DNA of 64,000 nucleotides from positions 1,264 to 65,263 of the forward strand of contig JBHLKC010000001.1 in NCBI GenBank assembly GCA_048887065.1. The letters run 5' to 3'. A program made the translations under genes and the position numbers. The notes under the pieces were generated by a model. That model did not search any database. It saw nothing but the letters and a program-made list of their open reading frames with translations, and was not told where the DNA came from. Within the stretch, counting starts at the first letter, position 1, and each line of letters starts with the position of its first letter. Source of the DNA: Candidatus Hodarchaeota archaeon (GTDB taxonomy: Archaea; Asgardarchaeota; Heimdallarchaeia; Hodarchaeales; Hodarchaeaceae). This document shows positions 1 through 64,000 of this stretch, piece by piece.

Positions 1-146
1 TTGGAGCACATGATAGAAGGATTATTTTCGTTTGAAATATTTGAAAATCAGATTAAATCCCCTAAAATCTTTTTCTCCTCACTCTATTTGTGTTAAGGCG
101 ATTAATAAGCTGTTATTTAATGATCTGGAATGAAAAGTATCTTATT

Positions 147-1226
147 TTAGGAATTATTAAAGAAATTATCAAGAACTACCTTTTGAGAATCTATTAAATT
201 GTACTTTGTAAAGGTTATCAAATGATCTAAATGCTTGATCCATGAGGGTGTCATCTTGTTTGGAAAACAATCCTGTAACTCTTTTAGAACATCTAATAGA
301 GTTGATAATGTATTACTTTTTGTAAATCGATAAACTGAATCAATAATATTAAAAAAATCAGTTGTTCCAAACACTTTATATTGATCTTGAATCAAAGAAG
401 GTTTCCATTCTTCCATAATTCGAGTTTTTATTAAATTGGAATATTTAGGATTAACTTCATAACCGATTCCTACTCTCCCTGACAATCTACAGACCTTTAG
501 TGTTGTTCCAGAACCTAAAAACGGATCCAGAACAGTTTCTCCTATAGCAGTATGCATTCGTATTAAACGGTACGGAATTGCTTCTGGAAAAGGCGCAGAA
601 TGACCAAATCTATTCTGGCCTTTAGAATCAATTTTAAAAACTGGAGAGATATCATCCCAGATACATCTTACTGCCCAGTGTCGCCATTCGGATTTTGTAA
701 GTAAACTTTGATCTTGGATAGGTTTTGAGATTTTTCTTGTTTTTCCAGGTTTGACCCAGACAAATATTTGTTCAAATCCAGTATTTGATGCAATATTTGT
801 TGGTTTTGGATAGCTTCCCCAAGAAACATTGGATACATATTCAGCTTTATCCCAATAATGCATCCCTGAAAGAAATAGATTATTCTCTCGCATAAAACGT
901 TCAATATCAAACATAATATTTTGGATCATGCGTCTTCCAAATCCAGATCGACTGCTTTCAATTGGTAATGGTTGAACATTGATAGCTATCTTGCCATTTG
1001 GTTGTAGGACGCGTATACATTCTGTCCAAACTCTATTTAAAGATTTAATATATTCTTTATAACTTTGGCCAAATCCTATTTGCTCTCCACCATAATCACG
1101 AACACTCCAATAAGGGGGGGATGTTACTACAAGAGTGATCGATTCTGATGGAATCTCTTCCATGTTTTCGGACGATTTAAAATAAATTGTTTGGTCTGCT
1201 ATCTCCATCTTATCCGATTCAATCAT
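147..1226 (-). CDS. DNA methyltransferase (N6-adenine/N4-cytosine, beta-class) with about 80-aa C-terminal extension
   Basis: SPPY catalytic motif (motif IV, ...LVVTSPPYW...) lies before the AdoMet motif DPFLGSGTT, which is beta-class order. 359 aa. Overlaps the next gene by 8 nt. Confidence 0.8.
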   Translation of the reverse strand: MIESDKMEIADQTIYFKSSENMEEIPSESITLVVTSPPYWSVRDYGGEQIGFGQSYKEYIKSLNRVWTECIRVLQPNGKIAINVQPLPIESSRSGFGRRMIQNIMFDIERFMRENNLFLSGMHYWDKAEYVSNVSWGSYPKPTNIASNTGFEQIFVWVKPGKTRKISKPIQDQSLLTKSEWRHWAVRCIWDDISPVFKIDSKGQNRFGHSAPFPEAIPYRLIRMHTAIGETVLDPFLGSGTTLKVCRLSGRVGIGYEVNPKYSNLIKTRIMEEWKPSLIQDQYKVFGTTDFFNIIDSVYRFTKSNTLSTLLDVLKELQDCFPNKMTPSWIKHLDHLITFTKYNLIDSQKVVLDNFFNNS

Positions 1227-1800
1227 TGGTTTTTTCTCCAGATAGGATCTTCTCCAGATTAAAAGTGTCTTCTTTATACTTTGATTGTCTCCAATAAATG
1301 GGATTGTATTTTTTTAAGTCAAAAGACCAATCATTAATGATTTCGGGGTCAATCCCTATTGCTACTACTTCTCCAATAAACAAATCATGATCTCCAGTTG
1401 GAATTATTCTCTTTAATTTGCATTCCAGATTAATTAAACACTCTTTGATTCGTGGAGCATTGATCCTGAGTGAAGCTTCCATCGTAAATCCAGCCTGTGA
1501 CACTTTCTGTGGTTCATCGTGACCTGATACCCGCCCAATGTAATAACTTGCATTAATAAGACGAGTATTAGGTATATTAATTACAAACTCTTCTTTTTGT
1601 TTGATTAGACCATGTGAATAACGTTTTTTTGTAATCAAAACTCCTATAAGAGGTGGATCAGCCGATAAAGGCGTCGACCAAGCTATTGTTAGCGCATTTG
1701 GTTCATCTAAAGTCCCTGATGAAACTAAAATTGTTAATCTTGGATAAAGAAATCTGTAAGCAATAGTTAAATTCTCAATTAATTGTTTCATTATGATCAC
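1219..1800 (-). CDS. flavin reductase-like (FMN-binding split-barrel) protein
   Basis: 193 aa. The NALTIAWSTPLS..PPL.GV pattern is typical of Flavin_Reduct domain proteins. Family-level assignment from memory. Confidence 0.55.
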   Translation of the reverse strand: MIIMKQLIENLTIAYRFLYPRLTILVSSGTLDEPNALTIAWSTPLSADPPLIGVLITKKRYSHGLIKQKEEFVINIPNTRLINASYYIGRVSGHDEPQKVSQAGFTMEASLRINAPRIKECLINLECKLKRIIPTGDHDLFIGEVVAIGIDPEIINDWSFDLKKYNPIYWRQSKYKEDTFNLEKILSGEKTND

Positions 1801-1806
1801 TATTAA

Positions 1807-2703
1807 TTATTCTAATATTTGATTATTAATGTCTCCTAATCTTAATTTCCTTAATACTTCGAGATTTTTTTGGTCGCTAGAGGTATTTTCTTTTGGAGTT
1901 TCTAATATCATTGGCATTTTCTTAAACCTAGGATTTTGCATTAATTCTCTAAAACAATCTATTCCGATATATCCCATACCAATATGCTCATGATGATCAA
2001 TTCCTGAACCCAATTTTCCTTTTGAGTCATTAAGATGGAATAATTTCAGTTTATTTTTTCCCAATAAGGTATCAATCAAGTCTATAGTTTCATTCAACCC
2101 CTCAGGTGATGAGATATCATACCCTGTCGAGTATGCGTGAGCAGTGTCTACACACATTCCAATAAATTGATCCTGTTGAACTTTTCCAAGAATAGCTTCC
2201 ATATGTTCAATTTTATTCCCCCATACTTTTTTCCGAGCAGTTGAATTTTCCAACAAGATCATTACTGAATCTTTGATATGTCTAGTTGCCTTATTTAAAG
2301 CTTCAGCAACCCGTTTTACAGCAAATTTTTCATTTTGACTCTTTGGGCTTCCAAGATGTGTTACAATATATGGTGTCTCAAGTAACATTGCTTTCTTTAC
2401 TTCCTCAATTAAAACCCTAACCGATTTTTCATAGAGTTCAGCATCAGGTGAGGCCAAATTAGGTAAATAAGGCATATGGATAGCAGTATCAAAGTAATTG
2501 GCTGCTTCCGATTTTTTTTTAAACAATTTAACGATTTCAGGTGACATGGCACCTTTTCCTGCTTCCCATCTTCTTGGAGGACGCGTGAATATTTGGATGC
2601 ATTCACATGTGTTTTTCACGCCACGGTCAACTGCTAGATCAAGTGATTTAGAAATAGACATATGAGCTCCGATTCTTGGTCTGATTACAGTTTCTATGGA
2701 CAT
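1807..2703 (-). CDS. nfo: endonuclease IV (AP endonuclease, Nfo family, TIM-barrel xylose-isomerase-like)
   Basis: 298 aa. Has the Nfo-type metal-binding histidine/aspartate/glutamate pattern (H..HAxY..N, HLNDSK, GxDHHExIG). Confidence 0.8.
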   Translation of the reverse strand: MSIETVIRPRIGAHMSISKSLDLAVDRGVKNTCECIQIFTRPPRRWEAGKGAMSPEIVKLFKKKSEAANYFDTAIHMPYLPNLASPDAELYEKSVRVLIEEVKKAMLLETPYIVTHLGSPKSQNEKFAVKRVAEALNKATRHIKDSVMILLENSTARKKVWGNKIEHMEAILGKVQQDQFIGMCVDTAHAYSTGYDISSPEGLNETIDLIDTLLGKNKLKLFHLNDSKGKLGSGIDHHEHIGMGYIGIDCFRELMQNPRFKKMPMILETPKENTSSDQKNLEVLRKLRLGDINNQILE

Positions 2704-2825
2704 TTTAATAATCCCATATTTCGAGGTTAAGATCGATTTAAAACATACTAATAAATATTTACTACAAACATATAGACGATTATTTATTCAGTCATAATTA
2801 AACCACTAATGATAATTGTGATAAT

Positions 2826-3752
2826 ATGGAAAATTTAGATCCTAAAACAAAGTGTCAAGTTAGTCTAATTGTTGCCACAGTGGCCGTATCTTGGGCTTCG
2901 ATATTTATTACCATTTTATTACAAAATGATGTTCCTGCTGTTGTCATTGCTTTTTGGCGCTTGTTTCTATCCGTTGTTTTTTTATTTCCTTTGATTTTGA
3001 GTAAGGAAATTAGAGACCAATTCAAACCACATCTTAAACTACCTTATCAAAGCTTCTTCTTACTTTCAGGTTTCTTTCTTTCTCTTCATTTCTTAAGTTG
3101 GATTCAGAGCTTGACGTCTTTAACTGTTGCAGCTTCAATAATTGTTGTCAATTCTTCTCCAATTTGGGTAATTATAATTTCTTTCGTATTATTACGAGAA
3201 AAGATTACATCGTATCAGTTTATTGGATTGATTTTTGGTTTTATAGGCTTATTTCTAATAACTCTTTCACAAGATACTCACCAAGCCACTGGTATAATTT
3301 CTGAAGGAATCCTTCTTGCACTCTTTGGAGCAATTATGGTTGCCTTTTATTTTATTATTGGTAAAAGAATGCGTACCCAATTCACTGTCCCCAATATTCC
3401 CTATGTTTTTTTTGTCAATTTTTTCTGTTCAGGCTTTCTTTTTGTTTTTACCCTTATTCTTGGTGAGAACATTCTTCACTTTGAGTTTCAAGACATAATA
3501 TGGTTTATAGGCCTAGCTATTGGCCCAAGCTTATTAGGACATGCTTTGTATACCTACGCTATGAAACATCTCTCTGCTCAAACTGTTTCTCTAGCGGTTA
3601 TCGGAGAAGCTGTGGGAGCATCTTTGTTAGCATGGATTATCTTTTCCCAAGGTTTATCCTCAACAATTCTAGTTGGAGGGTTTTTCGTATTTATTGGTAT
3701 TTATCTAAATGTAAAGTTTGATATATCCTACTATCAGCCAGAGGTTAATTAG
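2826..3752 (+). CDS. EamA/DMT-superfamily transporter
   Basis: 308 aa with 10 predicted TM helices arranged as two EamA-like halves. Confidence 0.65.
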   Translation: MENLDPKTKCQVSLIVATVAVSWASIFITILLQNDVPAVVIAFWRLFLSVVFLFPLILSKEIRDQFKPHLKLPYQSFFLLSGFFLSLHFLSWIQSLTSLTVAASIIVVNSSPIWVIIISFVLLREKITSYQFIGLIFGFIGLFLITLSQDTHQATGIISEGILLALFGAIMVAFYFIIGKRMRTQFTVPNIPYVFFVNFFCSGFLFVFTLILGENILHFEFQDIIWFIGLAIGPSLLGHALYTYAMKHLSAQTVSLAVIGEAVGASLLAWIIFSQGLSSTILVGGFFVFIGIYLNVKFDISYYQPEVN

Positions 3753-4893
3753 TATTAGAAAAATGAAAATATCAAAAGAAGGATTCAGAATAATACAAAA
3801 GAATTATATTTTCAAAAATATCGCGCTGATTCAAAAGATAATTTGTGATTCAAACCTATTGCATTTTTCAAATTATCAGACAATTGAGAGGTCAAGAATG
3901 GTAGATCCACAGATTATTAACCAGATTATCGAGATTCTGTTATCGAAAATTGAATCAAAGGATCAAGAACAAGGGCGATTGTTGGTTCACGATGATTTTG
4001 AGAAATACGATTCACGGATTAATCTTTGGGCTATCCGAGAAAACATTAGAGACCTTAAAGAAACAACTATTACGGATTTAGACGACTTTCCTGGTGTGGA
4101 AGTCAAAGTAACTTATGCTCCTCCTATGTTTTTTACAGACGTTTTACAGGGCAAAAATGTTGCTTATTGGCAAGTAGCTACAGTCATTCGATTGTTGAAA
4201 AATTGTGAAATTATTTTTGATCCCAATGGAAAGATGCTTCAATGGGTAGAACAGGCTCCTCACATTGGGTGGAATTCTGAGACAATTGAGCTAAAGCGTC
4301 AAACAACTAGGTTGTTACTGGAAAGAATGAACAATCGAATTCGAGATGATATGATAGCAGATGCCTATATCTGGTTAATTAAAGCAGCAGAAGAAGCTAT
4401 CTGTGTCCCCCTAATGATTCAGAATGCATTCGATGTTGGTACCGCCACACTTATGCTGGATGCAGTAAAAGAATTGGATGAAGAAATCTATGATTTCTTT
4501 ACCAATCTGTTGCAGATTAAAGCAATTTCCCCTGATAAGCTTGAAAAAGCTAGAAAAGAGCTCGAAAATCTTGCAGATCATTTATATAAAAATAATATTA
4601 AAACAGACCGTGAAATGTGGATTCTTGCTGCATTTGTATCTATTAACGAATCTGAAAGACGTTTAAATCAGTGTTTAAAAACTGATAACCCAGAAGAGGC
4701 CAATAAACTTTTTGAAACAGCTATAGGTGAGCTTTGGCAAGCTTATTTCCTTGTTGCTCAAAATCCAAAGTTAGATATAAAATTGGATCCTTGGGTTGTA
4801 AGTTCTTTCTGGCGGTGGTTTGGATTCCCAGAACTAGATGAAAATTGGTTATTAAATCATGCCAAACGAGTAGAAGAGCTAATTAGTACTTAA
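3718..4893 (+). CDS. hypothetical protein (likely true start at 3763 MKISKEG or 3898 MVDPQ)
   Basis: Long ORF with coding-like composition and no recognisable motif. The 5' end overlaps the upstream EamA gene, so an internal start is more likely. Confidence 0.4.
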   Translation: MIYPTISQRLISIRKMKISKEGFRIIQKNYIFKNIALIQKIICDSNLLHFSNYQTIERSRMVDPQIINQIIEILLSKIESKDQEQGRLLVHDDFEKYDSRINLWAIRENIRDLKETTITDLDDFPGVEVKVTYAPPMFFTDVLQGKNVAYWQVATVIRLLKNCEIIFDPNGKMLQWVEQAPHIGWNSETIELKRQTTRLLLERMNNRIRDDMIADAYIWLIKAAEEAICVPLMIQNAFDVGTATLMLDAVKELDEEIYDFFTNLLQIKAISPDKLEKARKELENLADHLYKNNIKTDREMWILAAFVSINESERRLNQCLKTDNPEEANKLFETAIGELWQAYFLVAQNPKLDIKLDPWVVSSFWRWFGFPELDENWLLNHAKRVEELIST

Positions 4894-4971
4894 AAGGCTT
4901 TTTTGGTACTCAACTTTTTAATAAGGTCGTTATAGTCAGAAGAATTTCATAAAGAGAAACCTATCTATTTT

Positions 4972-5898
4972 TCATTCACTTGAATTAAACCATTCCCATG
5001 TTTTTTGTATACCGAATTCTAATTCAGTTTTAGGACTCCAATTCAAGTATTTTTTGGCTTTTATTGATTCTAATGCTATATTTTTAACATCACCAGGTCT
5101 TGGATTACTAAATTTTTTATGTGCGGAAATATTTGTGACTTTCTCAATGATATTTATTAATTCCAAAAGATTAGTCTGTTTTCCTGTTCCTGCGTTAAAT
5201 ATATCTATTACTGATGAATTTATTGCTTTAATACAGATATCTGCGATATCTTTCACATAAATATAGTCCCTAGTATCTGTTCCATCTCCAAAAATTTCCA
5301 AAGGAAGTCTTTTCTTTAGATTTCCTAAAAAAATTGAGATGACACCTGCTTCGCCTAAAGGATCTTGACGTGGCCCATATATGTTTGCTGGCCTGATAAT
5401 CGAATAAGAAAGGTTATGGATTCGATGAAACAGCTGAAGGTACTTCTCACCTACTAGTTTACTAAGGCCATATGGTGAAATAGGTTCCTCTGCTGTAGAT
5501 TCCGATACTGGTAAATGTAGAGGTTCCCCGTAAATTGCTCCTCCAGTAGAAACATAAACAAATCTCTTTACCGAACTAATGCAAGAAGCTTCTAAAAGGT
5601 TAATTATACCTTCAATATTTACAGAAGCGTCATAAGCGGGTTCACGTACAGATCTGTTTACCGATATTTGGGCAGCTAAGTGAAAAACATAATCCACGTC
5701 ATTTATTGCTTTTTCTACAATTTCAGGATTACGAATGTCTCCCTCAATGAGCTTAATGTGTTTTTCAACAACCTTCAGGTTTCTTCGTTTTCCAGTGCTG
5801 AAGTCATCCAAACAGACCACATTATGGTTATTTGCTATAAGTTCTTCAATTAAATGACTACCTAGGAATCCAGCCCCACCAGTAACTAAACAATCCAT
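4972..5898 (-). CDS. NAD-dependent epimerase/dehydratase (UDP-sugar 4-epimerase-like SDR)
   Basis: N-terminal Rossmann motif VTGGAGFLGSHL, catalytic YxxxK (SPYGLSK). 308 aa. Confidence 0.85.
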   Translation of the reverse strand: MDCLVTGGAGFLGSHLIEELIANNHNVVCLDDFSTGKRRNLKVVEKHIKLIEGDIRNPEIVEKAINDVDYVFHLAAQISVNRSVREPAYDASVNIEGIINLLEASCISSVKRFVYVSTGGAIYGEPLHLPVSESTAEEPISPYGLSKLVGEKYLQLFHRIHNLSYSIIRPANIYGPRQDPLGEAGVISIFLGNLKKRLPLEIFGDGTDTRDYIYVKDIADICIKAINSSVIDIFNAGTGKQTNLLELINIIEKVTNISAHKKFSNPRPGDVKNIALESIKAKKYLNWSPKTELEFGIQKTWEWFNSSE

Positions 5899-6089
5899 AA
5901 ATAAAACCCATTTATAATTGTAAATCTAACTCATCTTTGAATGTATGCCACTTAAGAATTTTGCCTACGTGTTGAAGTATAGTTCCAGTACAAAAGACGA
6001 TCAAAAGCTTTAACACTCACTATCGGACGGAATTTTCTGTTTAATAAGAAGAGAATTAATACTATTATAACCGCTTTGGAGATTTATAG

Positions 6090-6884
6090 ATGAAGATTGG
6101 TATAAGTAACGGTTCTGTGGTAACGCTAGAAGAGAAAATTATTAAGATCTACCCTAGTTTAAGAAATGTTTTTCCTATCATTACTGATCGAACTTGTCTT
6201 AACGAGCTTGAATTTAATGAGCTGAATGATCTGCCTCCTTTCGAACTACCAATCAAATCATCGAAGATCATCTGCTTAGCTAAGAATTATGCTGCTCATG
6301 CGAAAGAAATGGGAGTGGAACCAAAAGATCTTCCCGTAAATCCCTCCCTATTCCTAAAACCAGCATCAGCATTAATTGGCCCAAATGAAAATATTATAAT
6401 CCCTCCCCAAACTCAACAGGTTCATCATGAGGTTGAATTAGCTGTAATAATTGGAAAAAAAGGAAAAAATATACCTTTAGAGGAGAGTATGAGCTATATT
6501 TTCGGTTACAGTATATTACTCGATATTACCGCTCGAGATATTCAATCTATTGCTAAGAGAGATGGTCGCCCTTGGTTTGAAGCGAAGGGCTTCGATACTT
6601 TTTCTCCAATAGGCCCCTTAATAGTAACAACCGATGAAATTACAAATCCTCAGAATCTTGATTTAGAATTGAAACTAAATGGAGTAACAAAACAGCGAGG
6701 AAACACAAAAGATATGATCTTTAAAATCGACCAAATAATTAACTATTGTAGCTCAATTGTAACCTTAGAACCTGGTGACATTATAGCTACGGGGACTCCA
6801 GATGGAGTAGGCCCTTTCAAGAAAGGTGATCGAATAGAGGCAACTATTGAGTCGATTGGAACACTTAAGCTGGGAGTTGCCTAG
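6090..6884 (+). CDS. fumarylacetoacetate hydrolase (FAH) family protein
   Basis: 264 aa. C-terminal FAH-fold pattern (EVELAVIIGKKGKNI, GDIIATGTPDGVGP). Confidence 0.8.
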   Translation: MKIGISNGSVVTLEEKIIKIYPSLRNVFPIITDRTCLNELEFNELNDLPPFELPIKSSKIICLAKNYAAHAKEMGVEPKDLPVNPSLFLKPASALIGPNENIIIPPQTQQVHHEVELAVIIGKKGKNIPLEESMSYIFGYSILLDITARDIQSIAKRDGRPWFEAKGFDTFSPIGPLIVTTDEITNPQNLDLELKLNGVTKQRGNTKDMIFKIDQIINYCSSIVTLEPGDIIATGTPDGVGPFKKGDRIEATIESIGTLKLGVA

Positions 6885-7214
6885 TTGACGAGCTTAGACC
6901 AAATAATATCATTTTTAGAAATAAAAAAAGATCTTATTGGTGCAATTCAAGCTACTCCTTGGAGTATTTTATTAATTGTAACAGAAGATCAGTTTCTGAA
7001 ATATTCAAATTTTTTTAAGCGTTATAATGCAAATATGAAGTTCCTAGAAAAACGAAATAATAATATACTTGATATTCACTTAAGTTTCGATATACAACCA
7101 AGAATAGATGTTACATTTCGCGTTGTCGATTATTTGCCCAATTTTTTCCTTCGAATTAAGGAATTGTTTCCTACTGCAGAAATATTTGTTCAGGAAATTA
7201 AGAGTTTCCAATAA
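6885..7214 (+). CDS. hypothetical small protein
   Basis: 109-aa ORF immediately following the FAH gene. No motif recognised. Confidence 0.3.
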   Translation: MTSLDQIISFLEIKKDLIGAIQATPWSILLIVTEDQFLKYSNFFKRYNANMKFLEKRNNNILDIHLSFDIQPRIDVTFRVVDYLPNFFLRIKELFPTAEIFVQEIKSFQ

Positions 7215-7220
7215 AGAAGA

Positions 7221-7622
7221 TTAATTCTCTTGACTTAATCGTTTAGCATTTTCAAGATGAGTTCTTATTAACGAAAGTAAATCGTCCGCACTGAACGGTT
7301 TATTAATATAAGCATCAGCACCTGCTTCTTCTCCTGCGATTCGGTCTTTTTTGCCGACTTTCGCTGTGAAAAGCAGAACAGGTATCCGTTTCAACTTGGG
7401 GTGTTGTTTAATCCATTTACAGACTTCTAAGCCGTTCTTCTTAGGCATAAGAACATCTAAAAGTATCAAATCAGGCTTTTCTTCTCCCCTCTCTAGGAAA
7501 TCGATCGCCTCCTCCCCATTTGAGGCTGAAAAAACGCGAAAGCCTTCATATTCCAAAACCATCTTGGCTAATTCAACAGTATCTTCTTCATCATCAACGA
7601 CTAATATAGAATCGTTCTGCAT
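7221..7622 (-). CDS. stand-alone response-regulator receiver (CheY-like)
   Basis: 133 aa. Has acidic pocket DDEED, phospho-acceptor Asp in LILLDVLMP, and conserved T (LFTAK) and K (NKPF). Confidence 0.8.
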   Translation of the reverse strand: MQNDSILVVDDEEDTVELAKMVLEYEGFRVFSASNGEEAIDFLERGEEKPDLILLDVLMPKKNGLEVCKWIKQHPKLKRIPVLLFTAKVGKKDRIAGEEAGADAYINKPFSADDLLSLIRTHLENAKRLSQEN

Positions 7623-7807
7623 TCAATATTCTCCTAGTTACACTTGTTTCAATCGCTTAGAAATTTCACTGAACTTTTCATATTTTACTTTGTAGGAAGT
7701 CTATATGAATTGAAATGATATCTCTATCAAATTGCCTGAGCTGAAGCTTTATAATGTTAGGCTTTTAACTAACTTTTCTTAGTTTAAATCTATTGTTATT
7801 AATTTCG

Positions 7808-8689
7808 TTATACGAAGAGCTCTATTAACTCTTGTATAAGTGCAACAACTTGATCTCTCCCTATTACGATTGAGATTAATGCGACAATCATCATACCACC
7901 GAAAATTTGCTGTAGTTGTTTAGTATTGATTTTCCTAATTATGAGAGGACCAATTTGAGCTCCTATTATTATTCCGATAATTAAGAAAATAGCTAGGTCG
8001 GGATGAATCTGTCCTCGCGAGATTTTTACTGCTGCACCTGCAATACTAGTAAAAATCATTATAAACATAGATGTTGCAACTGCTTTATGCATTGGTATTT
8101 TACCAACTGTTACAAGAACAGGTACCATCACTACTCCTCCTCCTATTCCTAAAAGGCCAGAGGAAAATCCTGCGATAAATCCTAATAATGTACTTAGTAA
8201 TTCACGACGTTCAAATCCAAACAAAATTACTTCATCATGCTCTATCTCTAGTTCTCCCACTTTGTCACTTTTCTTTTCTTTAGGATAAAAGATCATCTTA
8301 ATTGCTATTGGTAGTAAACATAAAGCAAAAATCAAGCGAAATATAGCTGGAGCTTCAGAAACAAGTATAGAACTAGTTGTACTTCCTAATACTGACCCTA
8401 TCACTGTTGTTGTAGCTACTAAGAGACCTGTTCTATATTCTATAATTTTAGGTTGTCGTGCGTAGGCGATGGTTGAGGATAAAGCTGTAAAAATTATCAT
8501 ACATAAGACGGTACCAATAGCGTAAGCTTCGTCGATTCCTAATAGGATAAGAGAAGGAGTTGTAATAAAACCTCCTCCTACTCCGAGTGCTGAAGAAATA
8601 ATACCAACGAAAAATGCAAAGATAACTGCTAAAAAGCCTTCCATAAGATTATTTAAAATTGGATCCCCGATTAGCTGTTGTACTGACAT
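7808..8689 (-). CDS. TauE/SafE family sulfite/anion exporter
   Basis: 293 aa with 8 TM helices and the duplicated Gly-rich GxGGG repeats (GVGGGFITTP, GIGGGVVMVP) typical of TauE/SafE. Confidence 0.75.
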   Translation of the reverse strand: MSVQQLIGDPILNNLMEGFLAVIFAFFVGIISSALGVGGGFITTPSLILLGIDEAYAIGTVLCMIIFTALSSTIAYARQPKIIEYRTGLLVATTTVIGSVLGSTTSSILVSEAPAIFRLIFALCLLPIAIKMIFYPKEKKSDKVGELEIEHDEVILFGFERRELLSTLLGFIAGFSSGLLGIGGGVVMVPVLVTVGKIPMHKAVATSMFIMIFTSIAGAAVKISRGQIHPDLAIFLIIGIIIGAQIGPLIIRKINTKQLQQIFGGMMIVALISIVIGRDQVVALIQELIELFV

Positions 8690-8880
8690 TTATTGACTCT
8701 CATTTCTTTATTAAGGCTAGAGATAAGGAATATTATTCCAAATCTTCCTTCTTTTACCTCAAGGATCCTTTTTTCTATTATCTATAAGAGTATTAAGCAT
8801 GAATAAGAATCTTTTAGAATACAACACTAAACCTAAAAGAAGGGTGTTGACGGGAAACCGTAAAAAAAAAGATTTATAGA

Positions 8881-9282
8881 TCAATTAGTTATTACTTTCT
8901 TTAAAAATTCTGTATATCTACTTGAATCAAAAGGATAAGATGGATTAAGCTTGAATTTTTCCTTTTTATGCATTATTTCTAATGCTGGTGTTCTCAGAAT
9001 TCTTTTTAACAACAAATATCTTATCTTTTTCGCTATTCCTGTAATATCTTTGACCTCTAAAGGGATTCCATGTTTTTCACAATGATTCCTTGTATTGATA
9101 ATAACTTTTTGCATTTCAGTGGAATAAAAATTCTTTTCTAAATTGATTGCTGCCATTGAAATTCTTTCATTAACCACAAGTGAATGGCAATGTCCCTTTT
9201 TACATCCTCTTTCTATTACTACTGGTCTTGACACTTTACTAACATACAGCGTTACCTGAATGTTACTTTTATCTTCTGACAT
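8881..9282 (-). CDS. hypothetical Cys/His-containing protein
   Basis: 133-aa ORF with a CKKGHCH cluster. No family recognised. Confidence 0.3.
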   Translation of the reverse strand: MSEDKSNIQVTLYVSKVSRPVVIERGCKKGHCHSLVVNERISMAAINLEKNFYSTEMQKVIINTRNHCEKHGIPLEVKDITGIAKKIRYLLLKRILRTPALEIMHKKEKFKLNPSYPFDSSRYTEFLKKVITN

Positions 9283-9427
9283 GGATCAAAACTCCTCTCA
9301 ACGTTCCGATTTTTCGGAACGTTCCCATTATTAAAAAAGTTAACTTTTTCTGCAAAAAAAAATATGAATCTAATTCTTTCTTTAAAACACCATTTATAGG
9401 TTTTAACCTTAAAATATGTTGATAAAA

Positions 9428-10027
9428 TTATTCAGAACCAGTAAAACCAAAAAAGAAACTCCCATAAGTTTTCTCATAGGCCTCATTGTCAATAGTATCT
9501 CTTAGTTGATTTCCAAACTTAGTCTCAAAAAAATTCTTGAAGTCAGATAAAAACTGTTGTTCTCTATCCATTGAATAAAATAAAACTCCAATATCCCTTC
9601 GAAGCTGTTTTCTCTTTTCTGCTTTCAATATACCTTCCTTTATTTCCTCATTGGTCAAATTCAGGGTTTTTCTGATTTCTATCTTTAGTAAGGCTAAAAT
9701 AATAAATAGATTAAACAATTTTAATTCCCTAGGCTTTTCCATGATTTCTTGTGGATTTTTTAGTATTTTCTCGAATTCTTTGCTAATGCGATATTTTTTC
9801 AGGTTCAAAGATTGTTTCACAGTAATTACTTCGGCTTCAATCAACCCAGAGTTTAGCATCTCTTTAAGATTGTAATACATTTTGGTTTTCTTGAATTTAA
9901 GAGTGTTGATGAGCTCCTTGGCAGTAATTCCTGGTTTTAGAAAGATTTCAGACCAAATCGCAGTCCTAGTTGGATTCGTCATCAATTCCTCGAACACCCT
10001 CATCTCGAAAGACAATTCATACACCAA
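9428..10027 (-). CDS. putative winged-helix transcriptional regulator
   Basis: N-terminal HTH-like segment (ITAKELINTLKFKKTKMYYNLKEMLNSGLIE). 199 aa. Confidence 0.4.
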   Translation of the reverse strand: MVYELSFEMRVFEELMTNPTRTAIWSEIFLKPGITAKELINTLKFKKTKMYYNLKEMLNSGLIEAEVITVKQSLNLKKYRISKEFEKILKNPQEIMEKPRELKLFNLFIILALLKIEIRKTLNLTNEEIKEGILKAEKRKQLRRDIGVLFYSMDREQQFLSDFKNFFETKFGNQLRDTIDNEAYEKTYGSFFFGFTGSE

Positions 10028-10249
10028 GTTTAGAAGTGTCTCGCAGATACTTAATAATTTTTGATATTTACTTGGTATCTTAATGCTATAAAATCAGAGT
10101 TTTTCTTTTTCGTACTCTTTTGTAAGATTAGAAAGGTATCTAAAGTTCCTATAGACATAGAACATGTCAAAGAACTTCTCCCTTTCAATTTCTGAATATC
10201 TTCAGTACCAATAGAAGTATTTATAACAGGTGATTTAGAAAATATATGG

Positions 10250-10750
10250 TTGATAAATATGCCTGGTTATTCTACACATTTTTTTATTGGATTCCTGATT
10301 GCAATCCCTTTTTTCCACTGGGATAAAAAGGATCGTCTAAAAACACTAGTATTAGGGGCTTTTGCGGGAATTATTCCTGATATTGACGGGATTTGGGCTG
10401 TAATTATAGTCGAGACAGGAAATCCAACACTGGATTATCTCTTCTCACATCGGGGATTCTGGCATAATCCAATTCTGCCACTTGGATTTGCAATTATTTT
10501 AGTTATATACCTCATAATCATATTCTTTCCCCAGCGAGAGATGGCAAAAGACCATTTTTGGTCATTATCACCTATCATATTTGCATGGTTCTCTCACTTA
10601 ATCTTAGACTTTGGTTTTACCGAAACAAACAGTACTCCCGCATTAATCTTTGAATTACCGTTTCTTGCCGTTTACGCGCTAGATCAAATATCCGCTTTCG
10701 CTATTTCGGCCCTTTTTGGATATATCCTTTGGAAACGAGCAGGTTCGTGA
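10250..10750 (+). CDS. membrane-bound metal-dependent hydrolase-like protein (YdjM/DUF457-like)
   Basis: 166 aa with 4 TM helices and conserved His positions (STHFF, HRGFWHNP, SHLILD). Confidence 0.45.
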   Translation: MINMPGYSTHFFIGFLIAIPFFHWDKKDRLKTLVLGAFAGIIPDIDGIWAVIIVETGNPTLDYLFSHRGFWHNPILPLGFAIILVIYLIIIFFPQREMAKDHFWSLSPIIFAWFSHLILDFGFTETNSTPALIFELPFLAVYALDQISAFAISALFGYILWKRAGS

Positions 10751-11135
10751 TCATCACTAGAAAATCTTCATTGATAATAATATTAGTTTTTCACTGTCAC
10801 ACTACTAAACTCTCTTGCTTCTCTTGACAAGTTTGAGGCAAGAAAAAGTGCTAATCGTCGGTCATTCAAGTAAAGAAATGAAAGCCTACCAAAATTTTAT
10901 CTCAGACATAAAACAACACCCACGATAAGATCACTCCTGCAACTATTGGAATTTTCGCCGTTTTTGTCGCTGCAAACATTTTACACTCCACTCTCGTGAA
11001 CCAGCTCCATCCACCTGCCGATTCCTAAAAAATAAGTTCAGTAGAGGGGGCCTTTTCCACTCCTTTTTTTACTGTATATACAAACTTTTACTTTAACAAC
11101 CCTGATTTTTAAAAAGAACCTCTTAGCTTTTTTCA

Positions 11136-12398
11136 TTGGAAACCTTAAAAATGGGAATTACAGAAATTTTCGGTACTAAAGGAACCCAACTGAAGGGTAA
11201 ACGAATTCTAGTTGGTGTTACAGGCTCTATAGCTGCTATTGAAGTTCCTCATTTAATTCGAGAGATTTTGAGATATTCAGGTGACCCTATTGTTGTACTT
11301 TCGGAAGAGGCGGTTAGATTAGTTGCTATTGATGCACTAACATGGTGTATGGACAAAGAACCTATAACCAAAATTTCTGGAATCTCGGAACATGTCAAGT
11401 GGGTCTCTCATCCCGATTATAAAGTTGATTTATGTATTATTTGTCCAGCAACAGCAAATACTATCGCAAAACTTGCCAATGGTATTGCAGATGGGCCTGT
11501 AACATTAGCTGCTTTAGCAATAATTGGAGCTAAAATTCCCCTCTTAATTATACCTGCAGCTCATACTGTTTTATTAGAAAATCCAATTTCCAGAAAGAAT
11601 ATTTCATATCTTGAACAACTTGATGTAAAATTCATATCAGCTCCTGAGACTGAAAGTAAATACAAATTTCCTCCTCTAAACCAATTAATGGAAAAAATTA
11701 TTAATTTGGTCAATCCCTCTCTTCCGCTTCAAGGGGAAAAAATATTGATAACAGGGGGCGCTACAAGAGAATACTTGGATGATATTCGATTTATTTCTAA
11801 TCCTTCAACTGGCCTCTCAGCCCTACAGGTTACGAAAGCTCTCTATAGCCTAGGAGCTGAAGTTTCGCTAATTCTAGGTGAAGGACACAACATCGATTTA
11901 AAAGGATGTGCTTTTTCAGCTAAAATAGTCAGATCAACCTCGGATATGTATGATGCTGTTATGGAAGAGCTTTCTAATACTCATTATAATATTCTAGTCT
12001 CTGTTGCAGCAGTTTCAGATTATCATCCCCCGTATCAAACTGGAAAAATCGCTTCACGACAAACTAACTTAAAAATTGATTTAATCCCTACAGTTAAGAT
12101 ACTAGAAAAAGTTCGTGACAAATTTCCTGAATTATTCATTGTAGGCTACAAGGCTGAAGTAGGAATTTCTAAGGAAGAATTACAAAAAAGAGGCGAAAAG
12201 TTTCTAGAAAATAACAATCTCCAAATCGTTTGTGCAAATTGGGTAGGTGAACCAACAAAAGGATTTGTGTCTAAAACTAATGAAGTATTAGTTATTCGCC
12301 CAAATAGACCTGTTCTGCATCTTAAAGGATCTAAAACAGAACTTGGATATCAAATTGCTGAAGTAATTGCAGAAGAGGTCAAGAAGGAAAGTGATTGA
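11136..12398 (+). CDS. coaBC: bifunctional phosphopantothenoylcysteine decarboxylase / phosphopantothenate-cysteine ligase
   Basis: 420 aa. N-terminal flavoprotein domain (GKRILVGVTGSIAA, PATANTIAKLANGIAD) plus C-terminal DFP/CoaB domain (ITGGATREYLDDIRFISNPSTG). Confidence 0.85.
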   Translation: METLKMGITEIFGTKGTQLKGKRILVGVTGSIAAIEVPHLIREILRYSGDPIVVLSEEAVRLVAIDALTWCMDKEPITKISGISEHVKWVSHPDYKVDLCIICPATANTIAKLANGIADGPVTLAALAIIGAKIPLLIIPAAHTVLLENPISRKNISYLEQLDVKFISAPETESKYKFPPLNQLMEKIINLVNPSLPLQGEKILITGGATREYLDDIRFISNPSTGLSALQVTKALYSLGAEVSLILGEGHNIDLKGCAFSAKIVRSTSDMYDAVMEELSNTHYNILVSVAAVSDYHPPYQTGKIASRQTNLKIDLIPTVKILEKVRDKFPELFIVGYKAEVGISKEELQKRGEKFLENNNLQIVCANWVGEPTKGFVSKTNEVLVIRPNRPVLHLKGSKTELGYQIAEVIAEEVKKESD

Positions 12399-13318
12399 AA
12401 ATGAATCTTGCAATATTTGGTGCTGGTAGTATTGGATCGCTGTTCGCTGGTAGAATAGCACATTCTGGATTCAATATTTCAGTTATTGGCAGGAATCCTC
12501 ATGTGACAGAAATTCGTCGGAAAGGATTACGAATTATTGGAAATCAACACGAGATTATTTCTCATTTTCCTGCGGATACAGATTTTCAACCTGAAATCAT
12601 TAAGCCCAAGGCAGTTTTTGTAACCACTAAGGCATATGATAACAGTATTGTCGCACAAACAATGGCTGGAAAACTAGCTGAAAAGACGCCCATACTAATA
12701 TTACAAAATGGAATGGGGAACGAAGAAGATTTTCAGAGAATTTTTCCAAAAAATCCGATATATCGGGCTATAACCACTGAGGCGGCAGAATTAATACACC
12801 CTGGGGTTGTTAAACATGTTTCTTTTGGTAAAACCTCTTTTGATGTTATTAACGGTCAAGAAAATGGATATGGTTTAAAATTTCGTAATATAATGAGGAA
12901 ATCAGGATTCAATGCAAAGGAAACACAAAATATTCAACTAACTATGTGGCAGAAGTTATTGACTAATGCAGCAATTTGTCCATTAGCTGCACTTCTACAT
13001 GTAACCAATGGCCAAATTCTTCAGAAAGATTCTATTCAACAAATTTTCGATGCAATATTGGAGGAAGGGATAGCTGTTGCGACTCAAAACTTACCTGACG
13101 AAGATTTTTCAATGACTCGTGATTATGTTCTCAATGTGATTGAAAAAACAAAAGACAATCGTTGTAGTATGTTACAAGATATCGAACGAGGACGTAGAAC
13201 AGAGATAGACTATCTCAACGGTTTTATCGTTAGAGAAAGTCACCGTTTAGGGTTAAAAGCACCAGTAAATGCAGCGATTGCTGATTTAATACGTCATATT
13301 GAAACTTATCCGCAATAA
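12395..13318 (+). CDS. panE: 2-dehydropantoate 2-reductase (ketopantoate reductase, ApbA/PanE family)
   Basis: Rossmann motif NLAIFGAGSIGS, conserved K (TTKAYD) and NGMGN motif. 4-nt overlap with coaBC. Confidence 0.75.
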   Translation: MKMNLAIFGAGSIGSLFAGRIAHSGFNISVIGRNPHVTEIRRKGLRIIGNQHEIISHFPADTDFQPEIIKPKAVFVTTKAYDNSIVAQTMAGKLAEKTPILILQNGMGNEEDFQRIFPKNPIYRAITTEAAELIHPGVVKHVSFGKTSFDVINGQENGYGLKFRNIMRKSGFNAKETQNIQLTMWQKLLTNAAICPLAALLHVTNGQILQKDSIQQIFDAILEEGIAVATQNLPDEDFSMTRDYVLNVIEKTKDNRCSMLQDIERGRRTEIDYLNGFIVRESHRLGLKAPVNAAIADLIRHIETYPQ

Positions 13319-14222
13319 TGAAGGAATTTTAGTGCCAAGGGACGTTTCATATTGGGTTGCTGCTCACCTCACAGGTATTTTCGAGATCAGAGATAGTTCA
13401 GATAATCTCTTAGAAAAAGGGTCTCGTGGAGCAGGTCTTTCTATCAACAGGGGTGTAAGAACAACCGTTCATCGAACTGAGGTTCAGGAAACTGAGATTC
13501 TCTTTAACGGGATTAAAAAATCCCTTCCAGAAACATTAGTTACAAAGTGTGTTATTGACCTCATGCTGCCAAATAACCAAAGTTCTAGCCTTCTTGTCCA
13601 TCATAATTTTGAAGTCCCTGTTTCATCAGGATATGGTGCTTCTGCTGCGGGTGCACTAGGGACTGCTTTTTGCATAAATGATTTATTTAACATGGGTAGA
13701 ACTGAATTAGAATTATTCCAAGTAGCTCACAAAGCCGAGGTGAAAACTAAATCTGGACTAGGAGATGTCATCGCTCTTTATCAGGGAGGTATAGAAATTC
13801 GTTCAAGAGAAGGAGCTCCTGGCGTTGGGAAAACAATGTTGATTAATAACAATGAAGGATGGAAAGTTGCAACAGTTAATTTTGGTCCTCTTTCTACTTC
13901 TGAAGTTCTATCTAATCCTCACAAAAGGCGATTAGTTAATATTGCTGGAAGTGAATTAGTTAAAAAGCTTCTCTCTCGACCAACATTCAGTCATTTCATA
14001 CAGCTTGCCCAAATCTTTACCCAAAAAGTGAAACTCTGGTCACCTCGATTACAAAAATGCATTGAGAATTTACCAAACGATATATTTTGGGCTCAAATCA
14101 TGTTAGGTGAGGGTTTATTTCTATTTTACCAAGATGAGAGTAATTTAGAGCAAATTAGACTTCCGCTATCTCAAATCAATAAAGAGACTGTATGTCATCA
14201 AACTGTGGTGAAAAAACAATAA
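13299..14222 (+). CDS. pantoate kinase (archaeal GHMP-family kinase)
   Basis: GHMP ATP-binding motif PVSSGYGASAAGALG. Sits inside a CoA operon next to the PPS gene, which favours pantoate kinase over other GHMP kinases. Confidence 0.65.
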   Translation: MKLIRNNEGILVPRDVSYWVAAHLTGIFEIRDSSDNLLEKGSRGAGLSINRGVRTTVHRTEVQETEILFNGIKKSLPETLVTKCVIDLMLPNNQSSSLLVHHNFEVPVSSGYGASAAGALGTAFCINDLFNMGRTELELFQVAHKAEVKTKSGLGDVIALYQGGIEIRSREGAPGVGKTMLINNNEGWKVATVNFGPLSTSEVLSNPHKRRLVNIAGSELVKKLLSRPTFSHFIQLAQIFTQKVKLWSPRLQKCIENLPNDIFWAQIMLGEGLFLFYQDESNLEQIRLPLSQINKETVCHQTVVKKQ

Positions 14223-15013
14223 TGGAAGATCATGATATTCCGAAGAACCATCCCCGTTACGAATCATTAGTTACCCGTGAAAAGATAATTCAGGGAATGC
14301 ACAATAAGATTGTAGCTGAAGCAGGATTGATTGCTCATGGTCGTGGAGAAGCCTTTGATTACCTATTAGGAGAAGAATCACCTAAATTTGCTTTAAAACA
14401 GGAGAAACTAGCAGTAATTACATTACTTTTAGCAAAGAAACCAATTATTTCAGTTAATGGAAACGTTGCAGCTCTTTGTGCTAAGGAAATCGTGGAACTA
14501 GGTAAAATTTTAAACGCCCCTTTAGAAATTAACCTCTTCTATAGAACGCAGGAACGAATAAATGCTATTGAAGAAGTTATGAGAAAATCCGGAGCCGAGG
14601 TTTTACTTGGAATTACTTCTAATCATCAAGAAACCATTCCTGAATTGTCTCATCAGCGACGAATTGTCGATTCTCGTGGAATAGCGCGTTCAGATTGCGT
14701 ATTTGTACCGTTGGAGGATGGTGACCGTACGATGGCACTTAGAAAATTGGGGAAATCGGTGATTACGGTAGATTTGAATCCCCTCTCACGAACCTCTTTA
14801 ACAGCCTCAGTCTCCATTATTAACAATATTACAAGAGCAACAGCCGAGATGGTTGGTTTTACTGAGAAATTTCAACGACTGAGCGTTCAAGAATTAGAAA
14901 GAGAGAAAAAACAATTAAATAACAAAAAATTATTACAAGAGGCCATGAAATTTATGTCTACCCGACTTGTTGAACTTGCTAATAATAGAAAAACATTTGA
15001 GGTGAACCTATGA
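14192..15013 (+). CDS. phosphopantothenate synthetase (4-phosphopantoate--beta-alanine ligase, archaeal PPS)
   Basis: 273-aa protein of the archaeal-specific family that partners with pantoate kinase. Assigned mainly from operon context and family-level resemblance. Confidence 0.55.
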   Translation: MSSNCGEKTIMEDHDIPKNHPRYESLVTREKIIQGMHNKIVAEAGLIAHGRGEAFDYLLGEESPKFALKQEKLAVITLLLAKKPIISVNGNVAALCAKEIVELGKILNAPLEINLFYRTQERINAIEEVMRKSGAEVLLGITSNHQETIPELSHQRRIVDSRGIARSDCVFVPLEDGDRTMALRKLGKSVITVDLNPLSRTSLTASVSIINNITRATAEMVGFTEKFQRLSVQELEREKKQLNNKKLLQEAMKFMSTRLVELANNRKTFEVNL

Positions 15014-15807
15014 GAAAAAAAACCATTCTAGACATTATGGATATGAAGAAAAAGGGAGAAAAAATTACAATGCTTACCGCTTACGATTATGTTATGGCAT
15101 CTATCCTAGATGAAGCTGGGACAGATCTATTGCTTGTTGGAGATACTATGGGTATGGTGGTTCATGGTAATCCGACTACATTGCCTGTTACTTTGGAAGA
15201 TTCGATTCGTCATACTCAAGCTGTTGCACGAGGAGCAAAACAAGCGATGGTCATTGGAGATTTACCTTTCGGGACTTTTCAAGTTTCTGCTGAAGAGGCA
15301 GTTCGAAATGCTATCAAACTAGTTAAAATAGGTAATGCGGAAGCAATAAAGCTAGAAGGTGGGAGTGAAAGATGTGAAGCAGTCAAAAGAATACTTGATG
15401 CAGGTATGCCCGTCATGGGTCATCTAGGTTTAACTCCACAATCGATTCACAAGTTCGGTGGTTTCAAAGTTCAAGGTAAAACTGAAGAGTCGGCTGAGTT
15501 TCTTTTGGAAGAAGCAATGCACCTTGAAGAAGCAGGGATTTTTTCTCTTGTATTAGAAGCTATTCCATGGAAAGTAGCAAAGAAAATAACTGAAACTCTT
15601 TCTATTCCCACTATTGGCATCGGGGCTGGGCCTTATTGTGATGGACAGGTGCTGGTGACCTATGACCTCTTAGGATATTTCGATTTCGGGGCAAAATTTG
15701 TTAAAAGATATTTAAATTTGAAAGAACAAATACTAGAGGCAATCAAAGAATATAACAAAGAAGTTAGAGACGGAACGTTTCCAGATCTTAGTTATAGTTA
15801 CGAATAA
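15010..15807 (+). CDS. panB: 3-methyl-2-oxobutanoate hydroxymethyltransferase (ketopantoate hydroxymethyltransferase)
   Basis: ITMLTAYDY N-terminal signature, GDxxG Mg-binding region, TIM-barrel PanB pattern. 4-nt overlap with the upstream gene. Confidence 0.9.
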   Translation: MRKKTILDIMDMKKKGEKITMLTAYDYVMASILDEAGTDLLLVGDTMGMVVHGNPTTLPVTLEDSIRHTQAVARGAKQAMVIGDLPFGTFQVSAEEAVRNAIKLVKIGNAEAIKLEGGSERCEAVKRILDAGMPVMGHLGLTPQSIHKFGGFKVQGKTEESAEFLLEEAMHLEEAGIFSLVLEAIPWKVAKKITETLSIPTIGIGAGPYCDGQVLVTYDLLGYFDFGAKFVKRYLNLKEQILEAIKEYNKEVRDGTFPDLSYSYE

Positions 15808-16221
15808 ACTAAACTGTCATTTTCGTCATTTTCGGGGGTCTCCCTCCTTTTTATACTATATAAATCACATAGAAGTATTTATAAGATGACCCTTTCTATA
15901 AAGGGTTGTGTTTCTAATGGGTACCGACTCAATTAATCTATTTCCAAAAATTAGATTGAGCGGAGTTACTACTCGGTTTCTACTTTTAAGAGAATTACAA
16001 AAAGCAAAGGAAAGAATGAATTCAACTCCCCATCCCTACTGTGAGCTGGACTGCCCTTGGTTAATCCTTTGTCGAAAGTTGTATAGAAAAATCCCTCAAT
16101 TTGGTTGTATTTTAATTGATTTAACAGATTCTAGTCTATGGAGTGGAACCAGTAACAGATTTTCTGAGGAACAGAGACTCTCAGCAGAATAAATATAAAT
16201 GAAAATGAGAGGATCAATTCC

Positions 16222-16983
16222 TTAGCTATCTTTATTAGAGGAAGTAAGCAAATTTTGATTCTTCAATAGATATTTTGGTCCAAATCCCTCCAGTTTCCCA
16301 AATGGCCCCTCCACGCCTTTAGGATTTCCTGTTTTTGTATAAACAACTTTAGAGTTGAGAATTGCATCAATTACTTTTGAGGGGCTTTCGAATTCATTTA
16401 ATAGTATGTTTCCTTTCTTTTGTCCAGTGTTATGAAGACCTTGGAGGAAATAAAGCTGACTCTCTCTAATACTTTTTTTCTTTGGGGATTTTCGGGCAAG
16501 TATTGGATCTGTTTTTTCTTCTTGAACCCAGGAGGTAATTCGGTTCAATGCGATAGCAGTTTCACTCATTTTTGAGGTTGGGATTATTGGCACTTGTCGT
16601 CTCAAAAATATGTAAGTAAGTGCTCCATATACATGTTTCTTTCTTTTTTTCCATTCTGTTCTTTCAAAAGCTGAAAAAAAGTTCTCTAATAACAATATTG
16701 GTTGTTCATAAGTTTCAATTAGACGATCTATCTGCTCAAACAACCTATTATCCATTAAAGAGGCTATAAAGTCTGTTCCTGTTTTTCTTTCGCAAACAAC
16801 TTGATCTGATATAACATAATCTCCTATATCTAATTGCTTCTCTTCAACCTCCATGCCTAATTTGATTAGTCTTTTTTTAATTCTTGCAGGCTCACGATGG
16901 TCTACTATAATCTTTAGTGATTGATCAGCCATTTTGATTTCCTGATTTAAATGGATACTAAGGGTGGTACCCCTTTTTATCAA
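16222..16983 (-). CDS. ERCC4-type nuclease, short form (XPF/Mus81 family: nuclease domain + HhH2)
   Basis: ERCC4 motifs VDHREP ... GDYVISDQVVCERKTGTDF. C-terminal helix-hairpin-helix (GLHNTGQKKGNILLNEF). Probable true start at 16932 (MADQS...). Confidence 0.7.
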   Translation of the reverse strand: MIKRGTTLSIHLNQEIKMADQSLKIIVDHREPARIKKRLIKLGMEVEEKQLDIGDYVISDQVVCERKTGTDFIASLMDNRLFEQIDRLIETYEQPILLLENFFSAFERTEWKKRKKHVYGALTYIFLRRQVPIIPTSKMSETAIALNRITSWVQEEKTDPILARKSPKKKSIRESQLYFLQGLHNTGQKKGNILLNEFESPSKVIDAILNSKVVYTKTGNPKGVEGPFGKLEGFGPKYLLKNQNLLTSSNKDS

Positions 16984-19378
16984 TTGTACCTGGCAAGAGA
17001 TTGTTTTGGATTAAAGTTTCAATAACAGGTCTCAGATGTTCTTTTGAGACATTAGTTTGACTGCTGATCTCATCCCAAGAGAGTTGGTTCTTAATTTGTT
17101 GATTTGGATCCTTAATAAATGTAATTACCTTGTTAAAAGCTCTTTTGGGTGTTAAAACTGATCTTTCATCTCGTGAAATCCAAAGATTATTACGATGAAT
17201 TATCTCCCGAATCAATTTTTCATTTTCACGGTTTTGGATAATTTCAAGAAGGTCTAGGAGTTCTATTAATTCAAATTCTTGTCGATGTTCAACCATCCCT
17301 TTTAATTCTTGAATTATTCCAGTTTCCGTCACAAATTCTCCAAGTGAATTTGTTATCCCATTTATTGATAAAATTTCTTTGATTACTAGAGAAAGTATAT
17401 CAGCTTCTAATTCTAATTTAAACCCAAGCACCGAGAAATTAATTCTAGCTAGGAGTTTAATTTCATTTGCTATTTTCGAAATAAGCTCTTCAGTGAAAAA
17501 GAATGTCTCGTTTACATCAGTCCGTCCTTTAAACTCTTGTGTTAAATACCCAAGAATAACTCCCTTAACACTCTTATCAAATTTTAGCTCGTTCATGAGA
17601 TCAGAGACACGGAGATAGCTCGTTTCACGAACTTTTTGTTGTAAAAGAGGGTGTAAACTTTCTAGAGAGATTAGCTGTCCACTTTTTGCTTGGAAGGTTT
17701 TAATCTCCAATATCTTTTGTAAGCTTCTGAGAAATGTTGGAAAATCCAAATTAATTGGATTTAAAAGGTGACTTACTCGTTCTTCGTCAATTCTGATCGT
17801 ATTTTGTTCGAGTTTATAGAATTCAGTGATCTCCAAAAATACTTGGATATCTTCGAGCCATCTCCCCTGAAAATGTCTCGAAATTATTTCTTTTAATGTT
17901 TCATATTCGATCTTTGGGTTCCCAATTTCCTTTAGAAATAATTCAAGTGAAATAATATGATATTGCTCTATCTGTTGTCTGATTCGATTATTGATAAAGT
18001 TGGAAGTTAAATATTCGTTGTTAGAGTTATACCAACCATCTTCTGAAGGAACCAGAACAGGGACTATCGAATTCTTTACCAAATCAGGAGATTGATGAAT
18101 ATCCTCACAAATGTTTTTGATTTTAATAAATCCATTTTCTTTTATTTCAGTAGAGTACTTAAAGAACACCTCATTCGTAAGAAATAGATCCGAATTAACC
18201 TGATAAATTTCAGGAATTTGAGATATTGTTTTAATGAGTGTTTCTGGAAGAATATCTTTGAAAGGTTCGTTTTCTTGAAGAGCTGGTAAATAAATAGACT
18301 TTGAATTGTCTAATTCGGTTGAAAGTAGATTTTTAAGCCCTGTATTGGTGAGGGATATATTTTCTTCTAGAGAATATAGTTCTAATCCCAATATTTTGTG
18401 TATAAGGATATCTGTAACGATTTCAGTAGTCTGGAGCTCTTCTGCAAGTTCCGTTATGTTTAGCTCGTTCTTATTTGATAATCTCATTTGCAGGTCTTTA
18501 ATAGCAAAATCCATTTGAGTTTTCAATGTATTCATTACTGAATCAAAATTTTGCTTAGTAGTATCAGATGCATGTTGTAATAATGCTATATAACCAATTC
18601 TTCCACTTGACATGACAACTGATATCATGTCAGATTCATGCTTATTCAAGAAAGCTGCTGCAGTCTCCCTGACATAATCGTTTGGATCTGTAAGGTTTTC
18701 TAAGAAAGGTACGATAAGTTCACGTCCTCCCATATGATCTAACGTAGCCATTGCTTGATTACGGGTCCAATCATCATAACTTGGATCTTTCATAATATCA
18801 ATTAGTGTCCCAAGAACTTGAGGAGTTTTCAGCTTACCGAGGGCGTAAATTACAGTACGTCTAAGTCCCCCCTTTTCTGATCCTAACATTTGTAATAATA
18901 TAGATTCAACACCCTGTATTTGATGAGTTAAGACATTATCAATTGCAGTTTTCCGAACAACCTCTGCAGGATCTTGTAAAGCTTTAATTGTTTGTTCTTT
19001 GAGAGAATGGTGATTCTGAGAGCTAAGCCATTCAAGAGATAGAGAACGGATACCAGGACTAGAGTCTAATAACGCGCCAATAATTATTGGTTCCAGCTTC
19101 TTAGTGTCTGGGATAACTTCCAATAGAGTCAATAGGATTGTTTCTCGAATTTTATCATCAGAATCTTTTACCATATTTAGAAATGATTTAAGAATCATCC
19201 GAAAACGAAAATCTGCGGGATTTGACTTTAAATATTTGCTTAGATTATTAATAGCAGTCCATTTCATGTCAGGATCAGGTGATTTGAGATTTTTCAGGTC
19301 AATTAACACAGATTCCTCGGACATGAAATTATTACTCCTCAATCTTATGATCCTTACTTCAAGAGAGGAAAACGACAT
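16958..19378 (-). CDS. HEAT/PBS-lyase-type repeat protein with about 530-aa C-terminal domain of unknown function
   Basis: 806 aa. N-terminal ~270 aa are repeated ~30-aa HEAT-like units (IRETILLTLLEV, DPAEVVRKTAIDNV, DPNDYVRETAAAFL ...). An alternative start lies at 19324 (MSEES). Confidence 0.7.
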   Translation of the reverse strand: MSFSSLEVRIIRLRSNNFMSEESVLIDLKNLKSPDPDMKWTAINNLSKYLKSNPADFRFRMILKSFLNMVKDSDDKIRETILLTLLEVIPDTKKLEPIIIGALLDSSPGIRSLSLEWLSSQNHHSLKEQTIKALQDPAEVVRKTAIDNVLTHQIQGVESILLQMLGSEKGGLRRTVIYALGKLKTPQVLGTLIDIMKDPSYDDWTRNQAMATLDHMGGRELIVPFLENLTDPNDYVRETAAAFLNKHESDMISVVMSSGRIGYIALLQHASDTTKQNFDSVMNTLKTQMDFAIKDLQMRLSNKNELNITELAEELQTTEIVTDILIHKILGLELYSLEENISLTNTGLKNLLSTELDNSKSIYLPALQENEPFKDILPETLIKTISQIPEIYQVNSDLFLTNEVFFKYSTEIKENGFIKIKNICEDIHQSPDLVKNSIVPVLVPSEDGWYNSNNEYLTSNFINNRIRQQIEQYHIISLELFLKEIGNPKIEYETLKEIISRHFQGRWLEDIQVFLEITEFYKLEQNTIRIDEERVSHLLNPINLDFPTFLRSLQKILEIKTFQAKSGQLISLESLHPLLQQKVRETSYLRVSDLMNELKFDKSVKGVILGYLTQEFKGRTDVNETFFFTEELISKIANEIKLLARINFSVLGFKLELEADILSLVIKEILSINGITNSLGEFVTETGIIQELKGMVEHRQEFELIELLDLLEIIQNRENEKLIREIIHRNNLWISRDERSVLTPKRAFNKVITFIKDPNQQIKNQLSWDEISSQTNVSKEHLRPVIETLIQNNLLPGTIDKKGYHP

Positions 19379-19539
19379 ATAAGGTTATTTATGTTTTCCT
19401 AAAAATAATTAGCATTTATGGAGTGAAATGTTTTTCATCAGTCTCAAATGTATTTAGCTGAGGCTATCAATTAGTTCATGTCTAGTCTTATAAACCCAAT
19501 CTATCTCCTTGTAATAAAGCTTGAGAGCTTGCTAATATT

Positions 19540-19900
19540 ATAAGGACACCTGTTTTACAGCTTCCTCCTCCGACTTTAGCTTGGAACAGGGGCTAATCAA
19601 GGTTTAAAAAGCAATATAATAATATTATCATAACTGACTAAGATGGCGTCTCAAAACAACGGGTGAAACTCCTACTGTTCGCATCCGTCTTTAAGGTTTT
19701 TTGAAAACCTTAGGGAGATGGTCAGGTCAGCAAGTACATTTGTTCTGGGACACGTTCCGAGTTTGGAGCATTCAAATCACCTGTAGGTCAGTAATTGAGA
19801 ATGCAAGTATTCCCAAAGACTTATATCAATGGGATAGAGGCGATGGGTTTTCGCCTGCATGATGGAACATAGCTACGGTGACGAGCTATTTGATGACCTC
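19540..19900. ncRNA. candidate structured non-coding RNA (identity unresolved; some SRP-RNA-like motifs)
   Basis: ~360 nt with no ORF of 60 aa or more on either strand. Local G+C is clearly above the flanking AT-rich DNA. Contains GGGUGAAACUCC and GGUCAGGUCAGCAAG, which resemble conserved SRP RNA/4.5S helix-8 segments. The P4 RNase P signatures (GGAAAGUCC, GGCUUA) are absent. Confidence 0.3.
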
Positions 19901-20035
19901 TTGTGAATACTAATGAACCAAAAAGTTCATTTGTAATAACCTAAACACTTTATAGATAAACAAGATCATATTCTTAGATTAAGAGACTTGAATTAATGCA
20001 AATAAAATGATTACGTAATAATGAAGATTGATAAT

Positions 20036-21115
20036 TCAAGAGGATCTGCTGACTTTTGCAGGATTACGAATAAAGGCTGAAACTAACCTAATTGTCTGGT
20101 AAATATCTTCTATTGAGAGAAGAGAAGTCGGTGAATGAATGTATCGACAGGGAACCGATACTACTGATGAAGGGATACCTTCTCGCGCTAGGTGGATTCT
20201 ACCTGCATTCGTACCTCCAAATATCGGTTTTTTAATGTGGAATGGAATATTTTCATATTTAGCATTTATAATCAAGCGATCATTCACAGCGGGGTGAGCA
20301 AGCAAGCTCCGATCTGCAACTGTAATTGCAGGCCCTTTTCCAATGTATGCAGGGCATTCCGAGTCTTTAACACCAGGTACGTCTCCAGCAGTTGTATTAT
20401 CTATAGCTATTGCCATAGATGGATCTAAACTAAATGCTGCTGTTGCAGCTCCACGGCATCCAACTTCCTCCTGAACTGAGAAGCTAAAAAGGAGAGTATC
20501 TGAAGGAGGTTTCTCTGCAAATTCTTTGATTATTTGAATTAGTACATTTATTCCAGTTCGATCATCAAATGCTTTACCTCGGATCAAATTGTCAGGTAAT
20601 TCTACAAATGGATCGTATAATGTTCCAAAGGAACCAATATTGATTTTACATTCTTCTACTTTGTCACGGGATGATAAACCTATGTCAATGTACATATCAC
20701 TAATTTTCACAGCAGTTTTCCTTTCGCTTTCGCTTGTTAATTGGCGTGGTTTCGAGCCAATGATCCCGTGATATTCTTCTCCATTCTTATTAAGGATTTT
20801 CACACACTGTCCTAAAAGAATCCGAGAGTCCCATCCCCCAATTGGGACGAAACGGAGAAATCCTTTAGGATCGATATGGCTAATCATAAAGCCGATTTCA
20901 TCCATATGGGCATCTAACATTATATTCTCTTTGCCTTCGCTTCCCTTTATGACGGCTAATAGAGACCCTAGAGGATTTACCCACATCTTTTCAACTAATC
21001 CATCAATTTGACTTTGAATAAATCTAACTACAAGTTCTTCGTTTCCACTTACACCAATTAGTTCAGATAATTCTCTTTGGATGGATTTAATGCTATTGAG
21101 GTCTTTTTTTTCCAT
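20036..21115 (-). CDS. M42 family (TET/FrvX-type) aminopeptidase
   Basis: 359 aa. Has M42 metal-ligand pattern (HMDEIGF, AFDDRTG, EEVGCRGA) and C-terminal PCRYIHSP. Confidence 0.85.
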   Translation of the reverse strand: MEKKDLNSIKSIQRELSELIGVSGNEELVVRFIQSQIDGLVEKMWVNPLGSLLAVIKGSEGKENIMLDAHMDEIGFMISHIDPKGFLRFVPIGGWDSRILLGQCVKILNKNGEEYHGIIGSKPRQLTSESERKTAVKISDMYIDIGLSSRDKVEECKINIGSFGTLYDPFVELPDNLIRGKAFDDRTGINVLIQIIKEFAEKPPSDTLLFSFSVQEEVGCRGAATAAFSLDPSMAIAIDNTTAGDVPGVKDSECPAYIGKGPAITVADRSLLAHPAVNDRLIINAKYENIPFHIKKPIFGGTNAGRIHLAREGIPSSVVSVPCRYIHSPTSLLSIEDIYQTIRLVSAFIRNPAKVSRSS

Positions 21116-21213
21116 AAAATAACACCATTTTTATCCTTTTAATATATTGAGTTCATTAAAACCTATGAATCTTCAGGTAATTTATTCCTGTATGATTTTT
21201 TTGCTATAAAAAT

Positions 21214-21678
21214 TCACCAGCGTGTAAGAATAAAAGTAGCATCCCATCCTTTAGACCGTTGTTCAATCTTACCTTTTTGGCACAATATAGAAAGAATACG
21301 TAAGTAGTTAAGGATTTTCTCTTCAGAAAGATCTGAAAGAGAGGAATGGATTTTAGACACATTATTCTGATCATTCGATAATGCTTGAAGTATGTCAACC
21401 GCTTCAGAGATTAAGCTGAATCTATATGGTTTTTCCTCTAAGGGTTTGCCTTTAGGGTTTAGAATCCATATATTATCTCTTTTTTCGACCTTTCCAAACG
21501 AATGTAAGTAATTTAAAAACCCTAGTGAATAGTAGGTATCGCTAATACAAAGGTCAGTTCCTGGTGATACCTCATAAGGAGAAGCTTCCTCACCCAAATA
21601 TTCCATTTTATCTATGACTTGGTAGAACGTATTAAAAGGAAATTTGTTAAAGGGGGGTTCATTAATTTCGGAATTCAT
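21214..21678 (-). CDS. hypothetical protein
   Basis: 154-aa ORF with no recognised motif. Confidence 0.3.
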   Translation of the reverse strand: MNSEINEPPFNKFPFNTFYQVIDKMEYLGEEASPYEVSPGTDLCISDTYYSLGFLNYLHSFGKVEKRDNIWILNPKGKPLEEKPYRFSLISEAVDILQALSNDQNNVSKIHSSLSDLSEEKILNYLRILSILCQKGKIEQRSKGWDATFILTRW

Positions 21679-21849
21679 TGCTATACCTTCTCATTAGTTT
21701 TTTCGAAATAGGCTGATCATGAACTTAAGAATCATAGTAATTCTTAAGTTCTGAACAGAGAAGTCATTACTCTTAAAATGTCCTTATCTTTTTGCGATTT
21801 TACAAACCTTAAAGTAATTTATGATATGGATTTCATACAAAGCACGCAA

Positions 21850-22320
21850 TCATCGGGATATATTCAAAGATTTTGAAAAAACAAATATTGTTTCATTATT
21901 AATTTCCTTTTCTCCAATAAGAGAAAATCCTAATTTTTCATAAAATTTACCGAGTTTAGGAACTTTTGCGTAGACTTCTAAATCTATTGCTTCATACTTC
22001 TGAACTTGGAATTTCTGATTTTTTTCAATTTCTCTAATAACCCATGTTCCTATTCCTTGGTTTTGAAATTCAGGTTTTATGGCAAAGTGGGAAATTTTTA
22101 TAGTGTTTCGTTCTGTGGGTGATAATGAGAATGTTCCAATAATGGTTTCATTCTCTTTACAAACAATAAATAATTGGTTTTGCTGAGATGAAGCTATTAA
22201 CTTCTTTTCAGTATCTATAATCGCCCCAGGAGGTCTAGATAATTTTTTTGTTATTTCTTGGTAAGAATTTTGGATTATTGTTTTTATTTGAGGGATATTT
22301 TTCTCTTTAGCAAGTATAAT
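21850..22320 (-). CDS. GNAT-family N-acetyltransferase lacking a canonical start codon (possible non-ATG start or pseudogene)
   Basis: Not in the ORF track. My own reverse-strand translation gives ...ILRIILAKEKNIPQIKTIIQNSYQEITKKL...HFAIKPEFQNQGIGTWVIREIEK...KLGFSLIGEK..., which carries the GNAT motif-A Q/RxxGxG (QNQGIGT). Over about 165 codons there is no in-frame ATG, GTG or TTG before the motif. Confidence 0.5.
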   Translation of the reverse strand: MILAKEKNIPQIKTIIQNSYQEITKKLSRPPGAIIDTEKKLIASSQQNQLFIVCKENETIIGTFSLSPTERNTIKISHFAIKPEFQNQGIGTWVIREIEKNQKFQVQKYEAIDLEVYAKVPKLGKFYEKLGFSLIGEKEINNETIFVFSKSLNISR

Positions 22321-22426
22321 GCGTAATATTTTCGACCCACCGAAGCTAGGATATATTTTGGTTTTAGATTATTTTACCGATTTTTAATGGAGAAATATTG
22401 TTTAATACATCATTAGTTCTATATAC

Positions 22427-23158
22427 TTAATTGTCTCGTATATAACGAGCTGGAGAACCCGCATAAACAGTATTAGAGGGGATTTTTTGATTCTTTTTGA
22501 CAACAGAATTGACTCCAATGATAACATTGTCTCCAATCTCGGCTCCAGGCGCAATTATCGTATTTCCCCCGATTGTCACATTTTTACCGATTTTAACTGG
22601 AGAGATTGTTAGATATCGGGATTCGGTAACATGTGATGCAATGATAGCCCTGAGTCCAATAAATGAATTATCTCCAATAGTTACCAAATACGAATCAATC
22701 ATTGTTCCTGCTGACAGATAAACGTTCTTACCAACTTTCAATCCATATAAGCGTAAAAATTTTCCCAACAACAGCGAATACAAATGTGGAATAAAACTAA
22801 AAGCCTTTAGCATGCTCTTAAAGATGCTTGGGGACACTATAGCAACACTATATAGCATTGCTTCTTTAGAATTGTGATGAAATCTCCCAGGCGTGAGTTT
22901 AGGAAGAAAAATTCGGCATACTACTTGCGAATGTAAAATACCATAAATAATCGTGGAGATTAAGTAGAGAATTGGTAATGATAATGCAATTAGTAACCAG
23001 AGTGCAAAATCATGGACGGTAAGCATTAATAAATAAACAAAGAAAAATTCTGGAATGAAAACTGCCATAAAGAGAATTGCAGTAAAGAAAAAATAAAGAG
23101 GTAAGCGGAGATTAACTGGAACTATCAAATCCAAACTTCCCAGGTGAATAACGTTCAT
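22427..23158 (-). CDS. membrane-anchored hexapeptide-repeat (left-handed beta-helix) acyl/acetyltransferase-like protein
   Basis: 243 aa. Two N-terminal TM helices, then C-terminal hexapeptide repeats (IGDNSFIG, IGKNVTIGGNTIIAPGAEIGDNVIIGVNSVV). Starts 19 nt downstream of the roadblock gene. Confidence 0.6.
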   Translation of the reverse strand: MNVIHLGSLDLIVPVNLRLPLYFFFTAILFMAVFIPEFFFVYLLMLTVHDFALWLLIALSLPILYLISTIIYGILHSQVVCRIFLPKLTPGRFHHNSKEAMLYSVAIVSPSIFKSMLKAFSFIPHLYSLLLGKFLRLYGLKVGKNVYLSAGTMIDSYLVTIGDNSFIGLRAIIASHVTESRYLTISPVKIGKNVTIGGNTIIAPGAEIGDNVIIGVNSVVKKNQKIPSNTVYAGSPARYIRDN

Positions 23159-23177
23159 TTATTCATGTTCTTTTTCT

Positions 23178-23981
23178 TTATTGCGGGATTACTTCTCTGA
23201 TTTGTTTAACAGTTTCGGAAATTCTCACAACGAGAGATTCAAGTCGTGCTGTTGGGTTACCATCCACACAAAGTAATAATCCTTCACTAATTTTATAGGC
23301 CACTAAATTAGTAGCTTCGGATGAGACCACCAAATATCTTAAATTACGCATATAAGTGCTGACATTTAAGATTCGAATAGCCCCAGCCATTTGCAGATGA
23401 TCCATATTGTACTCAATAAGGATGTCTCCTGTAAAAGAAATTATCATAGCTCCCCTTACAACTCCTTCTTCACTTTTTACGAGTTTTCTTAAGTAAAATT
23501 TAGCAGCATTTTTTGAAGAAGTAAGCATTTCTCTTGTCTCACCACTGAAGATTTCATCTACCTCTTCAGTGAAATTGGAAAACATATCTGTGTCTACAAT
23601 ATCAATCTTCTTGATATCATCGCTATATTTGGATAAAAATAAACTCGCAATTGTTGTTAGTTTGAATTGCATATCCATAGTACTGACAAGGGGAGATGCT
23701 AAGATTGCAAATACCAGTTCATCTCTTTCAATGAATGAAAAGCGGTTATCGGTCATATCCACCACTCGAAGGTCGCTTAAAGATGATTTCGCAAACGAAA
23801 ACATTGCAGTTAAGAAAGCAACCACAAGATGGGCATCAGGTGTTTTTCCTTCATTGGTCTCATAAGATCGCGTGAATAAGGTCTCACCTGATTCTTTTCG
23901 GAAAATAAAAAAAGCCTTTATTTGTTTAAATAATTCTAATGTCAACATTCTTCCCTCATAAGAATTCCTTCGCCTTAACAT
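23178..23981 (-). CDS. tandem roadblock/LC7/longin-like domain protein (MglB/Lamtor-like GTPase partner)
   Basis: 267 aa in two ~120-aa halves, each with a beta-beta-alpha-beta-beta-alpha pattern. The second half (VRGAMIISFTGDILIEYN ... EGLLLCVDGNPTARLESLVVRISE) matches the classic roadblock signature. Overlaps the GTPase gene by 26 nt. Confidence 0.6.
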   Translation of the reverse strand: MLRRRNSYEGRMLTLELFKQIKAFFIFRKESGETLFTRSYETNEGKTPDAHLVVAFLTAMFSFAKSSLSDLRVVDMTDNRFSFIERDELVFAILASPLVSTMDMQFKLTTIASLFLSKYSDDIKKIDIVDTDMFSNFTEEVDEIFSGETREMLTSSKNAAKFYLRKLVKSEEGVVRGAMIISFTGDILIEYNMDHLQMAGAIRILNVSTYMRNLRYLVVSSEATNLVAYKISEGLLLCVDGNPTARLESLVVRISETVKQIREVIPQ

Positions 23982-24540
23982 TCAGGATGTTGATAGTTAA
24001 TGTCCGAAAGGCTTCGTTAACATTTTCTCCAGTCTTTGCAGAAGTTTCGATATAATCGATAGCATGCATATGTTGTTGGACTTCTTTGGCTCTTTTTTTC
24101 GTAACTTCCCTTTTCAAATCGGATTTATTACCAATGAGGAATGATAGAGACTTTGGAGATACTCGCAATACTTGACTTTGCCATCGTTCCTGGATTGCAT
24201 TAAGTGTCTCTTTGCGTGTTAAATCAAAAACATAGAAAGCTCCTGATGCTCCCTTTAAGTATAAATGGGAATACGAGACATGTCTCGCTTGACCAGCAAT
24301 ATCCCAAACCTGAAGTGAAACATTTCGGAGGATGTCGTTATTATCAATGAATTTAACCTTCTTCGTCAAAAAATCCACTCCCAAACTCATACTATATTCC
24401 TCCTTAAATTTATTTTCAATGAATCTTAATATTAAAGACGTTTTTCCAACCATGCCATCTCCAAGAAGAAGAACTTTTAATACATGCTTATATTCTGTTT
24501 GTGATTTAACCAAACCCATATCTCCACGGATTGAACTCAT
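23956..24540 (-). CDS. Ras-superfamily small GTPase (Rab-like)
   Basis: G1 GDGMVGKTS, switch I SLGVDF (Rab TIGVDF-like), G3 WDIAGQ, G4 GNKSD, G5 ETSAK. 194 aa. Confidence 0.85.
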   Translation of the reverse strand: MSSIRGDMGLVKSQTEYKHVLKVLLLGDGMVGKTSLILRFIENKFKEEYSMSLGVDFLTKKVKFIDNNDILRNVSLQVWDIAGQARHVSYSHLYLKGASGAFYVFDLTRKETLNAIQERWQSQVLRVSPKSLSFLIGNKSDLKREVTKKRAKEVQQHMHAIDYIETSAKTGENVNEAFRTLTINILNVKAKEFL

Positions 24541-24952
24541 CTAGGTGATTTTGAACAATCATTAATTTTCAATTAACTGTTATAAATATTATACTCTTAG
24601 GATAAGTAGAGTTCCTTTCTTTGAATTTAAATGATCACCTAAAAAGTGATCGTGTTGATTTTATTTCCATAGTAAATAGTAATTCTCCTAAGTATAATGT
24701 ATTGTTTCCGATTCCTCCTCGGTAGAGTTCTTTCTGAATTTTTAATAAATATTTTTCAGTCTAAATAAGAGTAGATAAAAATCTTAATGCAAAAGAAGAA
24801 ATGTATGAGAAATGATAAAGAAAACGTAAGCTAATTTCTTTTAACACAATAATTAATTAACTCAGGTTAGAGTATTTGTGTTTAATGAACCTTATATATA
24901 TTTGAAATTACATATATTCAAGAAAATTATTGAGACCTAAACCTAAATACAA

Positions 24953-25261
24953 GTGTTAGCAAATAAAAAGTATATTTTTTCACTTAGCATATTAAGATTA
25001 AAAAAAAGCTTGTTGGTGGATTTAAGTTTGATCGATTCAGAATCCTCCGGAACAGAAAAATGGATAGAGATTGTTTTGAAAGAATTGAAAAGCGCTAGCA
25101 CAGTTGAAATTATTGATCGGGTAAGCATATTTAACCAAGATTGCGCTGATCGGATTCCAATGGTTCTAACCCAGATGAGGATGGATGGTAAAATAACTTA
25201 TAAGGTAGTTTCTTCTAAAAATGGGGAAAAGAAACAGATAGTGTGGGAATTGATCGATTGA
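24953..25261 (+). CDS. hypothetical small protein (possible winged-helix)
   Basis: 102-aa ORF between divergent operons. The C-terminal half has a weak wHTH-like pattern. The N-terminal 25 aa may not be translated. Confidence 0.25.
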   Translation: MLANKKYIFSLSILRLKKSLLVDLSLIDSESSGTEKWIEIVLKELKSASTVEIIDRVSIFNQDCADRIPMVLTQMRMDGKITYKVVSSKNGEKKQIVWELID

Positions 25262-25274
25262 ACAAATCTCATTG

Positions 25275-26957
25275 CTAAATAGGCATTTCTTCTCCTTCAT
25301 AGGGAATATATACGTTTGTACTTTTTGCTAGAGAATATTTTTTTGAGATTACTTCATTTCCTAAATGAATTAGGGCAAGTCGCTTAGTTAAAGGCGCTAA
25401 TTTCATTGCTTGATGAAAATTTAAATGAATATCAAGTTTAGTATCAAAAAAATTACACTCAATTATGGACAAATCTGTGTTTTTAACCAAGAGAATTAAA
25501 TTATCTGTCCATCCAGTATCTCCACTGTATGCAATCGTGATTTTATTTGTTTCTAATCTATAACCTTGTGATTCAGGATTATGTTGCATGTCAATCGCTT
25601 TAATGGTAATCCCATTTAATTCTAAAGGTTGTTGGGGGGAAATTACTTTATAATGACATGCAAAAGGTTTTTTCTCATTTGCAATATTTTCGTACAAAGC
25701 GTGATATAGAGATTTGACCTTATCCTCAATATTATGAGGACCTATTATACTTAAGGGTTTTTTTCTATTTTGCTGTATGCTCGCTTCAAGAAGTATAAAG
25801 GGTAAACCTGCAAAATGATCCCCATGAAAATGTGATATCAATATAAGATCTATATCATCTGTTTTTCTTCCTGCTTTTTTCAATGCAGGTAAAGTATGTG
25901 GTCCACAATCTAACAGAATTCCATACTGATCTAGCTCAATAAAAACTCCCGCACTCTTATAAGCACTTGATGCAAACGCATCACCTGTTCCTAAAAATAA
26001 AATATTCGCTTTTGGGGGAGTTTGGGGTAAAATTCTTGTGCCAACATTTTTCCCATTCAGTGCCTCTTCAAATTCTTCAATACCCACAACCCAGCAATTT
26101 ATAAAGCTATTCGCTAATTCTACTAAATTTCTAAGCTTTCCTCCCATAGATTCCGTTACATCGTATTCTTCGATAGATTTTTCATTACTAAATGCTAGCA
26201 GATTATTCTTAGAGTCGTAACAAATAAAATCATGATTATTTACTTCAATTTTTGAAATAAATTGAGCGTCATCATATTTAGGATCCTTGGTATAAATTCC
26301 TGTTTTTTTACCTTTAACATCTGTTAAGAAAATCGCATCAGATATTTGAGTATGAGTGAAACGCCTCATTAAGGCCGAAGGTACAATGTCTCCTGAGAAT
26401 ACCTTCCACCCAGTAGGAGTATGACCAACATCTCCGTAGAAAATGGGCACAGCATTTGTATTGTTAATTATCTGTTCAAGCACGGAAAGATCTTGAGTAA
26501 TGGCTTCCTTTGATGAAATTTGATCTGTAGGGGCTCCGCTCATTATTTGATGAGAAGAAATTGAAATAGCATTTATCCCATGCCTTATAGCAGATGCAAC
26601 TACAAATTCGTTTTGAATATTTACAGCAAGTTTAACAATCGAATAACCTTGTTGGATATTTGAATATTTTTCTAGAAGATGTAAAACCAAAGAGTGGCCA
26701 ATGGAACCTGCTCCATGGACCAGGATTATTTTTCTTTGGGGATTTTTGCTCAAAAAAGAAGATAATGTCGAGAAAACATCATTTAGTTTTTGAAAGTTCA
26801 TTAACTTCGAAATTTTTTCGTTTAAGTCTTTGAGAGATCCATTCCCCTCCATAAAACGATCAATCTCTTTTAAATAATCCTCAATCCCCTCCTTGTTTCT
26901 TTTGTACGTAATTAAACTTCCACCAAGCTTAACGATTAAGACTTGTTTTTTTCTCAT
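25275..26957 (-). CDS. fusion protein: isopentenyl-phosphate-kinase-like amino-acid-kinase domain + metallo-beta-lactamase-fold hydrolase domain
   Basis: N-terminal IPK/FomA-type motifs (LIVKLGGSLIT, LVHGAGSIGH, TDVKGKKTGIYTKDP, ESMGGKL). C-terminal MBL motif ISHFHGDHFAG with downstream His/Asp ligands. 560 aa. Confidence 0.7.
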   Translation of the reverse strand: MRKKQVLIVKLGGSLITYKRNKEGIEDYLKEIDRFMEGNGSLKDLNEKISKLMNFQKLNDVFSTLSSFLSKNPQRKIILVHGAGSIGHSLVLHLLEKYSNIQQGYSIVKLAVNIQNEFVVASAIRHGINAISISSHQIMSGAPTDQISSKEAITQDLSVLEQIINNTNAVPIFYGDVGHTPTGWKVFSGDIVPSALMRRFTHTQISDAIFLTDVKGKKTGIYTKDPKYDDAQFISKIEVNNHDFICYDSKNNLLAFSNEKSIEEYDVTESMGGKLRNLVELANSFINCWVVGIEEFEEALNGKNVGTRILPQTPPKANILFLGTGDAFASSAYKSAGVFIELDQYGILLDCGPHTLPALKKAGRKTDDIDLILISHFHGDHFAGLPFILLEASIQQNRKKPLSIIGPHNIEDKVKSLYHALYENIANEKKPFACHYKVISPQQPLELNGITIKAIDMQHNPESQGYRLETNKITIAYSGDTGWTDNLILLVKNTDLSIIECNFFDTKLDIHLNFHQAMKLAPLTKRLALIHLGNEVISKKYSLAKSTNVYIPYEGEEMPI

Positions 26958-27256
26958 CCACTTTTCACCAATACATTGCTACCAGACTTATGAATTGAGT
27001 TTTATTACTTAAGACGGGGTATATTATAAGGCTAAAATACTAGCTATGTCTAGATACCTTCGTGTAACGACATGGCACTATTACTGTTCCAGTAGGAATG
27101 CCTTGTATATTCACTTGCTAGCTACTCTAATTGATTAAAAACCTAAATTTCTTTCCTAAAAAATACCTACTGCTGATGAGTGCTGCTCATAGATCAGAAG
27201 AATTTTTTTATTAGAATATTATTCTAATAAAATCATCTAAGACGAGGCTTAATCTC

Positions 27257-28903
27257 ATGAAACTAACTCTAAGAGTTTTCATTATTTTGCCTACGAGCAT
27301 TGTATGGTTAATAACAGCTCTCTTTTTACTTGTTTATGGATTTGAACTTATTCTTTTTGTGTTTCCAAGTAATGTGTATGATTTAGTTTTGAATCCAGGA
27401 ATTTTCTTATTATTCATAACAGCATGTTTAGCTACATTAGCATTATATACCACTGGCCATGCTATTGACAAGAATACGAAATTATTGAAGCCCCTAACAA
27501 AAATATCGCTTTTCATGAGCGGGGTTTGCTTACTATTGATAGTAATTGGTACCGAATATCAAATATTTTTGTTTCTTGGACTCCCTGGTCTTGGAATTTC
27601 TTTGGGTATTCTAGCTACAACATCTGGTGTTGTCTTTGGTTACTATTCTGAAATTGATAATAGGGGTCGTCTTTATGCTTTAGCAATCATTCTTAGCGCT
27701 CTCTTTTCTATCTTTTCTATTATTCTGTTAAACTCTCTTAATATTGATTTTCGGATTCATTTATTCCTTATTGGGCTCATATCAATTTTATCGGCAATTG
27801 TTATTCATTATATTTCTCGTTCAATTGAACCATGGAGGAATGATCCCTACCCGACCTCTATTATTAGAATATTTGACAGAAGATCTGTTAAAGCCTATTT
27901 AGCTGCCCATTTTTTCATATATTTAATGATTGGTATCGCTTTTTCCACTATTTCTCGATTGGGACTAGCAGAGGATTTGACAATTTTCTTAGATTTATTT
28001 ATAATAGAGAAATTTAGCATAGATCAGAATACATTTTTCTGGCTTTTGGTATTCATTGGTGATCTGTTCTTCATTTGGCCAATGGCTCTACTTAGTGATA
28101 AAATAGGTAGAAAGACAATTATGGTATTAGGTTGTTATGGGATAGTTTTCGCTGCTATTATTGTTGGATTAGGTACTGACATTCTTTCATATTATTTATC
28201 TGCATTCATTTTGGGCGGAAGTTTTGCTACTATGCACCCTTCAATCGATAGCGCAGTATGGGCTGATTTGAGTCCCCTTGATTCTTTAGGACGTTATTAT
28301 GCTTTAGGATTTATTTCTCTTCTTCAAGGGATTGGAGTTGGTTTAGCTATAGGCCTTCTTTTTTCTTCATTTATCGGAAGTGATATGGCTACAATTAGCT
28401 ATGTTCTTATTGGACTTGCGATCCTGGGCATGTTTTTTCTCTTCTTTGTTGTAGATTCCTTTATGCCCATTGATATTTTTCTTTTGTTATTATCCAGAAG
28501 TGGAATGTTAATTTTTAGTCATGATTTCCAGCGAGGTGAAGAAATATCAGACAAAGACTTAACACTTGTGACTGGAGCTTTATCGGCAATCAATACAATT
28601 TTTACCGAGACTATTCATGAACAAGAAGCTGCTTTAGATTTAGTTAGACACGGTAACGTGTTCATTGTGCAATCCAAAGTTTCTACGGAGAAAGGAGAAC
28701 TATTAGCGACAGTTTTTGCCAATAAAAATGATCCTGAGATTTATCGAGGTGTACGCTTGTTCCTAACAAAATTCGCTCACACATTTGAAGACGAACTTCA
28801 GACTTGGGTTGGCCGAAGTGATGCTTTCTTAAAAGCGATTGATATAGCTGAGGATGTATTTGGTCCTCTGATTCCTTCAAAAACATTTTCAACCCCCTCT
28901 TAA
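27257..28903 (+). CDS. polytopic MFS-like membrane protein fused to a C-terminal cytoplasmic roadblock/longin-like domain
   Basis: 548 aa. About 12 TM helices with MFS motif-A-like LSDKIGRKTIMVLG. The C-terminal ~130 aa (MLIFSHDFQRG..LTLVTGALSAINTIF..LDLVRHGNVFIVQSKV..ELLATVFANKNDP..RLFLTKFAHTFEDEL) align with the N-terminal domain of the 23178-23981 protein. Confidence 0.6.
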   Translation: MKLTLRVFIILPTSIVWLITALFLLVYGFELILFVFPSNVYDLVLNPGIFLLFITACLATLALYTTGHAIDKNTKLLKPLTKISLFMSGVCLLLIVIGTEYQIFLFLGLPGLGISLGILATTSGVVFGYYSEIDNRGRLYALAIILSALFSIFSIILLNSLNIDFRIHLFLIGLISILSAIVIHYISRSIEPWRNDPYPTSIIRIFDRRSVKAYLAAHFFIYLMIGIAFSTISRLGLAEDLTIFLDLFIIEKFSIDQNTFFWLLVFIGDLFFIWPMALLSDKIGRKTIMVLGCYGIVFAAIIVGLGTDILSYYLSAFILGGSFATMHPSIDSAVWADLSPLDSLGRYYALGFISLLQGIGVGLAIGLLFSSFIGSDMATISYVLIGLAILGMFFLFFVVDSFMPIDIFLLLLSRSGMLIFSHDFQRGEEISDKDLTLVTGALSAINTIFTETIHEQEAALDLVRHGNVFIVQSKVSTEKGELLATVFANKNDPEIYRGVRLFLTKFAHTFEDELQTWVGRSDAFLKAIDIAEDVFGPLIPSKTFSTPS

Positions 28904-29056
28904 TCATTAAAAATCACTCTTGTTTTGAACCTAAGGTTTATACCTTAACTTGGGATTTCGATACTGCTTTTTCATTGAACCAATCTAAAAATGGAATGGA
29001 GAAGTTTTTTTAATCTAATCAAACTCTGATTAAGAAAACAAAAGGAATGTCTAAAA

Positions 29057-30724
29057 GTGAGACAAAAGGACTATTTAATCATCTTATTGCCAAATATTTT
29101 CTCTTGGTTGTTAGCTTCTCTTCTTCTTCTAATTTACTCATTTGATATAATAGAATTTGTTGAATCGTCACCCAAAAACCCTTTTGCAGGATGGGGAGTT
29201 CTCATCTTGGGTATTATTCTTATTATCGTGATCTTAGTATTGTACTTTACTGGTGTTCTTCTCGATCAAAAACCTGTTTATCTAAGAACTTTAACCTTTT
29301 TAGGAGTACTGGGGAGTTCTATCATGGTTATATTATTTGTTGTATTGATTAAAACTATCTTTGTGGTAATTACATTGGCAGGTTTAGCCTTATTCTTCGG
29401 TCTATTGTTAACAAGTAGTGGGACTTTATTTGCAGGATTAACAGATATGTGGAAGCGAGGGAGAACATACTCCTATATAATATTCATATTTATCTTTTTC
29501 TCCATGATTAGCATCCTTTTGGGAGGTGTGATTTCTCATCAAGCTCAGCAATCTGATCCACAAAGGGTGAATCCATTAAGCTATAGTTGGATGAGTATTC
29601 TACCTGGAATCGGGGTTTTTGGCGTTTTCATTGCTATAATATTCCTTTTTGTAACACGAAACATGGGAGTTCCATGGGTTCCAGATGCATGGCCTACAAA
29701 ATTCAAGAAAATTGTTGAACGTAGATCTGTTCGTGCATACTTAATTACTCACTTTTTTATTTACTTGATGCTTGGTATTGTAATTGCAGCATTTCCCAAA
29801 ATCGGAGAAACTTTTGAGATTTTGAAGGATTTCTCATTTACGATAAATATTCCGAATTTAGGGATGTTTGATCCCCCTCTTGATAAATTATGGTGGTTTA
29901 TTGTTTTAGTTGGTGATTTAATAGGTATAATTCCAGCTGGCTATTATGCTGATCGTAATGGTAGGAAAAATTCGATAATAACTGCAATCTATGGAATAGT
30001 TTTTGCAGCATTAATATTTGGTCTTGAGAAAAGCCCTGAGAGTTTTTTTATCGCTGCTTTTGTAATTGGTGTATCTTTCGCTTTACTCCACTCCACTCTT
30101 GACTCTTCCTTATGGGCTGACTTATCTCCTCGTGATGGTTTAGGCCGTTATTATGCTTTAGGCTTCATTTCGCTTGCATTAGGCCTAGGAGTAGGATCAG
30201 GGTTAGGTCATTGGGTACTTAATAATGTCGAAATCATTACTTACATTTTAATCATATTGGCGATCATTTCTGCTTTTCCTCTCTTTTGGGTATCTGATAG
30301 TTATAAGCCCCTAGATTTTTCATTGTTGTTAGTTATCGAAGAAGGTGGATTACCAATATTCGATTATTCATTCCATAAGAAATTGGATGTATCTGTTGAA
30401 TTAACTTTATTATCAGGAGCTTTGACTGCAGTTAGCTCATTTATGAGTGAAACACTAAAAGAAAAAGGAGAATTAAATCTCGTAAGACATGGAAGTCATT
30501 TTATCTTAACTGATAGAGTTGGTGGTATCGCAGCTGCGGTTTTTAGTAATAAACAGGATCCAGAACTTCGGAAATCTCTGCGTGAATTTTTAGAACTTTT
30601 TTGTATTAAATTTTCTAATGAGCTCAAAACTTGGAATGGAGCACGAACTGTATTTGATGATGCTGTTGAACTAGCAGAGGAAGTATTCGGACATCTTGCT
30701 CCATCTACCAACCTTGAGGATTAA
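29057..30724 (+). CDS. paralog of 27257-28903: MFS-like membrane protein with C-terminal roadblock/longin-like domain
   Basis: 555 aa with the same architecture. Motif A YADRNGRKNSIITA, shared WADLSPxDxLGRYYALGFISL segment, C-terminal LPIFDYSFHKK..LTLLSGALTAVSSF..LNLVRHGSHFILTDRV..IAAAVFSNKQDP..LREFLELFCIKFSNEL. Confidence 0.6.
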   Translation: MRQKDYLIILLPNIFSWLLASLLLLIYSFDIIEFVESSPKNPFAGWGVLILGIILIIVILVLYFTGVLLDQKPVYLRTLTFLGVLGSSIMVILFVVLIKTIFVVITLAGLALFFGLLLTSSGTLFAGLTDMWKRGRTYSYIIFIFIFFSMISILLGGVISHQAQQSDPQRVNPLSYSWMSILPGIGVFGVFIAIIFLFVTRNMGVPWVPDAWPTKFKKIVERRSVRAYLITHFFIYLMLGIVIAAFPKIGETFEILKDFSFTINIPNLGMFDPPLDKLWWFIVLVGDLIGIIPAGYYADRNGRKNSIITAIYGIVFAALIFGLEKSPESFFIAAFVIGVSFALLHSTLDSSLWADLSPRDGLGRYYALGFISLALGLGVGSGLGHWVLNNVEIITYILIILAIISAFPLFWVSDSYKPLDFSLLLVIEEGGLPIFDYSFHKKLDVSVELTLLSGALTAVSSFMSETLKEKGELNLVRHGSHFILTDRVGGIAAAVFSNKQDPELRKSLREFLELFCIKFSNELKTWNGARTVFDDAVELAEEVFGHLAPSTNLED

Positions 30725-30795
30725 ATGATTGATATTATCTATTGGGAAGGATCTAATGATCCCTGTTTTTCATATAAATTCAAAAAGAGAAAGGT

Positions 30796-31476
30796 GTGAA
30801 AATTTTGGTTTTATGGATAGTTTTTCAGCTTATATTGCTAGCAGCAGTGTTGTTTGTTGGTGTATACTATTTCGAATTTTTTTATAATGGCTTTGCGATG
30901 AAAAATTTGTTCATATCATTATTTTTCTCAATTTCTTTGACATTATTCACATTTCTATTCTTTCTAACTTGTTTACATAAATTGGCAAGAATGCTGATGA
31001 AAAATGAGGAAGGGATTCTAACTGGAAGGGATAGAGTACTGTGGGGGATAACCATGACAAGTGCTGATACAGCATATTATTTAGTCAATAAATTGTTTAT
31101 AAATCAAATTTTTCCAGCGTTGTTCTACAAGTTATTTGGAGCGAAGTTTGGTAAAAGAGTCGCGATTTTTACTAGATTGTGGGACGTTGATTTAATGGAA
31201 ATTGGAGACGACACGTCAGTGGGTACAAACTGCATTATAGGAGCCCATGCTATTTCACAAGGGGAATTATTCCGCAAACGGATAAAAATCGGCAAGAATT
31301 GTACTATTGGAGCTGGAACAATTATATTGCCTGGTGTAACTATAGAAGATAATGTGATTGTAGCAAGTAATTCTGTTATACCATCCAATCGTGTTTTAAG
31401 AGCAAACTCAATTTACGCAGGAAGCCCAGTGAAACGGATAAAAGATTGGAATGGTGAAAGCGTGTGGGAATCTTAA
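30796..31476 (+). CDS. membrane-anchored hexapeptide-repeat (left-handed beta-helix) transferase-like protein, paralog of 22427-23158
   Basis: 226 aa. Two N-terminal TM helices, then IGDDTSVGTNCIIGAHA ... IGKNCTIGAGTIILPGVTIEDNVIVASNSVI, with a C-terminal SIYAGSPVKRIKD tail matching TVYAGSPARYIRD of the paralog. Confidence 0.6.
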   Translation: MKILVLWIVFQLILLAAVLFVGVYYFEFFYNGFAMKNLFISLFFSISLTLFTFLFFLTCLHKLARMLMKNEEGILTGRDRVLWGITMTSADTAYYLVNKLFINQIFPALFYKLFGAKFGKRVAIFTRLWDVDLMEIGDDTSVGTNCIIGAHAISQGELFRKRIKIGKNCTIGAGTIILPGVTIEDNVIVASNSVIPSNRVLRANSIYAGSPVKRIKDWNGESVWES

Positions 31477-31496
31477 GTAAAAACATTAGCGAAACC

Positions 31497-32681
31497 TTAT
31501 TTCTTACTTAATGATTTGATTGTGTTTAAAGTTATTTCAATTTCTTCTTCAGAATTATAGCAATGTGGTGATAACCGTAAACCTCCTTCCCGGTAAGCAA
31601 TCACAATCGGTATTGGTAGATTCCTCAATTTTGTTACAATTTCACTATCTGAATGACATGAAAAGTTAACTATTCCACTTCGACACTTGTTGTCTTCGAT
31701 TGGAGTGTTCAAATGAAAAGAACTTTCATTCTGCACAAATTCAATAATTGAATCAGTTAATTTCGTAATTTGTTTAAAGATGTTATCAATTCCTATATTA
31801 TCTAAGAATTCTACAGCTTTAGAAATAAGTTGAGCTGTATAATCTAAGGATGCTTGAAATCTTTTGGCTCCAGGGGCTGGATAGTAATTATGATGAGATA
31901 GATTTAGAGGATCAACATCTGAAATAGATCCAATAAAGCTAGGATTGAGATCTTCAGCTAATTCTCTTTTAATGTAAATGAATCCCGTCCCTAAAGGCCC
32001 TAAAAGCCATTTGTATCCCCCTGTAGCTAAATAATCAATAGCTTGGGTTTGAACATTAAGTGGTATTGCTCCAAGGGACTGGATCGCGTCAACTATTAGT
32101 TGAACATCGTTTTCCTGGCATATTTTTGATAATTCTTCCAGATCTATACGAAATCCATTACTAAATTGGACATGGGATATCGCAACTAAACGAGTTGGTT
32201 TTTTGATATTTTCGGTGAAATTTTCCATTAAAAGTCTTCCCTGGACATTATGAATAATCTCAAGGTCTAAATGCCATTTTTTTGCTAATACTTGGTACGT
32301 ATATGAATTAGAAGTATATTCTAAGTCATTTAGGATAATTCTATCTCCCTTCTTCCAATTAATACCCTCTGCGATAGCGGCAAGACCGTAAGAGGTGTTG
32401 TACGTAAAAGCAATTTCCTCTTCGGGGTATCGTGCATTTATGAATTTGCCAATTATTTTACGATCCTGATCAAGTTGATCTAACATCTCACTCAGAGAAA
32501 GAGAGTATAATTCACCATACATTTTGTGTTGGATTAATAACTTCTTACATTCTTCGATAACAGGAGTAGGACTGGGGCCAGTAGCTGCATGGTTCAAATA
32601 AATAGCTTGATTCGTTACAGGAAATTCTTCTCTTAATTTTCGAAGATTCATAATGATCCAAATCCATAATATTGAGTTCAT
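31497..32681 (-). CDS. class-V aminotransferase fold PLP enzyme (cysteine desulfurase/SufS-like)
   Basis: 394 aa. LNHAATGPSP N-terminus and GGYKWLLGPLGTGFIY PLP-lysine region (K in GGYKW). Confidence 0.7.
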   Translation of the reverse strand: MNSILWIWIIMNLRKLREEFPVTNQAIYLNHAATGPSPTPVIEECKKLLIQHKMYGELYSLSLSEMLDQLDQDRKIIGKFINARYPEEEIAFTYNTSYGLAAIAEGINWKKGDRIILNDLEYTSNSYTYQVLAKKWHLDLEIIHNVQGRLLMENFTENIKKPTRLVAISHVQFSNGFRIDLEELSKICQENDVQLIVDAIQSLGAIPLNVQTQAIDYLATGGYKWLLGPLGTGFIYIKRELAEDLNPSFIGSISDVDPLNLSHHNYYPAPGAKRFQASLDYTAQLISKAVEFLDNIGIDNIFKQITKLTDSIIEFVQNESSFHLNTPIEDNKCRSGIVNFSCHSDSEIVTKLRNLPIPIVIAYREGGLRLSPHCYNSEEEIEITLNTIKSLSKK

Positions 32682-32770
32682 ATAAAATAAGCTAGATTCG
32701 CATTTTCATTCAAATAGATTGAATTCATATAAACTAGTATGATTTCAATCTTTTTTTCTGATCTGAATGA

Positions 32771-34654
32771 CTATAATCTCTCATTCTTTGACCTTTTATT
32801 TGTTGGATGAGAGCTCATGAGTTTCAATAAATCATTCAGATAGTCAATAACTTCTTTTATAGGCCGTGGATGTGGAATTTCACCATTTCCCGAAGAAATT
32901 ATTACATTTTGTAGTTCTTTATGAGACTGCATTACTTGAAGTATTTCTAATTGTTTTTGTGCTCGATTTTCAAGTGTTGAATAATTGTGTTCCTTGGCGT
33001 GTTTTATCACGTATTTGAACCGTTCTGCTGCTCTACCATATTTATTCTTATACATCTCTATAATTCCAAGAATTAAGTCAACTTCACATAAAATAAGAAC
33101 TGATGATTTTGCTGCTAATCTTAGATCAGTCAAAAATAACTCTGCCTTATCCAAAAATTCAGAATTATCAGTATTTAAGAAGAATTCCAGATTAACTTTT
33201 GTCATTCCTAATAAAGTTTGAGCTTCCACTTCGAAGGATTCACTGTATTCTAGAGCCTGAGAAAAATCGTTTTGGGCGTCATCAAGGCGTTTTTGATTCA
33301 TGGCGATTTTACCTAAAGTATTATAATATCTACCCATATCTAAACGTTTTTGGTTCCTCCAAATCTGTTCTTTTGCTCTTATTATGAGTTTATTGATTTC
33401 ATCAAAATAATCTTTCTCCAATCGAGAGAGTAGTTCGGCATAGGCTAGCAGTACAATAGCAGGTGGTTGAGTGATATTTTCAAATGTAGCTATACTCTTT
33501 TGGTACCAATTTTTAGCCTTGTCTAGATTTCCCTGATTGGATTCAAGCCAAGCCATTGCACCATATGTATACCCCAACCCATTATCGTCATTTTCTTTTT
33601 GGTTAAGATCTTTGCTATATTCATAATGCTCCATTGCCTTAATATTGTCACCTATTAGAGTATAGATCATTCCTAGAGTATTATGAGTATAAGCTTCCTG
33701 CCACACATCATTAACAACAGTCTTGTTGATCATAATTGCTTCATTTAAATACCGAATAGCGTCATTATATTCTCCAATGAATCGTAAGGTGGATCCTAAT
33801 CTGTTTAAAATGAATATTCTAGCTTTTGGTAAGTCAGGGACTAGTTTTAAACAATCTAAAAGAAGATCCTTTGCACGTGTATAGTCACCAAACGGAGTTA
33901 CTAACATTGTAGCTAGGTTAAATTTCAGTGAATAGAGGATTTTTTCATTTGAAGGCTCACATAGGTTGATACTCTTTTTCATATGGTTTATGAATTGAGA
34001 ATGGTTATTCTGGTTTCTAGCTATTCTAGCCCAAGCAAATTCATACAAAATTAAGTGTAAATTTTTAGAAATTTCGCTTTTAATGCTTAATAATGCTTGT
34101 ATCACGATTTCTTCCCATGGAGACTTCTTCGCAAGATGAGTAATTGTCCAGATAAAATCTATAACTGTATTCCAATTATTTTGAGTAAGTTTTTGAAAAT
34201 TTTCAGTTACTCCATGCTTGAGTACTTTCTGAAAATCTTCTCTTTGCTGTAAATAATAAAAACAAAAGAGGATCCTAGAGTAAAAGTAATTTCGTCTTAT
34301 CAAATCATCAGTAGTAAATTCCAACGCTTTGTGAAATAATGGAAAAGCTTCAGAATACTTCTTCTTGAAATAAAAAATCGTCCCTAGTTTTCCATATGCT
34401 CTTCCCCGCTGAATAGAAGATAATTCAATCCTCTTTGATAATTCAATTGCTTTTTCAAGAAGATTTTCTGCTTTTGCGTATTCTTTTTTATGCCTCTCGA
34501 CTTCACTCGATATTAATAATAGCCAATATTCTTTAGTAATTGACTCCTCGTTTTTCTTAACTTGCTTTACTAGGAATTCTTCAGCTTCTTCGATCTTTCG
34601 TTCTGAGAGAAGTCTTCGAACTTCGAAGTAATCATTTTCTGACATTCGTGACAT
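32771..34654 (-). CDS. TPR-repeat protein
   Basis: 627 aa with many 34-aa TPR-like repeats (W/LG/Y, A/F/Y, A/P patterning, e.g. AYTHNTLGMIYTLIGDNIKAMEHYEYS). Confidence 0.7.
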   Translation of the reverse strand: MSRMSENDYFEVRRLLSERKIEEAEEFLVKQVKKNEESITKEYWLLLISSEVERHKKEYAKAENLLEKAIELSKRIELSSIQRGRAYGKLGTIFYFKKKYSEAFPLFHKALEFTTDDLIRRNYFYSRILFCFYYLQQREDFQKVLKHGVTENFQKLTQNNWNTVIDFIWTITHLAKKSPWEEIVIQALLSIKSEISKNLHLILYEFAWARIARNQNNHSQFINHMKKSINLCEPSNEKILYSLKFNLATMLVTPFGDYTRAKDLLLDCLKLVPDLPKARIFILNRLGSTLRFIGEYNDAIRYLNEAIMINKTVVNDVWQEAYTHNTLGMIYTLIGDNIKAMEHYEYSKDLNQKENDDNGLGYTYGAMAWLESNQGNLDKAKNWYQKSIATFENITQPPAIVLLAYAELLSRLEKDYFDEINKLIIRAKEQIWRNQKRLDMGRYYNTLGKIAMNQKRLDDAQNDFSQALEYSESFEVEAQTLLGMTKVNLEFFLNTDNSEFLDKAELFLTDLRLAAKSSVLILCEVDLILGIIEMYKNKYGRAAERFKYVIKHAKEHNYSTLENRAQKQLEILQVMQSHKELQNVIISSGNGEIPHPRPIKEVIDYLNDLLKLMSSHPTNKRSKNERL

Positions 34655-34906
34655 TTCTCCAGAGAGAGAAGGTAGAAATTAATGAAATCGTTTAATGATT
34701 CCACTTTTTTTAATAGCTTAATACTGATTTATATAGTCTATTCTGATAAATTAAAGAATTAATGCCTTTATCTTTTTCATGAAGCTATTAGCTCAACGAC
34801 AATCGGAAAAATTTAGCATTATCTGAATGAGATATTATTAAACCAAGTTACATATGAAAAATAAAATATTTTATCGATTAAATGCAACTTACGACAAATA
34901 ACTCTT

Positions 34907-35824
34907 TTATGAGGATATTATCTGTGCAACAAGCCTACAAGCAGGGCATTCAGGTTCTATTGAATATGAATTACACTTTATACATCTTTGAACCTTTTTT
35001 ATTCTGGTATTTATAATCTTAGACTTATTCACTGAAGATAAAATATTGTAGAAGACATAAGGGGTCTTTTTCTCAACTTTGGATAGAAAAAAGTTAATTT
35101 GGTAACGTAGAGAACGATTTGAAAAAGGACATTGAATTGATACAACTCCTAGGTCATGGATGGAACAATATGTTCTAATCTTTTGCTCAATGACTCTTGA
35201 TAATGGTTTTATTCGCTGAGGTATGTACTTTCCATCAGAAGCTTGATAATTGACCTGATGACGTAAATTTTTCTCTGGTTGGCCTCGTAAAATGTTCAAT
35301 AAGAGCGTTTCAGCTTCATCATTAAGAGTGGTACCCATAATCACGAAGTTCACAGGATTTTTCAATGAAAGCCTCAAGATTGCATGTCGACGTAAAATTC
35401 CACATATTGCACATGGAGTGAATCGTAAGCCCTTATTGTCAGACAATTGTACTAAATTTGGCAATGTTTGACCAAATAGATCAAAATATGACTTTTCTAT
35501 AAATATAATTTTTGAGTAACTTTTCTTAAATTCATTAATTACCTTCTGACGTTCATCTTGAATTTCTGGAATTCCCTCCTCAAGTACAAATGCATATAAT
35601 TGCGGAATTCTTAGTTTTCGTTGATATTTATTTAGAATGTGAAGTAATGTTGAGCTATCCTTCCCTCCCGATAAGGAAATCGCAATGGGGTAGCCTCGTA
35701 TACTTCTTGGTATGTGTTTGAGGACCTCCTTTTCAAATTTTAGAGTAAAACATTTAGAACAGAGAGATTGCGGTAAAAGAGGATAAGAGAATTTGCCATG
35801 ATGGCCACATATGCATTGACTCAT
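34907..35824 (-). CDS. PP-loop ATPase for tRNA 2-thiolation (NcsA/Ctu1/TtuA-like) with N- and C-terminal Zn fingers
   Basis: PP-loop SLSGGKDSSTLLHIL, N-terminal CxCx..C..C cluster, C-terminal CIKCNSYSIEPECPACRL. Confidence 0.75.
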   Translation of the reverse strand: MSQCICGHHGKFSYPLLPQSLCSKCFTLKFEKEVLKHIPRSIRGYPIAISLSGGKDSSTLLHILNKYQRKLRIPQLYAFVLEEGIPEIQDERQKVINEFKKSYSKIIFIEKSYFDLFGQTLPNLVQLSDNKGLRFTPCAICGILRRHAILRLSLKNPVNFVIMGTTLNDEAETLLLNILRGQPEKNLRHQVNYQASDGKYIPQRIKPLSRVIEQKIRTYCSIHDLGVVSIQCPFSNRSLRYQINFFLSKVEKKTPYVFYNILSSVNKSKIINTRIKKVQRCIKCNSYSIEPECPACRLVAQIISS

Positions 35825-36103
35825 TCGGTCTCATCTAGGAGAATCAGTTGCCAGTTATCATCACTTCCAAACGAAGAAACGTAAGGATCGAGCCGGTAAA
35901 ACCGTCATCATTGCATGTTTATATTTCGTCGAAGTTTTTTTTTACATTTCTATTTGATGAAAAGTCCTAAGAAAATTTAAGTTCCGTAACAACAAGAAGA
36001 AATATAGAAATTGAATTATTATAAAAACTGCCAAACACACATTAGAGATATATTTTTCAAAGATTTTTAGTAATAATCCGATTAGAGAGGATGTGCTAAT
36101 CTG

Positions 36104-36922
36104 TTGTTTCCAAAACATGAACTTGATCTAGGTAAAAAACCCTTGATAGGAATGGTTCATCTTCCTTCTCTCTATAATCCTAAAAAAATTCCAGTTTCAA
36201 TTGATGAAGCATTTAATATCTCTTTTCAAGATGCAATTATTTTAGAAAAAGCTGGATTCGACGCTATTTTGATAGAAAACTTTCATGATACTCCTTACTC
36301 GAAATATAGATTGGATGATACTCGATTTCTGATAATGAACTTGGTGGTAAGTAAGATTTTATCAAGAATCAGTATTCCTTGTGGTATCAATATTTTAAGA
36401 AATGCATGTGTTCAAGCTCTTGTAATGGCGACAGTTAATCAGGCAAGTTTTATACGTTGTAACATTTATGAAGGTGCCTATGTGACCGATCAAGGAATAA
36501 TCGAAGGCGTTGCAGCACAAGTTAGGAAAAGATACAGAGAATTAGGGTCGAAAATTAAGATACTAGTTGATATACATGTCAAACATGCGACACCGCTTGG
36601 TGATTTTTCGATTACTGAAGCAGCAACTAATGCTACACGTCGTGGGGAAGCTGATGCTATAATCATATCTGGAAGGGAAACTGGAAAACTCATTGATAGT
36701 ATAAAGCTAGAAAATTTTGTTAATGCAAGCAAAATTCGGCCAATCCTCGGAAGCGGTCTATCAAAAGAGAATATTACCAAAGTTTTTCCATATATATCTG
36801 GTGCGATAGTAGGTACATCACTCAAAGCTAGTGATCTTAATTCTCCAATAGATTCCGATAAAGCTTCTCAATTGAGTGCTCTCTGGGATACCGAGAGGAA
36901 AAAAGAATTTAGCAATTGCTGA
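36104..36922 (+). CDS. BtpA/SgcQ family TIM-barrel protein
   Basis: 272 aa. LIGMVHL, GFDAILIENFHD and PCGINILRN...ASFIRCNIYEGAY follow the BtpA/SgcQ pattern. Confidence 0.7.
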   Translation: MFPKHELDLGKKPLIGMVHLPSLYNPKKIPVSIDEAFNISFQDAIILEKAGFDAILIENFHDTPYSKYRLDDTRFLIMNLVVSKILSRISIPCGINILRNACVQALVMATVNQASFIRCNIYEGAYVTDQGIIEGVAAQVRKRYRELGSKIKILVDIHVKHATPLGDFSITEAATNATRRGEADAIIISGRETGKLIDSIKLENFVNASKIRPILGSGLSKENITKVFPYISGAIVGTSLKASDLNSPIDSDKASQLSALWDTERKKEFSNC

Positions 36923-37075
36923 AGCTTTCTAGAATGTTTAACAGGATCTAAGTATTTATTCTCAATAATCCTAGTGGATAATTTTAATTTGAATAAAAAA
37001 CATCATTAAGTTACAGAAAACGAAGAAGAATGGTTAAATAAAGAAAAGAAGCCGTATAATAATGAGAGTGAACTA

Positions 37076-37924
37076 ATGCTTTTTCAAGAACCAATAGTAA
37101 CTTTCGCTGATGTTATTATCGCTCTGATATTAACTAGTTTTGCTGGATTTGCTACGACAATTGGTGCTGCAACTGCTTTTATAACAAAAAAACCGTCTAT
37201 CCGTGTTCTTGCAATAGGATTAGGGTTTTCTGGTGGTGTAATGCTAGCAGTTTCGTTCGTTGAACTCCTTCCAAGTGCTCTTGATGAGTTTGCTAGTACT
37301 GGGTTGTCAGAAGGAGAATCATTTTTCTGGGGTAATTTTTGGTTCTTTGTTGGAATTTTCTTCATTTTTGCCATTGATGTTCTGATTCCCCACATTTACA
37401 AGGAAGAAGATAGTGGACACCAGCATTCTCATGAATTATCATATGATAGTGCTGATAAACAAATTTCCAAGGCCAATCTGCGAAAATTGGGATTGTTGAC
37501 AGCCTTAGGTATAGCTGTGCATAATTTTCCTGAAGGATTAGTTACATTCACAAGTAGTTTAAAATCTGTGGAGTTAGGTGTTGTATTGGCTATTGCTGTT
37601 GGTTTACACAACATACCAGAAGGACTTTCTGTTAGCATCCCTATTGTAACAGCTACAGGTGATAAATGGTATGCATTTCGTCTTGGACTTCTTTCTGGAA
37701 TTGCAGAACCTGTAGGTGCTTTACTAGCAGCTATAATTTTGTACCCATTTTTATCATCTAGCATTATTGGAGCTTCATTAGCCTTTGTCGCTGGTATAAT
37801 GGTTTTTATTTCATTTGATGAATTATTACCAGCTGCCAAATCAGCAGATGATTCCCATCTAGTCACTATAGGGGTTATCGGTGGAATGATTGTTATGGTT
37901 TTTACTCTATGGATGTTTACTTAA
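37076..37924 (+). CDS. ZIP-family divalent metal (Zn/Fe) transporter
   Basis: Two HNxPEG signature helices (VHNFPEGLV, LHNIPEGLSV), His-rich loop HQHSHE. 282 aa. Confidence 0.85.
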   Translation: MLFQEPIVTFADVIIALILTSFAGFATTIGAATAFITKKPSIRVLAIGLGFSGGVMLAVSFVELLPSALDEFASTGLSEGESFFWGNFWFFVGIFFIFAIDVLIPHIYKEEDSGHQHSHELSYDSADKQISKANLRKLGLLTALGIAVHNFPEGLVTFTSSLKSVELGVVLAIAVGLHNIPEGLSVSIPIVTATGDKWYAFRLGLLSGIAEPVGALLAAIILYPFLSSSIIGASLAFVAGIMVFISFDELLPAAKSADDSHLVTIGVIGGMIVMVFTLWMFT

Positions 37925-38314
37925 TATCTGTGAATTTAACCCTTAGTTTCTTGAAATTTTCAGAATTTCACCAAATTTTCATTACTTCTTACTGGAATCG
38001 CAGCTAAATTATTTTAAATGAAAAATTAACTATTGTAAATCGTTCATTATATACCGCCGTAGATTGAGGAGAGCTTTACCTCTCTTCATCTCTACATTTC
38101 TAATGTAACTAATTTCTATTTTTCCTCCTAATTCTATTCCGAATTTCCACCAATCATTTTTTAGTGACCTATTTGTTCTACATTTAACTTTTCTTAGTTT
38201 TAATCTGATAATTCAACTGGTTTGCGTTTTATATCTCCGATTCGTGTGTAAATGAAAAAAAGATAGAGTTTAAACTTCTTGATATATCTAGCAAAGAATT
38301 AAATTCTTGAGTAT

Positions 38315-38896
38315 TTGGATACTGATATTGCAGGTGAGACTGACTTGTTTGATTTATCGAAGATAGAGATAGCAGATGATGCAGGTAACGAAATTCGTGA
38401 GATGATAGTTCCGATCCCGTTTTATATTCGGGTTAAATTAGAAGAAGGAATGACTAGATACAGAGTTAGGCTTATTGATGATGAGAGCAAGATAAGGGGG
38501 CATTATATTGGAAAAACTATGCGTCAATTTCTTGAATTACATGTTCCCCTAATTAAACTTCCAAAACCAGGCAAATTAAGAGTTGTTGTTGAGGAATCTT
38601 CCGATGAATCAGAAATTTCGCAAGAGTATCAAGTTTCAATTCTCTACCTTGATTATATTCCAGAAGAAGCTAAAAAAGATGTAAATATAGTGGATGAAGA
38701 AACTATACCTCCTGATTTACCTCAAGATGAAGTTGAATCCGCCACAAAGAGAAAAAAAATTCTTTCAGGGAATAATAGTGTTACAGATAGAGAAAAAGTC
38801 TCCTTTCAAGAGGAATTCAAATTACTAGCTGCAGTTAAAGAGGAGACTAAACTCCTAGGTAATAAACCTCAAGATTTTTCTACAGAGGAAGAATAA
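38315..38896 (+). CDS. hypothetical acidic protein (TTG start)
   Basis: 193-aa ORF rich in D/E. No motif recognised. Confidence 0.3.
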   Translation: MDTDIAGETDLFDLSKIEIADDAGNEIREMIVPIPFYIRVKLEEGMTRYRVRLIDDESKIRGHYIGKTMRQFLELHVPLIKLPKPGKLRVVVEESSDESEISQEYQVSILYLDYIPEEAKKDVNIVDEETIPPDLPQDEVESATKRKKILSGNNSVTDREKVSFQEEFKLLAAVKEETKLLGNKPQDFSTEEE

Positions 38897-38966
38897 ATCA
38901 ATGTTTAAGAAATAACTGAACCTTTTCCTCACCAAGTATGCTTAATTTACAATCCAAATTGAGAAA

Positions 38967-39935
38967 GTGTTGATAAAAAGATCAGGTGAAAGAAGTATGC
39001 CAATTCTCATGGATAATATTCTTGTTCTAGTTATTATGATCTTTTATGGATTGTTAAGCGGCGGATCCGCAATTATCCTTAAGATTGGCATAGTTCGAGC
39101 TGGAGGGATAAAAATCGATAACTTTCTACGTGATATTGGTCTTGCAGCCTGGAAACTGATCAAAACTCCTATTTGGATAATTGGTGCAATTGCTGCAATT
39201 ACAGGATTTATCATCTATACACTAGCTCTGAATATCTATGATGTTTCTGTAGTCAAGCCTTTGGTAAATACAAATTTGCTCTTTACTTTTGTTTTTGCAT
39301 ATATTATATTTAAGGAACATTTATCTCGTATTGAGTGGTTTGGTGTCAGTGTGCTAGTAACTGGACTTCTTCTCTCTGCTTTCTCAGGAGAAATAGAATC
39401 TTCGAATTTAATGAATACTCCACTTTTGCTTGTTTTTTTTCCATTAACCATTATTATGATGTTTATTATGGTTTTTATCATGTTTATTTCAAAAAAAGGA
39501 CATGCTGAATTCATATTTCCAATATTTGCAGGTTTTTTTTACGGAATGGGAACGTTCTTTACAAAAAGTGCCCTTATAAGTCTAAACATGCTCGGAAATG
39601 GAAATTTTTTACCAATAGGAATGTTATTATATTCTGTATTTATGTTTCTTTTAACTTATGGGTTTGCAATTATAGCTCAGCAATTAGCATTTGAGAGAGG
39701 ACGATTAAGCATAGTCTCCCCAATTACTAATTCTTTATCGGTGATTGTTTCTTTTATCGGTGCATATTTCGTATTCTATGAAGATCTTATCCTGCCAATA
39801 GAAGGTGAACTTGTCGTTCAGTCTTTTTTCAAAGTTTTTGGGTTAATCTGCATTCTTATTGCACTTTTTATTTTACGCAGGGAGATTACAATACCAATTA
39901 GTGATAAAAGCGAAGCTGCCTCATTAATTAGTTAA
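38967..39935 (+). CDS. polytopic membrane protein (possible DMT-like)
   Basis: 322 aa with about 9-10 TM helices. No specific signature recognised. Confidence 0.4.
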   Translation: MLIKRSGERSMPILMDNILVLVIMIFYGLLSGGSAIILKIGIVRAGGIKIDNFLRDIGLAAWKLIKTPIWIIGAIAAITGFIIYTLALNIYDVSVVKPLVNTNLLFTFVFAYIIFKEHLSRIEWFGVSVLVTGLLLSAFSGEIESSNLMNTPLLLVFFPLTIIMMFIMVFIMFISKKGHAEFIFPIFAGFFYGMGTFFTKSALISLNMLGNGNFLPIGMLLYSVFMFLLTYGFAIIAQQLAFERGRLSIVSPITNSLSVIVSFIGAYFVFYEDLILPIEGELVVQSFFKVFGLICILIALFILRREITIPISDKSEAASLIS

Positions 39936-40885
39936 TTCGTAATTCTGAATGCATCTTTTTTCGCTTGAATTATCTGGATTGATAGTACACTAACCAAAAG
40001 GAGAATTAATCCGATCCATTCCTTTAACTCTGGAAATTCCCCCAAGAAGAAAATTGATAGAATTACAATTTGAGGCATCATTGTACTATTAATAAGGGTT
40101 ATATCCATCGCTCTTAATTTTCTCATGGCATTATTCCATAATGTAAATGCTAAAGCTGTATTTACAACCCCTAGCCAGATAATATAGACTATAGAAAGCA
40201 ACGATAAAGAAAGAACGATTTTAATTCCATCATTTGCTAATCCTAAAGCTAATAACACCAATGAACCAATTGTCATGCTTATACCTGTGATTATTACTGG
40301 AGAAATTTCGTGTGTTCGATTAATTGCGCGACCTAAGATTGATGAAAAAGCATTCGTTAGAACTCCAATACTGATTACAATTAATCCAATTATTGAGGTT
40401 GTCGTAAAATCTAAAGGAAAGAAATAGAATATTAAGCTTAGAAGCACAATTAAAAAGAAAAATAGCTCATTATAGGATGGATATTCCTTTAAAATACCGA
40501 TGGATAATATAATTACAAGAAATGTGGTAAGATTGAGGACAAAAGAAACAGTTATTGCGGGAAGGAGGTTTAGAGCTAAAAATTGTATTCCTTGAGTTAA
40601 TGTGATAAATAATAAGCCATAGATCGAGACTTGTAACCATGTAAATCTTGATTGTGATAGAAGTGAATTTCTGTATTCTTTTTTAGAAATAATGTATGTA
40701 CTGAGAATAATCGCTCCTAATATATATCTTAATCCCGCGAAGATTAATGGAGGGACTTCTTCAAGGCCGAATTTTATGATTACCCACGAAGAAGACCAAA
40801 GAACTGTTACAAAAACTGCTTGAGTAAATGCCATTAAATACTCTTTGGAGAACCCTCTTGAGGGAATTTGAGTATTTTTCATCAC
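39932..40885 (-). CDS. EamA/DMT-superfamily transporter
   Basis: 317 aa with 10 TM helices arranged as a two-fold EamA-like repeat. Confidence 0.65.
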   Translation of the reverse strand: MMKNTQIPSRGFSKEYLMAFTQAVFVTVLWSSSWVIIKFGLEEVPPLIFAGLRYILGAIILSTYIISKKEYRNSLLSQSRFTWLQVSIYGLLFITLTQGIQFLALNLLPAITVSFVLNLTTFLVIILSIGILKEYPSYNELFFFLIVLLSLIFYFFPLDFTTTSIIGLIVISIGVLTNAFSSILGRAINRTHEISPVIITGISMTIGSLVLLALGLANDGIKIVLSLSLLSIVYIIWLGVVNTALAFTLWNNAMRKLRAMDITLINSTMMPQIVILSIFFLGEFPELKEWIGLILLLVSVLSIQIIQAKKDAFRITN

Positions 40886-40988
40886 AGTCTCCTCGAAAAA
40901 ATTTCTGAATTTAGCAAATTTTTAACCATGTAACCAATCGTTTAATAATGTGAAAGCTTTTTGCCGTCCTATGATGGTTGTATATTAA

Positions 40989-41639
40989 ATGATTAGAACA
41001 AACCTCCAAATAAGTTCCAAAGATTATTACTCTTGTGAACTTACAAAAAAAATCCCAGTAAGAGTAACTATTGTTACTATTCAGCTTCCAGAGGGTTATG
41101 GGTATGTGGAACCTCTTGAAGGAGGAGAACATACTATTCACACCTATGTGAACGCTCTTACAGCCTCAAAAAGTGTATTAGAATTTGAAATTACATATAA
41201 GTCTCAAGAAGTCTACTGGACACGAATTGTGCACAAACTTGACTTCCCCTCGATATATGAAACCGTGCTAGAAAGTGGAAATATGTCTCTCTTACCAATT
41301 ACGATAATGAAAGGTGTTCAATTTCATACTGTGCTCTCTCCCTCACGTGAATCTCTTAGAAACCTTCTAACAACCTTAAAGACAAGGTTTACAACTGTTA
41401 AAATACTTTCTTTGCACTCAGAACCGTTGAAATCAAAAACGACACTGCTTACACAAAAACAATTTGAAGCGTTTTCATTAGCTTTTAATCAAGGATATTA
41501 TAAAATACCCAGACATGTAGGAATTGAAGATCTTGCAAAAAAACTTGGTGTAAAACGAGTAGCAGTTCAAGAAAGGCTCAGAAGAGCCGAATTACGCATT
41601 TTTACAGATTTTGTTAGGGGTATTGAAATTATAAAATGA
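40989..41639 (+). CDS. HTH_10 (bacterio-opsin-activator-type) DNA-binding protein
   Basis: C-terminal LTQKQFEAFSLAFNQGYYKIPRHVGIEDLAKKLGVKRVAVQERLRRAE is typical of Bat-like HTH_10 domains. Confidence 0.6.
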   Translation: MIRTNLQISSKDYYSCELTKKIPVRVTIVTIQLPEGYGYVEPLEGGEHTIHTYVNALTASKSVLEFEITYKSQEVYWTRIVHKLDFPSIYETVLESGNMSLLPITIMKGVQFHTVLSPSRESLRNLLTTLKTRFTTVKILSLHSEPLKSKTTLLTQKQFEAFSLAFNQGYYKIPRHVGIEDLAKKLGVKRVAVQERLRRAELRIFTDFVRGIEIIK

Positions 41640-41678
41640 TCTTTTAATTTGTATTTTCCCTTTTCCCTTTTACAAATC

Positions 41679-42362
41679 TTATGCCATTTCTACCTTTTTT
41701 ATCCGAAAACGGCAATAACTATCGCCATTTCCAATGCATTTTTCCTTAAAAACCGACTGCCCTATTAATTCATGCATCATTGTCTCATCAACCTTGCAAA
41801 TCATAGGATTCACTTTTGCTACTCCGTGCATTAGACAGTTATAGTTTGTTAATGCGTATGATGTCTCATCTTCATCTAGCTTAGGAAAAGTACCATGTTC
41901 TTCGAAAATTCCAACCAGCTTATTCAATTTAAATTCTAAAGAATCGACTTTGTCTGATAATTGCCTTTTCATTTGATCACTTATATTTAAGGCTAATTTT
42001 TTACCAATATTTGAGAAAAGCATCTGTAGTTTATCTTCTCCATACATAACCTTTATTTCATCAAGTACGGTTATACAAAATTCCATGTAAGTTTTAGGAA
42101 AAAGCTCTATCCCCTTTTCGGAAATTGAATAAACCATAGCAGGTCGTCCAGTCTTCCCTTTCTTCTCTTTCTTAAAAACAAAGCCTTCTTTTTCTAAGGT
42201 TACAAGGTAGTTCCATACAACATTAGTACTAAGATCTAATGAACTAGCAATGGCTTTCACAGTAAAATATGTGTTCTCATCGGATGTTGAACCTTGGTGC
42301 ATCAAAAAGCGTAGGATCCTTTCACGGGCTGGAAAAGATAAGTTTCTAAAATTATTTACCAA
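41679..42362 (-). CDS. winged-helix regulator with C-terminal V4R-like Cys domain (MsvR-like redox-sensing regulator)
   Basis: N-terminal wHTH (RERILRFLMHQG...). C-terminal NYNCLMHGV..NPMICKVDE...EKCIGNGDSYCRFRI resembles the V4R consensus C...G...CxF. Paralog of 47484-48173. Confidence 0.5.
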   Translation of the reverse strand: MVNNFRNLSFPARERILRFLMHQGSTSDENTYFTVKAIASSLDLSTNVVWNYLVTLEKEGFVFKKEKKGKTGRPAMVYSISEKGIELFPKTYMEFCITVLDEIKVMYGEDKLQMLFSNIGKKLALNISDQMKRQLSDKVDSLEFKLNKLVGIFEEHGTFPKLDEDETSYALTNYNCLMHGVAKVNPMICKVDETMMHELIGQSVFKEKCIGNGDSYCRFRIKKVEMA

Positions 42363-42664
42363 AATATTTTCTCCTAAACAATCGAAAGAAGGTTAATGAA
42401 TTAAATTAATAAAATTATTTGTAAACTTAATTTTCTCGATAGAAAATCTATGAATGGACATTGATTCATCTGATGAATCCTAAATTTTTTTTCAACCTAA
42501 TCAATTAAATGTGAGAAAAGCGAAATAAATGGAAGAAATTAAAGCAAGCAGTACAAAATATTGTTCATAGTCAAATTATACTAGAAGCAGCATTTCAAAA
42601 ACTTTTAATTAAAAGTTGGTTTATGAAATAAGGAGTAACTAGATAATATAAAGGCAATAGAGGT

Positions 42665-43558
42665 TTGAAAATGATTAGGACTCTTAATCAACCAATTGAG
42701 AGCATGTTAACTGAGTTCTGGGGGACGTCTGATGAAACAATTATTCATATATTAGTTGTATCAATCCTTATTATATTCTTTTGGTTCTTGTGGGGATTTA
42801 TTTTACGTCGTTTAAAAGATAAAATCTCACCTGAACTGTTTAACGCATTACGGACGCTTGGAAGAGCTACTATACTACTACTAGGACTATTCTGGATAGT
42901 AGGTGAGGAGCTATTCATTGGGGCAGCAGCTCTGCTAGGGACAGCTATTGGTTTTGCATCATCAACAACATTAGGGAATTTCATTAGTGGGCTCTACCTC
43001 CTTGTTACAAATCCATTTAATGTAGGAGACTATATTATGATCCCTAGTTTAAAGATTGAAGGGATTGTGGAAGAAGTATCGATCAATTATACAAAGATCC
43101 TAACACCAAATGGTATTCATGTGAGTATATCAAATCAAAAGTTATTAGGTGCAGCTATCCACAATACTAAAATTTGTGTGCCTCAGGAAGTCATAGATAA
43201 GGGAAAAATAACTTGGAGAGACCATGAGGGAGATAAATTCGATAGTTATGAAGATATAGTAGACATCTTGAAAGGAATTCGAGCAAAATATTCCTTGGAA
43301 ATAAAAGAGTATTACCTCTACCCGTTAGTATTTAGTCTCAGTTCTGACAAATATTCCCATGCATTGACGAAACAGGTTTTCAATGAAGCTATTAAGAAAT
43401 TCAGCGACCAAACCGAGGAAGAAATCTCTTGGCTTCTGATTGATCGTTCTAACTATCAAATCAATTTGATCGTTTCAAATCCCTACGTACTTTTTGACCT
43501 AAAAAGCAATGTCCTGGGATTTTTGGAAGAGAAAATCGAAGAGATACATAAAAAATGA
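42665..43558 (+). CDS. MscS-family mechanosensitive channel
   Basis: 3 TM helices, then the MscS pore/beta-domain signature GNFISGLYLLVTNPFNVGDYI. Confidence 0.8.
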   Translation: MKMIRTLNQPIESMLTEFWGTSDETIIHILVVSILIIFFWFLWGFILRRLKDKISPELFNALRTLGRATILLLGLFWIVGEELFIGAAALLGTAIGFASSTTLGNFISGLYLLVTNPFNVGDYIMIPSLKIEGIVEEVSINYTKILTPNGIHVSISNQKLLGAAIHNTKICVPQEVIDKGKITWRDHEGDKFDSYEDIVDILKGIRAKYSLEIKEYYLYPLVFSLSSDKYSHALTKQVFNEAIKKFSDQTEEEISWLLIDRSNYQINLIVSNPYVLFDLKSNVLGFLEEKIEEIHKK

Positions 43559-43624
43559 AGCTCTAAATGGTTTTCAATAACCAAGTCCCGTAAAACTAAT
43601 TCTTAAAGGAAAAGAGGAATCCAA

Positions 43625-44395
43625 TTGATTGTACCAGAAATTGTCGTGATATTCTATGGAGTAGTAGCAGGTGTTGGTACACTTTCAGGTATCTACATAA
43701 TGAACTCAAAGCAAGAATGGGCAATAAAACATTCTCACTATGTTAATTCATTTGCTGCTGGATTATTATTAGCATTAGTTTTTTTTCATCTTATTCCAGA
43801 AGCAGTAGAATTATTAGAAGTAATAGAAAGCTCAGAGCTAGCTTTTATTGCGGTTTTCATCGGATTCTTCTTCTTCTATCTATTGGAGAACTTTATTGTA
43901 CTACATTCAGGGAGTGAAATCCATTACCACTTAGAAGAATCCCCTGAACCCCATGTACATACCTCTGAAACAAGAATGGGGTTAATGGCGTTCTCTGGGT
44001 TAGCATTCCATTCTTTGCTAGATGGCGTCATAATTGGAGTAGGATTTGAAATTAGCTCTGAAATTGGTTTCCTTGCTGCTATGGCTGTAATTCTGCACGA
44101 AATCCCAGAAGGAGTAACAAGCTTTGCCCTCATTAATCGTACTATTCCCGAAAGAGCAAAGTTAATGGCTATTATTGTAGCTCTTGCCACTCCTTTTGGT
44201 GCGATGTTTTCTTTGCTGTTTGTTGAAGGCTTAACTGAATCGGTAATTGGAATTCTTTTAGCTTTAGCTGCAGGTTCATTTATTTATGTAGCAGCTTCAG
44301 ATCTAATACCTGAAACTCATTTAAGTAGTAATTTTCAAAATTTATTTTTCTTTTTACTCGGAGCAATCGTGATTTATGCAATTTCATTAATCTAG
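43625..44395 (+). CDS. ZIP-family divalent metal transporter
   Basis: HSLLDGVIIGVGF and LHEIPEGVTSFAL signature helices, His-rich loop HYHLEESPEPHVH. 256 aa. Confidence 0.8.
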   Translation: MIVPEIVVIFYGVVAGVGTLSGIYIMNSKQEWAIKHSHYVNSFAAGLLLALVFFHLIPEAVELLEVIESSELAFIAVFIGFFFFYLLENFIVLHSGSEIHYHLEESPEPHVHTSETRMGLMAFSGLAFHSLLDGVIIGVGFEISSEIGFLAAMAVILHEIPEGVTSFALINRTIPERAKLMAIIVALATPFGAMFSLLFVEGLTESVIGILLALAAGSFIYVAASDLIPETHLSSNFQNLFFFLLGAIVIYAISLI

Positions 44396-44465
44396 AATAA
44401 CCAATAGTTTTCCAATCTATGTTTGAGATTTGATGGGGGAAAATAAGAAATTTAAAGCTTTTTCT

Positions 44466-45161
44466 CTATAATTTAAGACTCAGTATATACTCAGTAGGAT
44501 TTTCAAACTGTTTTTGAATTTTAAAGCCAGGAATAGAGAGTAAATAAAATAGACAAGATCCAAGGTAATAAAATGAAACGAGGGTTACTAATGACGCTAT
44601 ATAGAGAAACAAAAAAGAAAATTCAACCGAAGGATAAGTTGAATGCCCCATCCGAATTAGAATTATGCAGATCCCATAACCATCGTTTACAGATCCCAAC
44701 ATGGCTGGTAATATGGGAAATAAGTTTATTAAATTAATTAAAAGGCCAAAAATTAGAAATTTTTTACCTGCAACAGAGGCTGGACTTTTTTTGTTACGAA
44801 GTACTATTATTCCCGCAATAGTGATTGTAAATACCATAAGAGAACCTGCTAGCTTCATTATTATTGATCCCCAGCAAACAGGTAATTCTTCAATGGTGAT
44901 CATGTTCGAACAGCCTCCTTCATATAAATGACAGATTTTAAACTGAGAATCAACTGTTGGTAGAATAATCGATGATGCAAGTAGGTGTCCTAATTCATGA
45001 AGACAATTGAACGGCAAATAAACGATATTATAAAGGCCTTGAACAATAGGGGATTGTTGAAGTAGATATAGAAAAAAGATTGAAAATAAAATTGAAAAGT
45101 AAAATTTAGCGTTTTGATTAATAACGGAAGGTGTGTCCTCGTTCATAGGTTTTTTTACCAT
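44466..45161 (-). CDS. membrane protein with intramembrane HExxH motif (putative membrane metalloprotease-like)
   Basis: 231 aa with about 5 TM helices. Motif CLHELGHLLAS. Family not resolved. Confidence 0.3.
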   Translation of the reverse strand: MVKKPMNEDTPSVINQNAKFYFSILFSIFFLYLLQQSPIVQGLYNIVYLPFNCLHELGHLLASSIILPTVDSQFKICHLYEGGCSNMITIEELPVCWGSIIMKLAGSLMVFTITIAGIIVLRNKKSPASVAGKKFLIFGLLINLINLFPILPAMLGSVNDGYGICIILIRMGHSTYPSVEFSFLFLYIASLVTLVSFYYLGSCLFYLLSIPGFKIQKQFENPTEYILSLKL

Positions 45162-45349
45162 GTAATATAAGGACGTATGGTTATTAAAACCTTTTTAGAA
45201 TTTTTTATTGATTTTAAAAAGTTTTAATTCATTTTACAATTTAAAATGTAAAAAAATTTTAAGCTTTTAGTAGAAAAAATGGAAGGAGATAGCAATTTCA
45301 ATTCTTACTGTCTAATTTTATTGAGAGAGTAAGTGAATATTGCTAGTGG

Positions 45350-46063
45350 TCACTGAATTGGAATCTTTTCTTTACCAGTTACCATTCCTCTAAGTCGTTG
45401 ACGATTTTCAGGGATTATAGCAAAATAAAAATGCACCATCGTAGAGACAAGGAAATATACAAACATAAGGAAGTGAAGGAAACGAATGTTAAGATTCAAT
45501 GCTTGCACCGGTGCAACAAGTAATGCCAATACAGCAAGTATCCCTGTAGATCCAGGTGCTAATTGCTCTGCAAGAGCAATTCCTGTTACACCCATTAGAA
45601 ATATTACAACTAGGTTCATTAAAGCTAGTAGTTTTTGAGCAGGATGATATTTCATAATATATTTCTTTTCTTCGAGGATATAGAAGTCATAATGGGGATA
45701 CTTTGAATCAGGTAAAATTCTAAACGCACATAATGCAATGATAATCAAGTCTAGAATCTCTCTTGGTGTAGGAATAATCTCAAGGAGTTTTCTGTCTTTT
45801 ATTAAGATCGCAATATAAAAAATTAAATCCCAACCACCTACAAAAATTCCAAGAATATAATGGAGAGTACGAGTGAACCCATATGTAGTTCCAAAGAAAT
45901 AGACTTTAATAGCGATTTCAAAACCTGTTAATATAAATAGAACCATAGATCCAACGTGAACCCAATGATGAAGTCGGTGGCTCTTTGTATATCTTTCTAC
46001 AGAAAGAAACTCGAAAGTTTTTGATTCGTCTGCTTTTGAGAGTACTTTTTTTGTTTTAAGCAT
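45350..46063 (-). CDS. membrane di-heme b-type cytochrome (Ni/Fe-hydrogenase/formate-dehydrogenase cytochrome b subunit-like)
   Basis: 237 aa with 4-5 TM helices. Conserved R..HRLHHWVHV on TM1 and further His on later helices, as in the HyaC/FdnI family. Confidence 0.5.
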   Translation of the reverse strand: MLKTKKVLSKADESKTFEFLSVERYTKSHRLHHWVHVGSMVLFILTGFEIAIKVYFFGTTYGFTRTLHYILGIFVGGWDLIFYIAILIKDRKLLEIIPTPREILDLIIIALCAFRILPDSKYPHYDFYILEEKKYIMKYHPAQKLLALMNLVVIFLMGVTGIALAEQLAPGSTGILAVLALLVAPVQALNLNIRFLHFLMFVYFLVSTMVHFYFAIIPENRQRLRGMVTGKEKIPIQ

Positions 46064-46099
46064 AATTGATCATCTACATAAGTAAAATTTGTCTAAAAA

Positions 46100-47011
46100 T
46101 TATTCTTCAGAAGAAAATGTTTCATTCCAACGCTCTCTAAATGTTGGGCTCTTCCAACGATTACTAGTGCTTAATTTTGTTGGTATATCGCTAGAAATTA
46201 GTCGGTAATCGTGTTTTATTGGATTTATGATTACTCTACGAATGAAGTGCAGAACAATAAACCCAAAACCACTTAACATTGTTAAGCTAAGCACTTGGAG
46301 CTTAAGTTGATCATAATTGATTACTGTTGGGACAGGAATATTTCCAGGGGCAATCCCAGCTTGAGGAGTGGAAAATGATGTAAGTATATAGTAAAAAGTA
46401 TGTGAACCAAAATGATCACTTTTTGAAGCAAATTGAATCATTGTTATGCTTCCATTCTGATACACAATATCATAACCATTAGAATCAACACTTGTTGTAT
46501 CTAATAATCTCACAACTTCAATCTCTACAAGATCGCCTGTGAAAATACCTTCAGCTAAAAGATCATTATTAGTGTCTTCACTAGGCATCCGCGTTCCAAT
46601 AAAGAATACATCCTTCGCTTCTACAGTTTTAGCATTCTCATCAATATAAATAGCCCAACCGTCATGCTGGTTCATCATACATGCAGAGGTATCTGCGTCA
46701 AACTCGATTGATATCCATTCATTGCTTGCTGAGCTAACAAGTAAAGCATACAGATGAGTTTCGTTATTAGCAAATTTAACGTAACCCTTAGGACCGTATT
46801 CTGATATATTCTGATAAGATTCAATAGATGACCAAAATGGATCAATTTGACCATCATTCAGGTTCAATGTGGTGTTTGTTTTACTGGATACGAATCCTGG
46901 AGTTTCATCTGCAACCTTGCTCGGATAACCTAATGTTGATCCTACAAAGAAGCCTGCTCCAATAAAAAAGGCTATCATCAACAAAGATAGGATTATTTTT
47001 CTCATTCCCAT
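46100..47011 (-). CDS. extracytoplasmic DOMON/EB_dh-like (putative heme-binding) domain protein with N- and C-terminal TM anchors
   Basis: 303 aa with signal-anchor and C-terminal TM. Central domain (DPFWSSIESY...THLYALLVSSASNEWISIEFDAD) resembles ethylbenzene-dehydrogenase-gamma/DOMON-type domains. Has N-glycosylation sequons. Lies 36 nt upstream of the cyt b gene on the same strand. Confidence 0.35.
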   Translation of the reverse strand: MGMRKIILSLLMIAFFIGAGFFVGSTLGYPSKVADETPGFVSSKTNTTLNLNDGQIDPFWSSIESYQNISEYGPKGYVKFANNETHLYALLVSSASNEWISIEFDADTSACMMNQHDGWAIYIDENAKTVEAKDVFFIGTRMPSEDTNNDLLAEGIFTGDLVEIEVVRLLDTTSVDSNGYDIVYQNGSITMIQFASKSDHFGSHTFYYILTSFSTPQAGIAPGNIPVPTVINYDQLKLQVLSLTMLSGFGFIVLHFIRRVIINPIKHDYRLISSDIPTKLSTSNRWKSPTFRERWNETFSSEE

Positions 47012-47483
47012 TTTAATTTCACTTCTACTATGTCCAACACAATATTCAGACTTAATACAGTAATTAATAGATTGTATTCTCCCTTGGGGATACCGTCTGA
47101 ATCGGAAAAATAATTTTGACCAATAGAGAACAATTACTCACAGTTTTTACGTGTTAGTTGCAGATATTCTAGCTGTTCCTTGGATTGTAATGTGGAGAAT
47201 AATAATTATTTTTCCGATTTTAAATTCTATAAAATAATATTTTAATTTTTCCATTTAAAAATTTGCAAACTGTATTTATTTTGTACTTAACTAGTGTAAG
47301 AAGTAAAAGAAAAACAGAAAAGAGGTTAAAATTTAATTATAGATTTTTTACAAAGACAGTAGGCATTGATTATATCGAAAATTTTGCAGCTCTTCCTCTA
47401 TAATAAGTGAAAAGAATTTGAAGCCTTTATCAGTGGTAATTTTGGGAAGGATATCTTACATTGAAGTCCTTTTTTAGGGGTTA

Positions 47484-48173
47484 TTAACTAGCTTTCACTT
47501 TTTGAATTCTATAGAGACAACATTCATCGCCGTCTCTAAGACATTTCTCTTTTGTACACTTTTGACCTGCTAATTCCGCTATCATTGTCTCGTCAACTTT
47601 ACAAACCAATGGATCATGTCTTACAACACCATAAACAAGACAGTTATAATTCAAGAGCGAGAATGATGTTTCGTCTTCTATTAATTCTGGAAACTTCCCA
47701 TAATCTTGGAAAACTTCAGCCACTTTTTCTAGCCTTTGTTTAACTGGTAGAGAATCGAAGGATTCTGTTCTATCCATATTAGATTCGATAATATCTTTTA
47801 TTTCTGAGGCGATTCTTTTCCCTACCATTTCGAGCATGGTAACTGTCTCTGCAATACCATGACGACTCTTAATTAAATCGACTAGATAGATAGATAAATC
47901 TCTATAAACCTTAGGAAAAAATTCAAAAGCATTGTCTGTAAGTGTGTAAGTCATAGCAGGCCGACCTGTTGAACCCTTCAGTTCTGTTCGTACCACAAGT
48001 CCATCTTTTTCAAGAACAACCATATATTGTCGGGCTGCATTTGTACTAAGGCCAAGTTCAGTTGCAATCTGTTTTATGGTACAACAATCACCATCTGGTG
48101 ATCGATTAAGCAACAAGTACCGTAAGATCTTTTCACGTGTCGTAATAAATGGTTCTTGTTCTGCTTGGATCAT
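47484..48173 (-). CDS. winged-helix regulator with C-terminal V4R-like Cys domain (MsvR-like), paralog of 41679-42362
   Basis: Shared blocks RPAMTYTLTD, EDETSFSLLNYNCLVYGVVRHDPLVCKVDETMIAELAGQ, EKCLRDGDECCLYRI. Confidence 0.5.
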   Translation of the reverse strand: MIQAEQEPFITTREKILRYLLLNRSPDGDCCTIKQIATELGLSTNAARQYMVVLEKDGLVVRTELKGSTGRPAMTYTLTDNAFEFFPKVYRDLSIYLVDLIKSRHGIAETVTMLEMVGKRIASEIKDIIESNMDRTESFDSLPVKQRLEKVAEVFQDYGKFPELIEDETSFSLLNYNCLVYGVVRHDPLVCKVDETMIAELAGQKCTKEKCLRDGDECCLYRIQKVKAS

Positions 48174-49192
48174 TTTTTTTCTCCTATCTTTATGAAAAGG
48201 GTTTTGTTTGTATAATCATAATGGGAACAGTGATTGATTTCAAAAAAAATGAGAGGCGCTATTGAAATATTGGTTAAACAATGTTTCCGCTCATAATTAT
48301 ATAATTTGATTTTAATGAGAGGAAATATCCAAGGCATGCGAATGAACTCGCGACTTTATTATTATGATTATCCGTGTAAATAAAGAATAAATACATATAT
48401 AATAATTTTCCTAAAAAAAAGCATAAAATCAAAAAAGTTGACAATGAATACATAATTTAACTACTTTCTGAATTTAACTAACTTTTATCTACTGAAAATA
48501 ATAAATATTGAGAAATAAGAAACCTAAACGTTTTTGCTCTTGTTTCTTTAAAACATTTGAAGAGGATTTTACTCGTTGAAATTCAATCCTTTTTGAAGGC
48601 CATATTCGATTTAAATAGTAGAAAATGATTTTCACTAGCGATAAAAGCGAATTATGTCTCAATCATGTCCGATCTTATTGCTAGCAGATTAACCACAAGA
48701 AAGTTATTATCTCTTGATGGAAAAATAATAATTAGAAAAGTAAATTTCAATTACATCCGAATTCATAGAGGCTTAATACTATAACAATTAACTATTGTAA
48801 ATTAGTTTAACTAGATTCGAAAAACGGATTATATATTATCTCTTTTTGTAAAATAAAGTTCGCATCCGTTTTTTAGGCTATTATTATCAAAATGGTTTTT
48901 ATTGGATTTTTTCCAGCTCTATAAGTCTCTTCTGTATTAATGCAGATTTTCTGAAGTTTTTATAATAGATACATTAAAAAAATAAAAAACTATAGTTATA
49001 TTTCATACATTTAATAATACCATAATGTTTTTTTATCTGAAATTATACCTATACTTGAGTATAGTTTCTAATACTATATTTATCGCAAAGTTTGCGAAAT
49101 TCGAAATAACATACGATATGTCGGTTAAAGTACCGATAGTTAACTTCTTACCAAGAAGTAGCGAAGAAAATCTCATATACGGCGGTATATTG

Positions 49193-50512
49193 ATGAATCA
49201 AGAAGAAAAATTAGTCAGCCAGAGTAAGTGGAGTGGCAAGCGAGTTGTGTTACTCTACTGGTTCTCAATCGCTTTCTTGGGAACAGCTGCTGCTGCTGGT
49301 CTAGGTGCTGGTGTTTTAAATCCTAAATATTCCTTCGATGCAGTACAAATGGACCATAGCAGTATAACTGATCCCTGGGGACCACAAGATTGTACTGGTG
49401 CTTATTGTCACAATGACTCGGTTGACACTTGGAATGAAACTGGACATGCTCATGCTGCTGTTCCTTTCACTAATACTACTGGTGATTTTGTGGAAATAGC
49501 AGGTTCGAGGAATGTTACACGTGCCCAATTTGACTCAAGTTGTGGGCATTGTATGGCAACAGGATGGGACAATTCCACTGGAACTGTCACCTACTGGGAT
49601 TTTGGAGTAACTTGTGCAGCCTGTCACGAGCCAGGTGTAATAAATTATACTGCAGCAAGTTGTGGGAACTGCCACACTGGAAGTCACCACCCTCAATATC
49701 CAGATTACCAAAAGAGTGCACATTCTCAATCAATGGATGATTTGCTGGCAAGCGATCACGCGGGTGACCACTGTCTTCATTGCATGTCTGGACAAGGGCT
49801 ATATGCAGAAGAAGAGTTATCGCTTGATGATACCTTCTTAACTTCGATTAACTGTGCTACCTGTCACGATCCCCATGATGCGACAAATTCAACTCAACTA
49901 CGAGAAGCAGATGTGACCGATCTCTGTGGTGAGTGTCATAGTGGAGGTCGCCATGGATCTCTAGATATGCTAACCGATACAGAAACTACAAGTGCTCATG
50001 GATACATTGATTGTACCTCGTGCCATGGTTACCAGCTTGACAGTTACGGTGAAGCAGGTGTGAATCATACTTGGGCTGTGACAACGGATGGATGCTCAAC
50101 ATGTCATTCAAACCCCACCGAACGATGGACTCTGATGGAGGATATCCAAGGCGATATCACTGCACTAATGGACGAATACGAGACTCTATATGAGAATGTC
50201 ACTAAAAAAGTCGATGAAGCCAACGAAACAGCAGGCGTAGATGAAGCCTTGATCAATGATTCTTTCGATTTAATCGCTGAAGCTGAAGCACTTTTCATTG
50301 CAGTTGATGGTGACGGAAGCGAAGGTTTCCACAATCCTGACTTAGCTGAAGCAAAACTCAAATTGGCTCTAACAAAGCTGGATGAGGCTTATGCTAAAGC
50401 TGAAGAGGCTGTAGCTGGTGGTGGTGACGTTCCTGGATTTGAAGTATTCACAGTCTTAGCAGCGATTAGTGTTCTAGCTGTAGGAGTTCTTCTCTACAAG
50501 AAAAGACGCTAA
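49193..50512 (+). CDS. surface-anchored multiheme c-type cytochrome with PGF-CTERM archaeal sorting signal
   Basis: Six canonical CxxCH motifs (CAACH, CGNCH, CATCH, CGECH, CTSCH, CSTCH), one CX4CH (CTGAYCH) and two CxxCM. N-terminal signal/TM. More than 10 N-x-S/T sequons. Ala/Glu-rich linker, then VPGFEVFTVLAAISVLAVGVLLYKKRR (PGF motif + TM + basic tail). The track ORF starts at 49025, but the ATG at 49193 precedes the signal peptide. Confidence 0.8.
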   Translation: MNQEEKLVSQSKWSGKRVVLLYWFSIAFLGTAAAAGLGAGVLNPKYSFDAVQMDHSSITDPWGPQDCTGAYCHNDSVDTWNETGHAHAAVPFTNTTGDFVEIAGSRNVTRAQFDSSCGHCMATGWDNSTGTVTYWDFGVTCAACHEPGVINYTAASCGNCHTGSHHPQYPDYQKSAHSQSMDDLLASDHAGDHCLHCMSGQGLYAEEELSLDDTFLTSINCATCHDPHDATNSTQLREADVTDLCGECHSGGRHGSLDMLTDTETTSAHGYIDCTSCHGYQLDSYGEAGVNHTWAVTTDGCSTCHSNPTERWTLMEDIQGDITALMDEYETLYENVTKKVDEANETAGVDEALINDSFDLIAEAEALFIAVDGDGSEGFHNPDLAEAKLKLALTKLDEAYAKAEEAVAGGGDVPGFEVFTVLAAISVLAVGVLLYKKRR

Positions 50513-50552
50513 AAACTACCAGAGGACGAAAAAGGCATCACCTTAAAATATA

Positions 50553-50597
50553 AAGCAATGTAATGTAATTATATTGCTTTTTAATTCCTTTTTTTTA
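50553..50597 (+). terminator. hairpin plus oligo-T putative transcription terminator downstream of the cytochrome gene
   Basis: Inverted repeat aagcaat / attgctt flanks a 13-nt loop, followed by T-runs (ttttt ... tttttttt). Archaeal termination typically uses oligo-T. Confidence 0.35.
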
Positions 50598-50972
50598 TTA
50601 GTTGGGAGGCAGAGGTATGTAGAATATTACTTTGTATTATGAGGTTTCTTTCATGCAATTTCTCGATAATTCAGAATGTTAAGATCTTTAATTTAGTGTT
50701 AGAACAGAAATAAAAAAATCGATTCTATGAGATTAATTGACATTTTAATAATTGTATTAAACCTGATTTGCTTACAGGTTTTGAATTGATTATGGTGTCA
50801 TTTTTATGGAAGGGACTTTTATTAAAACTTCTTTCTGTATTTCTCCCTACAAACAATAAGAATTTACCTATCTAATCCTGTAACTAGAACGTTTGGGTTT
50901 TCTGAAAAAAAATTACCGTGTGTTTATTACCAAAAATTATACCTAGAATATTGTTAAGGGTTATTACTTAAT

Positions 50973-51404
50973 CTATTTTTGGCATACACACGGTAGAGAA
51001 ACACAATCAGATAGGATTGGCTGAATCCCTGAGAGATTAATTTCGTTCTCAGTAATTGTTCCATTTAATGCTTTGCTCGTTAGTTCCAAGAATCTGTCAG
51101 TTTCGTCTATCCCTAATTTTGTAAGACTGGGGAAGAGCTTAGTTTCAATCTCTCGTAGATCGCAAGCTGTTTCACAGATAGAGTAACACCCGCTTTCAAT
51201 TTTGTTTCGTGTCATTCTGAGTTGTTGTAGAAGATCATTGGGTATTTTATCACCGTTCTTATATATTCTCCCAATTGTAGAGGCCATTACTGCCCATTTC
51301 CAGCCAAATTTAGAAAGCATCTCTTCTAATTCAGCTTTAGATTTGCTTTTCTCCATTCTTTGTCCAAATTCAGATCTAGTTTGCACTCTCATTTTTATCT
51401 CCAT
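50973..51404 (-). CDS. hypothetical Cys-containing protein
   Basis: 143-aa ORF flanked by long non-coding spacers. No recognised motif. Confidence 0.3.
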   Translation of the reverse strand: MEIKMRVQTRSEFGQRMEKSKSKAELEEMLSKFGWKWAVMASTIGRIYKNGDKIPNDLLQQLRMTRNKIESGCYSICETACDLREIETKLFPSLTKLGIDETDRFLELTSKALNGTITENEINLSGIQPILSDCVSLPCVCQK

Positions 51405-51726
51405 TTTCTAAGAGGATCAAAATGTATTGAATATACGAACTTTTTAGTTTATAAATTTTTTTTATTTTTTAAATATTTATTAAATAGAGGAATATTATTA
51501 ATTTTTTAACTAAAAAAGTTAAAAATCAATTACACAAGTTTCACACCGCCTTGTCCACGTGCAATAATTAGCCTTGGTAATTGTATTTTATATTTCAGAG
51601 CTTTAACTCTTCAATTTTCTACAGGAAGAAACGCTAAAAACTAGTTGAGTATCTTAGTGAAGCAAAATGTCCAAAATGCTTTACATATTCCTTTTTTTCT
51701 TTTTTACTTGAATATTGATATGAATA

Positions 51727-52416
51727 TTATTCTGTTATCAATTCATCGATAAACAAGAGTATCAATACTAAGACAATGATTGCATGAAGGAAAAGAAGAA
51801 ATGCATTGATTACAACTGAAGTTGGATCATAATAGAATGTTAAATTTCTTGTAGCCTCTGCAGCAATAATAATGGATGGGAGAATTAATGGGAAAAACAG
51901 AATCGGAATGGCTAAAGTTTTAGATTTAGCATAAATTGTCAAGAAAGACACAATACAACCAGCAACAACTAGATCGATTGTCCCAATTGCCAAAACAAAA
52001 CAAAAGAGTAACAAGTCTCCTTGAACATTAATTTCTAAGAAGATTATAGCCATAGTAAATGCGAATACCTCGACAACTGCCAAAATAACTCCTAAATACA
52101 AGAGTTTTGCCAAAAAAATTGCTTGAGGTTTAATCGACAACGAAAGGAGTGAATATATTGAATTTTTCCTCATTTCCCGTGAAAAGACCGAATTGAGACC
52201 TAGCATGACAGTAAAGGCAATTATAAACCACATTGATGCTGTAGAAATTGTATACTTTGCTTCAAGAGATATATTCTCAATGAGATTAAAGAGAGTAGAA
52301 AATATAAGTACAGAGGCTAAAGAAAAAAGGCCCATTGAAAAAAGAGTCTCTTTTGTCCTAAATTCTAGAATTAAATCCTTTTTTGCTATATTAAAGGTGT
52401 CAAGAATAATTGACAT
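51727..52416 (-). CDS. ABC-2-type permease, putative heme exporter protein B (CcmB-like)
   Basis: 229 aa with 6 TM helices, immediately downstream of the ABC ATPase in an operon with ccmC. The CcmB assignment is contextual. Confidence 0.5.
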   Translation of the reverse strand: MSIILDTFNIAKKDLILEFRTKETLFSMGLFSLASVLIFSTLFNLIENISLEAKYTISTASMWFIIAFTVMLGLNSVFSREMRKNSIYSLLSLSIKPQAIFLAKLLYLGVILAVVEVFAFTMAIIFLEINVQGDLLLFCFVLAIGTIDLVVAGCIVSFLTIYAKSKTLAIPILFFPLILPSIIIAAEATRNLTFYYDPTSVVINAFLLFLHAIIVLVLILLFIDELITE

Positions 52417-52439
52417 TATTGATCCACAATTAAATAATA

Positions 52440-53201
52440 TTAATTCTTGTTTTTCAAGAAAAAATCATATTCAGAAGGAATGAGTACTTTCGTGATCCCA
52501 CCATTTTCGAGATAAAACACTCTACTGCACAAGCGAGCTATTGTACGAAAATTATGTGAACAAATGATAACTGTTCGATCTGCCTGTCGTTTCGTAATGA
52601 GCTGATTCAAGAATTTTTTATTCTCTACATCTAAACCACTAAAAGGTTCATCAAGGAGAAGCAATTTAGGCAAAGTAGGTAATAAAACCCTTAAAATTTC
52701 CAGTTTTTTAGCCATGCCAGTAGAGAGTTCATGTGCGGGTCTGTCAATATATAATTTGAGATTATACTGTTTTACTGCTTCATTAATAATCTCATTAGTA
52801 TTTTTTGTACGTTTATTCATTTTGAGATAATATTCAAGATTTTCACGTCCAGTAAGATCCTCATAAAAGAATGAATGGCTTAATAACACTCCAATATCCT
52901 TTTTCAAGAGATGATATTTTTCCTTAGCTTCTGTACCAAAAATTTTGATGCTACCTGAAGAAGGGGTAACCAGAAGGGATATAATTTTTAGAAGTGTGCT
53001 CTTTCCAGCTCCATTATGTCCAATAAATCCTATTGTTTCTCCTTCTTCTATTTTCAGATGAATTTTCTTTAAAGCAGTCGTAAAACCATAAATTTTGCTA
53101 ACATTTGTCAATTCAACAGCTGGCAGATTGTTCTGCATACCAACGCTCATCTCAAAGCACCATTTAACCTCAATGCTCCCTGTATATGGAAAAAAGGTCA
53201 T
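52440..53201 (-). CDS. ABC transporter ATP-binding protein, putative CcmA
   Basis: Walker A GHNGAGKST, signature LSTGMAKK, Walker B LLLDEPFSGLD. Confidence 0.8.
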   Translation of the reverse strand: MTFFPYTGSIEVKWCFEMSVGMQNNLPAVELTNVSKIYGFTTALKKIHLKIEEGETIGFIGHNGAGKSTLLKIISLLVTPSSGSIKIFGTEAKEKYHLLKKDIGVLLSHSFFYEDLTGRENLEYYLKMNKRTKNTNEIINEAVKQYNLKLYIDRPAHELSTGMAKKLEILRVLLPTLPKLLLLDEPFSGLDVENKKFLNQLITKRQADRTVIICSHNFRTIARLCSRVFYLENGGITKVLIPSEYDFFLKNKN

Positions 53202-53232
53202 ATGAAAATCTTAAAATCCTCAGACTCCAATA

Positions 53233-53391
53233 TTACTCCTTTAAACTGTCTAATTCACGTTCTAATTTCTTCAACTTATTAACAGTATAATAGAGATAGA
53301 GAAAAATCAGTATCCATGCAGCAATAGAAACAAAAAACATCAAATTTAATTCAGAACCAAGAATTTCATCAAATATGTCAGTTACAGCCAT
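53233..53391 (-). CDS. small single-TM protein, CcmD-like (not in ORF track; 52 aa)
   Basis: My own translation: MAVTDIFDEILGSELNLMFFVSIAAWILIFLYLYYTVNKLKKLERELDSLKE. One TM helix plus a charged tail. Lies between ccmC and the ABC ATPase, where ccmD sits in ccm operons. Confidence 0.4.
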   Translation of the reverse strand: MAVTDIFDEILGSELNLMFFVSIAAWILIFLYLYYTVNKLKKLERELDSLKE

Positions 53392-53425
53392 TATGTTAAC
53401 CTCCGATTAAATTGTATTTGAAGAT

Positions 53426-54154
53426 TCAATCTTCCTCCATTCTTTGTTTTCTTAATTTTTTTAAAGCAAAATCCATTTTATTGAGTTTATACGCTTGATA
53501 GATCAGAATTAAGGCCAATATTCCAATAAATAAAAAGTTTAACATTAAGAACATGCCTGCCCCAGTGCTATAACTTGTTTGTTGAGGATTAGGATGTAAG
53601 ACTCCAACTATAACATATGATAGGGGTACAGAGACGAATGCTACAATTCCAAATACTGCTGAAATCGTTGCCTTTCTTTCGTGATTTTCGACTTCTATCA
53701 TATCTCGAAAGATTAGAAGGCCAACATATATGAGCCACATAACTAAGGTTATTGTCTCACGATCATTCCAATCCCAAAAAGTACCCCATTCAACTTTTGC
53801 CCAAATCATTCCAACAATGATCGTTATTGCTCCAAGTACAACACCGACCTGAGCACTTGAAACGAGAATAAGATCTAATCTCAAATCTTTTTTCCATAAT
53901 AAGAAAAGAATTCCGCAAATAAGAGCAATTCCAAAGCAGAAGTATGTTGAAAAAGCGAATGGAACCATATAGAATATTGGTTTACCACTTACTATAAAAC
54001 CCTGAAAAGGTTTTAATGAGATATAGACCATATAATAATTAAAAGTGATAAAACCCAATCCAATAATGAAAAATATCTGAGTCTTGTATGGGATTTTTCG
54101 CCAAATTTTATCCATGATAAAATCCGTATAAGGCTTAAGAATTTCCGGACTCAA
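53426..54154 (-). CDS. ccmC: heme exporter protein C (CcmC) with WWD domain
   Basis: Tryptophan-rich WWD signature VEWGTFWDWNDRE, conserved His in flanking loops, 6 TM helices. 242 aa. Confidence 0.75.
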   Translation of the reverse strand: MSPEILKPYTDFIMDKIWRKIPYKTQIFFIIGLGFITFNYYMVYISLKPFQGFIVSGKPIFYMVPFAFSTYFCFGIALICGILFLLWKKDLRLDLILVSSAQVGVVLGAITIIVGMIWAKVEWGTFWDWNDRETITLVMWLIYVGLLIFRDMIEVENHERKATISAVFGIVAFVSVPLSYVIVGVLHPNPQQTSYSTGAGMFLMLNFLFIGILALILIYQAYKLNKMDFALKKLRKQRMEED

Positions 54155-54345
54155 CGCTGATTCTCCAATTGATAATTTAGAATTACCATTTCCTAATGAT
54201 TCAATATTATTAAATAGGTATAACTGCGGTTAACAGAAAAATTTCTATAAGCTAAAAATAGTTTCTACATACAAATTGCTAATTTGAATCATCACTTGGA
54301 ATATTAATAATTCCTCTTTTTTAATCTAAATCGAGAGGATTTTCG

Positions 54346-56172
54346 TTGCATGTTTTGAAACATTTATTGTATTATATTTCACAACGAAAATCATTAGCAT
54401 TTGGTGTTTTAATATTCATATTTGTTGCCCAAATTGCTGAATTAACCATACCTCTACTTGTTGGTTCAGTTATTGATCAAATTCTGCTATCTTTAACCGA
54501 AGATCGTTTCCAAATCTCTATAATCCTCTCTGGAGTCTTGTTGATTCTTATTGCAAGCATTATTCGTGGAATTACCTACTTTTTTGCGAGATGGATTGGT
54601 TACGTTCAAGGAGAAGGGATAATTTATGATATAAGACAGGATTTGTTTGAAAAATATGAAACATCCAGTATTTCATTTTTCGATAAACATCATACTGGCG
54701 ACCTTATGGCTCGTGCAACAACAGATTTAGAACCAATTTCGGAATTTTTGGTGTGGGGGGAACGAATACTAGTTCAGGCAGGTTTAACTTATATAGGGAT
54801 ATATTTAGTCTTGTTATTAGTTAATATTCAGTTATTTCTTCTTATAGCAATTGTTACCCCCTTGTTATTCATTCTTGCGTATTTTGTGTCAACAAAACTA
54901 GGACCTCTCTTCTTTGATATCCGAACTCAGTATGGTAAGTTAACCACCGTAATTCAAGAAAATATCTCAGGAACACAGATTGTTAAAGCATTTAATGCAG
55001 AAGATAGGGAGAAGAAAAAATTCGATCAAGAGAATCTAGGGTACATGGCCTTACGAGCTTACGCATTTAAAATTAGATCGATTTTTTTACCAATGTTCAT
55101 GTTTCTTGTCCATCTATTAGTAACCATTCTTATTTTTTCGGGAGGATACTTAGTTATCCAAAACGAGATTAGTCCTGGGTCTTTAATTACTCTATTCATG
55201 TACTTCACGATGCTTAGTATGCCCACTAGATTCTTAGCTTTTGCTTTAATAATGTATCAACGAGTTTCTGCGGCTGGTGATAGAGTATTTACATTAATTG
55301 AAACTCCAGCTGATTTAACAGAGCCAATAGATGCGAAAATCTTCCCTACAGACATAACTCCTAGTATTATTTTCGAAAAAGTCTCATTTAAGTACAACAA
55401 AAGGAAAGCTTTGTCAAAAATTTCATTGATAATTAAACCTGGTGAAAAAGTAGCTATCCTTGGCCCAACAGGATCAGGAAAGAGCACTTTAATTTCACTT
55501 ATTCCTAGATTTTATGATCCGACTGAAGGTCGTATTAGTGTAGAAGCTAGTCCTAATGAAGTATATAATCTAAAAGAGTTAAACCTCAAGAACTGGCGTG
55601 AAAGAATTGGTTATGTACATCAAGAACCATTTTTATTTGGCCGAACTATCGCTGAGAATATTATGTTCGGTATTCCCCAGGCTACATCAGAACAAGTTAA
55701 TGAAGTAATAAAAATCGCTCAATTAGATGATTTTATTGGGGAATTACCAGAGGGAGTGAACACCCTTGTTGGTGAGAGGGGAGTAACTCTGTCAGGAGGT
55801 CAGAAACAACGTGTTGCTATAGCCCGGATGTTATTGAGAAAAAAAAGAATTATGATTCTTGATGATGCTACTTCAGCATTGGATATCTCGACCGAAACTA
55901 AATTTCAAGAAGCATTTGAAAATTTTCTCGCAAAAGATTCTCGTAAACATACCCTCATTCTGATTACTCAAAGATTAAGTACTTTGAAAATAGTTGATAG
56001 GATTATTATAATGAACCAAGGTCAAATTATAGAACAGGGCTCCCATGAAGAGTTATTAGAAAAGGGTTTGATTTATCCTCTTCTTTGGAAAACTCAGGAA
56101 GCGGGGATGGTTGATATAAAACTAGCCTTGGAAAAGATTGTTCAGGAGAGTGATTTGGCTGAGCCAAACTGA
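54346..56172 (+). CDS. ABC exporter, fused permease + ATPase (ABCB/MsbA type), subunit 1 of a heterodimer
   Basis: 6-TM domain, Walker A GPTGSGKST, signature LSGGQKQR, Walker B ILDDATSALD. Confidence 0.85.
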   Translation: MHVLKHLLYYISQRKSLAFGVLIFIFVAQIAELTIPLLVGSVIDQILLSLTEDRFQISIILSGVLLILIASIIRGITYFFARWIGYVQGEGIIYDIRQDLFEKYETSSISFFDKHHTGDLMARATTDLEPISEFLVWGERILVQAGLTYIGIYLVLLLVNIQLFLLIAIVTPLLFILAYFVSTKLGPLFFDIRTQYGKLTTVIQENISGTQIVKAFNAEDREKKKFDQENLGYMALRAYAFKIRSIFLPMFMFLVHLLVTILIFSGGYLVIQNEISPGSLITLFMYFTMLSMPTRFLAFALIMYQRVSAAGDRVFTLIETPADLTEPIDAKIFPTDITPSIIFEKVSFKYNKRKALSKISLIIKPGEKVAILGPTGSGKSTLISLIPRFYDPTEGRISVEASPNEVYNLKELNLKNWRERIGYVHQEPFLFGRTIAENIMFGIPQATSEQVNEVIKIAQLDDFIGELPEGVNTLVGERGVTLSGGQKQRVAIARMLLRKKRIMILDDATSALDISTETKFQEAFENFLAKDSRKHTLILITQRLSTLKIVDRIIIMNQGQIIEQGSHEELLEKGLIYPLLWKTQEAGMVDIKLALEKIVQESDLAEPN

Positions 56173-57934
56173 AGACCAAAGAGATCGCTTGAGTCGTGAG
56201 TATTCAGATTGGGAATTATTTAAAAGATTAATTGGTTATACTCGACCACATTGGTTTGTATTTGTGACTGCTATGGGTGCAATGTTTCTATCTACTATTT
56301 TCTCAGTTATTCAACCATTAATACTTCTAAGAGCTATTGATGATTATATACTTCCTAAAGATGTTGAAGGTTTGGGTCTTGTAGCAATTCAATATTTTAT
56401 GGTTGCACTAATCGCGTTTCTATTAAGTGTGATTGCTACCTATTTTACTACCATAACAGGTCTGAAGATTATTACGCAGATTCGTCAAGAAACATTTTAC
56501 AAACTTCAAACCTTAAGTATGGATTATTATGACAAAGAAGCAACAGGTAGAATTATCTCTAGGGTTACTAATGATGTGGAAAGGTTACTTAACTTGCTTT
56601 CAACAGGGATCATCGACGCTATAATCAATAGTATATTTCTTGGTGTTTTGTTTATCGTTTTACTCTATTTAGATGTACGCCTAACTATCACTGTTTTGAT
56701 CTTCTTTCCAATTTTAGCAGTTTTTATAATTTATTTCCGAATCAAAGCACGTTCAGCATGGCAACAAACAAGGAGAACTCTAGCAAAAGTGACTGGATAT
56801 TATCAAGAAGCTATTTCAGGGATTGAAGTCTCGAAAGCATTTGTAGCAGAGGATTTTATGACTAACGAATTTGAAATCCTTAATCTAGAGAATTATCAAG
56901 CCCGGATGAAAGCACTTATCTTGTTTGCAGTAATGTTTCCCATCATGGATATGATTCTAGCCATAGGAACTGCCATAGTTCTTACTGTTGGCGGCTATTC
57001 GATTGGAACCCAAACAATGTCTATTGGAACACTAGTGGCTTTTATTTCATATCTAGGAAGAATATCTCAACCGATAATGATTCTATCAAATTTCTATAAC
57101 AATTTATTAAGTGCAATGGCTGCAACTGAAAGAATCTTTGATATCCTAGACAAAACTCCTGGGGTTATTCCTCTTGATGAGCAATCCTTGCCTGAAGTTG
57201 AAGGGACTATTGAATTTCAAAACGTTACATTTGCTTATGATCACGAATCTGATCCTGTCCTCAAGGATTTTCAGTTAACAATTCCTGCTAATGGGACATA
57301 TGCCCTTGTTGGCCATACAGGTGCTGGAAAAACAACAATAACAAACCTACTTTGCCGTTTTTATGATTTTAATCACGGAAAAATTCTGGTTGATGGTAAT
57401 GATATACGAAATCTTAATCTTCAAAACTATCGTAATTGGATTTCAATCATTCCTCAAGATTCATTTCTCTTTTCTGGATCAATAAGAGAAAATCTCCTGT
57501 ATGGAAAACCTGATGCATCTGTTCAGGAAATCGAACAGGCCCTTCTCAGGGTTGGTGCTTTCGATTTCGTGATGAGTAAAGGATTAGATGCTGAAGTTGG
57601 TGAACGAGGGACGAGACTATCGATGGGGGAACGCCAATTACTCTGTTTTGCAAGAGCAATTATTTCAAATCCAAAGATTTTATTACTAGATGAAGCAACA
57701 TCCTCAGTTGATGCACATACTGAATTAGTAATTCAACAAAGTTTACATCATATTATACGAAATCGGACTGCAATAATAATAGCCCATCGACTTAGCACGG
57801 TTCGAGCTGTAGATAGAATAATTGTGTTAAAGGAAGGGAAAATTGTTGAACAAGGCTCTTTTCAAGAATTACTAGAAATTAAGGGCATATTTGCTGATTT
57901 ATATGATAAACAATTTGCTGGCCAAGAGATATAA
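56138..57934 (+). CDS. ABC exporter, fused permease + ATPase, subunit 2
   Basis: Walker A GHTGAGKTT, signature LSMGERQ, Walker B LLLDEATSSVD. 35-nt overlap with subunit 1. Confidence 0.85.
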   Translation: MFRRVIWLSQTEDQRDRLSREYSDWELFKRLIGYTRPHWFVFVTAMGAMFLSTIFSVIQPLILLRAIDDYILPKDVEGLGLVAIQYFMVALIAFLLSVIATYFTTITGLKIITQIRQETFYKLQTLSMDYYDKEATGRIISRVTNDVERLLNLLSTGIIDAIINSIFLGVLFIVLLYLDVRLTITVLIFFPILAVFIIYFRIKARSAWQQTRRTLAKVTGYYQEAISGIEVSKAFVAEDFMTNEFEILNLENYQARMKALILFAVMFPIMDMILAIGTAIVLTVGGYSIGTQTMSIGTLVAFISYLGRISQPIMILSNFYNNLLSAMAATERIFDILDKTPGVIPLDEQSLPEVEGTIEFQNVTFAYDHESDPVLKDFQLTIPANGTYALVGHTGAGKTTITNLLCRFYDFNHGKILVDGNDIRNLNLQNYRNWISIIPQDSFLFSGSIRENLLYGKPDASVQEIEQALLRVGAFDFVMSKGLDAEVGERGTRLSMGERQLLCFARAIISNPKILLLDEATSSVDAHTELVIQQSLHHIIRNRTAIIIAHRLSTVRAVDRIIVLKEGKIVEQGSFQELLEIKGIFADLYDKQFAGQEI

Positions 57935-58002
57935 TATTTCATTTATTTGAGAATTCAATCTCAATTTAGGCTCTTTTTCTTAAAGTACCAGGTGATCTTC
58001 TA

Positions 58003-59361
58003 GTGACTCCAGATTCAGTTCCATCTAACTCTAGTAATACAAAAGAATCAGGTTCAACAGCGAATACTCGCGAGAAAGTTCCTATTTGGGGGACAAGTAT
58101 TGGGTGGGCTGCTGGAAGATCTTCTATTTTTGCTTTTCTGTCTTATTGGGGAGTAGTTCTAGGCGCTTCTCCTTTAGAACAATCCATTCTAACTTCGGTG
58201 AGAAATCTAGGATCTAATATTTTCCAATCAGTATGGGGTTGGTTAGCAGATCTCAAAGGACGGAAACTCGTCATCGTTATTGGGCTTACTACTCTGACGA
58301 TAACAACGTTTCTTTCCCCTTTTGCAAACAATCCTACTGAGCTTGTTCTAATTTCGTTAGTCATGACAACTGTTGGATTTAGTATTATTCCAGCATGGAA
58401 TGCTTTTTTGGGTGATTACTCATCTGAGCGTACTCGGGCTTCTTTTATAGGCAGAATTAACTCTGTAGGTACTCTAACTTCAATTGCAGTAATACTAATT
58501 GTCGGAATTTTGATGGATTTAAGCCCATTTCCGTTCCCTCGTGAGTCTATAGACTATGTTTTAAGTAAACCCGCTTTCTTTATTCCTTTTGTATTTGGAG
58601 CTTTGCTTTTTGGAATGACGATTGTTATTTCTTTCTTTCTAGTTGAAAAGTATGATGTAAAAGAAAGAATGGCAATTGACGAGGAACTCCGACCATCTTG
58701 GAGAACGCTAATTAATAGAAACAAGCCATTTCAACGACTCTTACCTTTAGATAGTTTTTTCAAATTTGCTATGAGCACTGCATGGCCAATATTCCCTTTT
58801 GTAACTCTTCGTGTTGCTGATTCCTGGTTTATGGTTTCACTTATGTGGGTGGTTTTTAACTTACCGAGAGGAATTGGTCAAAACTTTGGGGGAGCTCTAG
58901 CAGATAAATACAATAAGAAAATCATCATCATTTTGTCTCGACTTGGATATGCTGTTGTCCCATTAGGATATGCTTTAGGTTTAATTACTGGAAATGTATG
59001 GTTCTTAGTCTTAGTCAATATTCCTGGAGGTTTGGCATTCGGTGCCGAAGATACTGCTATTGCTACTTATTCTTTAGATTGTTCTACTGAAGAAACAAAA
59101 GCAAGATATTATTCAATGTTACTGACTGCTGAAGGAATTAGTGCTTTTATTGGTTCACTCTTTTCAGGTTTCGTTATGGATGTGTGGTTACGTATCTCTG
59201 GAATTAATTATGATAGTTCAGACTTTAATTTTGTTTTGTTTGTCATGTTAATGATAATTGCCTCTTTAAGATTAGTATCAGCTAGTTTACACAAATTCAT
59301 CTATAAAAATCCATTGGATTTTGATCTAGAGCAATTAATTTCGTTAAAAGAAAGTTCTTAA
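58003..59361 (+). CDS. MFS transporter
   Basis: 12 TM helices, motif A GWLADLKGRKLVIVIG. Confidence 0.75.
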   Translation: MTPDSVPSNSSNTKESGSTANTREKVPIWGTSIGWAAGRSSIFAFLSYWGVVLGASPLEQSILTSVRNLGSNIFQSVWGWLADLKGRKLVIVIGLTTLTITTFLSPFANNPTELVLISLVMTTVGFSIIPAWNAFLGDYSSERTRASFIGRINSVGTLTSIAVILIVGILMDLSPFPFPRESIDYVLSKPAFFIPFVFGALLFGMTIVISFFLVEKYDVKERMAIDEELRPSWRTLINRNKPFQRLLPLDSFFKFAMSTAWPIFPFVTLRVADSWFMVSLMWVVFNLPRGIGQNFGGALADKYNKKIIIILSRLGYAVVPLGYALGLITGNVWFLVLVNIPGGLAFGAEDTAIATYSLDCSTEETKARYYSMLLTAEGISAFIGSLFSGFVMDVWLRISGINYDSSDFNFVLFVMLMIIASLRLVSASLHKFIYKNPLDFDLEQLISLKESS

Positions 59362-59521
59362 TAGTGTAGATTAATCCACTATTATATATTTTTTTATTCT
59401 TCCTGTTTGAGAGAAATTCTTCGTATTATTACAATATTATGACTATCTATCAAGTACATTGCTATAATCCTAGTTAACTTAATTTCGCATTAATAAGATG
59501 AATACGGAGGCATAGTGTCGA

Positions 59522-60136
59522 ATGGGTATATTGGCTAGAATTTTTGCGAGGAGTCGAAAATCGCGATTAACAATTGGTATTTTAGGAGCACCAAATGCAG
59601 GAAAAACAACCTTGGCTAACCGAATTTCAACAGAGTGTGGAAACGGACAACCATTAGGGGTTGTTAGTCCTATCCCGCATGAAACACGAGAATGTGTTGC
59701 CATGGAGCATTGCAATATAACTGATCATAGTGGTTCCCTTGATCTCACAATCGTTGATACCCCTGGCATTGCTACCTCTGTTGATTACAGAGAATTTCAA
59801 AGCCATGGATTAACAAAGCAAGAGAGTATTGAGCGAGCAAAACAAGCTACAAGAGGTGTCATTAAAGCAATTCAATCTTTAGATAGTTTGGATGCTGCTA
59901 TTGTAGTGGTTGACTCAGCACGGGCTCCTTTCGATCAGGTAAACTGGACTGTGCTTGGGAATCTAGAAGCTAGGAAAATTCCCTTGATTGTTGCTGCAAA
60001 TAAAACCGATTTACCCGAGGCGGATCCTGAGTTAGTGAAAGAAGCGTTTCAAACTGACATAATACCTCTTTCTGCAAAAAAAGGTACAGGGATGAACGAA
60101 CTTTATGGGAGTATTTTCACAGTAGCTAATATGTAG
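59522..60136 (+). CDS. P-loop GTPase (archaeal conserved, TRAFAC class)
   Basis: G1 GAPNAGKTT, G3 DTPG, G4 NKTD, G5 SAK. 204 aa. Confidence 0.75.
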   Translation: MGILARIFARSRKSRLTIGILGAPNAGKTTLANRISTECGNGQPLGVVSPIPHETRECVAMEHCNITDHSGSLDLTIVDTPGIATSVDYREFQSHGLTKQESIERAKQATRGVIKAIQSLDSLDAAIVVVDSARAPFDQVNWTVLGNLEARKIPLIVAANKTDLPEADPELVKEAFQTDIIPLSAKKGTGMNELYGSIFTVANM

Positions 60137-60457
60137 GTGGGTAATAAGTTGGAACTAAGGATAGATTTCGTTACTGAAAACACAACACGTAGGATGAATT
60201 CCACTCAAAAGTGTGATTTTATTATTTCAAAGCTAAAAAATGAAAGAGTCGTAGTTTTTGAAGGTGGACTCCAGCCTGAGGAGGAGGCTGTGTTAATCCA
60301 AGAAGCTATGAACCAAATTGATCACACTGATTTTCTAGGATATAAAATTTTGAATCCGAAGCCTATGCGGTGTCCAGGATTATTCAACAGGAAAAATATT
60401 AAGCTTACAGTTATTGCTCCCCAAAATTATGATAATCTCTCCATAGCTCTTGTCTAG
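60137..60457 (+). CDS. small conserved archaeal protein (DUF2073-like) coupled to the GTPase
   Basis: 106 aa. Its start is the nucleotide after the GTPase stop. Family assigned from neighbourhood and approximate resemblance. Confidence 0.4.
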   Translation: MGNKLELRIDFVTENTTRRMNSTQKCDFIISKLKNERVVVFEGGLQPEEEAVLIQEAMNQIDHTDFLGYKILNPKPMRCPGLFNRKNIKLTVIAPQNYDNLSIALV

Positions 60458-60471
60458 AGTGGAAATTTATA

Positions 60472-60813
60472 ATGAGTTTCTCTGACAAAGATATTAACCT
60501 AGGTCGCTATGAATGTGCACGTTGCAGACGAACTCCCGAAATTGCTCAAGAGATATTCCAAGGCTGTATTTGTGGACATCGGTTTTTCCGAATTAGACCT
60601 CAAAATGAAGATTCTCTTGCTGATATTAATAGAGGGAAGAAATCCCGACTCACGGCTGATATGGAGTTTCTAACAATTCGAGAAAGAGAAATTGGTATTT
60701 ATGATATTAATGTGGAAAAAATTCTATTAAAAAAACAAGATAAGAGAATGTCTCCAATGATTGCAGGTAATAAAGGAGTCTATTCAATCCATTTTGAAAA
60801 TACGAAGAAATAG
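60472..60813 (+). CDS. zinc-ribbon protein (DUF2072-like)
   Basis: CARCRR...CICGHRFF, i.e. a CxxC...CxC Zn-ribbon. 113 aa. Third gene of the triad. Confidence 0.45.
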   Translation: MSFSDKDINLGRYECARCRRTPEIAQEIFQGCICGHRFFRIRPQNEDSLADINRGKKSRLTADMEFLTIREREIGIYDINVEKILLKKQDKRMSPMIAGNKGVYSIHFENTKK

Positions 60814-60874
60814 AATTTCTAGAGAGTTCTTAGAGTAATTAGAAAGTCCTCTAGATTATTATCGTGATGTTTTA

Positions 60875-61741
60875 TTATAGCCTTAGCTTTATTTCTCTTG
60901 AAACTTCGTTGAAATCACAGACACCGAGTTCATGGAGGTGTCTAAGACTCCTTCGTGCTATAATGGGGGTTATTCCGAGCTCTGAGGACATGATTGCCAA
61001 ATTAAGCGAGCGTTTTTTCGAGTCTTCAAAATAGTCGATTATGTACAAAAGAATTCGTCCTAATTCGTTTTCTCCAAGAAAAGCTCTTATATGTCGGTCT
61101 CTAGCTAATTTTCCTTTCGCATCCCGAGTGAAATCCTCACTTATCTGTCCTGCTCGCTCTTCTAACCGCTTGATTTCCAGTCGTAGTTGATTTTGAATTT
61201 CTAAATGATCTGCTTGAATTTCATCAATTTCATTTTCAGTTTGTTCTATAACTTCCTGCAATTTGGCTATTTGAGCGACGTATGTTTGTCTTTCAAACTT
61301 TGCTTCTTCTATCATTTTTTTCTGCGTTTCAATAATATTATTTTGGTGTTCAAGTGTCAATTTTATGGGTTCAAGCTCAGCTTTTAATGCCTGAGCTTCT
61401 TCTTTCGCTTGTGTGAGTTGATTCTCAAGATTAGTGATTAATTCAACTTTTTCTTGAATTCTGTATTGATAATCATTATGGACTTTTTCTAATTCTTTTT
61501 CAAGAGAAGATATTTTTTCGATTTGAACACCTAGTACAGTTTGTTGTTCTTCAGTTCCTACTTCATTTTCACTTACTTTCTCAGAATGATCCTTTAATAC
61601 TTCTTTTAATTGATGTAATTGTTGTCTTAGATTTTCGATTTCTGTAGATTGGTTATCACCATCATTTGGCTCCTTAGAGTCGAACGTTTTAGAATTTTCC
61701 GATTGAGACTCTTGTTTCTGATCGAATTCCTCATTATCCAT
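60875..61741 (-). CDS. coiled-coil protein with C-terminal winged-helix-like domain
   Basis: About 200 aa of heptad-patterned Q/E/K/L-rich sequence, then RILLYIIDYFEDSKKRSLNLAIMSSELGITPIIARRSLRHLHELGV. Confidence 0.45.
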   Translation of the reverse strand: MDNEEFDQKQESQSENSKTFDSKEPNDGDNQSTEIENLRQQLHQLKEVLKDHSEKVSENEVGTEEQQTVLGVQIEKISSLEKELEKVHNDYQYRIQEKVELITNLENQLTQAKEEAQALKAELEPIKLTLEHQNNIIETQKKMIEEAKFERQTYVAQIAKLQEVIEQTENEIDEIQADHLEIQNQLRLEIKRLEERAGQISEDFTRDAKGKLARDRHIRAFLGENELGRILLYIIDYFEDSKKRSLNLAIMSSELGITPIIARRSLRHLHELGVCDFNEVSREIKLRL

Positions 61742-62043
61742 GAAATACGCCTACATTCGGTTTGTTAGTACTTAATTACTTAACCCTTTAAAAAGGTAAA
61801 ATTACTACTTTGGTTTAAACATAAAAAGATTGTCCAATTTTAAGGAATAATGATAATCAGGGTTATTTTCCTTCTTATTAATTATCCATTCTGAACTACT
61901 GTTTAAAAAAACTTAAAATATAAAATAAAACTACCTTTAAACGTAAGAATAGAGCAAGATTAGATCCATGGGGGAAGTAAACTAACAATACTTGGAAATT
62001 CTCTTTCTCATTTGATCAATTATTGTAAATTGGAGAGAATTCA

Positions 62044-62238
62044 ATGATAATAGAGAAAAAGACAACGCTATCTCAAAATAAAATCGAAATAATGTGTAGG
62101 AATGATTCATGTATTCACCCAGCCATGTGTAATTCGTTTGTATGTTACAAAAAGAAACAAGGATTGCCAAATTGCGATTCTTGTGAAGAACGCCTTTGTA
62201 AACGACATTGGCGTGTTTATTTTAGAAATAATATATAG
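62044..62238 (+). CDS. small Cys-rich (putative Zn-binding) protein
   Basis: 64 aa with 8 Cys in CxxxC/CxxC spacing. Weakly supported. Confidence 0.25.
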   Translation: MIIEKKTTLSQNKIEIMCRNDSCIHPAMCNSFVCYKKKQGLPNCDSCEERLCKRHWRVYFRNNI

Positions 62239-62454
62239 CTAGAAAAATGCACATTCTTGGATTTATCTTAAATTCATATGGACTGAATTCTTGGTTTTAT
62301 AAGGTATATTTCCAAATAAAATCTCTAATTTTCATTTAGAAGAACAGATTTTTAACATATTAAATCCAATTATATAATTTAAGAAAAAATACAATTAAAT
62401 ATAAATGACGCTTAATCCTAAGTTTCAGGAAACATATACAGGGGTTTTTTCAAT

Positions 62455-63621
62455 ATGGATGAATGGTCAGCAGTTGTACTTGCTGGTGGGATTGGTTCCC
62501 GTCTCTATCCGTTAACAATTGAAATCCCCAAACCTATGGTTCCAGTAGCTAATAAACCAATGATTGATTACAATTTAGAACTCCTTAGAAATGCTGGAAT
62601 AAATGGAAAGATAATAATCGTTACCAAATATTTGCATGAGGAGATACGTAAGTATTTTAAGGAAAGTGAGCATTTCAACGATCTAGATATTATAATCCCT
62701 AAGGTTGATCCGTTGGACACGGCTGATGCAGTACGAAAGGTTTCAGATTATATTAACACAGATAATTTTATCGTTTCAATGGCTGATATAGTAACCAACC
62801 TTCCATTAACTGATTTCATGGCTTTCCATCGAGAAAAAGATTGTATTGCTAGTATTACTTTGAAAGATGTTTCCTACCCTCGTGCTTTTGGTGTGATAAT
62901 GTTAAATCAAGATTCACGAATTGTCCTTTTTCTAGAAAAACCATTACCACAAGAATTGGGATTAGCAACTCTAACTTTTGCGAAAAAGGAAACCATTCGT
63001 TTGCAGTCTAACCTTGTCAACACTGGTATTTATGCCTTTAAACATAAAGTTTTGGATATATTAGATACTTTAACAGACCTGATGGACTTCGGTAAACATG
63101 TCTTTCCCTACTTAGCACGAGAATACGGCATTTATGGCTATGAACGTTTAGATTATTATTGGATGGATGCAGGTAATCCTCAAACATATCTCTATACTAA
63201 TTGGGATGTGCTTAGACGTTGGTCTTTTCCGTATTTTCCAAAAGCGACATGGGAAGAAGATAGCATCTGGTGGGATGGTTTAAGGCCTGAAATCCCTCCA
63301 ACTGTACGAATTGTTGCACCAACAGTGATGGGATCAAATATTTCTTTGAATAACAATACGACAATTGGTCCTCTTGTAGCGATTGGAGAAAATGTAAATA
63401 TTGGTGAAAATACTATAATTCAGTCCTCGGTTGTTTGGGATAATGTAGAAATAGGTAGAAATGTCAGCATCAAGGAAACTATAATCTGTAACGATGTTTC
63501 AATACCTGATGATTCTAAATTAACTTCAGGAACAGTAATTGCTCCTCATACGCACTTTAAGACTGCTCTTTCTACAAAAAAAGGTCAAATTGTAGAATCG
63601 GTGGTAGAGAACTTGAGGTAA
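62455..63621 (+). CDS. sugar-1-phosphate nucleotidyltransferase with C-terminal left-handed beta-helix domain
   Basis: N-terminal VLAGGIGSRLYPLT and KPMVPVANKPMI NTP-transferase motifs. C-terminal hexapeptide repeats (IGENVNIGENTIIQSSVVWDNVEIGRNVSI). Confidence 0.8.
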   Translation: MDEWSAVVLAGGIGSRLYPLTIEIPKPMVPVANKPMIDYNLELLRNAGINGKIIIVTKYLHEEIRKYFKESEHFNDLDIIIPKVDPLDTADAVRKVSDYINTDNFIVSMADIVTNLPLTDFMAFHREKDCIASITLKDVSYPRAFGVIMLNQDSRIVLFLEKPLPQELGLATLTFAKKETIRLQSNLVNTGIYAFKHKVLDILDTLTDLMDFGKHVFPYLAREYGIYGYERLDYYWMDAGNPQTYLYTNWDVLRRWSFPYFPKATWEEDSIWWDGLRPEIPPTVRIVAPTVMGSNISLNNNTTIGPLVAIGENVNIGENTIIQSSVVWDNVEIGRNVSIKETIICNDVSIPDDSKLTSGTVIAPHTHFKTALSTKKGQIVESVVENLR

Positions 63622-63628
63622 TAAAACA

Positions 63629-64000
63629 ATGTCTATAAATAATGAAAGCGAAACAAAATCCCCCTCTTATGTTCGATGGGGGAGGATTATGGGTCTTTCG
63701 AACAGAGAACTAACAGCTGAGTTAGCTTCGAGGCTAGGTGGAGCTATGGGGACGATATTAGATTCAAATTCAATTGTTATGACCGCGAGAGATTATCGTC
63801 GTGATTCGAGGGCCTTGAAACGCTCCTTTACAGGTGGTCTGATGGCAAGTGGAATAGAAGTTATTGACCTCCATGCTGTACCAACAAGTACCTTGCAATT
63901 TTCTGTAAGACGGTTTGGAGCTGATGCTGGTGTTATGTTTACACAAAGTCACAGCTTGATGGGAATGGTTTCAATAAAACTCTTCGATTCCACAGGGATT
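63629..64000 (+). CDS. phosphohexomutase-family protein (PGM/PMM/GlmM-like), 5' partial at window end
   Basis: Own translation MSINNESETKS...ELASRLGGAMGT...GGLMASGIEVIDLHAVPTSTLQF...GADAGVMFTQSHSLMG. The active-site region resembles GVMITASHNP but with SHS instead of SHN. Runs off the window. Confidence 0.5.
   Translation, partial: MSINNESETKSPSYVRWGRIMGLSNRELTAELASRLGGAMGTILDSNSIVMTARDYRRDSRALKRSFTGGLMASGIEVIDLHAVPTSTLQFSVRRFGADAGVMFTQSHSLMGMVSIKLFDSTGI

Follow-up and report, generated by a model that had tools for sequence, protein, structure and literature searches.

A Hodarchaeales locus of two divergent gene units with a Rab-like GTPase, longin-tailed transporters and candidate membrane acyltransferases

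Results

The locus described here lies in the genome of a member of the Hodarchaeales (an Asgard archaeon), within the window – the whole 64-kb stretch of DNA that was analysed – and comprises two divergent units (Table 1). All eight open reading frames of the initial annotation proved accurate in coordinates and strand. Inside the locus fall all three longin-type genes of the window, both of its TM-LbH genes (transmembrane helices followed by a left-handed beta-helix) and the only GTPase found in it.

Table 1. Features of the locus and its immediate surroundings, in window coordinates.
Feature	Position	Strand	Description
Whole locus	22427-31476		Two divergent units
GNAT frame	21853-22332	-	GNAT-family N-acetyltransferase; 160 codons; Pfam Acetyltransf_7/10/1, E about 1e-13; directly downstream of LbH1
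LbH1	22427-23158	-	Two long TM helices, conserved linker, left-handed beta-helix acyltransferase domain; Hexapep E 1e-13
Lng	23178-23948	-	256 aa; N-terminal longin, C-terminal roadblock
GTPase	23956-24540	-	Rab-like small GTPase; Pfam Ras E 1.5e-42; probable start M8 at 24519
Divergent intergenic region	24541-24952		AT-rich, 24.5% GC; between GTPase operon and small gene
Small conserved gene	24953-25261	+	Function not assigned by family
IPK-MBL fusion	25275-26957	-	AA_kinase E 2.5e-18; Lactamase_B_2 E 2.8e-22
MFS1	27257-28903	+	12-TM MFS-type transporter
MFS1 longin tail	about 28454-28888	+	C-terminal, predicted cytoplasmic; aa about 400-544
MFS2	29057-30724	+	Paralogous MFS transporter
MFS2 longin tail	about 30293-30718	+	C-terminal; aa 413-554
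LbH2	30796-31476	+	Two TM helices, left-handed beta-helix acyltransferase domain; Hexapep E 6e-13; 71 nt after MFS2

The minus-strand order first reported – GTPase, roadblock protein, TM-LbH – stands, but the middle protein (Lng) carries a longin as well as a roadblock domain, and the GNAT frame that follows had been overlooked. The best PDB matches of the GTPase are Rab7 and Thor-Rab (about 1e-29); its orthologs (n=9) keep motifs G1-G5 and a tail, ILNVKxKKFL, without Cys, so that no C-terminal Cys is available for prenylation. Both folds of Lng are supported, the structure model being of moderate confidence (pLDDT 70); in the locus proteins scanned, longin and roadblock domains stayed below the Pfam threshold. 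The Lng family is narrow, every match being at least 63% identical. GTPase and then Lng are adjacent in ten of the ten loci where both are visible (the window, L005-L007, L009, L010, L024, L025, L031 and L044), with a gap of 7 nt in the window and 7-28 nt across loci; this invariable adjacency suggests that the two probably form a cognate pair.

The remainder of the unit is more variable. LbH1, 19-49 nt downstream of Lng, is usually kept; it is missing from the operon in two genomes, H. mangrovi (L025) and Heimdall bin6 (L044), where GNAT directly follows Lng, and in L024 an extra 245-aa gene is inserted. GNAT is the final gene of the unit in most relatives, its orthologs being 39-46% identical and, in L005-L010, either overlapping LbH1 or lying at most 45 nt from it. 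In the window this frame runs without an internal stop and lacks an ATG, GTG or TTG start.

Between the units, the composition and sequence of the divergent intergenic region suggest that it probably holds promoters. The small protein had no match in Pfam or NCBIfam; it is 63-74% identical at the same position in the five relatives compared and has homologs in twelve related loci. Since its orthologs measure 77-86 aa, translation probably begins at a site beyond the GTG. The IPK-MBL fusion was recognised from the outset, and both halves were detected: an isopentenyl-phosphate-kinase-like domain of the amino-acid-kinase fold (IPPK_Arch 86 bits, cutoff 120) and a tRNase-Z-like metallo-beta-lactamase domain (RNase_Z, partial, E 3e-35). 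It is kept in related loci wherever the position is readable, and probably stands outside both units.

On the plus strand, MFS1 and MFS2 are paralogs over their full length (36% identity, E 2e-86). MFS1 scores 31.6 bits against Pfam MFS_1, just under the cutoff, and has the motif A-like SDKIGRK; MFS2 had no match among PDB sequences. The initial annotation took these 12-TM proteins to be roadblock-fused; their tails are instead longin domains. The mfsC HMM matches MFS1 over aa 400-544 (E 7e-52), and the longin fold of the tails is supported, the best structural matches being the longin domains of TRAPP Trs23/Bet5 and Mon1/Ccz1. Homology to the N-domain of Lng is weak (hmmsearch E 1.7e-5; hhalign E 8e-4 over 117 columns). 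Longins of this type are also found in KaiC-type ATPases and in single-pass receptors that carry Ig-like ectodomains. The transporter tails are members of a large family of longin domains anchored in membranes, so far unannotated and deserving further study. In the literature searched we found no report of a longin fused to MFS or to many other polytopic membrane proteins. Across the loci compared, the window included, an LbH2-type gene directly follows MFS2 in seven (spacing 10-71 nt), is separated from it by UbiA or a CoA-transferase in four (L007, L010, L044, L029) and is missing in one (L031); MFS1 is missing in L024 and L031.

That the two TM-LbH proteins are paralogs was confirmed by their alignment (36% identity over 146 aa, E 4e-27), which spans the beta-helix half and marks them as distant. 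The similar C-terminal tail once offered as a signature of this paralogy is not one: AGSPxxxIxD is general to the LacA/maltose-acetyltransferase family. The stand-alone architecture is also present in bacteria, and LbH2, alignable across 226 aa to a 231-aa TM-LbH protein from a bacterium (P0075), scores about as high against bacterial proteins of this kind (104 bits) as against LbH1 (91 bits), indicating that the paralogy is ancient. LbH1, whose NCBI start is the TTG at 23128 (giving 233 aa), is 100% identical to a protein of a Candidatus Hodarchaeota MAG. The hydrophobic N-terminal region covers aa 11-81 in LbH1 and aa 1-64 in LbH2. For both proteins the top NCBIfam match is TIGR02353, the Pls/PosA C-terminal domain (LbH1, aa 27-240, TM and linker region included, E 1.4e-21; LbH2, E 3e-16), at scores of 76.6 and 58.8 bits against a family cutoff of 423. 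The family has its own conserved linker (FGxxHSQ...LPxIKPG...IFKSMLK), and H176 of LbH1, invariant in 21 sequences, aligns with the catalytic His115 of LacA.

Elsewhere these genes keep other company. No Lng or MFS-longin gene neighbours the LbH1-family paralogs found in these same genomes (L013, L017) or in further Asgard lineages (L003, L004, L011, L012, L015, L020, L022), and a GTPase lies within 10 kb of them in a single case, L004, an Arf-like one; nor is LbH a neighbour of MFS-longin genes from other clades (L026, L032-L038, L045). Beyond the block, two of ten independent contexts place a longin-type gene next to TM-LbH (Fisher p=0.08, not significant), namely the L018 type (E 1e-6, hhalign probability 91%) and L016 (E 1.5e-4). 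The repeated pairing of a roadblock component with TM-LbH on which the initial annotation built is thus usual within the block and not obligatory, LbH1 or LbH2 being missing in some relatives; across Asgard neighbourhoods, TM-LbH paralogs are in part unlinked to roadblock or GTPase genes.

Discussion

We favour the view that the locus consists of two neighbouring, separable operons inside a long syntenic Hodarchaeales stretch, uniting a GTPase-Lng partnership with membrane acyltransferases; as an account of the whole we give it a probability of roughly 0.45. That there are two operons with a common longin theme is plausible, their putative extents being judged from gene spacing. The minus-strand operon would comprise the GTPase, Lng 7 nt downstream and then two variably present acyltransferases, TM-LbH1 and GNAT; the plus-strand operon would comprise the two transporters with cytoplasmic longin ends followed by the LbH2-type gene, with a UbiA prenyltransferase also present in some relatives.

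Lng may regulate the upstream GTPase or serve as its platform, most likely as a cognate regulator or docking platform of the MglA/MglB or longin-type GEF/GAP-like kind. Membrane topology, read by the positive-inside rule, implies that the soluble domains of the locus proteins should face the cytoplasm. TM-LbH would then be a cytoplasm-facing, membrane-embedded acyltransferase corresponding to one Pls/PosA repeat (TM hairpin, linker, beta-helix), and because the Pls/PosA domain has three such repeats, a homotrimer with six TM helices is expected by analogy. A few gene neighbourhoods suggest that it probably acylates a membrane-associated or lipid-linked substrate: UbiA adjoins TM-LbH genes in two unrelated contexts, the UbiA proteins themselves being unrelated, and in Bermanella a TM-LbH gene follows a FadD11-like acyl-CoA ligase at a distance of 10 nt, with an MMPL exporter and a GNAT-like protein nearby. 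It is plausible, as a proposal only, that the anchor-less GTPase docks onto the longin tails of the transporters.

A critical issue is whether the units work together, as the initial annotation supposed: the Rab-like GTPase, acting through the longin/roadblock domains of the soluble protein and both transporters, would switch transport and TM-LbH membrane modification. The concentration of longin-type, TM-LbH and GTPase genes within the locus invites this reading, as do the adjacent, divergent placement of the units in every genome with the block, the relatedness of the MFS tails to the Lng N-domain, the two further contexts in which longin-type genes adjoin LbH1-family paralogs, and the lack of a lipid anchor on the GTPase, which implies a need for a membrane receptor. 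Yet collinearity with relatives extends over at least 27 kb, unrelated flanking genes included, so that the juxtaposition of the units carries no specific functional signal and may reflect relatedness alone. LbH1, LbH2 and MFS1 are each absent from some genomes that keep the remainder, TM-LbH and MFS-longin paralogs occur elsewhere apart from GTPase or Lng, longin neighbours are not significantly enriched beyond the block, and neither the fusion nor the small gene separating the units shows an evident tie to either of them. A single GTPase-regulated system spanning the whole locus is unproven, and we consider it improbable.

Somewhat unlikely, too, is a reading in which TM-LbH proteins play no part in GTPase signalling: they would act as membrane acyltransferases in isoprenoid-lipid or lipophilic-metabolite pathways, and synteny, in a lineage rich in longin genes, would account for their position beside such genes. 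UbiA adjoins the LbH2-type gene in L007, L010 and L044 and the LbH1 ortholog in L011, a geranylgeranyl-reductase-like gene is divergent to a TM-LbH paralog in L018 and L021, an IPK-like gene lies within the block, and the Bermanella homolog sits in an acyl-CoA-ligase/GNAT-like/hydrolase/MMPL cluster; in most TM-LbH contexts the neighbours are metabolic or regulatory (DtxR-type repressor, racemase, decarboxylase, methyltransferase). Asgard archaea are, moreover, rich in these families – 130 of Roadblock/longin and 94 of small-GTPase genes – which, according to the authors of these counts, are rarely found in conserved neighbourhoods (bioRxiv 10.1101/2020.10.19.343400). Against this, the short distance between Lng and LbH1 leaves no space for a separate promoter in seven of ten genomes, matches to the mfsC-type longin HMM in some 0.5 Mb of sampled flanks were confined to genes adjoining TM-LbH, and no lipid-related neighbour is universal.

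The beta-helix half of TM-LbH aligns (E about 1e-14) with LacA/maltose O-acetyltransferase (PDB 1kqa, 3srt), WcaF/WbbJ and the YvoF-type heptaprenylglyceryl-phosphate O-acetyltransferase (NF058585), and the catalytic His and C-terminal AGxPxRxI motif of the LacA family are kept; however, LacA-type enzymes are soluble, whereas TM-LbH has an N-terminal TM hairpin and conserved linker, and all scores fall under the family cutoffs. With Pls/PosA it shares the succession of two TM helices, linker helices and left-handed beta-helix, and the threefold beta-helix packing expected of it fits the PosA model, in which three sets of TM pair, helices and 5-turn beta-helix are arranged with pseudo-threefold symmetry (PMC10522769). 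PosA has three repeats per polypeptide and the LbH proteins one, and no adenylation or carrier domain was found in them or their neighbourhood; judged by sequence they would be comparable to a single Pls/PosA repeat at most, and not members of that family.

For the GTPase-Lng pair the closest parallels are MglA/MglB-type systems and Asgard Rab-like GTPases with Roadblock/longin regulators (Tran et al. 2024, PMC10933270; Liu et al. 2020, 10.1101/2020.10.19.343400). A Lokiarchaeota Roadblock-Longin protein (PDB 8yqk/8yqg) offers a comparison for Lng, in which longin precedes roadblock. Here the pair sits in one tight putative operon; MK-D1 GTPases, by contrast, reportedly do not as a rule share operons with RB or longin genes. 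Unlike these known systems, unit 1 continues with two acyltransferase genes, and the GAP/GEF role of Lng is putative.

In eukaryotes, transporters, longin/roadblock platforms and small GTPases assemble in SLC38A9-Ragulator-Rag, FLCN-FNIP and GATOR1, while TRAPP and Mon1-Ccz1 are longin-type Rab GEFs. The co-occurrence of a transporter, longin/roadblock folds and a small GTPase at this locus may be regarded as a gene-level analogy to the nutrient-sensing assemblies; here, in contrast, the longin is covalently fused to the transporter and the GTPase is Rab-like rather than Rag-like, and no homology of MFS1 or MFS2 to SLC38A9 was found. Fusion to non-eukaryotic partners is frequent among Asgard longin domains, as the text of Liu et al. 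2020 describes (10.1101/2020.10.19.343400, on Fig. 5c); relative to the longin-signalling fusions described there, the MFS tails stand apart in having TRAPP/SNARE longins, and not NPRL2/3, as their structural neighbours.

Gene order within the block

All open reading frames of the initial annotation are present where it had placed them. LbH1 and the 267-aa ORF match proteins of a Candidatus Hodarchaeota MAG at 100% identity, which makes the window Asgard DNA of Hodarchaeales type. The family-specific N-terminal region of LbH1 – the membrane-anchored beta-helix (TM-LbH) protein of unit 1 – recovered 19 loci from species-representative genomes, a metagenome scan with the tail of the MFS proteins (alignment A6) recovered 15, and contig look-ups added more; ORFs called in these loci were searched with the window proteins and with longin and roadblock HMMs. 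The GTPase is followed by Lng, the longin-roadblock protein, in 10/10 loci in which both are visible. LbH1 lies directly after Lng in seven of ten loci, and in the B3_Heim locus (L024) it follows an inserted, unannotated 245-aa gene. It is absent from L025 (H. mangrovi) and L044 (the Heimdall bin6 chromosome), where a GNAT acetyltransferase gene directly follows Lng. Replacement of LbH1 by the GNAT in L025 can be dismissed: the window and loci L005-L010 have both genes, with the GNAT on the downstream side of LbH1, and LbH1 is simply absent from L025 and L044.

The GNAT gene occurs in nine of ten block loci. LbH1 is followed in the window by 748 bp that appear to be empty; the GNAT frame lies there and was overlooked by the initial annotation. 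The frame has no ATG, GTG or TTG start: AAA stands at the position of the orthologs' methionine, with ATA beside it. A non-canonical start, a recent loss of the start and an assembly error are all possible.

In the second unit LbH2 directly follows MFS2 in seven loci; a UbiA prenyltransferase gene separates MFS2 from the LbH2-type gene in L007, L010 and L044, and a CoA-transferase gene precedes LbH2 in L029. In L031 no LbH2 follows MFS2, and MFS1 is missing from L024 and L031. In L009 (the Heimdall bin272 chromosome) MFS1 is interrupted by a masked run of N; that it appears truncated, and that MFS2 and LbH2 are absent, may in part be an artefact of the stored data.

Collinearity with several Hodarchaeales and Heimdall MAGs goes well past the locus: it covers at least 27 kb and takes in an M42 peptidase, a HEAT-repeat protein, an aminotransferase, a TPR protein and BtpA; since the two units lie within this stretch, their conserved order is what shared ancestry leads one to expect. 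The GTPase, Lng and both LbH proteins are its best conserved members (70-76% identity), the TPR protein (31-36%) and the IPK-MBL fusion (48-58%) its least conserved.

Coordinates of features in the window and in the loci compared
Sequence	Feature	Coordinates	Strand	Remarks
Window	Stretch collinear with related MAGs	about 11136-38896		
Window	GNAT acetyltransferase frame	21853-22332	-	160 codons intact; Pfam E about 1e-13; closest NCBIfam match RimI
Window	IPK-MBL fusion	25275-26957	-	IPK-like domain fused to tRNase-Z-like metallo-beta-lactamase
Window	388-aa ORF	62455-63621	+	weak LbH match, E 2.6e-5
L007	UbiA gene	1629-2525		
L009	Masked N run	about 5073-5324		
L010	UbiA gene	432-1397		
L011	UbiA gene	10806-11852		
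L016	249-aa unannotated gene	732-1481	+	between longin-like gene and LbH paralog
L024	245-aa unannotated gene	4151-4888	-	between Lng and LbH1
L042 (Bermanella)	Cluster with TM-LbH gene	2961-12381		
L044	UbiA gene	11665-12540		

The Rab-like GTPase and Lng

Assignment of the GTPase is secure: it matches Pfam Ras with 145 bits (cutoff 21.6; E 1.5e-42), nine orthologs keep the Ras-type nucleotide-binding motifs G1-G5 (GDGxVGKT, WDIAGQ, NKxD, ETSAK), and its closest PDB matches are Rab7, Thor-Rab and Sec4. Motifs and Ras fold together mark it as a Rab-like member of the Ras superfamily. The C-terminal cysteine motif by which eukaryotic Rabs are geranylgeranylated is missing from the GTPase and from all of the orthologs, the C-terminus reading ILNVKxKKFL.

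Its neighbour Lng is best read as a protein of 256 aa rather than as the full 267-aa ORF, because the orthologs begin at the equivalent of M12. An AlphaFold model built from 21 orthologs (pLDDT 70) resolves two domains, an N-terminal domain with longin topology (beta-beta-alpha-beta-beta-beta-alpha) and a C-terminal domain with the alpha-beta-beta-alpha-beta-beta-beta(-alpha) order of the Roadblock/LC7 (MglB-like) fold, the final helix included. The earlier description of a roadblock protein therefore holds for the C-terminal half of the model but not for the N-terminal half, which is modelled as a longin; moreover, Pfam Robl_LC7 matches neither half even at E up to 10. The N-terminal half scores 18.8-20.1 bits against Fuz_longin_1, under the cutoff of 26.1, and the Lng profile yields chance matches only among PDB sequences. 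Neither the 245-aa gene of L024 nor the 249-aa gene of the paralog locus L016 is a paralog of Lng: they show no similarity to it, and Pfam finds no match in either.

Lng is most likely a regulator of the GTPase or a platform for it, the analogies being MglA/MglB and longin-type GEFs and GAPs. The pairing is notable because the GTPases of MK-D1 are reported to be generally non-operonic with roadblock or longin genes; a structural study states that genome layout is seldom useful for matching GTPases with their regulators (PMC10933270).

Transporters with longin tails

The two genes preceding LbH2 had been described as roadblock-fused transporters. The tails are longins, and the proteins that carry them belong to the major facilitator superfamily: multiple hydrophobic segments giving twelve TM helices, a DRxGRK-type motif A, and a match to MFS_1 that reaches 53.3 bits in MFS2 (cutoff 33.4) and falls slightly under the cutoff in MFS1 (31.6 bits). 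MFS1 and MFS2 are paralogs over their full length (36% identity, E 2e-86); MFS2 found no match among PDB sequences. At first glance the Pfam match, confined to about aa 220-415, would allow a six-TM part of another kind joined to half a transporter. That architecture is ruled out by a sister clade in which MFS_1 spans aa 27-367, and the proteins are therefore complete MFS transporters with a longin tail. A third paralog of this type, P0223, apparently belongs to the same MAG by its locus-tag prefix; its contig was not located.

The tails show the longin order beta-beta-alpha-beta-beta-beta-alpha-alpha, with longin structures as closest neighbours, and draw no match from Pfam; their profile gives chance matches only among PDB sequences. 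Direct comparison of Lng with the tail by BLASTP returned nothing; a weak relationship to the N-terminal domain of Lng is visible by profile methods only (hmmsearch E 1.7e-5; hhalign E 8e-4 over 117 columns).

Extension of the search with the tail profile to 1.84 billion representatives of clusters at 50% identity gave 2,472 proteins at E up to 1e-3, of which 310 reach 1e-10. No Pfam model covers the domain. It forms the C-terminus of six-TM proteins of about 370 aa and of larger ones (about 715-780 aa, 8-12 TM helices), and it also occurs in single-pass proteins with Ig-like ectodomains and KaiC-type ATPases and as small stand-alone proteins. Among 62 matches examined, 50 have predicted TM segments, and in 31 the domain starts no more than 40 residues from the last of these; both members examined that carry an organism name are Asgard (n=2). 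The family comprises at least 2,472 such clusters, predicted to be mostly membrane proteins of very diverse kinds, with the domain mostly membrane-proximal and C-terminal.

The TM-LbH proteins

The paralogy of LbH1 and LbH2 was borne out by alignment (36% identity over 146 aa, E 4e-27): both have an N-terminal hydrophobic region (aa 11-81 and 1-64, respectively) and Hexapep repeats (50 and 48 bits; cutoff 27). The similar C-terminal tails that had been noted in the pair do contain a shared motif, but this is a general feature of the LacA family. Bacterial proteins of 231-247 aa (Bermanella, Omnitrophota) share the whole architecture; LbH2 is equally close to them and to LbH1.

For both proteins the best NCBIfam match is TIGR02353, the C-terminal domain of Pls/PosA synthetases. 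LbH1 aa 27-240, TM region and linker included, aligns with model positions 249-454 of 695 (76.6 bits, E 1.4e-21), and LbH2 aa 106-216 with positions 103-214 (58.8 bits, E 3e-16). The PosA domain consists of three repeats in pseudo-threefold arrangement, each a pair of TM helices, two helices and a left-handed beta-helix of five turns (PMC10522769). The TM hairpin, linker and beta-helix of such a repeat are all found in the TM-LbH proteins, each of which, as aligned, would correspond to one PosA-type repeat. They are single repeats of 226-243 aa, with neither the three tandem copies nor the adenylation and carrier domains, and the locus is free of AMP-binding and carrier genes; because they lack those domains and score far under the 423-bit cutoff, we do not file them as members of Pls/PosA. 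The resemblance nonetheless leads us to predict a homotrimer with six TM helices, in which the positive-inside rule would place the beta-helix in the cytoplasm.

LacA and maltose O-acetyltransferases match the beta-helix half at about 1e-14. Together with the hexapeptide repeats, a LacA/MAT-type histidine is present: H176 aligns with His115 of LacA (1kqa), the catalytic residue of that enzyme, and does not vary among 21 sequences from archaea and bacteria (alignment A1). All family-specific models (LacA, MAT, WcaF, WbbJ and YvoF types) remain far under their cutoffs, for example 57 against 347 for LacA and 57 against 300 for NF058585. Elsewhere in the window, the 388-aa ORF may be a third hexapeptide-repeat protein, of another type.

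The IPK-MBL fusion and the gaps

Between the two units, the fusion of a kinase to a metallo-beta-lactamase (MBL) within one ORF was confirmed by AA_kinase (E 2.5e-18) and Lactamase_B_2 matches; the kinase half scores 86.3 bits against the isopentenyl phosphate kinase model NF040647, whose cutoff is 120. In Haloferax volcanii the conserved archaeal 'NZ' MBL HVO_2763 adjoins the isopentenyl phosphate kinase HVO_2762 (PMC3296008), and the fusion may reflect a functional link between kinase and MBL. The gaps contain no tRNA genes. The sole Rfam match, FMN inside the TPR gene, is sub-threshold (23.6 against 66.2 bits) and was taken as chance. Visual inspection of upstream regions for promoters was uninformative in DNA this AT-rich (GC of the window about 34%).

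TM-LbH and MFS-longin genes outside the block

Genes of the LbH1 family (at most 57% identity) occur in ten further contexts (L003, L004, L011, L012, L013-15, L016, L017, L018/19/21, L020 and L022/23), none of which contains the GTPase-Lng pair; the only GTPase, in L004, is Arf-like and lies 1.5 kb away. Neighbours include a DtxR-type repressor, a racemase, a PLP decarboxylase, an O-methyltransferase, an HTH_10 regulator and a geranylgeranyl-reductase-like protein. The repressor (iron-dependent type, Fe_dep_repr_C plus FeoA-like) stands immediately upstream of the LbH1 paralog, in divergent orientation, in L013-L015 and L022-L023; the arrangement is conserved in one clade, whose MAGs are labelled as different Asgard phyla. 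Three of the paralog loci belong to genomes in which the block is present too, and unlinked LbH paralogs, which the initial annotation had named as evidence against its own proposal, are thus in part what we find. In other MFS-longin clades (L026, L032-L038, L045) neither LbH nor GTPase nor Lng genes are neighbours.

Two of the paralog contexts do place a longin-type gene within two genes of a TM-LbH gene: in L018/19/21 it encodes 250 aa and resembles the MFS tail (hhalign probability 91%, E 1e-6), and in L016 it encodes 171 aa (E 1.5e-4). Such genes number 2/38 among near neighbours against 0/95 among more distant genes of the same flanks, an enrichment that is suggestive, not significant (one-sided Fisher p 0.08).

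Lipid-related neighbours recur as well. UbiA genes adjoin TM-LbH genes of two subfamilies – in the block, and in L011, from a MAG labelled Promethearchaeota, where UbiA follows an LbH1 ortholog and EamA is also present – and BLAST shows no relationship between the two UbiA proteins. This adjacency is a hint of prenylated or lipid substrates for the TM-LbH enzymes. In Bermanella (L042) a TM-LbH gene begins 10 nt after a FadD11-like acyl-CoA ligase gene, accompanied by genes for an aminotransferase, a 382-aa GNAT-like protein, a hydrolase, a LysR regulator and an MMPL exporter; together they resemble a cluster for synthesis and export of a lipid or lipophilic metabolite.

Discussion

We tentatively read the locus as two operons, with a probability of about 0.45. 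In unit 1 a Rab-like GTPase would be coupled to Lng, LbH1 and the GNAT being frequent but dispensable passengers; in unit 2 longin-tailed MFS transporters would be coupled to an LbH2-type acyltransferase and, in some genomes, to UbiA.

The proposal of the initial annotation, that a single GTPase-regulated system unites both units, fits with a longin theme common to the two, with soluble parts that are all predicted to be cytoplasmic, with a GTPase that would need a receptor at the membrane, and with the two paralog contexts that pair a longin-type gene with a TM-LbH gene. The enrichment in these contexts has p=0.08, paralogs outside the block lack the GTPase-Lng pair, and among relatives individual components have been lost independently. 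Co-occurrence does not exceed what shared ancestry of gene order over the collinear stretch would produce, and no test separates a single system from inherited synteny; we therefore consider the proposal not established, and unlikely. Somewhat less doubtful, though still the weaker candidate beside two operons, is that the LbH genes encode lipid or metabolite acyltransferases unrelated to the GTPase system: the UbiA and acyl-CoA ligase neighbours and the paralog contexts speak for it, the seven loci in which LbH1 directly follows Lng against it.

A bolder scheme, which we hold to be improbable, would have the tails of the two MFS proteins pair, as longins do in TRAPP or Mon1-Ccz1, into a membrane-fixed docking or exchange platform for the anchor-less GTPase, with Lng as the opposing regulator. 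The state of the transporters would then be coupled to that of the GTPase and, through it, to the membrane acyltransferases – a prokaryotic transceptor circuit foreshadowing eukaryotic transporter-Ragulator/longin-GTPase signalling – and the more than 2,400 clusters of the tail family would represent an Asgard means of placing small GTPases on membranes without prenylation. If the tails do bind GTPases, they would provide a simple pre-eukaryotic way of bringing these to membranes and, possibly, a forerunner of transporter-coupled GTPase signalling.

Small GTPases and roadblock/longin proteins number dozens in Asgard archaea, and which regulator matches which GTPase, what they control and how GTPases lacking lipid anchors reach membranes are the matters at stake. 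The locus offers concrete, testable candidates for how these GTPases meet membranes: a tightly linked, candidate cognate pair of Rab-like GTPase and longin-roadblock protein, membrane-fixed longin domains on two transporters beside it, and a large unannotated domain family.

How do these elements compare with known systems? Asgard genomes hold 130 Roadblock/longin gene families, with many fusions of longins to two-component signalling domains (10.1101/2020.10.19.343400). GTPases accompanied by roadblock/longin modules are of a known kind, the tight operon with a longin-then-roadblock protein being the new element. Transporter-longin fusions are not described in the literature that we searched, and the MFS-longin fusions and the large, putatively membrane-anchored tail family are likewise new. 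New too are the relatives of the Pls/PosA membrane domain recognised here, which stand alone with a single repeat: the repeat unit as an independent gene in archaea and bacteria bears on the origin of that unusual enzyme.

What the first reader, a model, noticed from the sequence alone, without database searches (positions are those of the whole stretch)
25275..26957. Unusual fusion of an isopentenyl-phosphate-kinase-like domain with a metallo-beta-lactamase-fold domain
Seen in sequence: the N-terminal ~300 aa carry amino-acid-kinase/IPK hallmarks (KLGGS, VHGAGSIGH, TDVxG..Y, MGGK). The C-terminal ~250 aa carry the MBL HxHxDH motif (SHFHGDHFAG) plus later metal ligands. Stand-alone IPK is the archaeal mevalonate-pathway enzyme of about 250 aa, and I know of no described fusion to an MBL hydrolase. 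The second domain could hydrolyse a phosphoester or thioester linked to the kinase reaction. The gene sits inside the GTPase/roadblock locus.
Basis: partly seen in the sequence, partly recalled or inferred. Interest (0 to 1): 0.6.

Follow-up and report, generated by a model that had tools for sequence, protein, structure and literature searches.

The report
Isopentenyl-phosphate kinase fused to a phosphodiesterase
An archaeon from the group closest to eukaryotes (Hodarchaeales) makes one protein joining a divergent isopentenyl-phosphate kinase to an intact metal-dependent phosphodiesterase; the kinase half probably supplies the lipid-precursor step these genomes otherwise appear to lack, and the job of the second half is unknown.

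Summary
Window 25275-26957 (-) is one 560-aa ORF. It has an N-terminal amino-acid-kinase/IPK domain (residues 1-312), a 5-residue linker and a C-terminal short tRNase Z-like MBL domain (residues 318-560).

It is not an artefact. About 58 cluster representatives from independent assemblies have both domains, both halves are equally conserved, and the AlphaFold model is confident.

The kinase half matches only IPKs among solved structures and keeps every IPK catalytic motif. It is divergent: below NCBI's IPK cutoff, with three insertions. Standalone 'long-form' kinases from Hodarchaeota-labelled MAGs share those insertions. The fused halves form one clade, so the fusion arose once.

A published survey scored all four Hodarchaeum genomes IPK = 0, although they encode the archaeal mevalonate route that ends in isopentenyl phosphate. 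One of them is a closed genome that carries this fusion. My BLASTP test shows the survey's filter would miss the fusion but catch any canonical IPK. The fusion is therefore most likely the 'missing' IPK.

The MBL half keeps all metal ligands and resembles atypical class-II phosphodiesterases (YhfI, Apyc1). Its substrate is unknown. I found no publication describing the fusion. I rate it a new variant of known kinds, of moderate interest.

The parts
25275..26957 (-). Complete 560-aa fusion gene (stop codon 25275-25277)
   Evidence: ORF list; translation check; about 58 two-domain homolog clusters, nearly all full-length
26022..26957 (-). Kinase half, residues 1-312: divergent 'long-form' isopentenyl phosphate kinase domain (amino-acid-kinase fold)
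   Evidence: Pfam AA_kinase E=2.5e-18; NCBIfam IPPK_Arch 86 bits, cutoff 120; only IPKs hit in PDB; Foldseek TM about 0.82 to IPK 8u0k/3ll9
26916..26930 (-). KLGGS glycine-rich phosphate-binding loop (K10, G12, G13 invariant); second lysine K19 in ITYK at 26901-26912
   Evidence: Invariant in 28 fusion homologs and in canonical IPKs
26694..26717 (-). HGAGSIGH motif. H88 aligns with the invariant histidine of canonical IPKs (HGAGSFGH), which I recall to be the phosphate-contacting catalytic His of IPK/FomA
   Evidence: Invariant H81, G82, A83, G84, G87, H88; aligned to canonical IPKs
26802..26900 (-). Insertion 1 (about res 20-52): extra helical segment absent from canonical IPKs, shared with standalone long-form kinases
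   Evidence: MSA; helices 22-36 and 42-52 in the model
26388..26396 (-). SGD motif (S188-G189-D190), preceded by V186, which aligns with pocket residue I146 of M. alvus IPK
   Evidence: Invariant; alignment to 7lnt/3k4o
26136..26162 (-). DVTxxMxGK motif (D266, V267, T268, M271, K274), the nucleotide-site motif shared with IPKs
   Evidence: Invariant; aligned to canonical DVTGGMGGK
26172..26243 (-). Insertion 3 (about res 239-262): hairpin plus low-confidence loop, absent from canonical IPKs
   Evidence: MSA; strands 236-240 and 243-247 and pLDDT<50 at 264-267
26007..26021 (-). Five-residue linker TPPKA between the last kinase strand (GTRI) and the first MBL strand
   Evidence: the standalone long form P0261 ends at the equivalent ...VGTRIVPQ
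25278..26006 (-). MBL half, residues 318-560: short tRNase Z-like / atypical class-II phosphodiesterase domain without exosite
   Evidence: Pfam Lactamase_B_2 E=2.8e-22; RNase_Z model matched only over positions 1-150 of 302, 121 bits vs cutoff 293; Foldseek best hits 1zkp, 6kns YhfI, 7u2r Apyc1, TM about 0.8
25815..25835 (-). SHFHGDH = [T/S]HxHxDH metal-binding motif II (H376, H378, D380, H381)
   Evidence: 100% conserved in fusions, standalone MBLs and RNase Z; signature defined in PMC9293780
25365..25583 (-). Remaining metal/catalytic residues: H459 (25581-25583), D480 (25518-25520), E500-C501 (25455-25460), H511 (25425-25427), H531 (25365-25367)
   Evidence: All invariant; coordinates checked
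25028..25261 (+). Context only: conserved convergent small gene (about 77 aa, winged-helix-like pattern), ending 13 nt from the fusion's stop codon
   Evidence: Present in all 7 loci; 22 invariant columns; probable TTG start at 25028
23178..24540 (-). Context only: Ras/Arf-like small GTPase (23956-24540) overlapping a 267-aa protein with a weak longin-domain hit (23178-23981)
   Evidence: Pfam Ras E=1.5e-42; Fuz_longin_1 E=0.002, below cutoff; pair conserved downstream of the fusion in all loci
27257..30724 (+). Context only: two paralogous ~550-aa MFS-like membrane proteins, divergent from the fusion (299-nt intergenic region)
   Evidence: Pfam MFS_1; conserved in related loci

Best explanation
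This is a genuine, lineage-specific bifunctional enzyme of Hodarchaeales (Asgard archaea).

Kinase half. It is a divergent 'long-form' isopentenyl phosphate kinase. It most likely catalyses isopentenyl phosphate + ATP -> isopentenyl diphosphate + ADP. In these organisms it replaces the canonical ~260-aa IPK as the last step of the archaeal mevalonate pathway.

MBL half. It is rigidly attached through a 5-residue linker. It is a catalytically intact binuclear-metal phosphodiesterase of the short, exosite-less tRNase Z-like / atypical class-II PDE type. I infer that it hydrolyses a small phosphoester rather than tRNA. By homology a cyclic or other nucleotide-type phosphodiester is the leading guess; its physiological substrate and any coupling to the kinase are unknown.

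Shown: the architecture, conservation of both halves, IPK-type catalytic residues, an intact MBL metal site, a single origin of the fusion, and restriction to one lineage.

Inferred: IP as the kinase substrate, replacement of the canonical IPK, and phosphodiesterase chemistry for the second half.
For: Architecture is real and under selection. There are about 58 two-domain cluster representatives. Only one 50%-identity cluster among 1.84 billion representatives has both domains. Mean pairwise identity is 53.5% for the kinase half and 53.7% for the MBL half. The model has pLDDT 89.5 and pTM 0.87.

Kinase = IPK type. PDB hits are IPKs only. IPPK_Arch is the only kinase model hit in NCBIfam. Foldseek gives TM about 0.82 to IPKs. 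All motifs that are invariant or near-invariant in canonical IPKs (K-GGS, T..K, HG.GS.GH, P..GD, SGD, DVT..M..K) are invariant in the fusion. Pocket positions mutated in M. alvus IPK structures (I74, I146) align with L110 and V186, so the pocket is still C5-sized and hydrophobic.

Lineage history. Standalone 320-356-aa kinases from Hodarchaeota-labelled MAGs share all three insertions, and one (P0261) scores above the IPK equivalog cutoff at 126 bits. In the NJ tree the fused halves are monophyletic 100/100, the long forms 98-100/100, and the two together 61-66/100.

Pathway gap. In PMC11052028 Tables S1/S3, all 4 Hodarchaeaceae/Hodarchaeum genomes have MVK, AcnX1, AcnX2 and AMPD but IPK=0. 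One is the closed 4.94-Mb GCA_020353515, which encodes fusion homolog P0014. The sister family S146-22 and all UBA460 Heimdallarchaeia have IPK=1. That survey used BLASTP at E<1e-15 and >70% coverage. In my emulation the fusion passes for 0-1 of 39 canonical IPK queries, whereas canonical IPKs pass in 99% of pairs.

MBL half intact. D350, H376, H378, D380, H381, H459, D480, H511 and H531 are invariant. Closest structures are BA1088, YhfI and Apyc1. YhfI, Rv1339, CpdA and Apyc1 are cyclic-nucleotide phosphodiesterases with the same [T/S]HxHxDH signature.
Against: The kinase half scores 86 bits, below NCBI's 120-bit IPK equivalog cutoff, and is only 26-30% identical to canonical IPKs, so a changed substrate cannot be excluded.

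No mevalonate or isoprenoid gene lies near the fusion in the window or in six related loci, whereas canonical IPKs often sit in MVK-IPK-IDI2 operons.

The absence of a canonical IPK rests on one published BLASTP survey. I could not scan a whole Hodarchaeal genome myself. Fusion presence together with IPK=0 is directly confirmed for only one of the four genomes.

Three of the four Hodarchaeum genomes also have PMK and DMD. They could make IPP without any IPK, so the need is not absolute.

Nothing links the MBL half chemically to isoprenoids. Its nearest standalone relatives are bacterial with no conserved neighbours. The related archaeal NZ protein was inactive on all generic substrates tested.
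Confidence: 0.6

Rival explanations
1. Two-step salvage enzyme with a substrate other than isopentenyl phosphate. The MBL half opens a (cyclic) phosphodiester to a phosphomonoester, and the IPK-like half then phosphorylates that phosphate to a diphosphate. This is analogous to PhnP followed by PhnN in the C-P lyase pathway (my own knowledge). It could also be cNMP -> NMP -> NDP. On this reading the kinase half has left the IPK function.
For: The two chemistries are compatible in this order: IPK-type kinases phosphorylate a phosphate group and MBL phosphodiesterases produce phosphomonoesters. The kinase half is sub-threshold for the IPK equivalog, has three insertions and has no isoprenoid gene context. 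The MBL half resembles cNMP phosphodiesterases and the PhnP family. The short rigid linker and high pTM suggest a fixed two-domain unit.
Against: All IPK-specific residues are kept, and the aligned alkyl-pocket positions stay hydrophobic and small, which is not what a nucleotide or sugar-phosphate site would need. The standalone sister kinases work without an MBL partner, have none adjacent, and one passes the IPK cutoff. This reading leaves the Hodarchaeum IPK gap unexplained.
Confidence: 0.17
2. Opposed kinase/phosphohydrolase pair. The kinase half makes IPP from IP and the MBL half removes a phosphate from IPP/DMAPP (or hydrolyses a related diphosphate). Together they set the IP:IPP or DMAP:DMAPP ratio, as plant IPK does with Nudix hydrolases (my own knowledge). 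This might also supply DMAP for the prenyl-FMN cofactor needed by the AMPD decarboxylase.
For: A PhnP-family MBL annotated as a diphosphatase is among the structural neighbours (6b9v). Standalone long-form kinases have a HAD-family phosphatase next to them in three loci, plus SurE in two. That would be a repeated kinase-phosphohydrolase pairing. Hodarchaeum has both IPP-producing routes, which could call for balancing.
Against: The HAD and SurE genes are never co-oriented with the kinase, and both are common families, so the adjacency may be chance. No MBL enzyme acting on prenyl diphosphates is known to me. An unregulated fused futile cycle would waste ATP. The closest characterised relatives are diesterases, not diphosphatases.
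Confidence: 0.1
3. The MBL half is an RNA/nucleic-acid processing nuclease (tRNase Z- or NZ-like). The fusion then reflects a recurrent, unexplained genomic coupling between MBL ribonucleases and isoprenoid genes in archaea rather than shared chemistry.
For: The best NCBIfam hits of the MBL half are RNase Z models. RNase J sits inside MVK-IPK-IDI2-RNase J-polyprenyl synthetase operons in 10 of 40 informative canonical-IPK loci. In Haloferax the tRNase Z-like NZ gene HVO_2763 is adjacent to the IPK gene HVO_2762.
Against: The domain lacks the tRNase Z exosite: the RNase Z model is matched only over positions 1-150 of 302, at 121 bits against a 293-bit cutoff. Its signature residues (A327, F328, W483, C501) match the standalone PDE-like family, not RNase Z. 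It has no beta-CASP domain. The Haloferax NZ protein showed no tRNA-processing or exonuclease activity, and its authors found no conserved neighbourhood.
Confidence: 0.08
4. Artefact or decaying gene: a frameshift or assembly join of two genes, or a fusion in which one half is a dead remnant.
For: One JGI contig carries the two halves as separate calls (P0096 and P0050).
Against: About 58 two-domain clusters come from four independent data sources. Seven loci are collinear. Both halves are equally conserved and all catalytic residues are invariant. The two-domain model is confident.
Confidence: 0.01

Closest known systems
Archaeal isopentenyl phosphate kinase (EC 2.7.4.26; NCBIfam NF040647; e.g. 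PDB 8U0K Thermococcus paralvinellae, 3K4O M. jannaschii, 3LL9, 7LNT M. alvus)
   Same: Amino-acid-kinase fold. Same motifs: K-GGS, T..K, HG.GS.GH with the conserved histidine, SGD and DVT..M..K. Only IPKs are hit in the PDB. TM about 0.82.
   Different: 313 aa versus about 260, owing to three insertions. 26-30% identity. 86 bits against a 120-bit equivalog cutoff. Fused to a second enzyme. Not in an MVK-IPK-IDI2 operon.
Standalone 'long-form' IPK-like kinases of Hodarchaeota-labelled MAGs (P0261, P0276-P0279), annotated only as hypothetical proteins
   Same: Same three insertions and the same motifs. 34% identity over residues 4-313. P0261 ends where the linker starts. They form the sister clade in the NJ tree.
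   Different: No MBL domain and none adjacent. Different gene neighbourhood (HAD, SurE, Prismane). P0261 scores above the IPK cutoff at 126 bits.
Atypical class-II phosphodiesterases of Pfam PF12706: B. subtilis YhfI (6KNS), B. anthracis BA1088 (1ZKP), M. tuberculosis Rv1339, C. glutamicum CpdA, phage Apyc1 (7U2R)
   Same: About 245-aa MBL fold without exosite. [T/S]HxHxDH signature. ECNF-type motif shared with YhfI. Best structural matches, TM about 0.8.
   Different: Only 18-24% identity. Far below the Apyc1/cNMP-PDE model cutoffs (71 vs 400 bits; Pfam 31 vs 50). Fused to a kinase. Substrate untested.
Standalone ~245-aa MBLs, seen in bacterial genomes such as Bradyrhizobium, Myxococcota, Bacteroidota and Spirochaetes (L005-L084), and as unlabelled library representatives (P0128-P0275)
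   Same: 33-45% identity over the whole MBL half. Same signature residues: A327, F328, W483, E500, C501.
   Different: Single-domain. No conserved neighbours across phyla. Uncharacterised.
tRNase Z (RNase Z/BN, ELAC1)
   Same: Same MBL subfamily and metal motifs I-V. These are the best NCBIfam hits.
   Different: No exosite/flexible arm. 121 vs 293 bits. Diagnostic residues differ.
Haloferax volcanii NZ protein HVO_2763 (arCOG00500)
   Same: tRNase Z-like MBL lacking the exosite and of unknown function. Its gene lies next to the IPK gene HVO_2762.
   Different: Separate gene, reported as monocistronic, with no conserved neighbourhood in relatives. I could not test sequence membership because the sequence was not retrievable.

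Membership tests
Isopentenyl phosphate kinase (NF040647 equivalog, EC 2.7.4.26) | Amino-acid-kinase fold closest to solved IPKs | tested here: met
   Pfam AA_kinase E=2.5e-18; PDB sequence hits are IPKs only; Foldseek TM about 0.82 to 8u0k/3ll9
Isopentenyl phosphate kinase (NF040647 equivalog, EC 2.7.4.26) | Catalytic motifs: K-GGS loop lysine, second lysine, HG.GS.GH histidine, SGD aspartate, DVT..M..K lysine | tested here: met
   K10, G12, G13, K19, H81-G84, G87, H88, S188-D190, D266-T268, M271 and K274 are invariant in 28 fusions and aligned to canonical IPK invariants
Isopentenyl phosphate kinase (NF040647 equivalog, EC 2.7.4.26) | Score at or above the curated equivalog cutoff (120 bits) | tested here: not met
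   86.3 bits; canonical IPKs score 134-347 and the standalone long form P0261 scores 126
Isopentenyl phosphate kinase (NF040647 equivalog, EC 2.7.4.26) | Small hydrophobic pocket for the C5 chain | tested here: inconclusive
   M. alvus I74 and I146 align with L110 and V186. This is alignment-level only; no model coordinates were available.
Isopentenyl phosphate kinase (NF040647 equivalog, EC 2.7.4.26) | Genome needs the step (IP-producing pathway present) and has no other IPK | tested here: inconclusive
   Published table: Hodarchaeum 4/4 have AcnX and AMPD with IPK=0. The filter emulation supports that a canonical IPK would have been seen. I made no whole-genome scan, and the window's own genome is not in the table.
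Isopentenyl phosphate kinase (NF040647 equivalog, EC 2.7.4.26) | ATP-dependent phosphorylation of isopentenyl phosphate | not testable with these tools
   Requires an enzyme assay or complementation
Other amino-acid-kinase families (UMP kinase, NAGK, glutamate-5-kinase, aspartokinase, FomA/FosC, MfnE) | Significant match to the family model | tested here: not met
   None appears among the 25 NCBIfam hits shown of 28 at E<=1, or in the PDB at E<=10. Canonical IPKs do give weak hits to these families.
tRNase Z (TIGR02651 / PRK00055) | MBL motifs I-V | tested here: met
   D350, HxHxDH 376-381, H459, D480 and H531 are invariant
tRNase Z (TIGR02651 / PRK00055) | Flexible-arm exosite for tRNA binding; full-length model match above cutoff | tested here: not met
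   Best stretch covers only model positions 1-150 of 302, at 121.7 vs 292.95 bits. The domain is 243 aa, and residues A327, F328, W483 and C501 differ from the RNase Z consensus.
Atypical class-II phosphodiesterase (PF12706; YhfI/Rv1339/CpdA/Apyc1) | [T/S]HxHxDH signature; about 245-aa exosite-less MBL fold | tested here: met
   SHFHGDH; Lactamase_B_2 E=2.8e-22; top Foldseek hits 1zkp, 6kns, 7u2r; signature per PMC9293780
Atypical class-II phosphodiesterase (PF12706; YhfI/Rv1339/CpdA/Apyc1) | Match above curated cutoff of the cNMP-degrading PDE / Apyc1 models | tested here: not met
   NF041851 71 vs 400 bits; PF23023 31 vs 50 bits
Atypical class-II phosphodiesterase (PF12706; YhfI/Rv1339/CpdA/Apyc1) | Hydrolysis of 3',5'-cyclic nucleotides; homodimer with residues contributed across protomers | not testable with these tools
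   Requires biochemistry. Only a monomer was modelled.
Archaeal NZ protein family (arCOG00500, HVO_2763) | Sequence membership in arCOG00500 | not tested
Only the descriptive features (tRNase Z-like, no exosite) match.

The most novel reading that the evidence does not exclude
MBL-fold hydrolases may have an unrecognised role in archaeal isoprenoid metabolism, and the Hodarchaeal fusion would be its 'Rosetta stone'. On this reading the MBL half and the kinase half act on the same metabolite pool: for example, phosphodiester -> isopentenyl/prenyl phosphate -> diphosphate salvage, or control of the IP:IPP or DMAP:DMAPP ratio. The same logic would explain two other observations: exosite-less tRNase Z-like MBLs such as the orphan NZ protein next to IPK in Haloferax, and RNase J embedded in MVK-IPK-IDI2-GGPPS operons. 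It would also mean that the closest archaeal relatives of eukaryotes rewired the last step of the mevalonate pathway.
Probability: 0.15. Interest if true: 0.8.

Novelty: new variant of a known kind. Interest (0 to 1): 0.55.

Why it matters
Hodarchaeales are currently regarded as the closest archaeal relatives of eukaryotes. Their isoprenoid pathway is used to argue how the eukaryote-type mevalonate route arose.

A published survey scores Hodarchaeum genomes as lacking IPK although they encode the archaeal route that ends in isopentenyl phosphate. If the fused kinase is that IPK, the apparent gap is a detection artefact, and pathway reconstructions for this key lineage need correcting.

The fusion also ties a member of a large, poorly understood group of short tRNase Z-like metallo-hydrolases to a defined metabolic enzyme. 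That gives a concrete starting point for finding their substrates.

Both predictions can be tested directly with one recombinant protein.

Tried and rejected
1. Genome-contig scan with the fusion alignment. That was the only scan of the collection allowed.

2. Neighbour clustering of those 80 bacterial loci. No neighbour was conserved across phyla, so there was no substrate clue.

3. Contexts of the nearest standalone MBLs P0071 and P0073. These were ordinary bacterial neighbourhoods.

4. Test of whether the closest standalone MBL, P0128, follows a kinase gene as a split version. The upstream fragment is unrelated.

5. The listing of cluster members on canonical IPKs to get taxonomy. It returned no organism names.

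6. AFDB Foldseek search for the architecture. The library was not available.

7. Narrow HMM of the MBL half against 80 canonical-IPK loci. Zero hits. A broader HMM plus a motif scan found only RNase J, so there is no general IPK/short-MBL gene pairing.

8. Literature searches for the fusion and for an RNase J/mevalonate link. Nothing describes the fusion. The RNase J synteny was not found in the searchable library.

9. First bootstrapped NJ script timed out. It was redone with vectorised distances.

10. I could not measure the distance between the two active sites because model coordinates are not exposed. I could not retrieve HVO_2763 to test arCOG00500 membership.

11. Rejected: a thioesterase (glyoxalase II-type) reading, because no glyoxalase II model or structure is hit. 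Also rejected: a functional link to the neighbouring GTPase/longin genes, because a convergent gene intervenes and the whole >30-kb block is syntenic.
Full report
**Observation.** Window 25275-26957 (minus strand) is one uninterrupted 560-aa ORF. Pfam places an amino-acid-kinase domain at residues 6-291 (E=2.5e-18) and a Lactamase_B_2 domain at 347-524 (E=2.8e-22). An AlphaFold2 model built from 28 homologs is confident over both domains (mean pLDDT 89.5, pTM 0.87). The last kinase strand (res 307-311) and the first MBL strand (res 318-323) are separated by only a few residues (linker TPPKA, 313-317).

**Not an artefact; restricted distribution.** A search of 5.8 billion clustered proteins returned about 58 cluster representatives with both domains. 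Nearly all cover 98-100% of the query at 47-91% identity, and they come from NCBI, JGI, ENA and Logan assemblies. Where named, they are labelled Hodarchaeales, Hodarchaeota, Heimdallarchaeota or Promethearchaeota. Two are labelled Thorarchaeota. The one I inspected has the typical Hodarchaeal gene order, so that label is probably wrong. An exhaustive HMMER pass over 1.84 billion 50%-identity representatives found the two-domain architecture in one cluster only. Mean pairwise identity among 28 members is the same for the kinase half (53.5%) and the MBL half (53.7%), so neither half is decaying. On one JGI contig the halves are called separately (P0096 and P0050). That looks like a broken copy of the fused gene, not evidence that the fusion is an artefact.

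**Kinase half.** Against all PDB sequences, the N-terminal 313 residues hit only IPK entries (8u0k, 3k4o, 3ll9, 7lnt and relatives, and 3lkk, a T. acidophilum IPK deposited under another name). No UMP kinase, NAGK or aspartokinase appears even at E<=10. IPPK_Arch is the only kinase model hit in NCBIfam, but at 86 bits it is below the 120-bit cutoff. Foldseek gives TM about 0.82 to IPK structures. The residues invariant or near-invariant in canonical IPKs (K-GGS, T..K, HG.GS.GH, P..GD, SGD, DVT..M..K) are invariant in the fusion family. The two pocket positions that were mutated in deposited M. alvus IPK structures (I74, I146) align with L110 and V186. At alignment level, the alkyl pocket therefore remains small and hydrophobic.

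**A long-form lineage and a single fusion event.** Compared with about 260-aa canonical IPKs, the kinase half has three insertions: residues about 20-52 (helical), KGKKTG at 214-219, and about 239-262 (hairpin plus loop). The exhaustive search revealed P0261, a standalone 339-aa protein that aligns over residues 4-313 (34% identity), shares all three insertions, and ends at ...VGTRIVPQ, where the linker begins in the fusion. P0261 scores 126 bits, above the IPK cutoff. Its relatives P0276-P0279 (320-356 aa) are annotated as hypothetical proteins of Hodarchaeota or Promethearchaeota MAGs. In bootstrapped neighbour-joining trees the fused kinase halves are monophyletic (100/100), the long standalone forms are monophyletic (98-100/100), and the two group together against canonical IPKs with moderate support (61-66/100). 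The shared insertions add independent support. The simplest history is that a long-form IPK arose in this lineage and was fused once to an MBL domain.

**The pathway gap.** PMC11052028 surveyed mevalonate-pathway genes across archaea. Its tables classify GCA_020353515, GCA_016839515, GCA_016839815 and GCA_019057635 as Hodarchaeales/Hodarchaeaceae/Hodarchaeum. All four are scored MVK=1, AcnX1=1, AcnX2=1, AMPD=1 but IPK=0, and three also have PMK and DMD. Family S146-22 of the same order (2/2) and all order-UBA460 genomes have IPK=1. AcnX and AMPD make isopentenyl phosphate, so the route needs an IPK. GCA_020353515 is a closed 4.94-Mb genome and encodes fusion homolog P0014. The survey retrieved IPKs by BLASTP with the Haloferax enzyme at E<1e-15 and >70% coverage. 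I emulated this with 39 canonical IPKs as queries and a database size of 3e8. Fusion proteins passed for 0-1 of 39 queries, long standalone forms for 12-26 of 39, and canonical IPKs for 99% of query pairs. A canonical IPK would therefore have been found, and the fusion would not. I conclude that the fusion is most likely the 'missing' IPK of Hodarchaeaceae. The limits are: I could not scan a whole genome myself; only one of the four genomes is directly shown to hold the fusion; and genomes with PMK and DMD do not strictly need an IPK.

**MBL half.** The best sequence and structure matches are exosite-less tRNase Z-like proteins: B. anthracis BA1088 (1zkp), B. subtilis YhfI (6kns), Apyc1 (7u2r), short tRNase Z/ELAC1 and PhnP-family proteins. 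The RNase Z model is matched only over positions 1-150 of 302, at 121 vs 293 bits, so this is not a tRNase Z. All metal and catalytic residues (D350, H376, H378, D380, H381, H459, D480, H511, H531) are invariant. Signature residues A327, F328, W483, E500 and C501 are shared with a large family of standalone ~245-aa MBLs at 33-45% identity. Those from named genomes are bacterial: Bradyrhizobium, Myxococcota, Bacteroidota and Spirochaetes. These residues are not shared with RNase Z. Characterised relatives (YhfI, Rv1339, CpdA, Apyc1) are homodimeric 'atypical class-II' cyclic-nucleotide phosphodiesterases with the signature [T/S]HxHxDH, which SHFHGDH fits. The scores against the curated cNMP-PDE and Apyc1 models are far below cutoff. 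I therefore infer phosphodiesterase chemistry but no particular substrate.

**Context.** The window is collinear with six other fusion loci: Hexapep - two MFS-like genes (divergent) - [M42 peptidase in four loci] - fusion - small convergent gene - Ras-like GTPase - ~256-aa protein - ... - HEAT protein - ERCC4 - CoA-biosynthesis genes. The conserved ~77-aa convergent gene ends 13 nt from the fusion's stop codon. It separates the fusion from the GTPase pair, so the 'GTPase/roadblock locus' is a neighbour rather than an operon partner. The window has no second amino-acid-kinase gene and no mevalonate genes.

**Other MBL-IPK associations.**
- In Haloferax volcanii the orphan tRNase Z-like NZ protein HVO_2763 (arCOG00500) has no exosite and was inactive on pre-tRNA, RNA and chromogenic substrates. 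Its gene is adjacent to the IPK gene HVO_2762, but its authors saw no conserved neighbourhood in relatives.
- I pulled 80 canonical-IPK loci from metagenomes. None has a short MBL of the fusion type.
- However, 10 of the 40 loci with enough downstream sequence carry MVK - IPK - IDI2 - RNase J (beta-CASP MBL) - polyprenyl synthetase on one strand.
- Standalone long-form kinases have no MBL neighbour. They sit beside HAD phosphatases, and in two of three loci beside SurE, though never co-oriented.

These are suggestive coincidences, not evidence of shared chemistry.

**Mechanism and rivals.**
- Best-supported (confidence about 0.6): the kinase half phosphorylates isopentenyl phosphate as the lineage's IPK. 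The MBL half is an active metallo-phosphodiesterase on a small phosphoester of unknown identity.
- Sequential PDE-then-kinase salvage on a non-isoprenoid substrate, analogous to PhnP/PhnN (my own knowledge): about 0.17.
- Opposed kinase/diphosphatase pair that sets the IP:IPP ratio, analogous to plant IPK with Nudix hydrolases (my own knowledge): about 0.10.
- RNA-nuclease reading: about 0.08.
- Artefact: about 0.01.

**Novelty.** Both domains belong to known families, and the proteins already sit in databases. NCBI labels them 'MBL fold metallo-hydrolase' or 'amino acid kinase family protein', and JGI labels them 'ribonuclease BN/isopentenyl phosphate kinase'. I found no paper that describes the fusion or links it to the Hodarchaeal IPK gap. 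I classify it as a new variant of known kinds: a lineage-specific architecture with a probable pathway role and an unexplained second activity.

Noticed in passing
L091, L096, L097, L098, L101, L127, L129, L132, L140, L147 (e.g. L091:6847-12201): In 10 of the 40 canonical-IPK metagenome loci with enough downstream sequence, an RNase J (Lactamase_B + RNase_J beta-CASP + RMMBL, about 450 aa) sits inside a same-strand isoprenoid operon: MVK - IPK - IDI2 - RNase J - polyprenyl synthetase. It is unexplained why a ribonuclease is embedded there.
   Followed up: partly
window 25028-25261 (+) (ORF listed from 24953): A conserved ~77-aa gene is convergent with the fusion and ends 13 nt from its stop codon. 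It is present in all seven fusion loci with 22 invariant columns and has a winged-helix-like pattern. There is no Pfam hit. The true start is probably the TTG at 25028.
   Followed up: partly
window 23178-24540 (-): A Ras/Arf/Roc-like small GTPase (194 aa) overlaps by 26 nt a 267-aa protein that has only a weak longin-domain hit (Fuz_longin_1, E=0.002) and no PDB match. The pair is conserved downstream of the fusion in all related loci. It may be a GTPase with a longin-type regulator module.
   Followed up: partly
window 27257-28903 and 29057-30724 (+): Two tandem paralogous ~550-aa membrane proteins have weak MFS_1 hits covering only the middle part, plus a soluble C-terminal region of about 130 aa with no Pfam hit.
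   Followed up: no
L085:434-3402, L089:8514-11071, L090:10001-11746: Standalone long-form IPK-like kinases are flanked by HAD-family phosphatases in all three loci, and by a SurE nucleotidase in L085 and L089. These loci come from two sublineages that are 43-71% identical. The flanking genes are never co-oriented with the kinase, so this could be chance or a kinase/phosphatase pairing.
   Followed up: partly
L002:8908-9957, L171:4934-5977, L172:294-1334, L174:6903-7952: In four of the seven fusion loci an M42 aminopeptidase gene lies directly upstream on the same strand, with a gap of about 20-50 nt, which suggests co-transcription. The window, L001 and L173 lack this copy, although another M42 gene lies further downstream (window 20036-21115).
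   Followed up: no
window 45350-54154: Cytochrome c machinery in an Asgard genome: cytochrome b561-like (45350-46063), a 495-aa multihaem cytochrome c (49025-50512), and CcmB, a CcmA-like ABC ATPase and CcmC-like maturation genes (51727-54154).
   Followed up: no
window 11136-15807 (+): A complete archaeal-type coenzyme A precursor operon: CoaBC (DFP/Flavoprotein), ketopantoate reductase, a GHMP-family kinase (probably pantoate kinase), phosphopantothenate synthetase and ketopantoate hydroxymethyltransferase. It is syntenic with L001, L002 and L174.
   Followed up: no
L174 (GCA_048882505.1, contig JBHLRO010000013.1): The protein is labelled 'Candidatus Thorarchaeota archaeon' in NCBI, yet the locus has the full Hodarchaeal gene order around the fusion. 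The MAG's taxonomic label is probably wrong.
   Followed up: partly
P0096 and P0050 (same 5,599-bp JGI contig): The kinase part (235 aa, 85% identity) and the MBL part (350 aa, 77% identity) are called as two proteins on one contig. This is probably a frameshift or sequencing error that splits the fused gene in that assembly.
   Followed up: no
L001:5421-6296: A UbiA-family prenyltransferase lies next to the MFS pair in the closed Hodarchaeum genome but is absent from the equivalent position in the window. It is the only isoprenoid-related gene seen near any fusion locus.
   Followed up: no

Follow-up and report, generated by a model that had tools for sequence, protein, structure and literature searches.

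Two tandem genes, W1 and W2, lie close to an operon encoding a small GTPase in the 64-kb stretch of DNA that was analyzed as a whole (the window). The features of this locus are collected in Table 1. The host of W1 and W2 is an Asgard archaeon (Hodarchaeales).

Table 1. Features of the W1/W2 locus, with positions in the window
Feature	Position	Strand	Evidence
LbH_A: TM and hexapeptide-repeat protein, 3′ end of the GTPase/longin operon	22427..23158	-	36% identity to LbH_B, E 4e-27
C-terminal half of the 256-aa GTPase-adjacent protein, putatively roadblock-like	23178..23540	-	JGI name of orthologues; a-b-b-a-b-b-b-a pattern
Longin domain, aa ~1-136, of the 256-aa GTPase-adjacent protein	23541..23948	-	hhalign E 1.6e-6; weak Fuz_longin_1 in 19/23 orthologues
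Rab-like small GTPase, 194 aa, 7 bp upstream of the longin protein, operon	23956..24540	-	Pfam Ras E 1.5e-42
W1: 548-aa MFS-longin protein, upstream tandem paralogue	27257..28903	+	ORF; Pfam MFS_1 E 1e-7; 36% identity to W2
W1 motif A core DKIGRK, aa 281-286, TM8-TM9 loop	28097..28114	+	direct sequence reading
W1 linker and C-terminal longin domain, aa ~401-545	28457..28891	+	tail HMM E 1.5e-48; 40% identity to W2 tail
W2: 555-aa MFS-longin protein, downstream tandem paralogue, GTG start	29057..30724	+	ORF; orthologue; full-length AF2 model
W2 12-TM MFS body, aa 1-411	29057..30289	+	AF2 helices; Foldseek; Pfam MFS_1 53 bits
W2 motif A GYYADRNGRKN, aa 295-305, TM8-TM9 cytoplasmic loop	29939..29971	+	D299, G302, R303, K304 invariant, n=36 family members
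W2 TM10-TM11 cytoplasmic loop STLDSSLWADLSPRDGLGRYY	30092..30154	+	highest conservation in W2
W2 C-terminal longin domain, aa 421-547, ~9 aa past TM12	30317..30697	+	
LbH_B: TM and hexapeptide-repeat protein, 71 bp downstream of W2	30796..31476	+	Pfam Hexapep

Architecture of W1 and W2

W1 and W2 align over their full length (BLASTP, 36% identity, E 2e-86). As tandem paralogues they belong to an MFS subfamily specific to the Hodarchaeales, of which at least three paralogue types are kept full length across about 20 species; the genome scan used full-length alignment and thus covers the W1/W2-type family only. P0063 represents a fourth paralogue type. The GTG start of W2 is also found in an 88%-identical orthologue of 555 aa.

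The Pfam MFS_1 model (PF07690; TC 2.A.1) covers only the second half of each protein (residues 229-417 of W2 and 218-399 of W1), with 53.3 bits for W2, above the gathering cut-off of 33.4, and 31.6 bits for W1, slightly below it. The AlphaFold2 model of W2 (pLDDT 88.9, pTM 0.88) shows 6+6 TM helices arranged in two six-helix bundles, as is typical of the MFS fold, and then a folded domain comprising residues 421-547. According to this model, TM1-6 span residues 3-36, 47-71, 73-96, 100-128, 131-166, and 177-199, and TM7-12 residues 223-252, 275-301, 303-324, 327-345, 359-386, and 391-411. A Foldseek search placed the model among the solved MFS transporters SV2A, PfHT1, YajR, and VMAT2 (E ~1e-9, TMt 0.6-0.78). 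When the N-terminal half of W2 was compared with the C-terminal half by BLASTP, no internal repeat was detectable.

The signature known as motif A (G-x3-D-R/K-x-G-R-R/K) is present as a perfect copy in the TM8-9 loop of W2 (GYYADRNGRK) and as DKIGRK in W1, and the TM2-3 loop carries a degenerate version (GVLLDQKP). Across 36 family sequences the motif in the TM10-11 loop is invariant alongside motif A of the TM8-9 loop, and the invariant charged residues are mostly found in the loops and in the linker, with few in the TM helices. The mean frequency of the major residue is 0.89-0.95 in the TM10-11 loop, 0.80 in the linker, 0.72 in the longin domain, and 0.58-0.68 in TM1-6. Within the MFS body, conservation peaks on the cytoplasmic face. 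Lysine and arginine residues number 17 in the inside loops vs 5 in the outside loops. By the positive-inside rule and the position of motif A, the C-terminal domain (the tail) lies in the cytoplasm, and the whole-chain pTM of 0.88 suggests that the MFS body and the tail adopt a defined orientation in the predicted structure.

A first-pass annotation of the locus, made from the sequence, had described tandem paralogous MFS-like proteins of about 12 TM helices with a GRK-type motif A in the second half, each ending in a soluble domain of about 130 aa displayed on the cytoplasmic face. All of this agrees with our analysis: the open reading frames, their identity, the modelled helices and MFS fold of W2, the position of motif A, the charge distribution, and a tail that is neither disordered nor of low complexity. 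We regard the architecture, a 12-helix MFS body with a C-terminal longin domain, as near-certain and infer that transport or sensing of a solute has been retained.

Fold and distribution of the tail

When modelled alone (pLDDT 83), the W2 tail displays the secondary structure elements E7-14, E19-24, H35-52, E61-64, E67-74, E77-83, H88-110, and H116-130 (DSSP). This is the longin topology b1-b2-a1-b3-b4-b5-a2-a3 without an N-terminal helix, and the same order is seen in the full-length model. The nearest solved structural neighbours are partner-binding longin domains. The tail had originally been called roadblock-like. This assignment was rejected, as the a-b-b-a-b-b-b(-a) topology with its N-terminal helix is not found and the Robl_LC7 profile (PF03259) matches neither W1 nor W2. 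A distant member of the tail family, P0145, has a sub-threshold Robl_LC7 match (E 1.5e-4). A GAF/PAS sensor domain was likewise discarded, there being no GAF/PAS domains among the structural neighbours, and a disordered tail does not agree with the confident predicted fold.

On the sequence level the tail belongs to no curated family in Pfam or NCBIfam, even at E<=10, and differs from the curated longin families in that no Pfam longin model matches it. PDB sequence searches were likewise without a significant match, whether the query was the tail itself or its profile. The sole link to a curated longin family is indirect and runs via hhalign to the longin protein beside the GTPase, whose orthologues match Fuz_longin_1 below the cut-off.

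We compared the tail with this neighbouring protein (open reading frame 23178-23981), whose start at position 23948 is supported by the length of its orthologues, 256 aa. BLASTP aligned the W2 tail with its N-terminal domain over 120 aa (E 2e-4); the W1 tail alone had no significant BLASTP match to this protein. Profile-profile comparison gave E 1.5e-5 and, against the N-terminal domain alone, E 1.6e-6 (hhalign, probability 90%, score 42), and 30 column-shuffled controls scored at most 17.9. With the tail HMM, only W2, W1, and the 256-aa protein (E 8e-6) were retrieved from all open reading frames of the window, the next best having E 0.13. Judged from these alignments, the tail and the N-terminal domain of the neighbour are genuine distant homologues on the family level, not specific twins: their identity is about 22%, and each is far more similar to many other membrane-tethered longin domains of Asgard archaea than to its counterpart. 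Of the match proposed in the first-pass annotation, the homology and the register of the alignment therefore stand, and the specific pairing does not.

The tail family is large and comprises 3,762 clusters at E<=1e-3. It became visible by an exhaustive search of representatives; a word-indexed search gave mostly gene fragments. Its named members are, among those sampled, all from Asgard archaea. Of 144 close representatives, 128 have the domain at the C-terminus and 118 have at least one TM helix ahead of it, and in most cases its start is no more than 30 aa away from the last TM helix. The membrane bodies carrying it are many and unrelated, with 1 to 14 TM helices, and include other, unrelated MFS lineages. 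The domain is also found as small soluble proteins and fused to KaiC-type ATPases, and fusions of related Asgard longin domains to two-component modules have been reported (bioRxiv 10.1101/2020.10.19.343400). Taking both kinds of fusion together, the longin domain is not tied to GTPases. The tail is a general membrane-proximal module of a large family without a name.

The GTPase neighbourhood

The Rab-like GTPase, 2.7 kb away from W1/W2, is the only GTPase within the 64-kb window. It is a single-domain protein with Rab7 (6.5e-30), Thorarchaeota Rab, Sec4, and Rab1 as best PDB matches, and its Pfam match to Ras far exceeds that to Gtr1_RagA (E 8e-8). The orthologues of the 256-aa protein next to it are named 'Roadblock/LC7/MglB family' by JGI. 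The C-terminal half of this protein has no Pfam or PDB sequence match, and its hhalign comparison with the tail was not significant (E 0.45). The position of LbH_A is conserved in several genomes. LbH_B follows W2 in most orthologous loci, overlaps it in some, and is probably part of the same transcription unit.

The first-pass annotation had proposed that W1 and W2 could recruit or regulate the nearby Rab-like GTPase or dimerize with its soluble roadblock partner, and had suggested a genome-context survey for co-occurrence with small GTPases. The two sets of genes do not share an operon: they run in divergent directions, with a small open reading frame and an AA-kinase/MBL gene in between. 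Nearly all Hodarchaeales main loci with a covered flank have this arrangement; the exception is L008, a complete genome with the W1/W2 pair away from the GTPase operon. The conserved block, however, also holds peptidase, aminotransferase, and TPR genes, so that the synteny may reflect relatedness rather than function. Beside the third paralogue (16 loci) and five other MFS-longin genes, neither a GTPase nor a longin gene recurs consistently, and next to other family members such neighbours are absent or at chance level. The link between W1/W2 and the GTPase rests on the analogy of folds and on synteny within one order.

A W1-type orthologue forms a tandem with W2 in 17 of 23 main loci; five are without W1, and one (L005) begins at W2. 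Since several genomes keep W2 without W1, an obligate W1-W2 heterodimer is unlikely.

Possible roles of the tail and comparison with known systems

Solved longin domains pair with a second longin domain. Longin dimers serve as GTPase platforms in TRAPP, Mon1-Ccz1, DENN, FLCN-FNIP, GATOR1, and SRX-SRbeta (PMC10933270). We tentatively favour, at somewhat under even chances, the view that W1 and W2 are transporters or transceptors with a built-in longin platform for a partner. The tail would pair with a second longin domain, be it in a W1-W2 heterodimer, in a homodimer, or with the soluble longin protein beside the GTPase, and the two domains together would make up a platform, fixed to the membrane, on which a cytoplasmic partner could dock. 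Most plausibly this partner would be an Asgard small GTPase lacking a lipid anchor or its longin/roadblock regulator. The conformational state of the transporter could be relayed via the conserved TM10-11 loop, motif A, and the short linker.

A possible, if rather unlikely, alternative is that the tail only gates or dimerizes its own transporter and has neither a GTPase nor any other outside partner. Accessory cytoplasmic domains are known from other carriers, for example the YAM domain of YajR and the STAS domain of SulP/SLC26, and YajR (3wdo), itself an MFS protein that ends in a soluble domain, ranks among the top structural matches. The very short linker, the conservation peaks in the cytoplasmic loops and the linker, and the absence of a conserved GTPase neighbour beyond the one syntenic block would fit such autoregulation, as would the high whole-chain pTM, which suggests a tail docked on the MFS body. 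The occurrence of the domain at the end of unrelated bodies with 1 to 14 TM helices, in soluble proteins, and in KaiC fusions is, however, better explained by a portable module, and the nearest solved folds are domains that bind partners.

It is improbable that the MFS body has lost transport and serves as a mere anchor or ligand sensor for the longin domain. The degenerate motif A in the TM2-3 loop, the low conservation of the first six helices, the location of the invariant charges in loops and linker rather than in TM helices, the half-length Pfam match (for W1 under the gathering score), and the relatives with the same tail on simple anchors of 1-2 TM helices point in this direction. Against it stand the complete 12-helix MFS fold, confidently modelled and resembling active transporters, the at least three full-length paralogue types, and the invariance of the TM8-9 motif A and of the TM10-11 loop motif, both of which reportedly function in MFS conformational cycling according to the work on motif A of YajR. 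Very improbable is a tail that binds a metabolite in the manner of GAF/PAS-like domains and regulates transport allosterically, an idea that could draw on the proposed relatedness of longin domains to GAF/PAS domains (De Franceschi 2014, cited in PMC4917890) and on the Asgard longin fusions to two-component modules (bioRxiv 10.1101/2020.10.19.343400). That the tail is disordered or of low complexity and aligns fortuitously with the protein beside the GTPase, as the empty Pfam, NCBIfam, and PDB sequence searches and the missing BLASTP match of the W1 tail might suggest, has already been refuted.

How Asgard small GTPases find membranes is an open question because the eukaryotic prenylation machinery is lacking, and the roles of the many Asgard longin and roadblock proteins are open as well (PMC4917890, PMC10933270). 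A longin domain built permanently into the cytoplasmic side of transporters and numerous other polytopic proteins is a concrete candidate for a membrane receptor of such systems. It has been suggested that, among the Asgard orders, the Hodarchaeales are closest to eukaryotes, and in these genomes W1/W2 lie beside a Rab7-like GTPase and the Mon1-like longin protein with which it is paired. A tail serving solely to regulate its transporter would still constitute a novel class of accessory domain for MFS proteins. It is overlooked entirely by current annotations such as 'MFS transporter' and 'hypothetical protein'.

More doubtful is an extension of the platform reading, in which the juxtamembrane C-terminal longin domain would be the general Asgard means of bringing GTPases without lipid anchors and their regulators to membranes. 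In the Hodarchaeales, W1 and W2 would then be solute-responsive transceptors anchoring the neighbouring Mon1/Ccz1-like longin-roadblock protein and the Rab7-like GTPase, a single-polypeptide forerunner of the SLC38A9-Ragulator-Rag and PQLC2-C9orf72 couplings, by which eukaryotes connect lysosomal transporters with GTPase regulators. SLC38A9-Ragulator-Rag and PQLC2-C9orf72/SMCR8/WDR41 are eukaryotic systems in which transporters recruit roadblock or longin GTPase regulators. The likeness would consist in a solute carrier whose cytoplasmic face bears or recruits a longin/roadblock platform, which could couple nutrient status to a GTPase. The carrier folds differ, however, being LeuT-type in SLC38A9, PQ-loop in PQLC2, and MFS in W1/W2, and the eukaryotic platforms are separate complexes on a loop or a disordered tail, which in the amino-acid carrier SLC38A9 is N-terminal, while that of W1/W2 is a folded C-terminal fusion. 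Moreover, the GTPases of the SLC38A9 module belong to the Rag family (heterodimeric, with a G domain and a C-terminal roadblock domain), whereas the neighbour here is Rab-like, and a Ragulator-type set is absent at the W1/W2 locus. The SLC38A9-Ragulator-Rag arrangement named in the first-pass annotation is only an analogy, not a system to which W1 and W2 belong.

In eukaryotes, TRAPP Bet5/Trs23, Mon1-Ccz1, and the related FLCN-FNIP, GATOR1, and SRX-SRbeta form complexes that are soluble or peripheral, in contrast to W1/W2 with a longin domain covalently fixed about 9 residues past TM12 of a transporter. In the longin SNAREs and phytolongins (VAMP7, Sec22, Ykt6) an N-terminal longin domain and a SNARE motif are combined with a single C-terminal tail anchor; W1 and W2 have the reversed order, a polytopic membrane part, and no SNARE motif. 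The described Asgard longin and roadblock proteins include GTPase-longin, TRAPPC3-longin, NPRL2-like longin with two-component domains, and the Loki Roadblock-Longin protein (PDB 8yqg). In the literature, the asCOG supplementary tables aside, we found neither fusions of Asgard longins to transporters or other polytopic membrane proteins nor a juxtamembrane C-terminal subclass. The first-pass remark that no archaeal equivalent has been described holds in so far as no paper on an MFS-longin fusion or a membrane-anchored Asgard longin was found. A similar domain layout is offered by E. coli YajR (PDB 3wdo), which also has a 12-TM MFS body with a prominent motif A and a small folded cytoplasmic C-terminal domain. 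Its sequence identity to the W2 model is 14% (Foldseek), and its YAM domain, about 65 aa long, has a ferredoxin-like and not a longin fold.

Architecture of the tandem carrier genes

The adjacent genes W1 and W2 were found exactly where the first-pass annotation had placed them and they are tandem paralogues, as it had claimed, with 36% identity along the whole length (E 2e-86). The G+C content of the window is about 34%, and MAGs labelled Hodarchaeota or Hermodarchaeota carry identical or near-identical proteins, which marks the source as an Asgard archaeon of the Hodarchaeales type.

Features of the window, with position, strand and characteristics
Feature	Position	Strand	Characteristics
LbH_A	22427-23158	-	TM and hexapeptide-repeat (LbH) protein at the 3′ end of the GTPase/longin operon
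Longin protein	23178-23948	-	256 aa; start at 23948 most likely
Antisense ORF	23569-23865	+	98 aa, within the longin-protein gene; probably a spurious frame
Rab-like GTPase	23956-24540	-	Pfam Ras E 1.5e-42; best PDB matches Rab7, Thorarchaeota Rab, Sec4, Rab1
Small ORF	24953-25261	+	102 aa, no family match; between GTPase operon and kinase/MBL gene
Kinase/MBL fusion	25275-26957	-	560 aa; amino-acid-kinase family and metallo-beta-lactamase
W1	27257-28903	+	548 aa, ATG start
W2	29057-30724	+	555 aa, GTG start
LbH_B	30796-31476	+	TM and hexapeptide-repeat (LbH) protein, 71 bp directly after W2, same strand
Multihaem cytochrome c protein	48986-50509	+	508 aa; Cytochrome_C554, paired CXXCH and Cytochrom_C552 signatures
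Tail-less MFS transporter	57970-59358	+	463 aa; MFS_1 E 3.5e-29

By fold and motif W1 and W2 are members of the MFS. The canonical motif A is located in the TM8-TM9 loop (GYYADRNGRK in W2, DKIGRK in W1), and the TM2-TM3 copy is degenerate. Hence the Pfam model MFS_1 aligns, through its own first half, with the second half of each protein only; at 53 bits W2 passes the cut-off, which W1 narrowly misses (31.6 bits). The full-length model of W2, built from 36 homologues (pLDDT 88.9, pTM 0.88), consists of 6+6 TM helices and a folded domain (residues 421-547) which follows TM12 after only about nine residues. With this model Foldseek retrieved the solved MFS transporters SV2A, PfHT1, YajR and VMAT1/2 (E ~1e-9, target TM-score 0.6-0.78). 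The C-terminus is cytoplasmic, as judged from the position of motif A and the positive-inside rule (17 lysine or arginine residues in the predicted inside loops versus 5 in the outside loops). In contrast, an ordinary MFS transporter encoded in the same window stops after the membrane domain and has no tail.

Pfam, NCBIfam and PDB sequence searches did not recognize the tail. Modelled alone from 38 sequences it folds confidently (pLDDT 83, pTM 0.79), and the element order β-β-α-β-β-β-α-α is the longin topology. The structural-comparison values against solved structures were 13.7 for Trs23, 13.3 for the VAMP7 longin domain, 13.1 for Sec22b, 12.6 for Bet5, 12.2 for delta-COP, 12.0 for both Mon1 and Ccz1, 11.9 for AP-3 sigma, 11.4 for the roadblock protein MglB (104 residues aligned) and 11.0 for the Lokiarchaeal longin domain 8yqg; Foldseek agreed. 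The first-pass annotation had described the tails as roadblock-like. Roadblock/LC7 domains start with a helix, and since the tail opens with two β-strands we reject this assignment; what stands is a folded domain of the roadblock/longin type, neither disordered nor of a foreign fold, for which longin is the correct label. Fold and topology thus identify the modelled tail as a longin domain, although no curated longin sequence model matches it, and the models show W1 and W2 as an MFS fold with a cytoplasmic and tightly tethered longin domain.

Relationship of the tail to other longin proteins

The gene of the longin protein begins 7 bp downstream of the Rab-like GTPase gene. Within the open reading frame 23178-23981 we favoured the internal start because the orthologues (67-100% identity) are 256 aa long. 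The Pfam model Fuz_longin_1, the first longin domain of FUZ, MON1 and HPS1, weakly matches the N-terminal domain of 19 of the 23 orthologues, the best match (E 4e-5) staying under the cut-off. The orthologues bear the JGI names Roadblock/LC7/MglB, and the C-terminal half looks roadblock-like. GTPase and longin protein could be a Rab and its two-domain regulator of the Mon1/Ccz1 type, the roadblock half being putative.

A BLASTP comparison of the W2 tail with the N-terminal domain of this protein gave an E value of 2e-4 over 120 residues; the W1 tail gave nothing significant. In profile-profile comparisons the E value was 1.5e-5 for the longin protein and 1.6e-6 for its N-terminal domain alone (probability 90%, 116 columns), with the same register as the block alignment of the first-pass annotation. 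A chance resemblance is excluded by the score of 42, compared with at most 17.9 in 30 column-shuffled controls, and by the confident fold. When every open reading frame of the window was searched with the tail HMM, the matches were W2, W1 and the longin protein (E 8e-6), followed by the next at 0.13. The resemblance is therefore a true but distant homology, the identity being about 22%. The earlier claim that the tails match the partner of the GTPase therefore holds for homology but not for a specific pairing: an HMM of the partner domain scores many membrane-tethered relatives (e.g., P0159, E 1.5e-9) above W1 and W2, so that the domain of the partner and the tails of the MFS proteins belong side by side in a single large family.

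When 1.84 billion representatives were searched exhaustively with the tail profile, 3,762 clusters (50% identity) matched at E≤1e-3, and 884 of them did so at E≤1e-10. Of 144 close representatives, 128 carry the domain no more than 40 aa from the C-terminus and 118 have at least one hydrophobic helix upstream of it; in most cases no more than about 30 residues separate the last TM helix from the start of the domain. The tail thus belongs to a very large unnamed family of mostly C-terminal, juxtamembrane longin modules. The membrane bodies bearing it are diverse and include 1-2 TM anchors, proteins with some seven TM helices (about 370 aa) and multi-TM proteins of about 715-750 aa. Further MFS transporters with this tail (P0147, P0165, P0228, P0153, P0261, P0251, P0170) have TM parts without detectable relation to W1 and W2. 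Small soluble forms and tandem repeats (P0148 is a soluble tandem form), fusions to KaiC/RecA-like ATPases (P0210, P0205, P0227) and a coiled-coil-rich protein of 2,171 aa with three domain copies (P0168) also occur. All organism-named relatives sampled are Asgard archaea (Loki/Promethearchaeota, Hodarchaeales, Heimdall, Thor, Baldr and Atabeya).

Conservation and possible function

Within the W1/W2 family the conservation, expressed as mean major-residue frequency, is 0.89-0.95 in the cytoplasmic TM10-11 loop, 0.80-0.86 in the linker between TM12 and the longin domain, 0.75-0.81 in the central loop, 0.72-0.80 in the longin domain, 0.68-0.76 in TM7-12 and 0.58-0.68 in TM1-6. Conservation thus peaks on the cytoplasmic side, and the linker and cytoplasmic loops are where the invariant charged residues cluster; accordingly, the tail and the cytoplasmic face are under the strongest selection.

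Judging from solved longin domains, the tail may pair with a second longin domain and so form a docking platform fixed to the membrane. The likeliest client would be a small GTPase or its regulator, and the conformation of the carrier could possibly be passed on via motif A, the TM10-11 loop and the short linker. We propose this mechanism as a whole tentatively, with slightly less than an even chance of being right. The main rival, which we consider rather unlikely, is a purely autoregulatory or oligomerization domain like the YAM domain of the MFS protein YajR. The pattern of constraint fits communication between carrier and longin domain and is compatible with an output to the carrier itself, as this rival would have it, as well as to a partner, as for the docking platform. 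That W1 and W2 are non-transporting anchors or receptors appears improbable, and a ligand sensor still more so.

The first-pass annotation had compared the arrangement with SLC38A9-Ragulator-Rag. Here the carrier has another fold, a Rab-like GTPase takes the neighbouring place and a Ragulator set is absent; the likeness to this system and to PQLC2-C9orf72 is one of function by analogy and not of membership. Longin SNAREs, too, have both a longin domain and a membrane anchor; their order is reversed, however, and they possess a SNARE motif. Previous work has already described expansions of longin and roadblock proteins in Asgard archaea as well as several fusions (PMC10933270; bioRxiv 10.1101/2020.10.19.343400). 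Neither fusions of a transporter to a longin domain nor a class of juxtamembrane C-terminal longin domains turned up in the literature that could be searched, asCOG supplementary tables aside, in line with the earlier statement that no described archaeal equivalent was known. The earlier observation is confirmed and its interpretation partly supported; new is the recurrent domain architecture, whose two folds were already known. With the functional link putative, it offers a concrete and testable hypothesis on how Asgard GTPase systems meet membranes.

Distribution and genomic neighbourhood

Scanning one genome per GTDB species we found 36 loci of the W1/W2 family in about 20 genomes, all of them Hodarchaeales-type MAGs. 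The main locus is strongly syntenic (optional genes in brackets): HEAT protein, M42 peptidase, (wHTH), (LbH_A), longin protein and GTPase on one strand; the small ORF and, on the reverse strand, the kinase/MBL fusion; then (a second M42 peptidase), W1, W2 and LbH_B, followed by aminotransferase and TPR genes. The longin protein adjoins the GTPase in all Hodarchaeales loci where the region is covered. W2 is kept without W1 in five main-locus rows, and in the complete genome of locus L008 the pair lies apart from the GTPase operon. A third paralogue (about 40% identity) occurs elsewhere in 16 loci, with HpaB, Sir2, PhoU and ABC genes among its neighbours and longin or GTPase neighbours not beyond chance; a fourth type also exists (P0063/P0064). 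For five MFS-longin genes of other lineages and one member of the seven-TM type, a small GTPase was seen at a distance of up to 6 kb in only one case. The conserved proximity of W1 and W2 to the GTPase is weak evidence of a link because it is confined to one order and is part of a synteny with unrelated housekeeping genes, not an operon. Missing linkage in turn does not argue strongly against a functional link, since Asgard GTPases are reported not to lie generally in operons with their longin or roadblock genes (PMC10933270).

LbH_A and LbH_B are paralogues (36% identity). Most of the orthologous loci have LbH_B after W2 or overlapping it, and both clusters of the window thus pair a longin gene and a TM-LbH gene. 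The kinase/MBL fusion lies between both clusters in all syntenic loci, and the 102-aa ORF is conserved in every one of them (E 1e-25 to 1e-36). On one metagenomic contig (L044) an actin-family gene (9013-10098, minus strand) lies about 400 bp from a W-type MFS-longin gene (P0140). Genes for the haem-copper oxidase subunits COX1-3 are found near the syntenic block in locus L002 and, together with the multihaem cytochrome c protein of the window, point to a respiratory capacity in these Hodarchaeales genomes.
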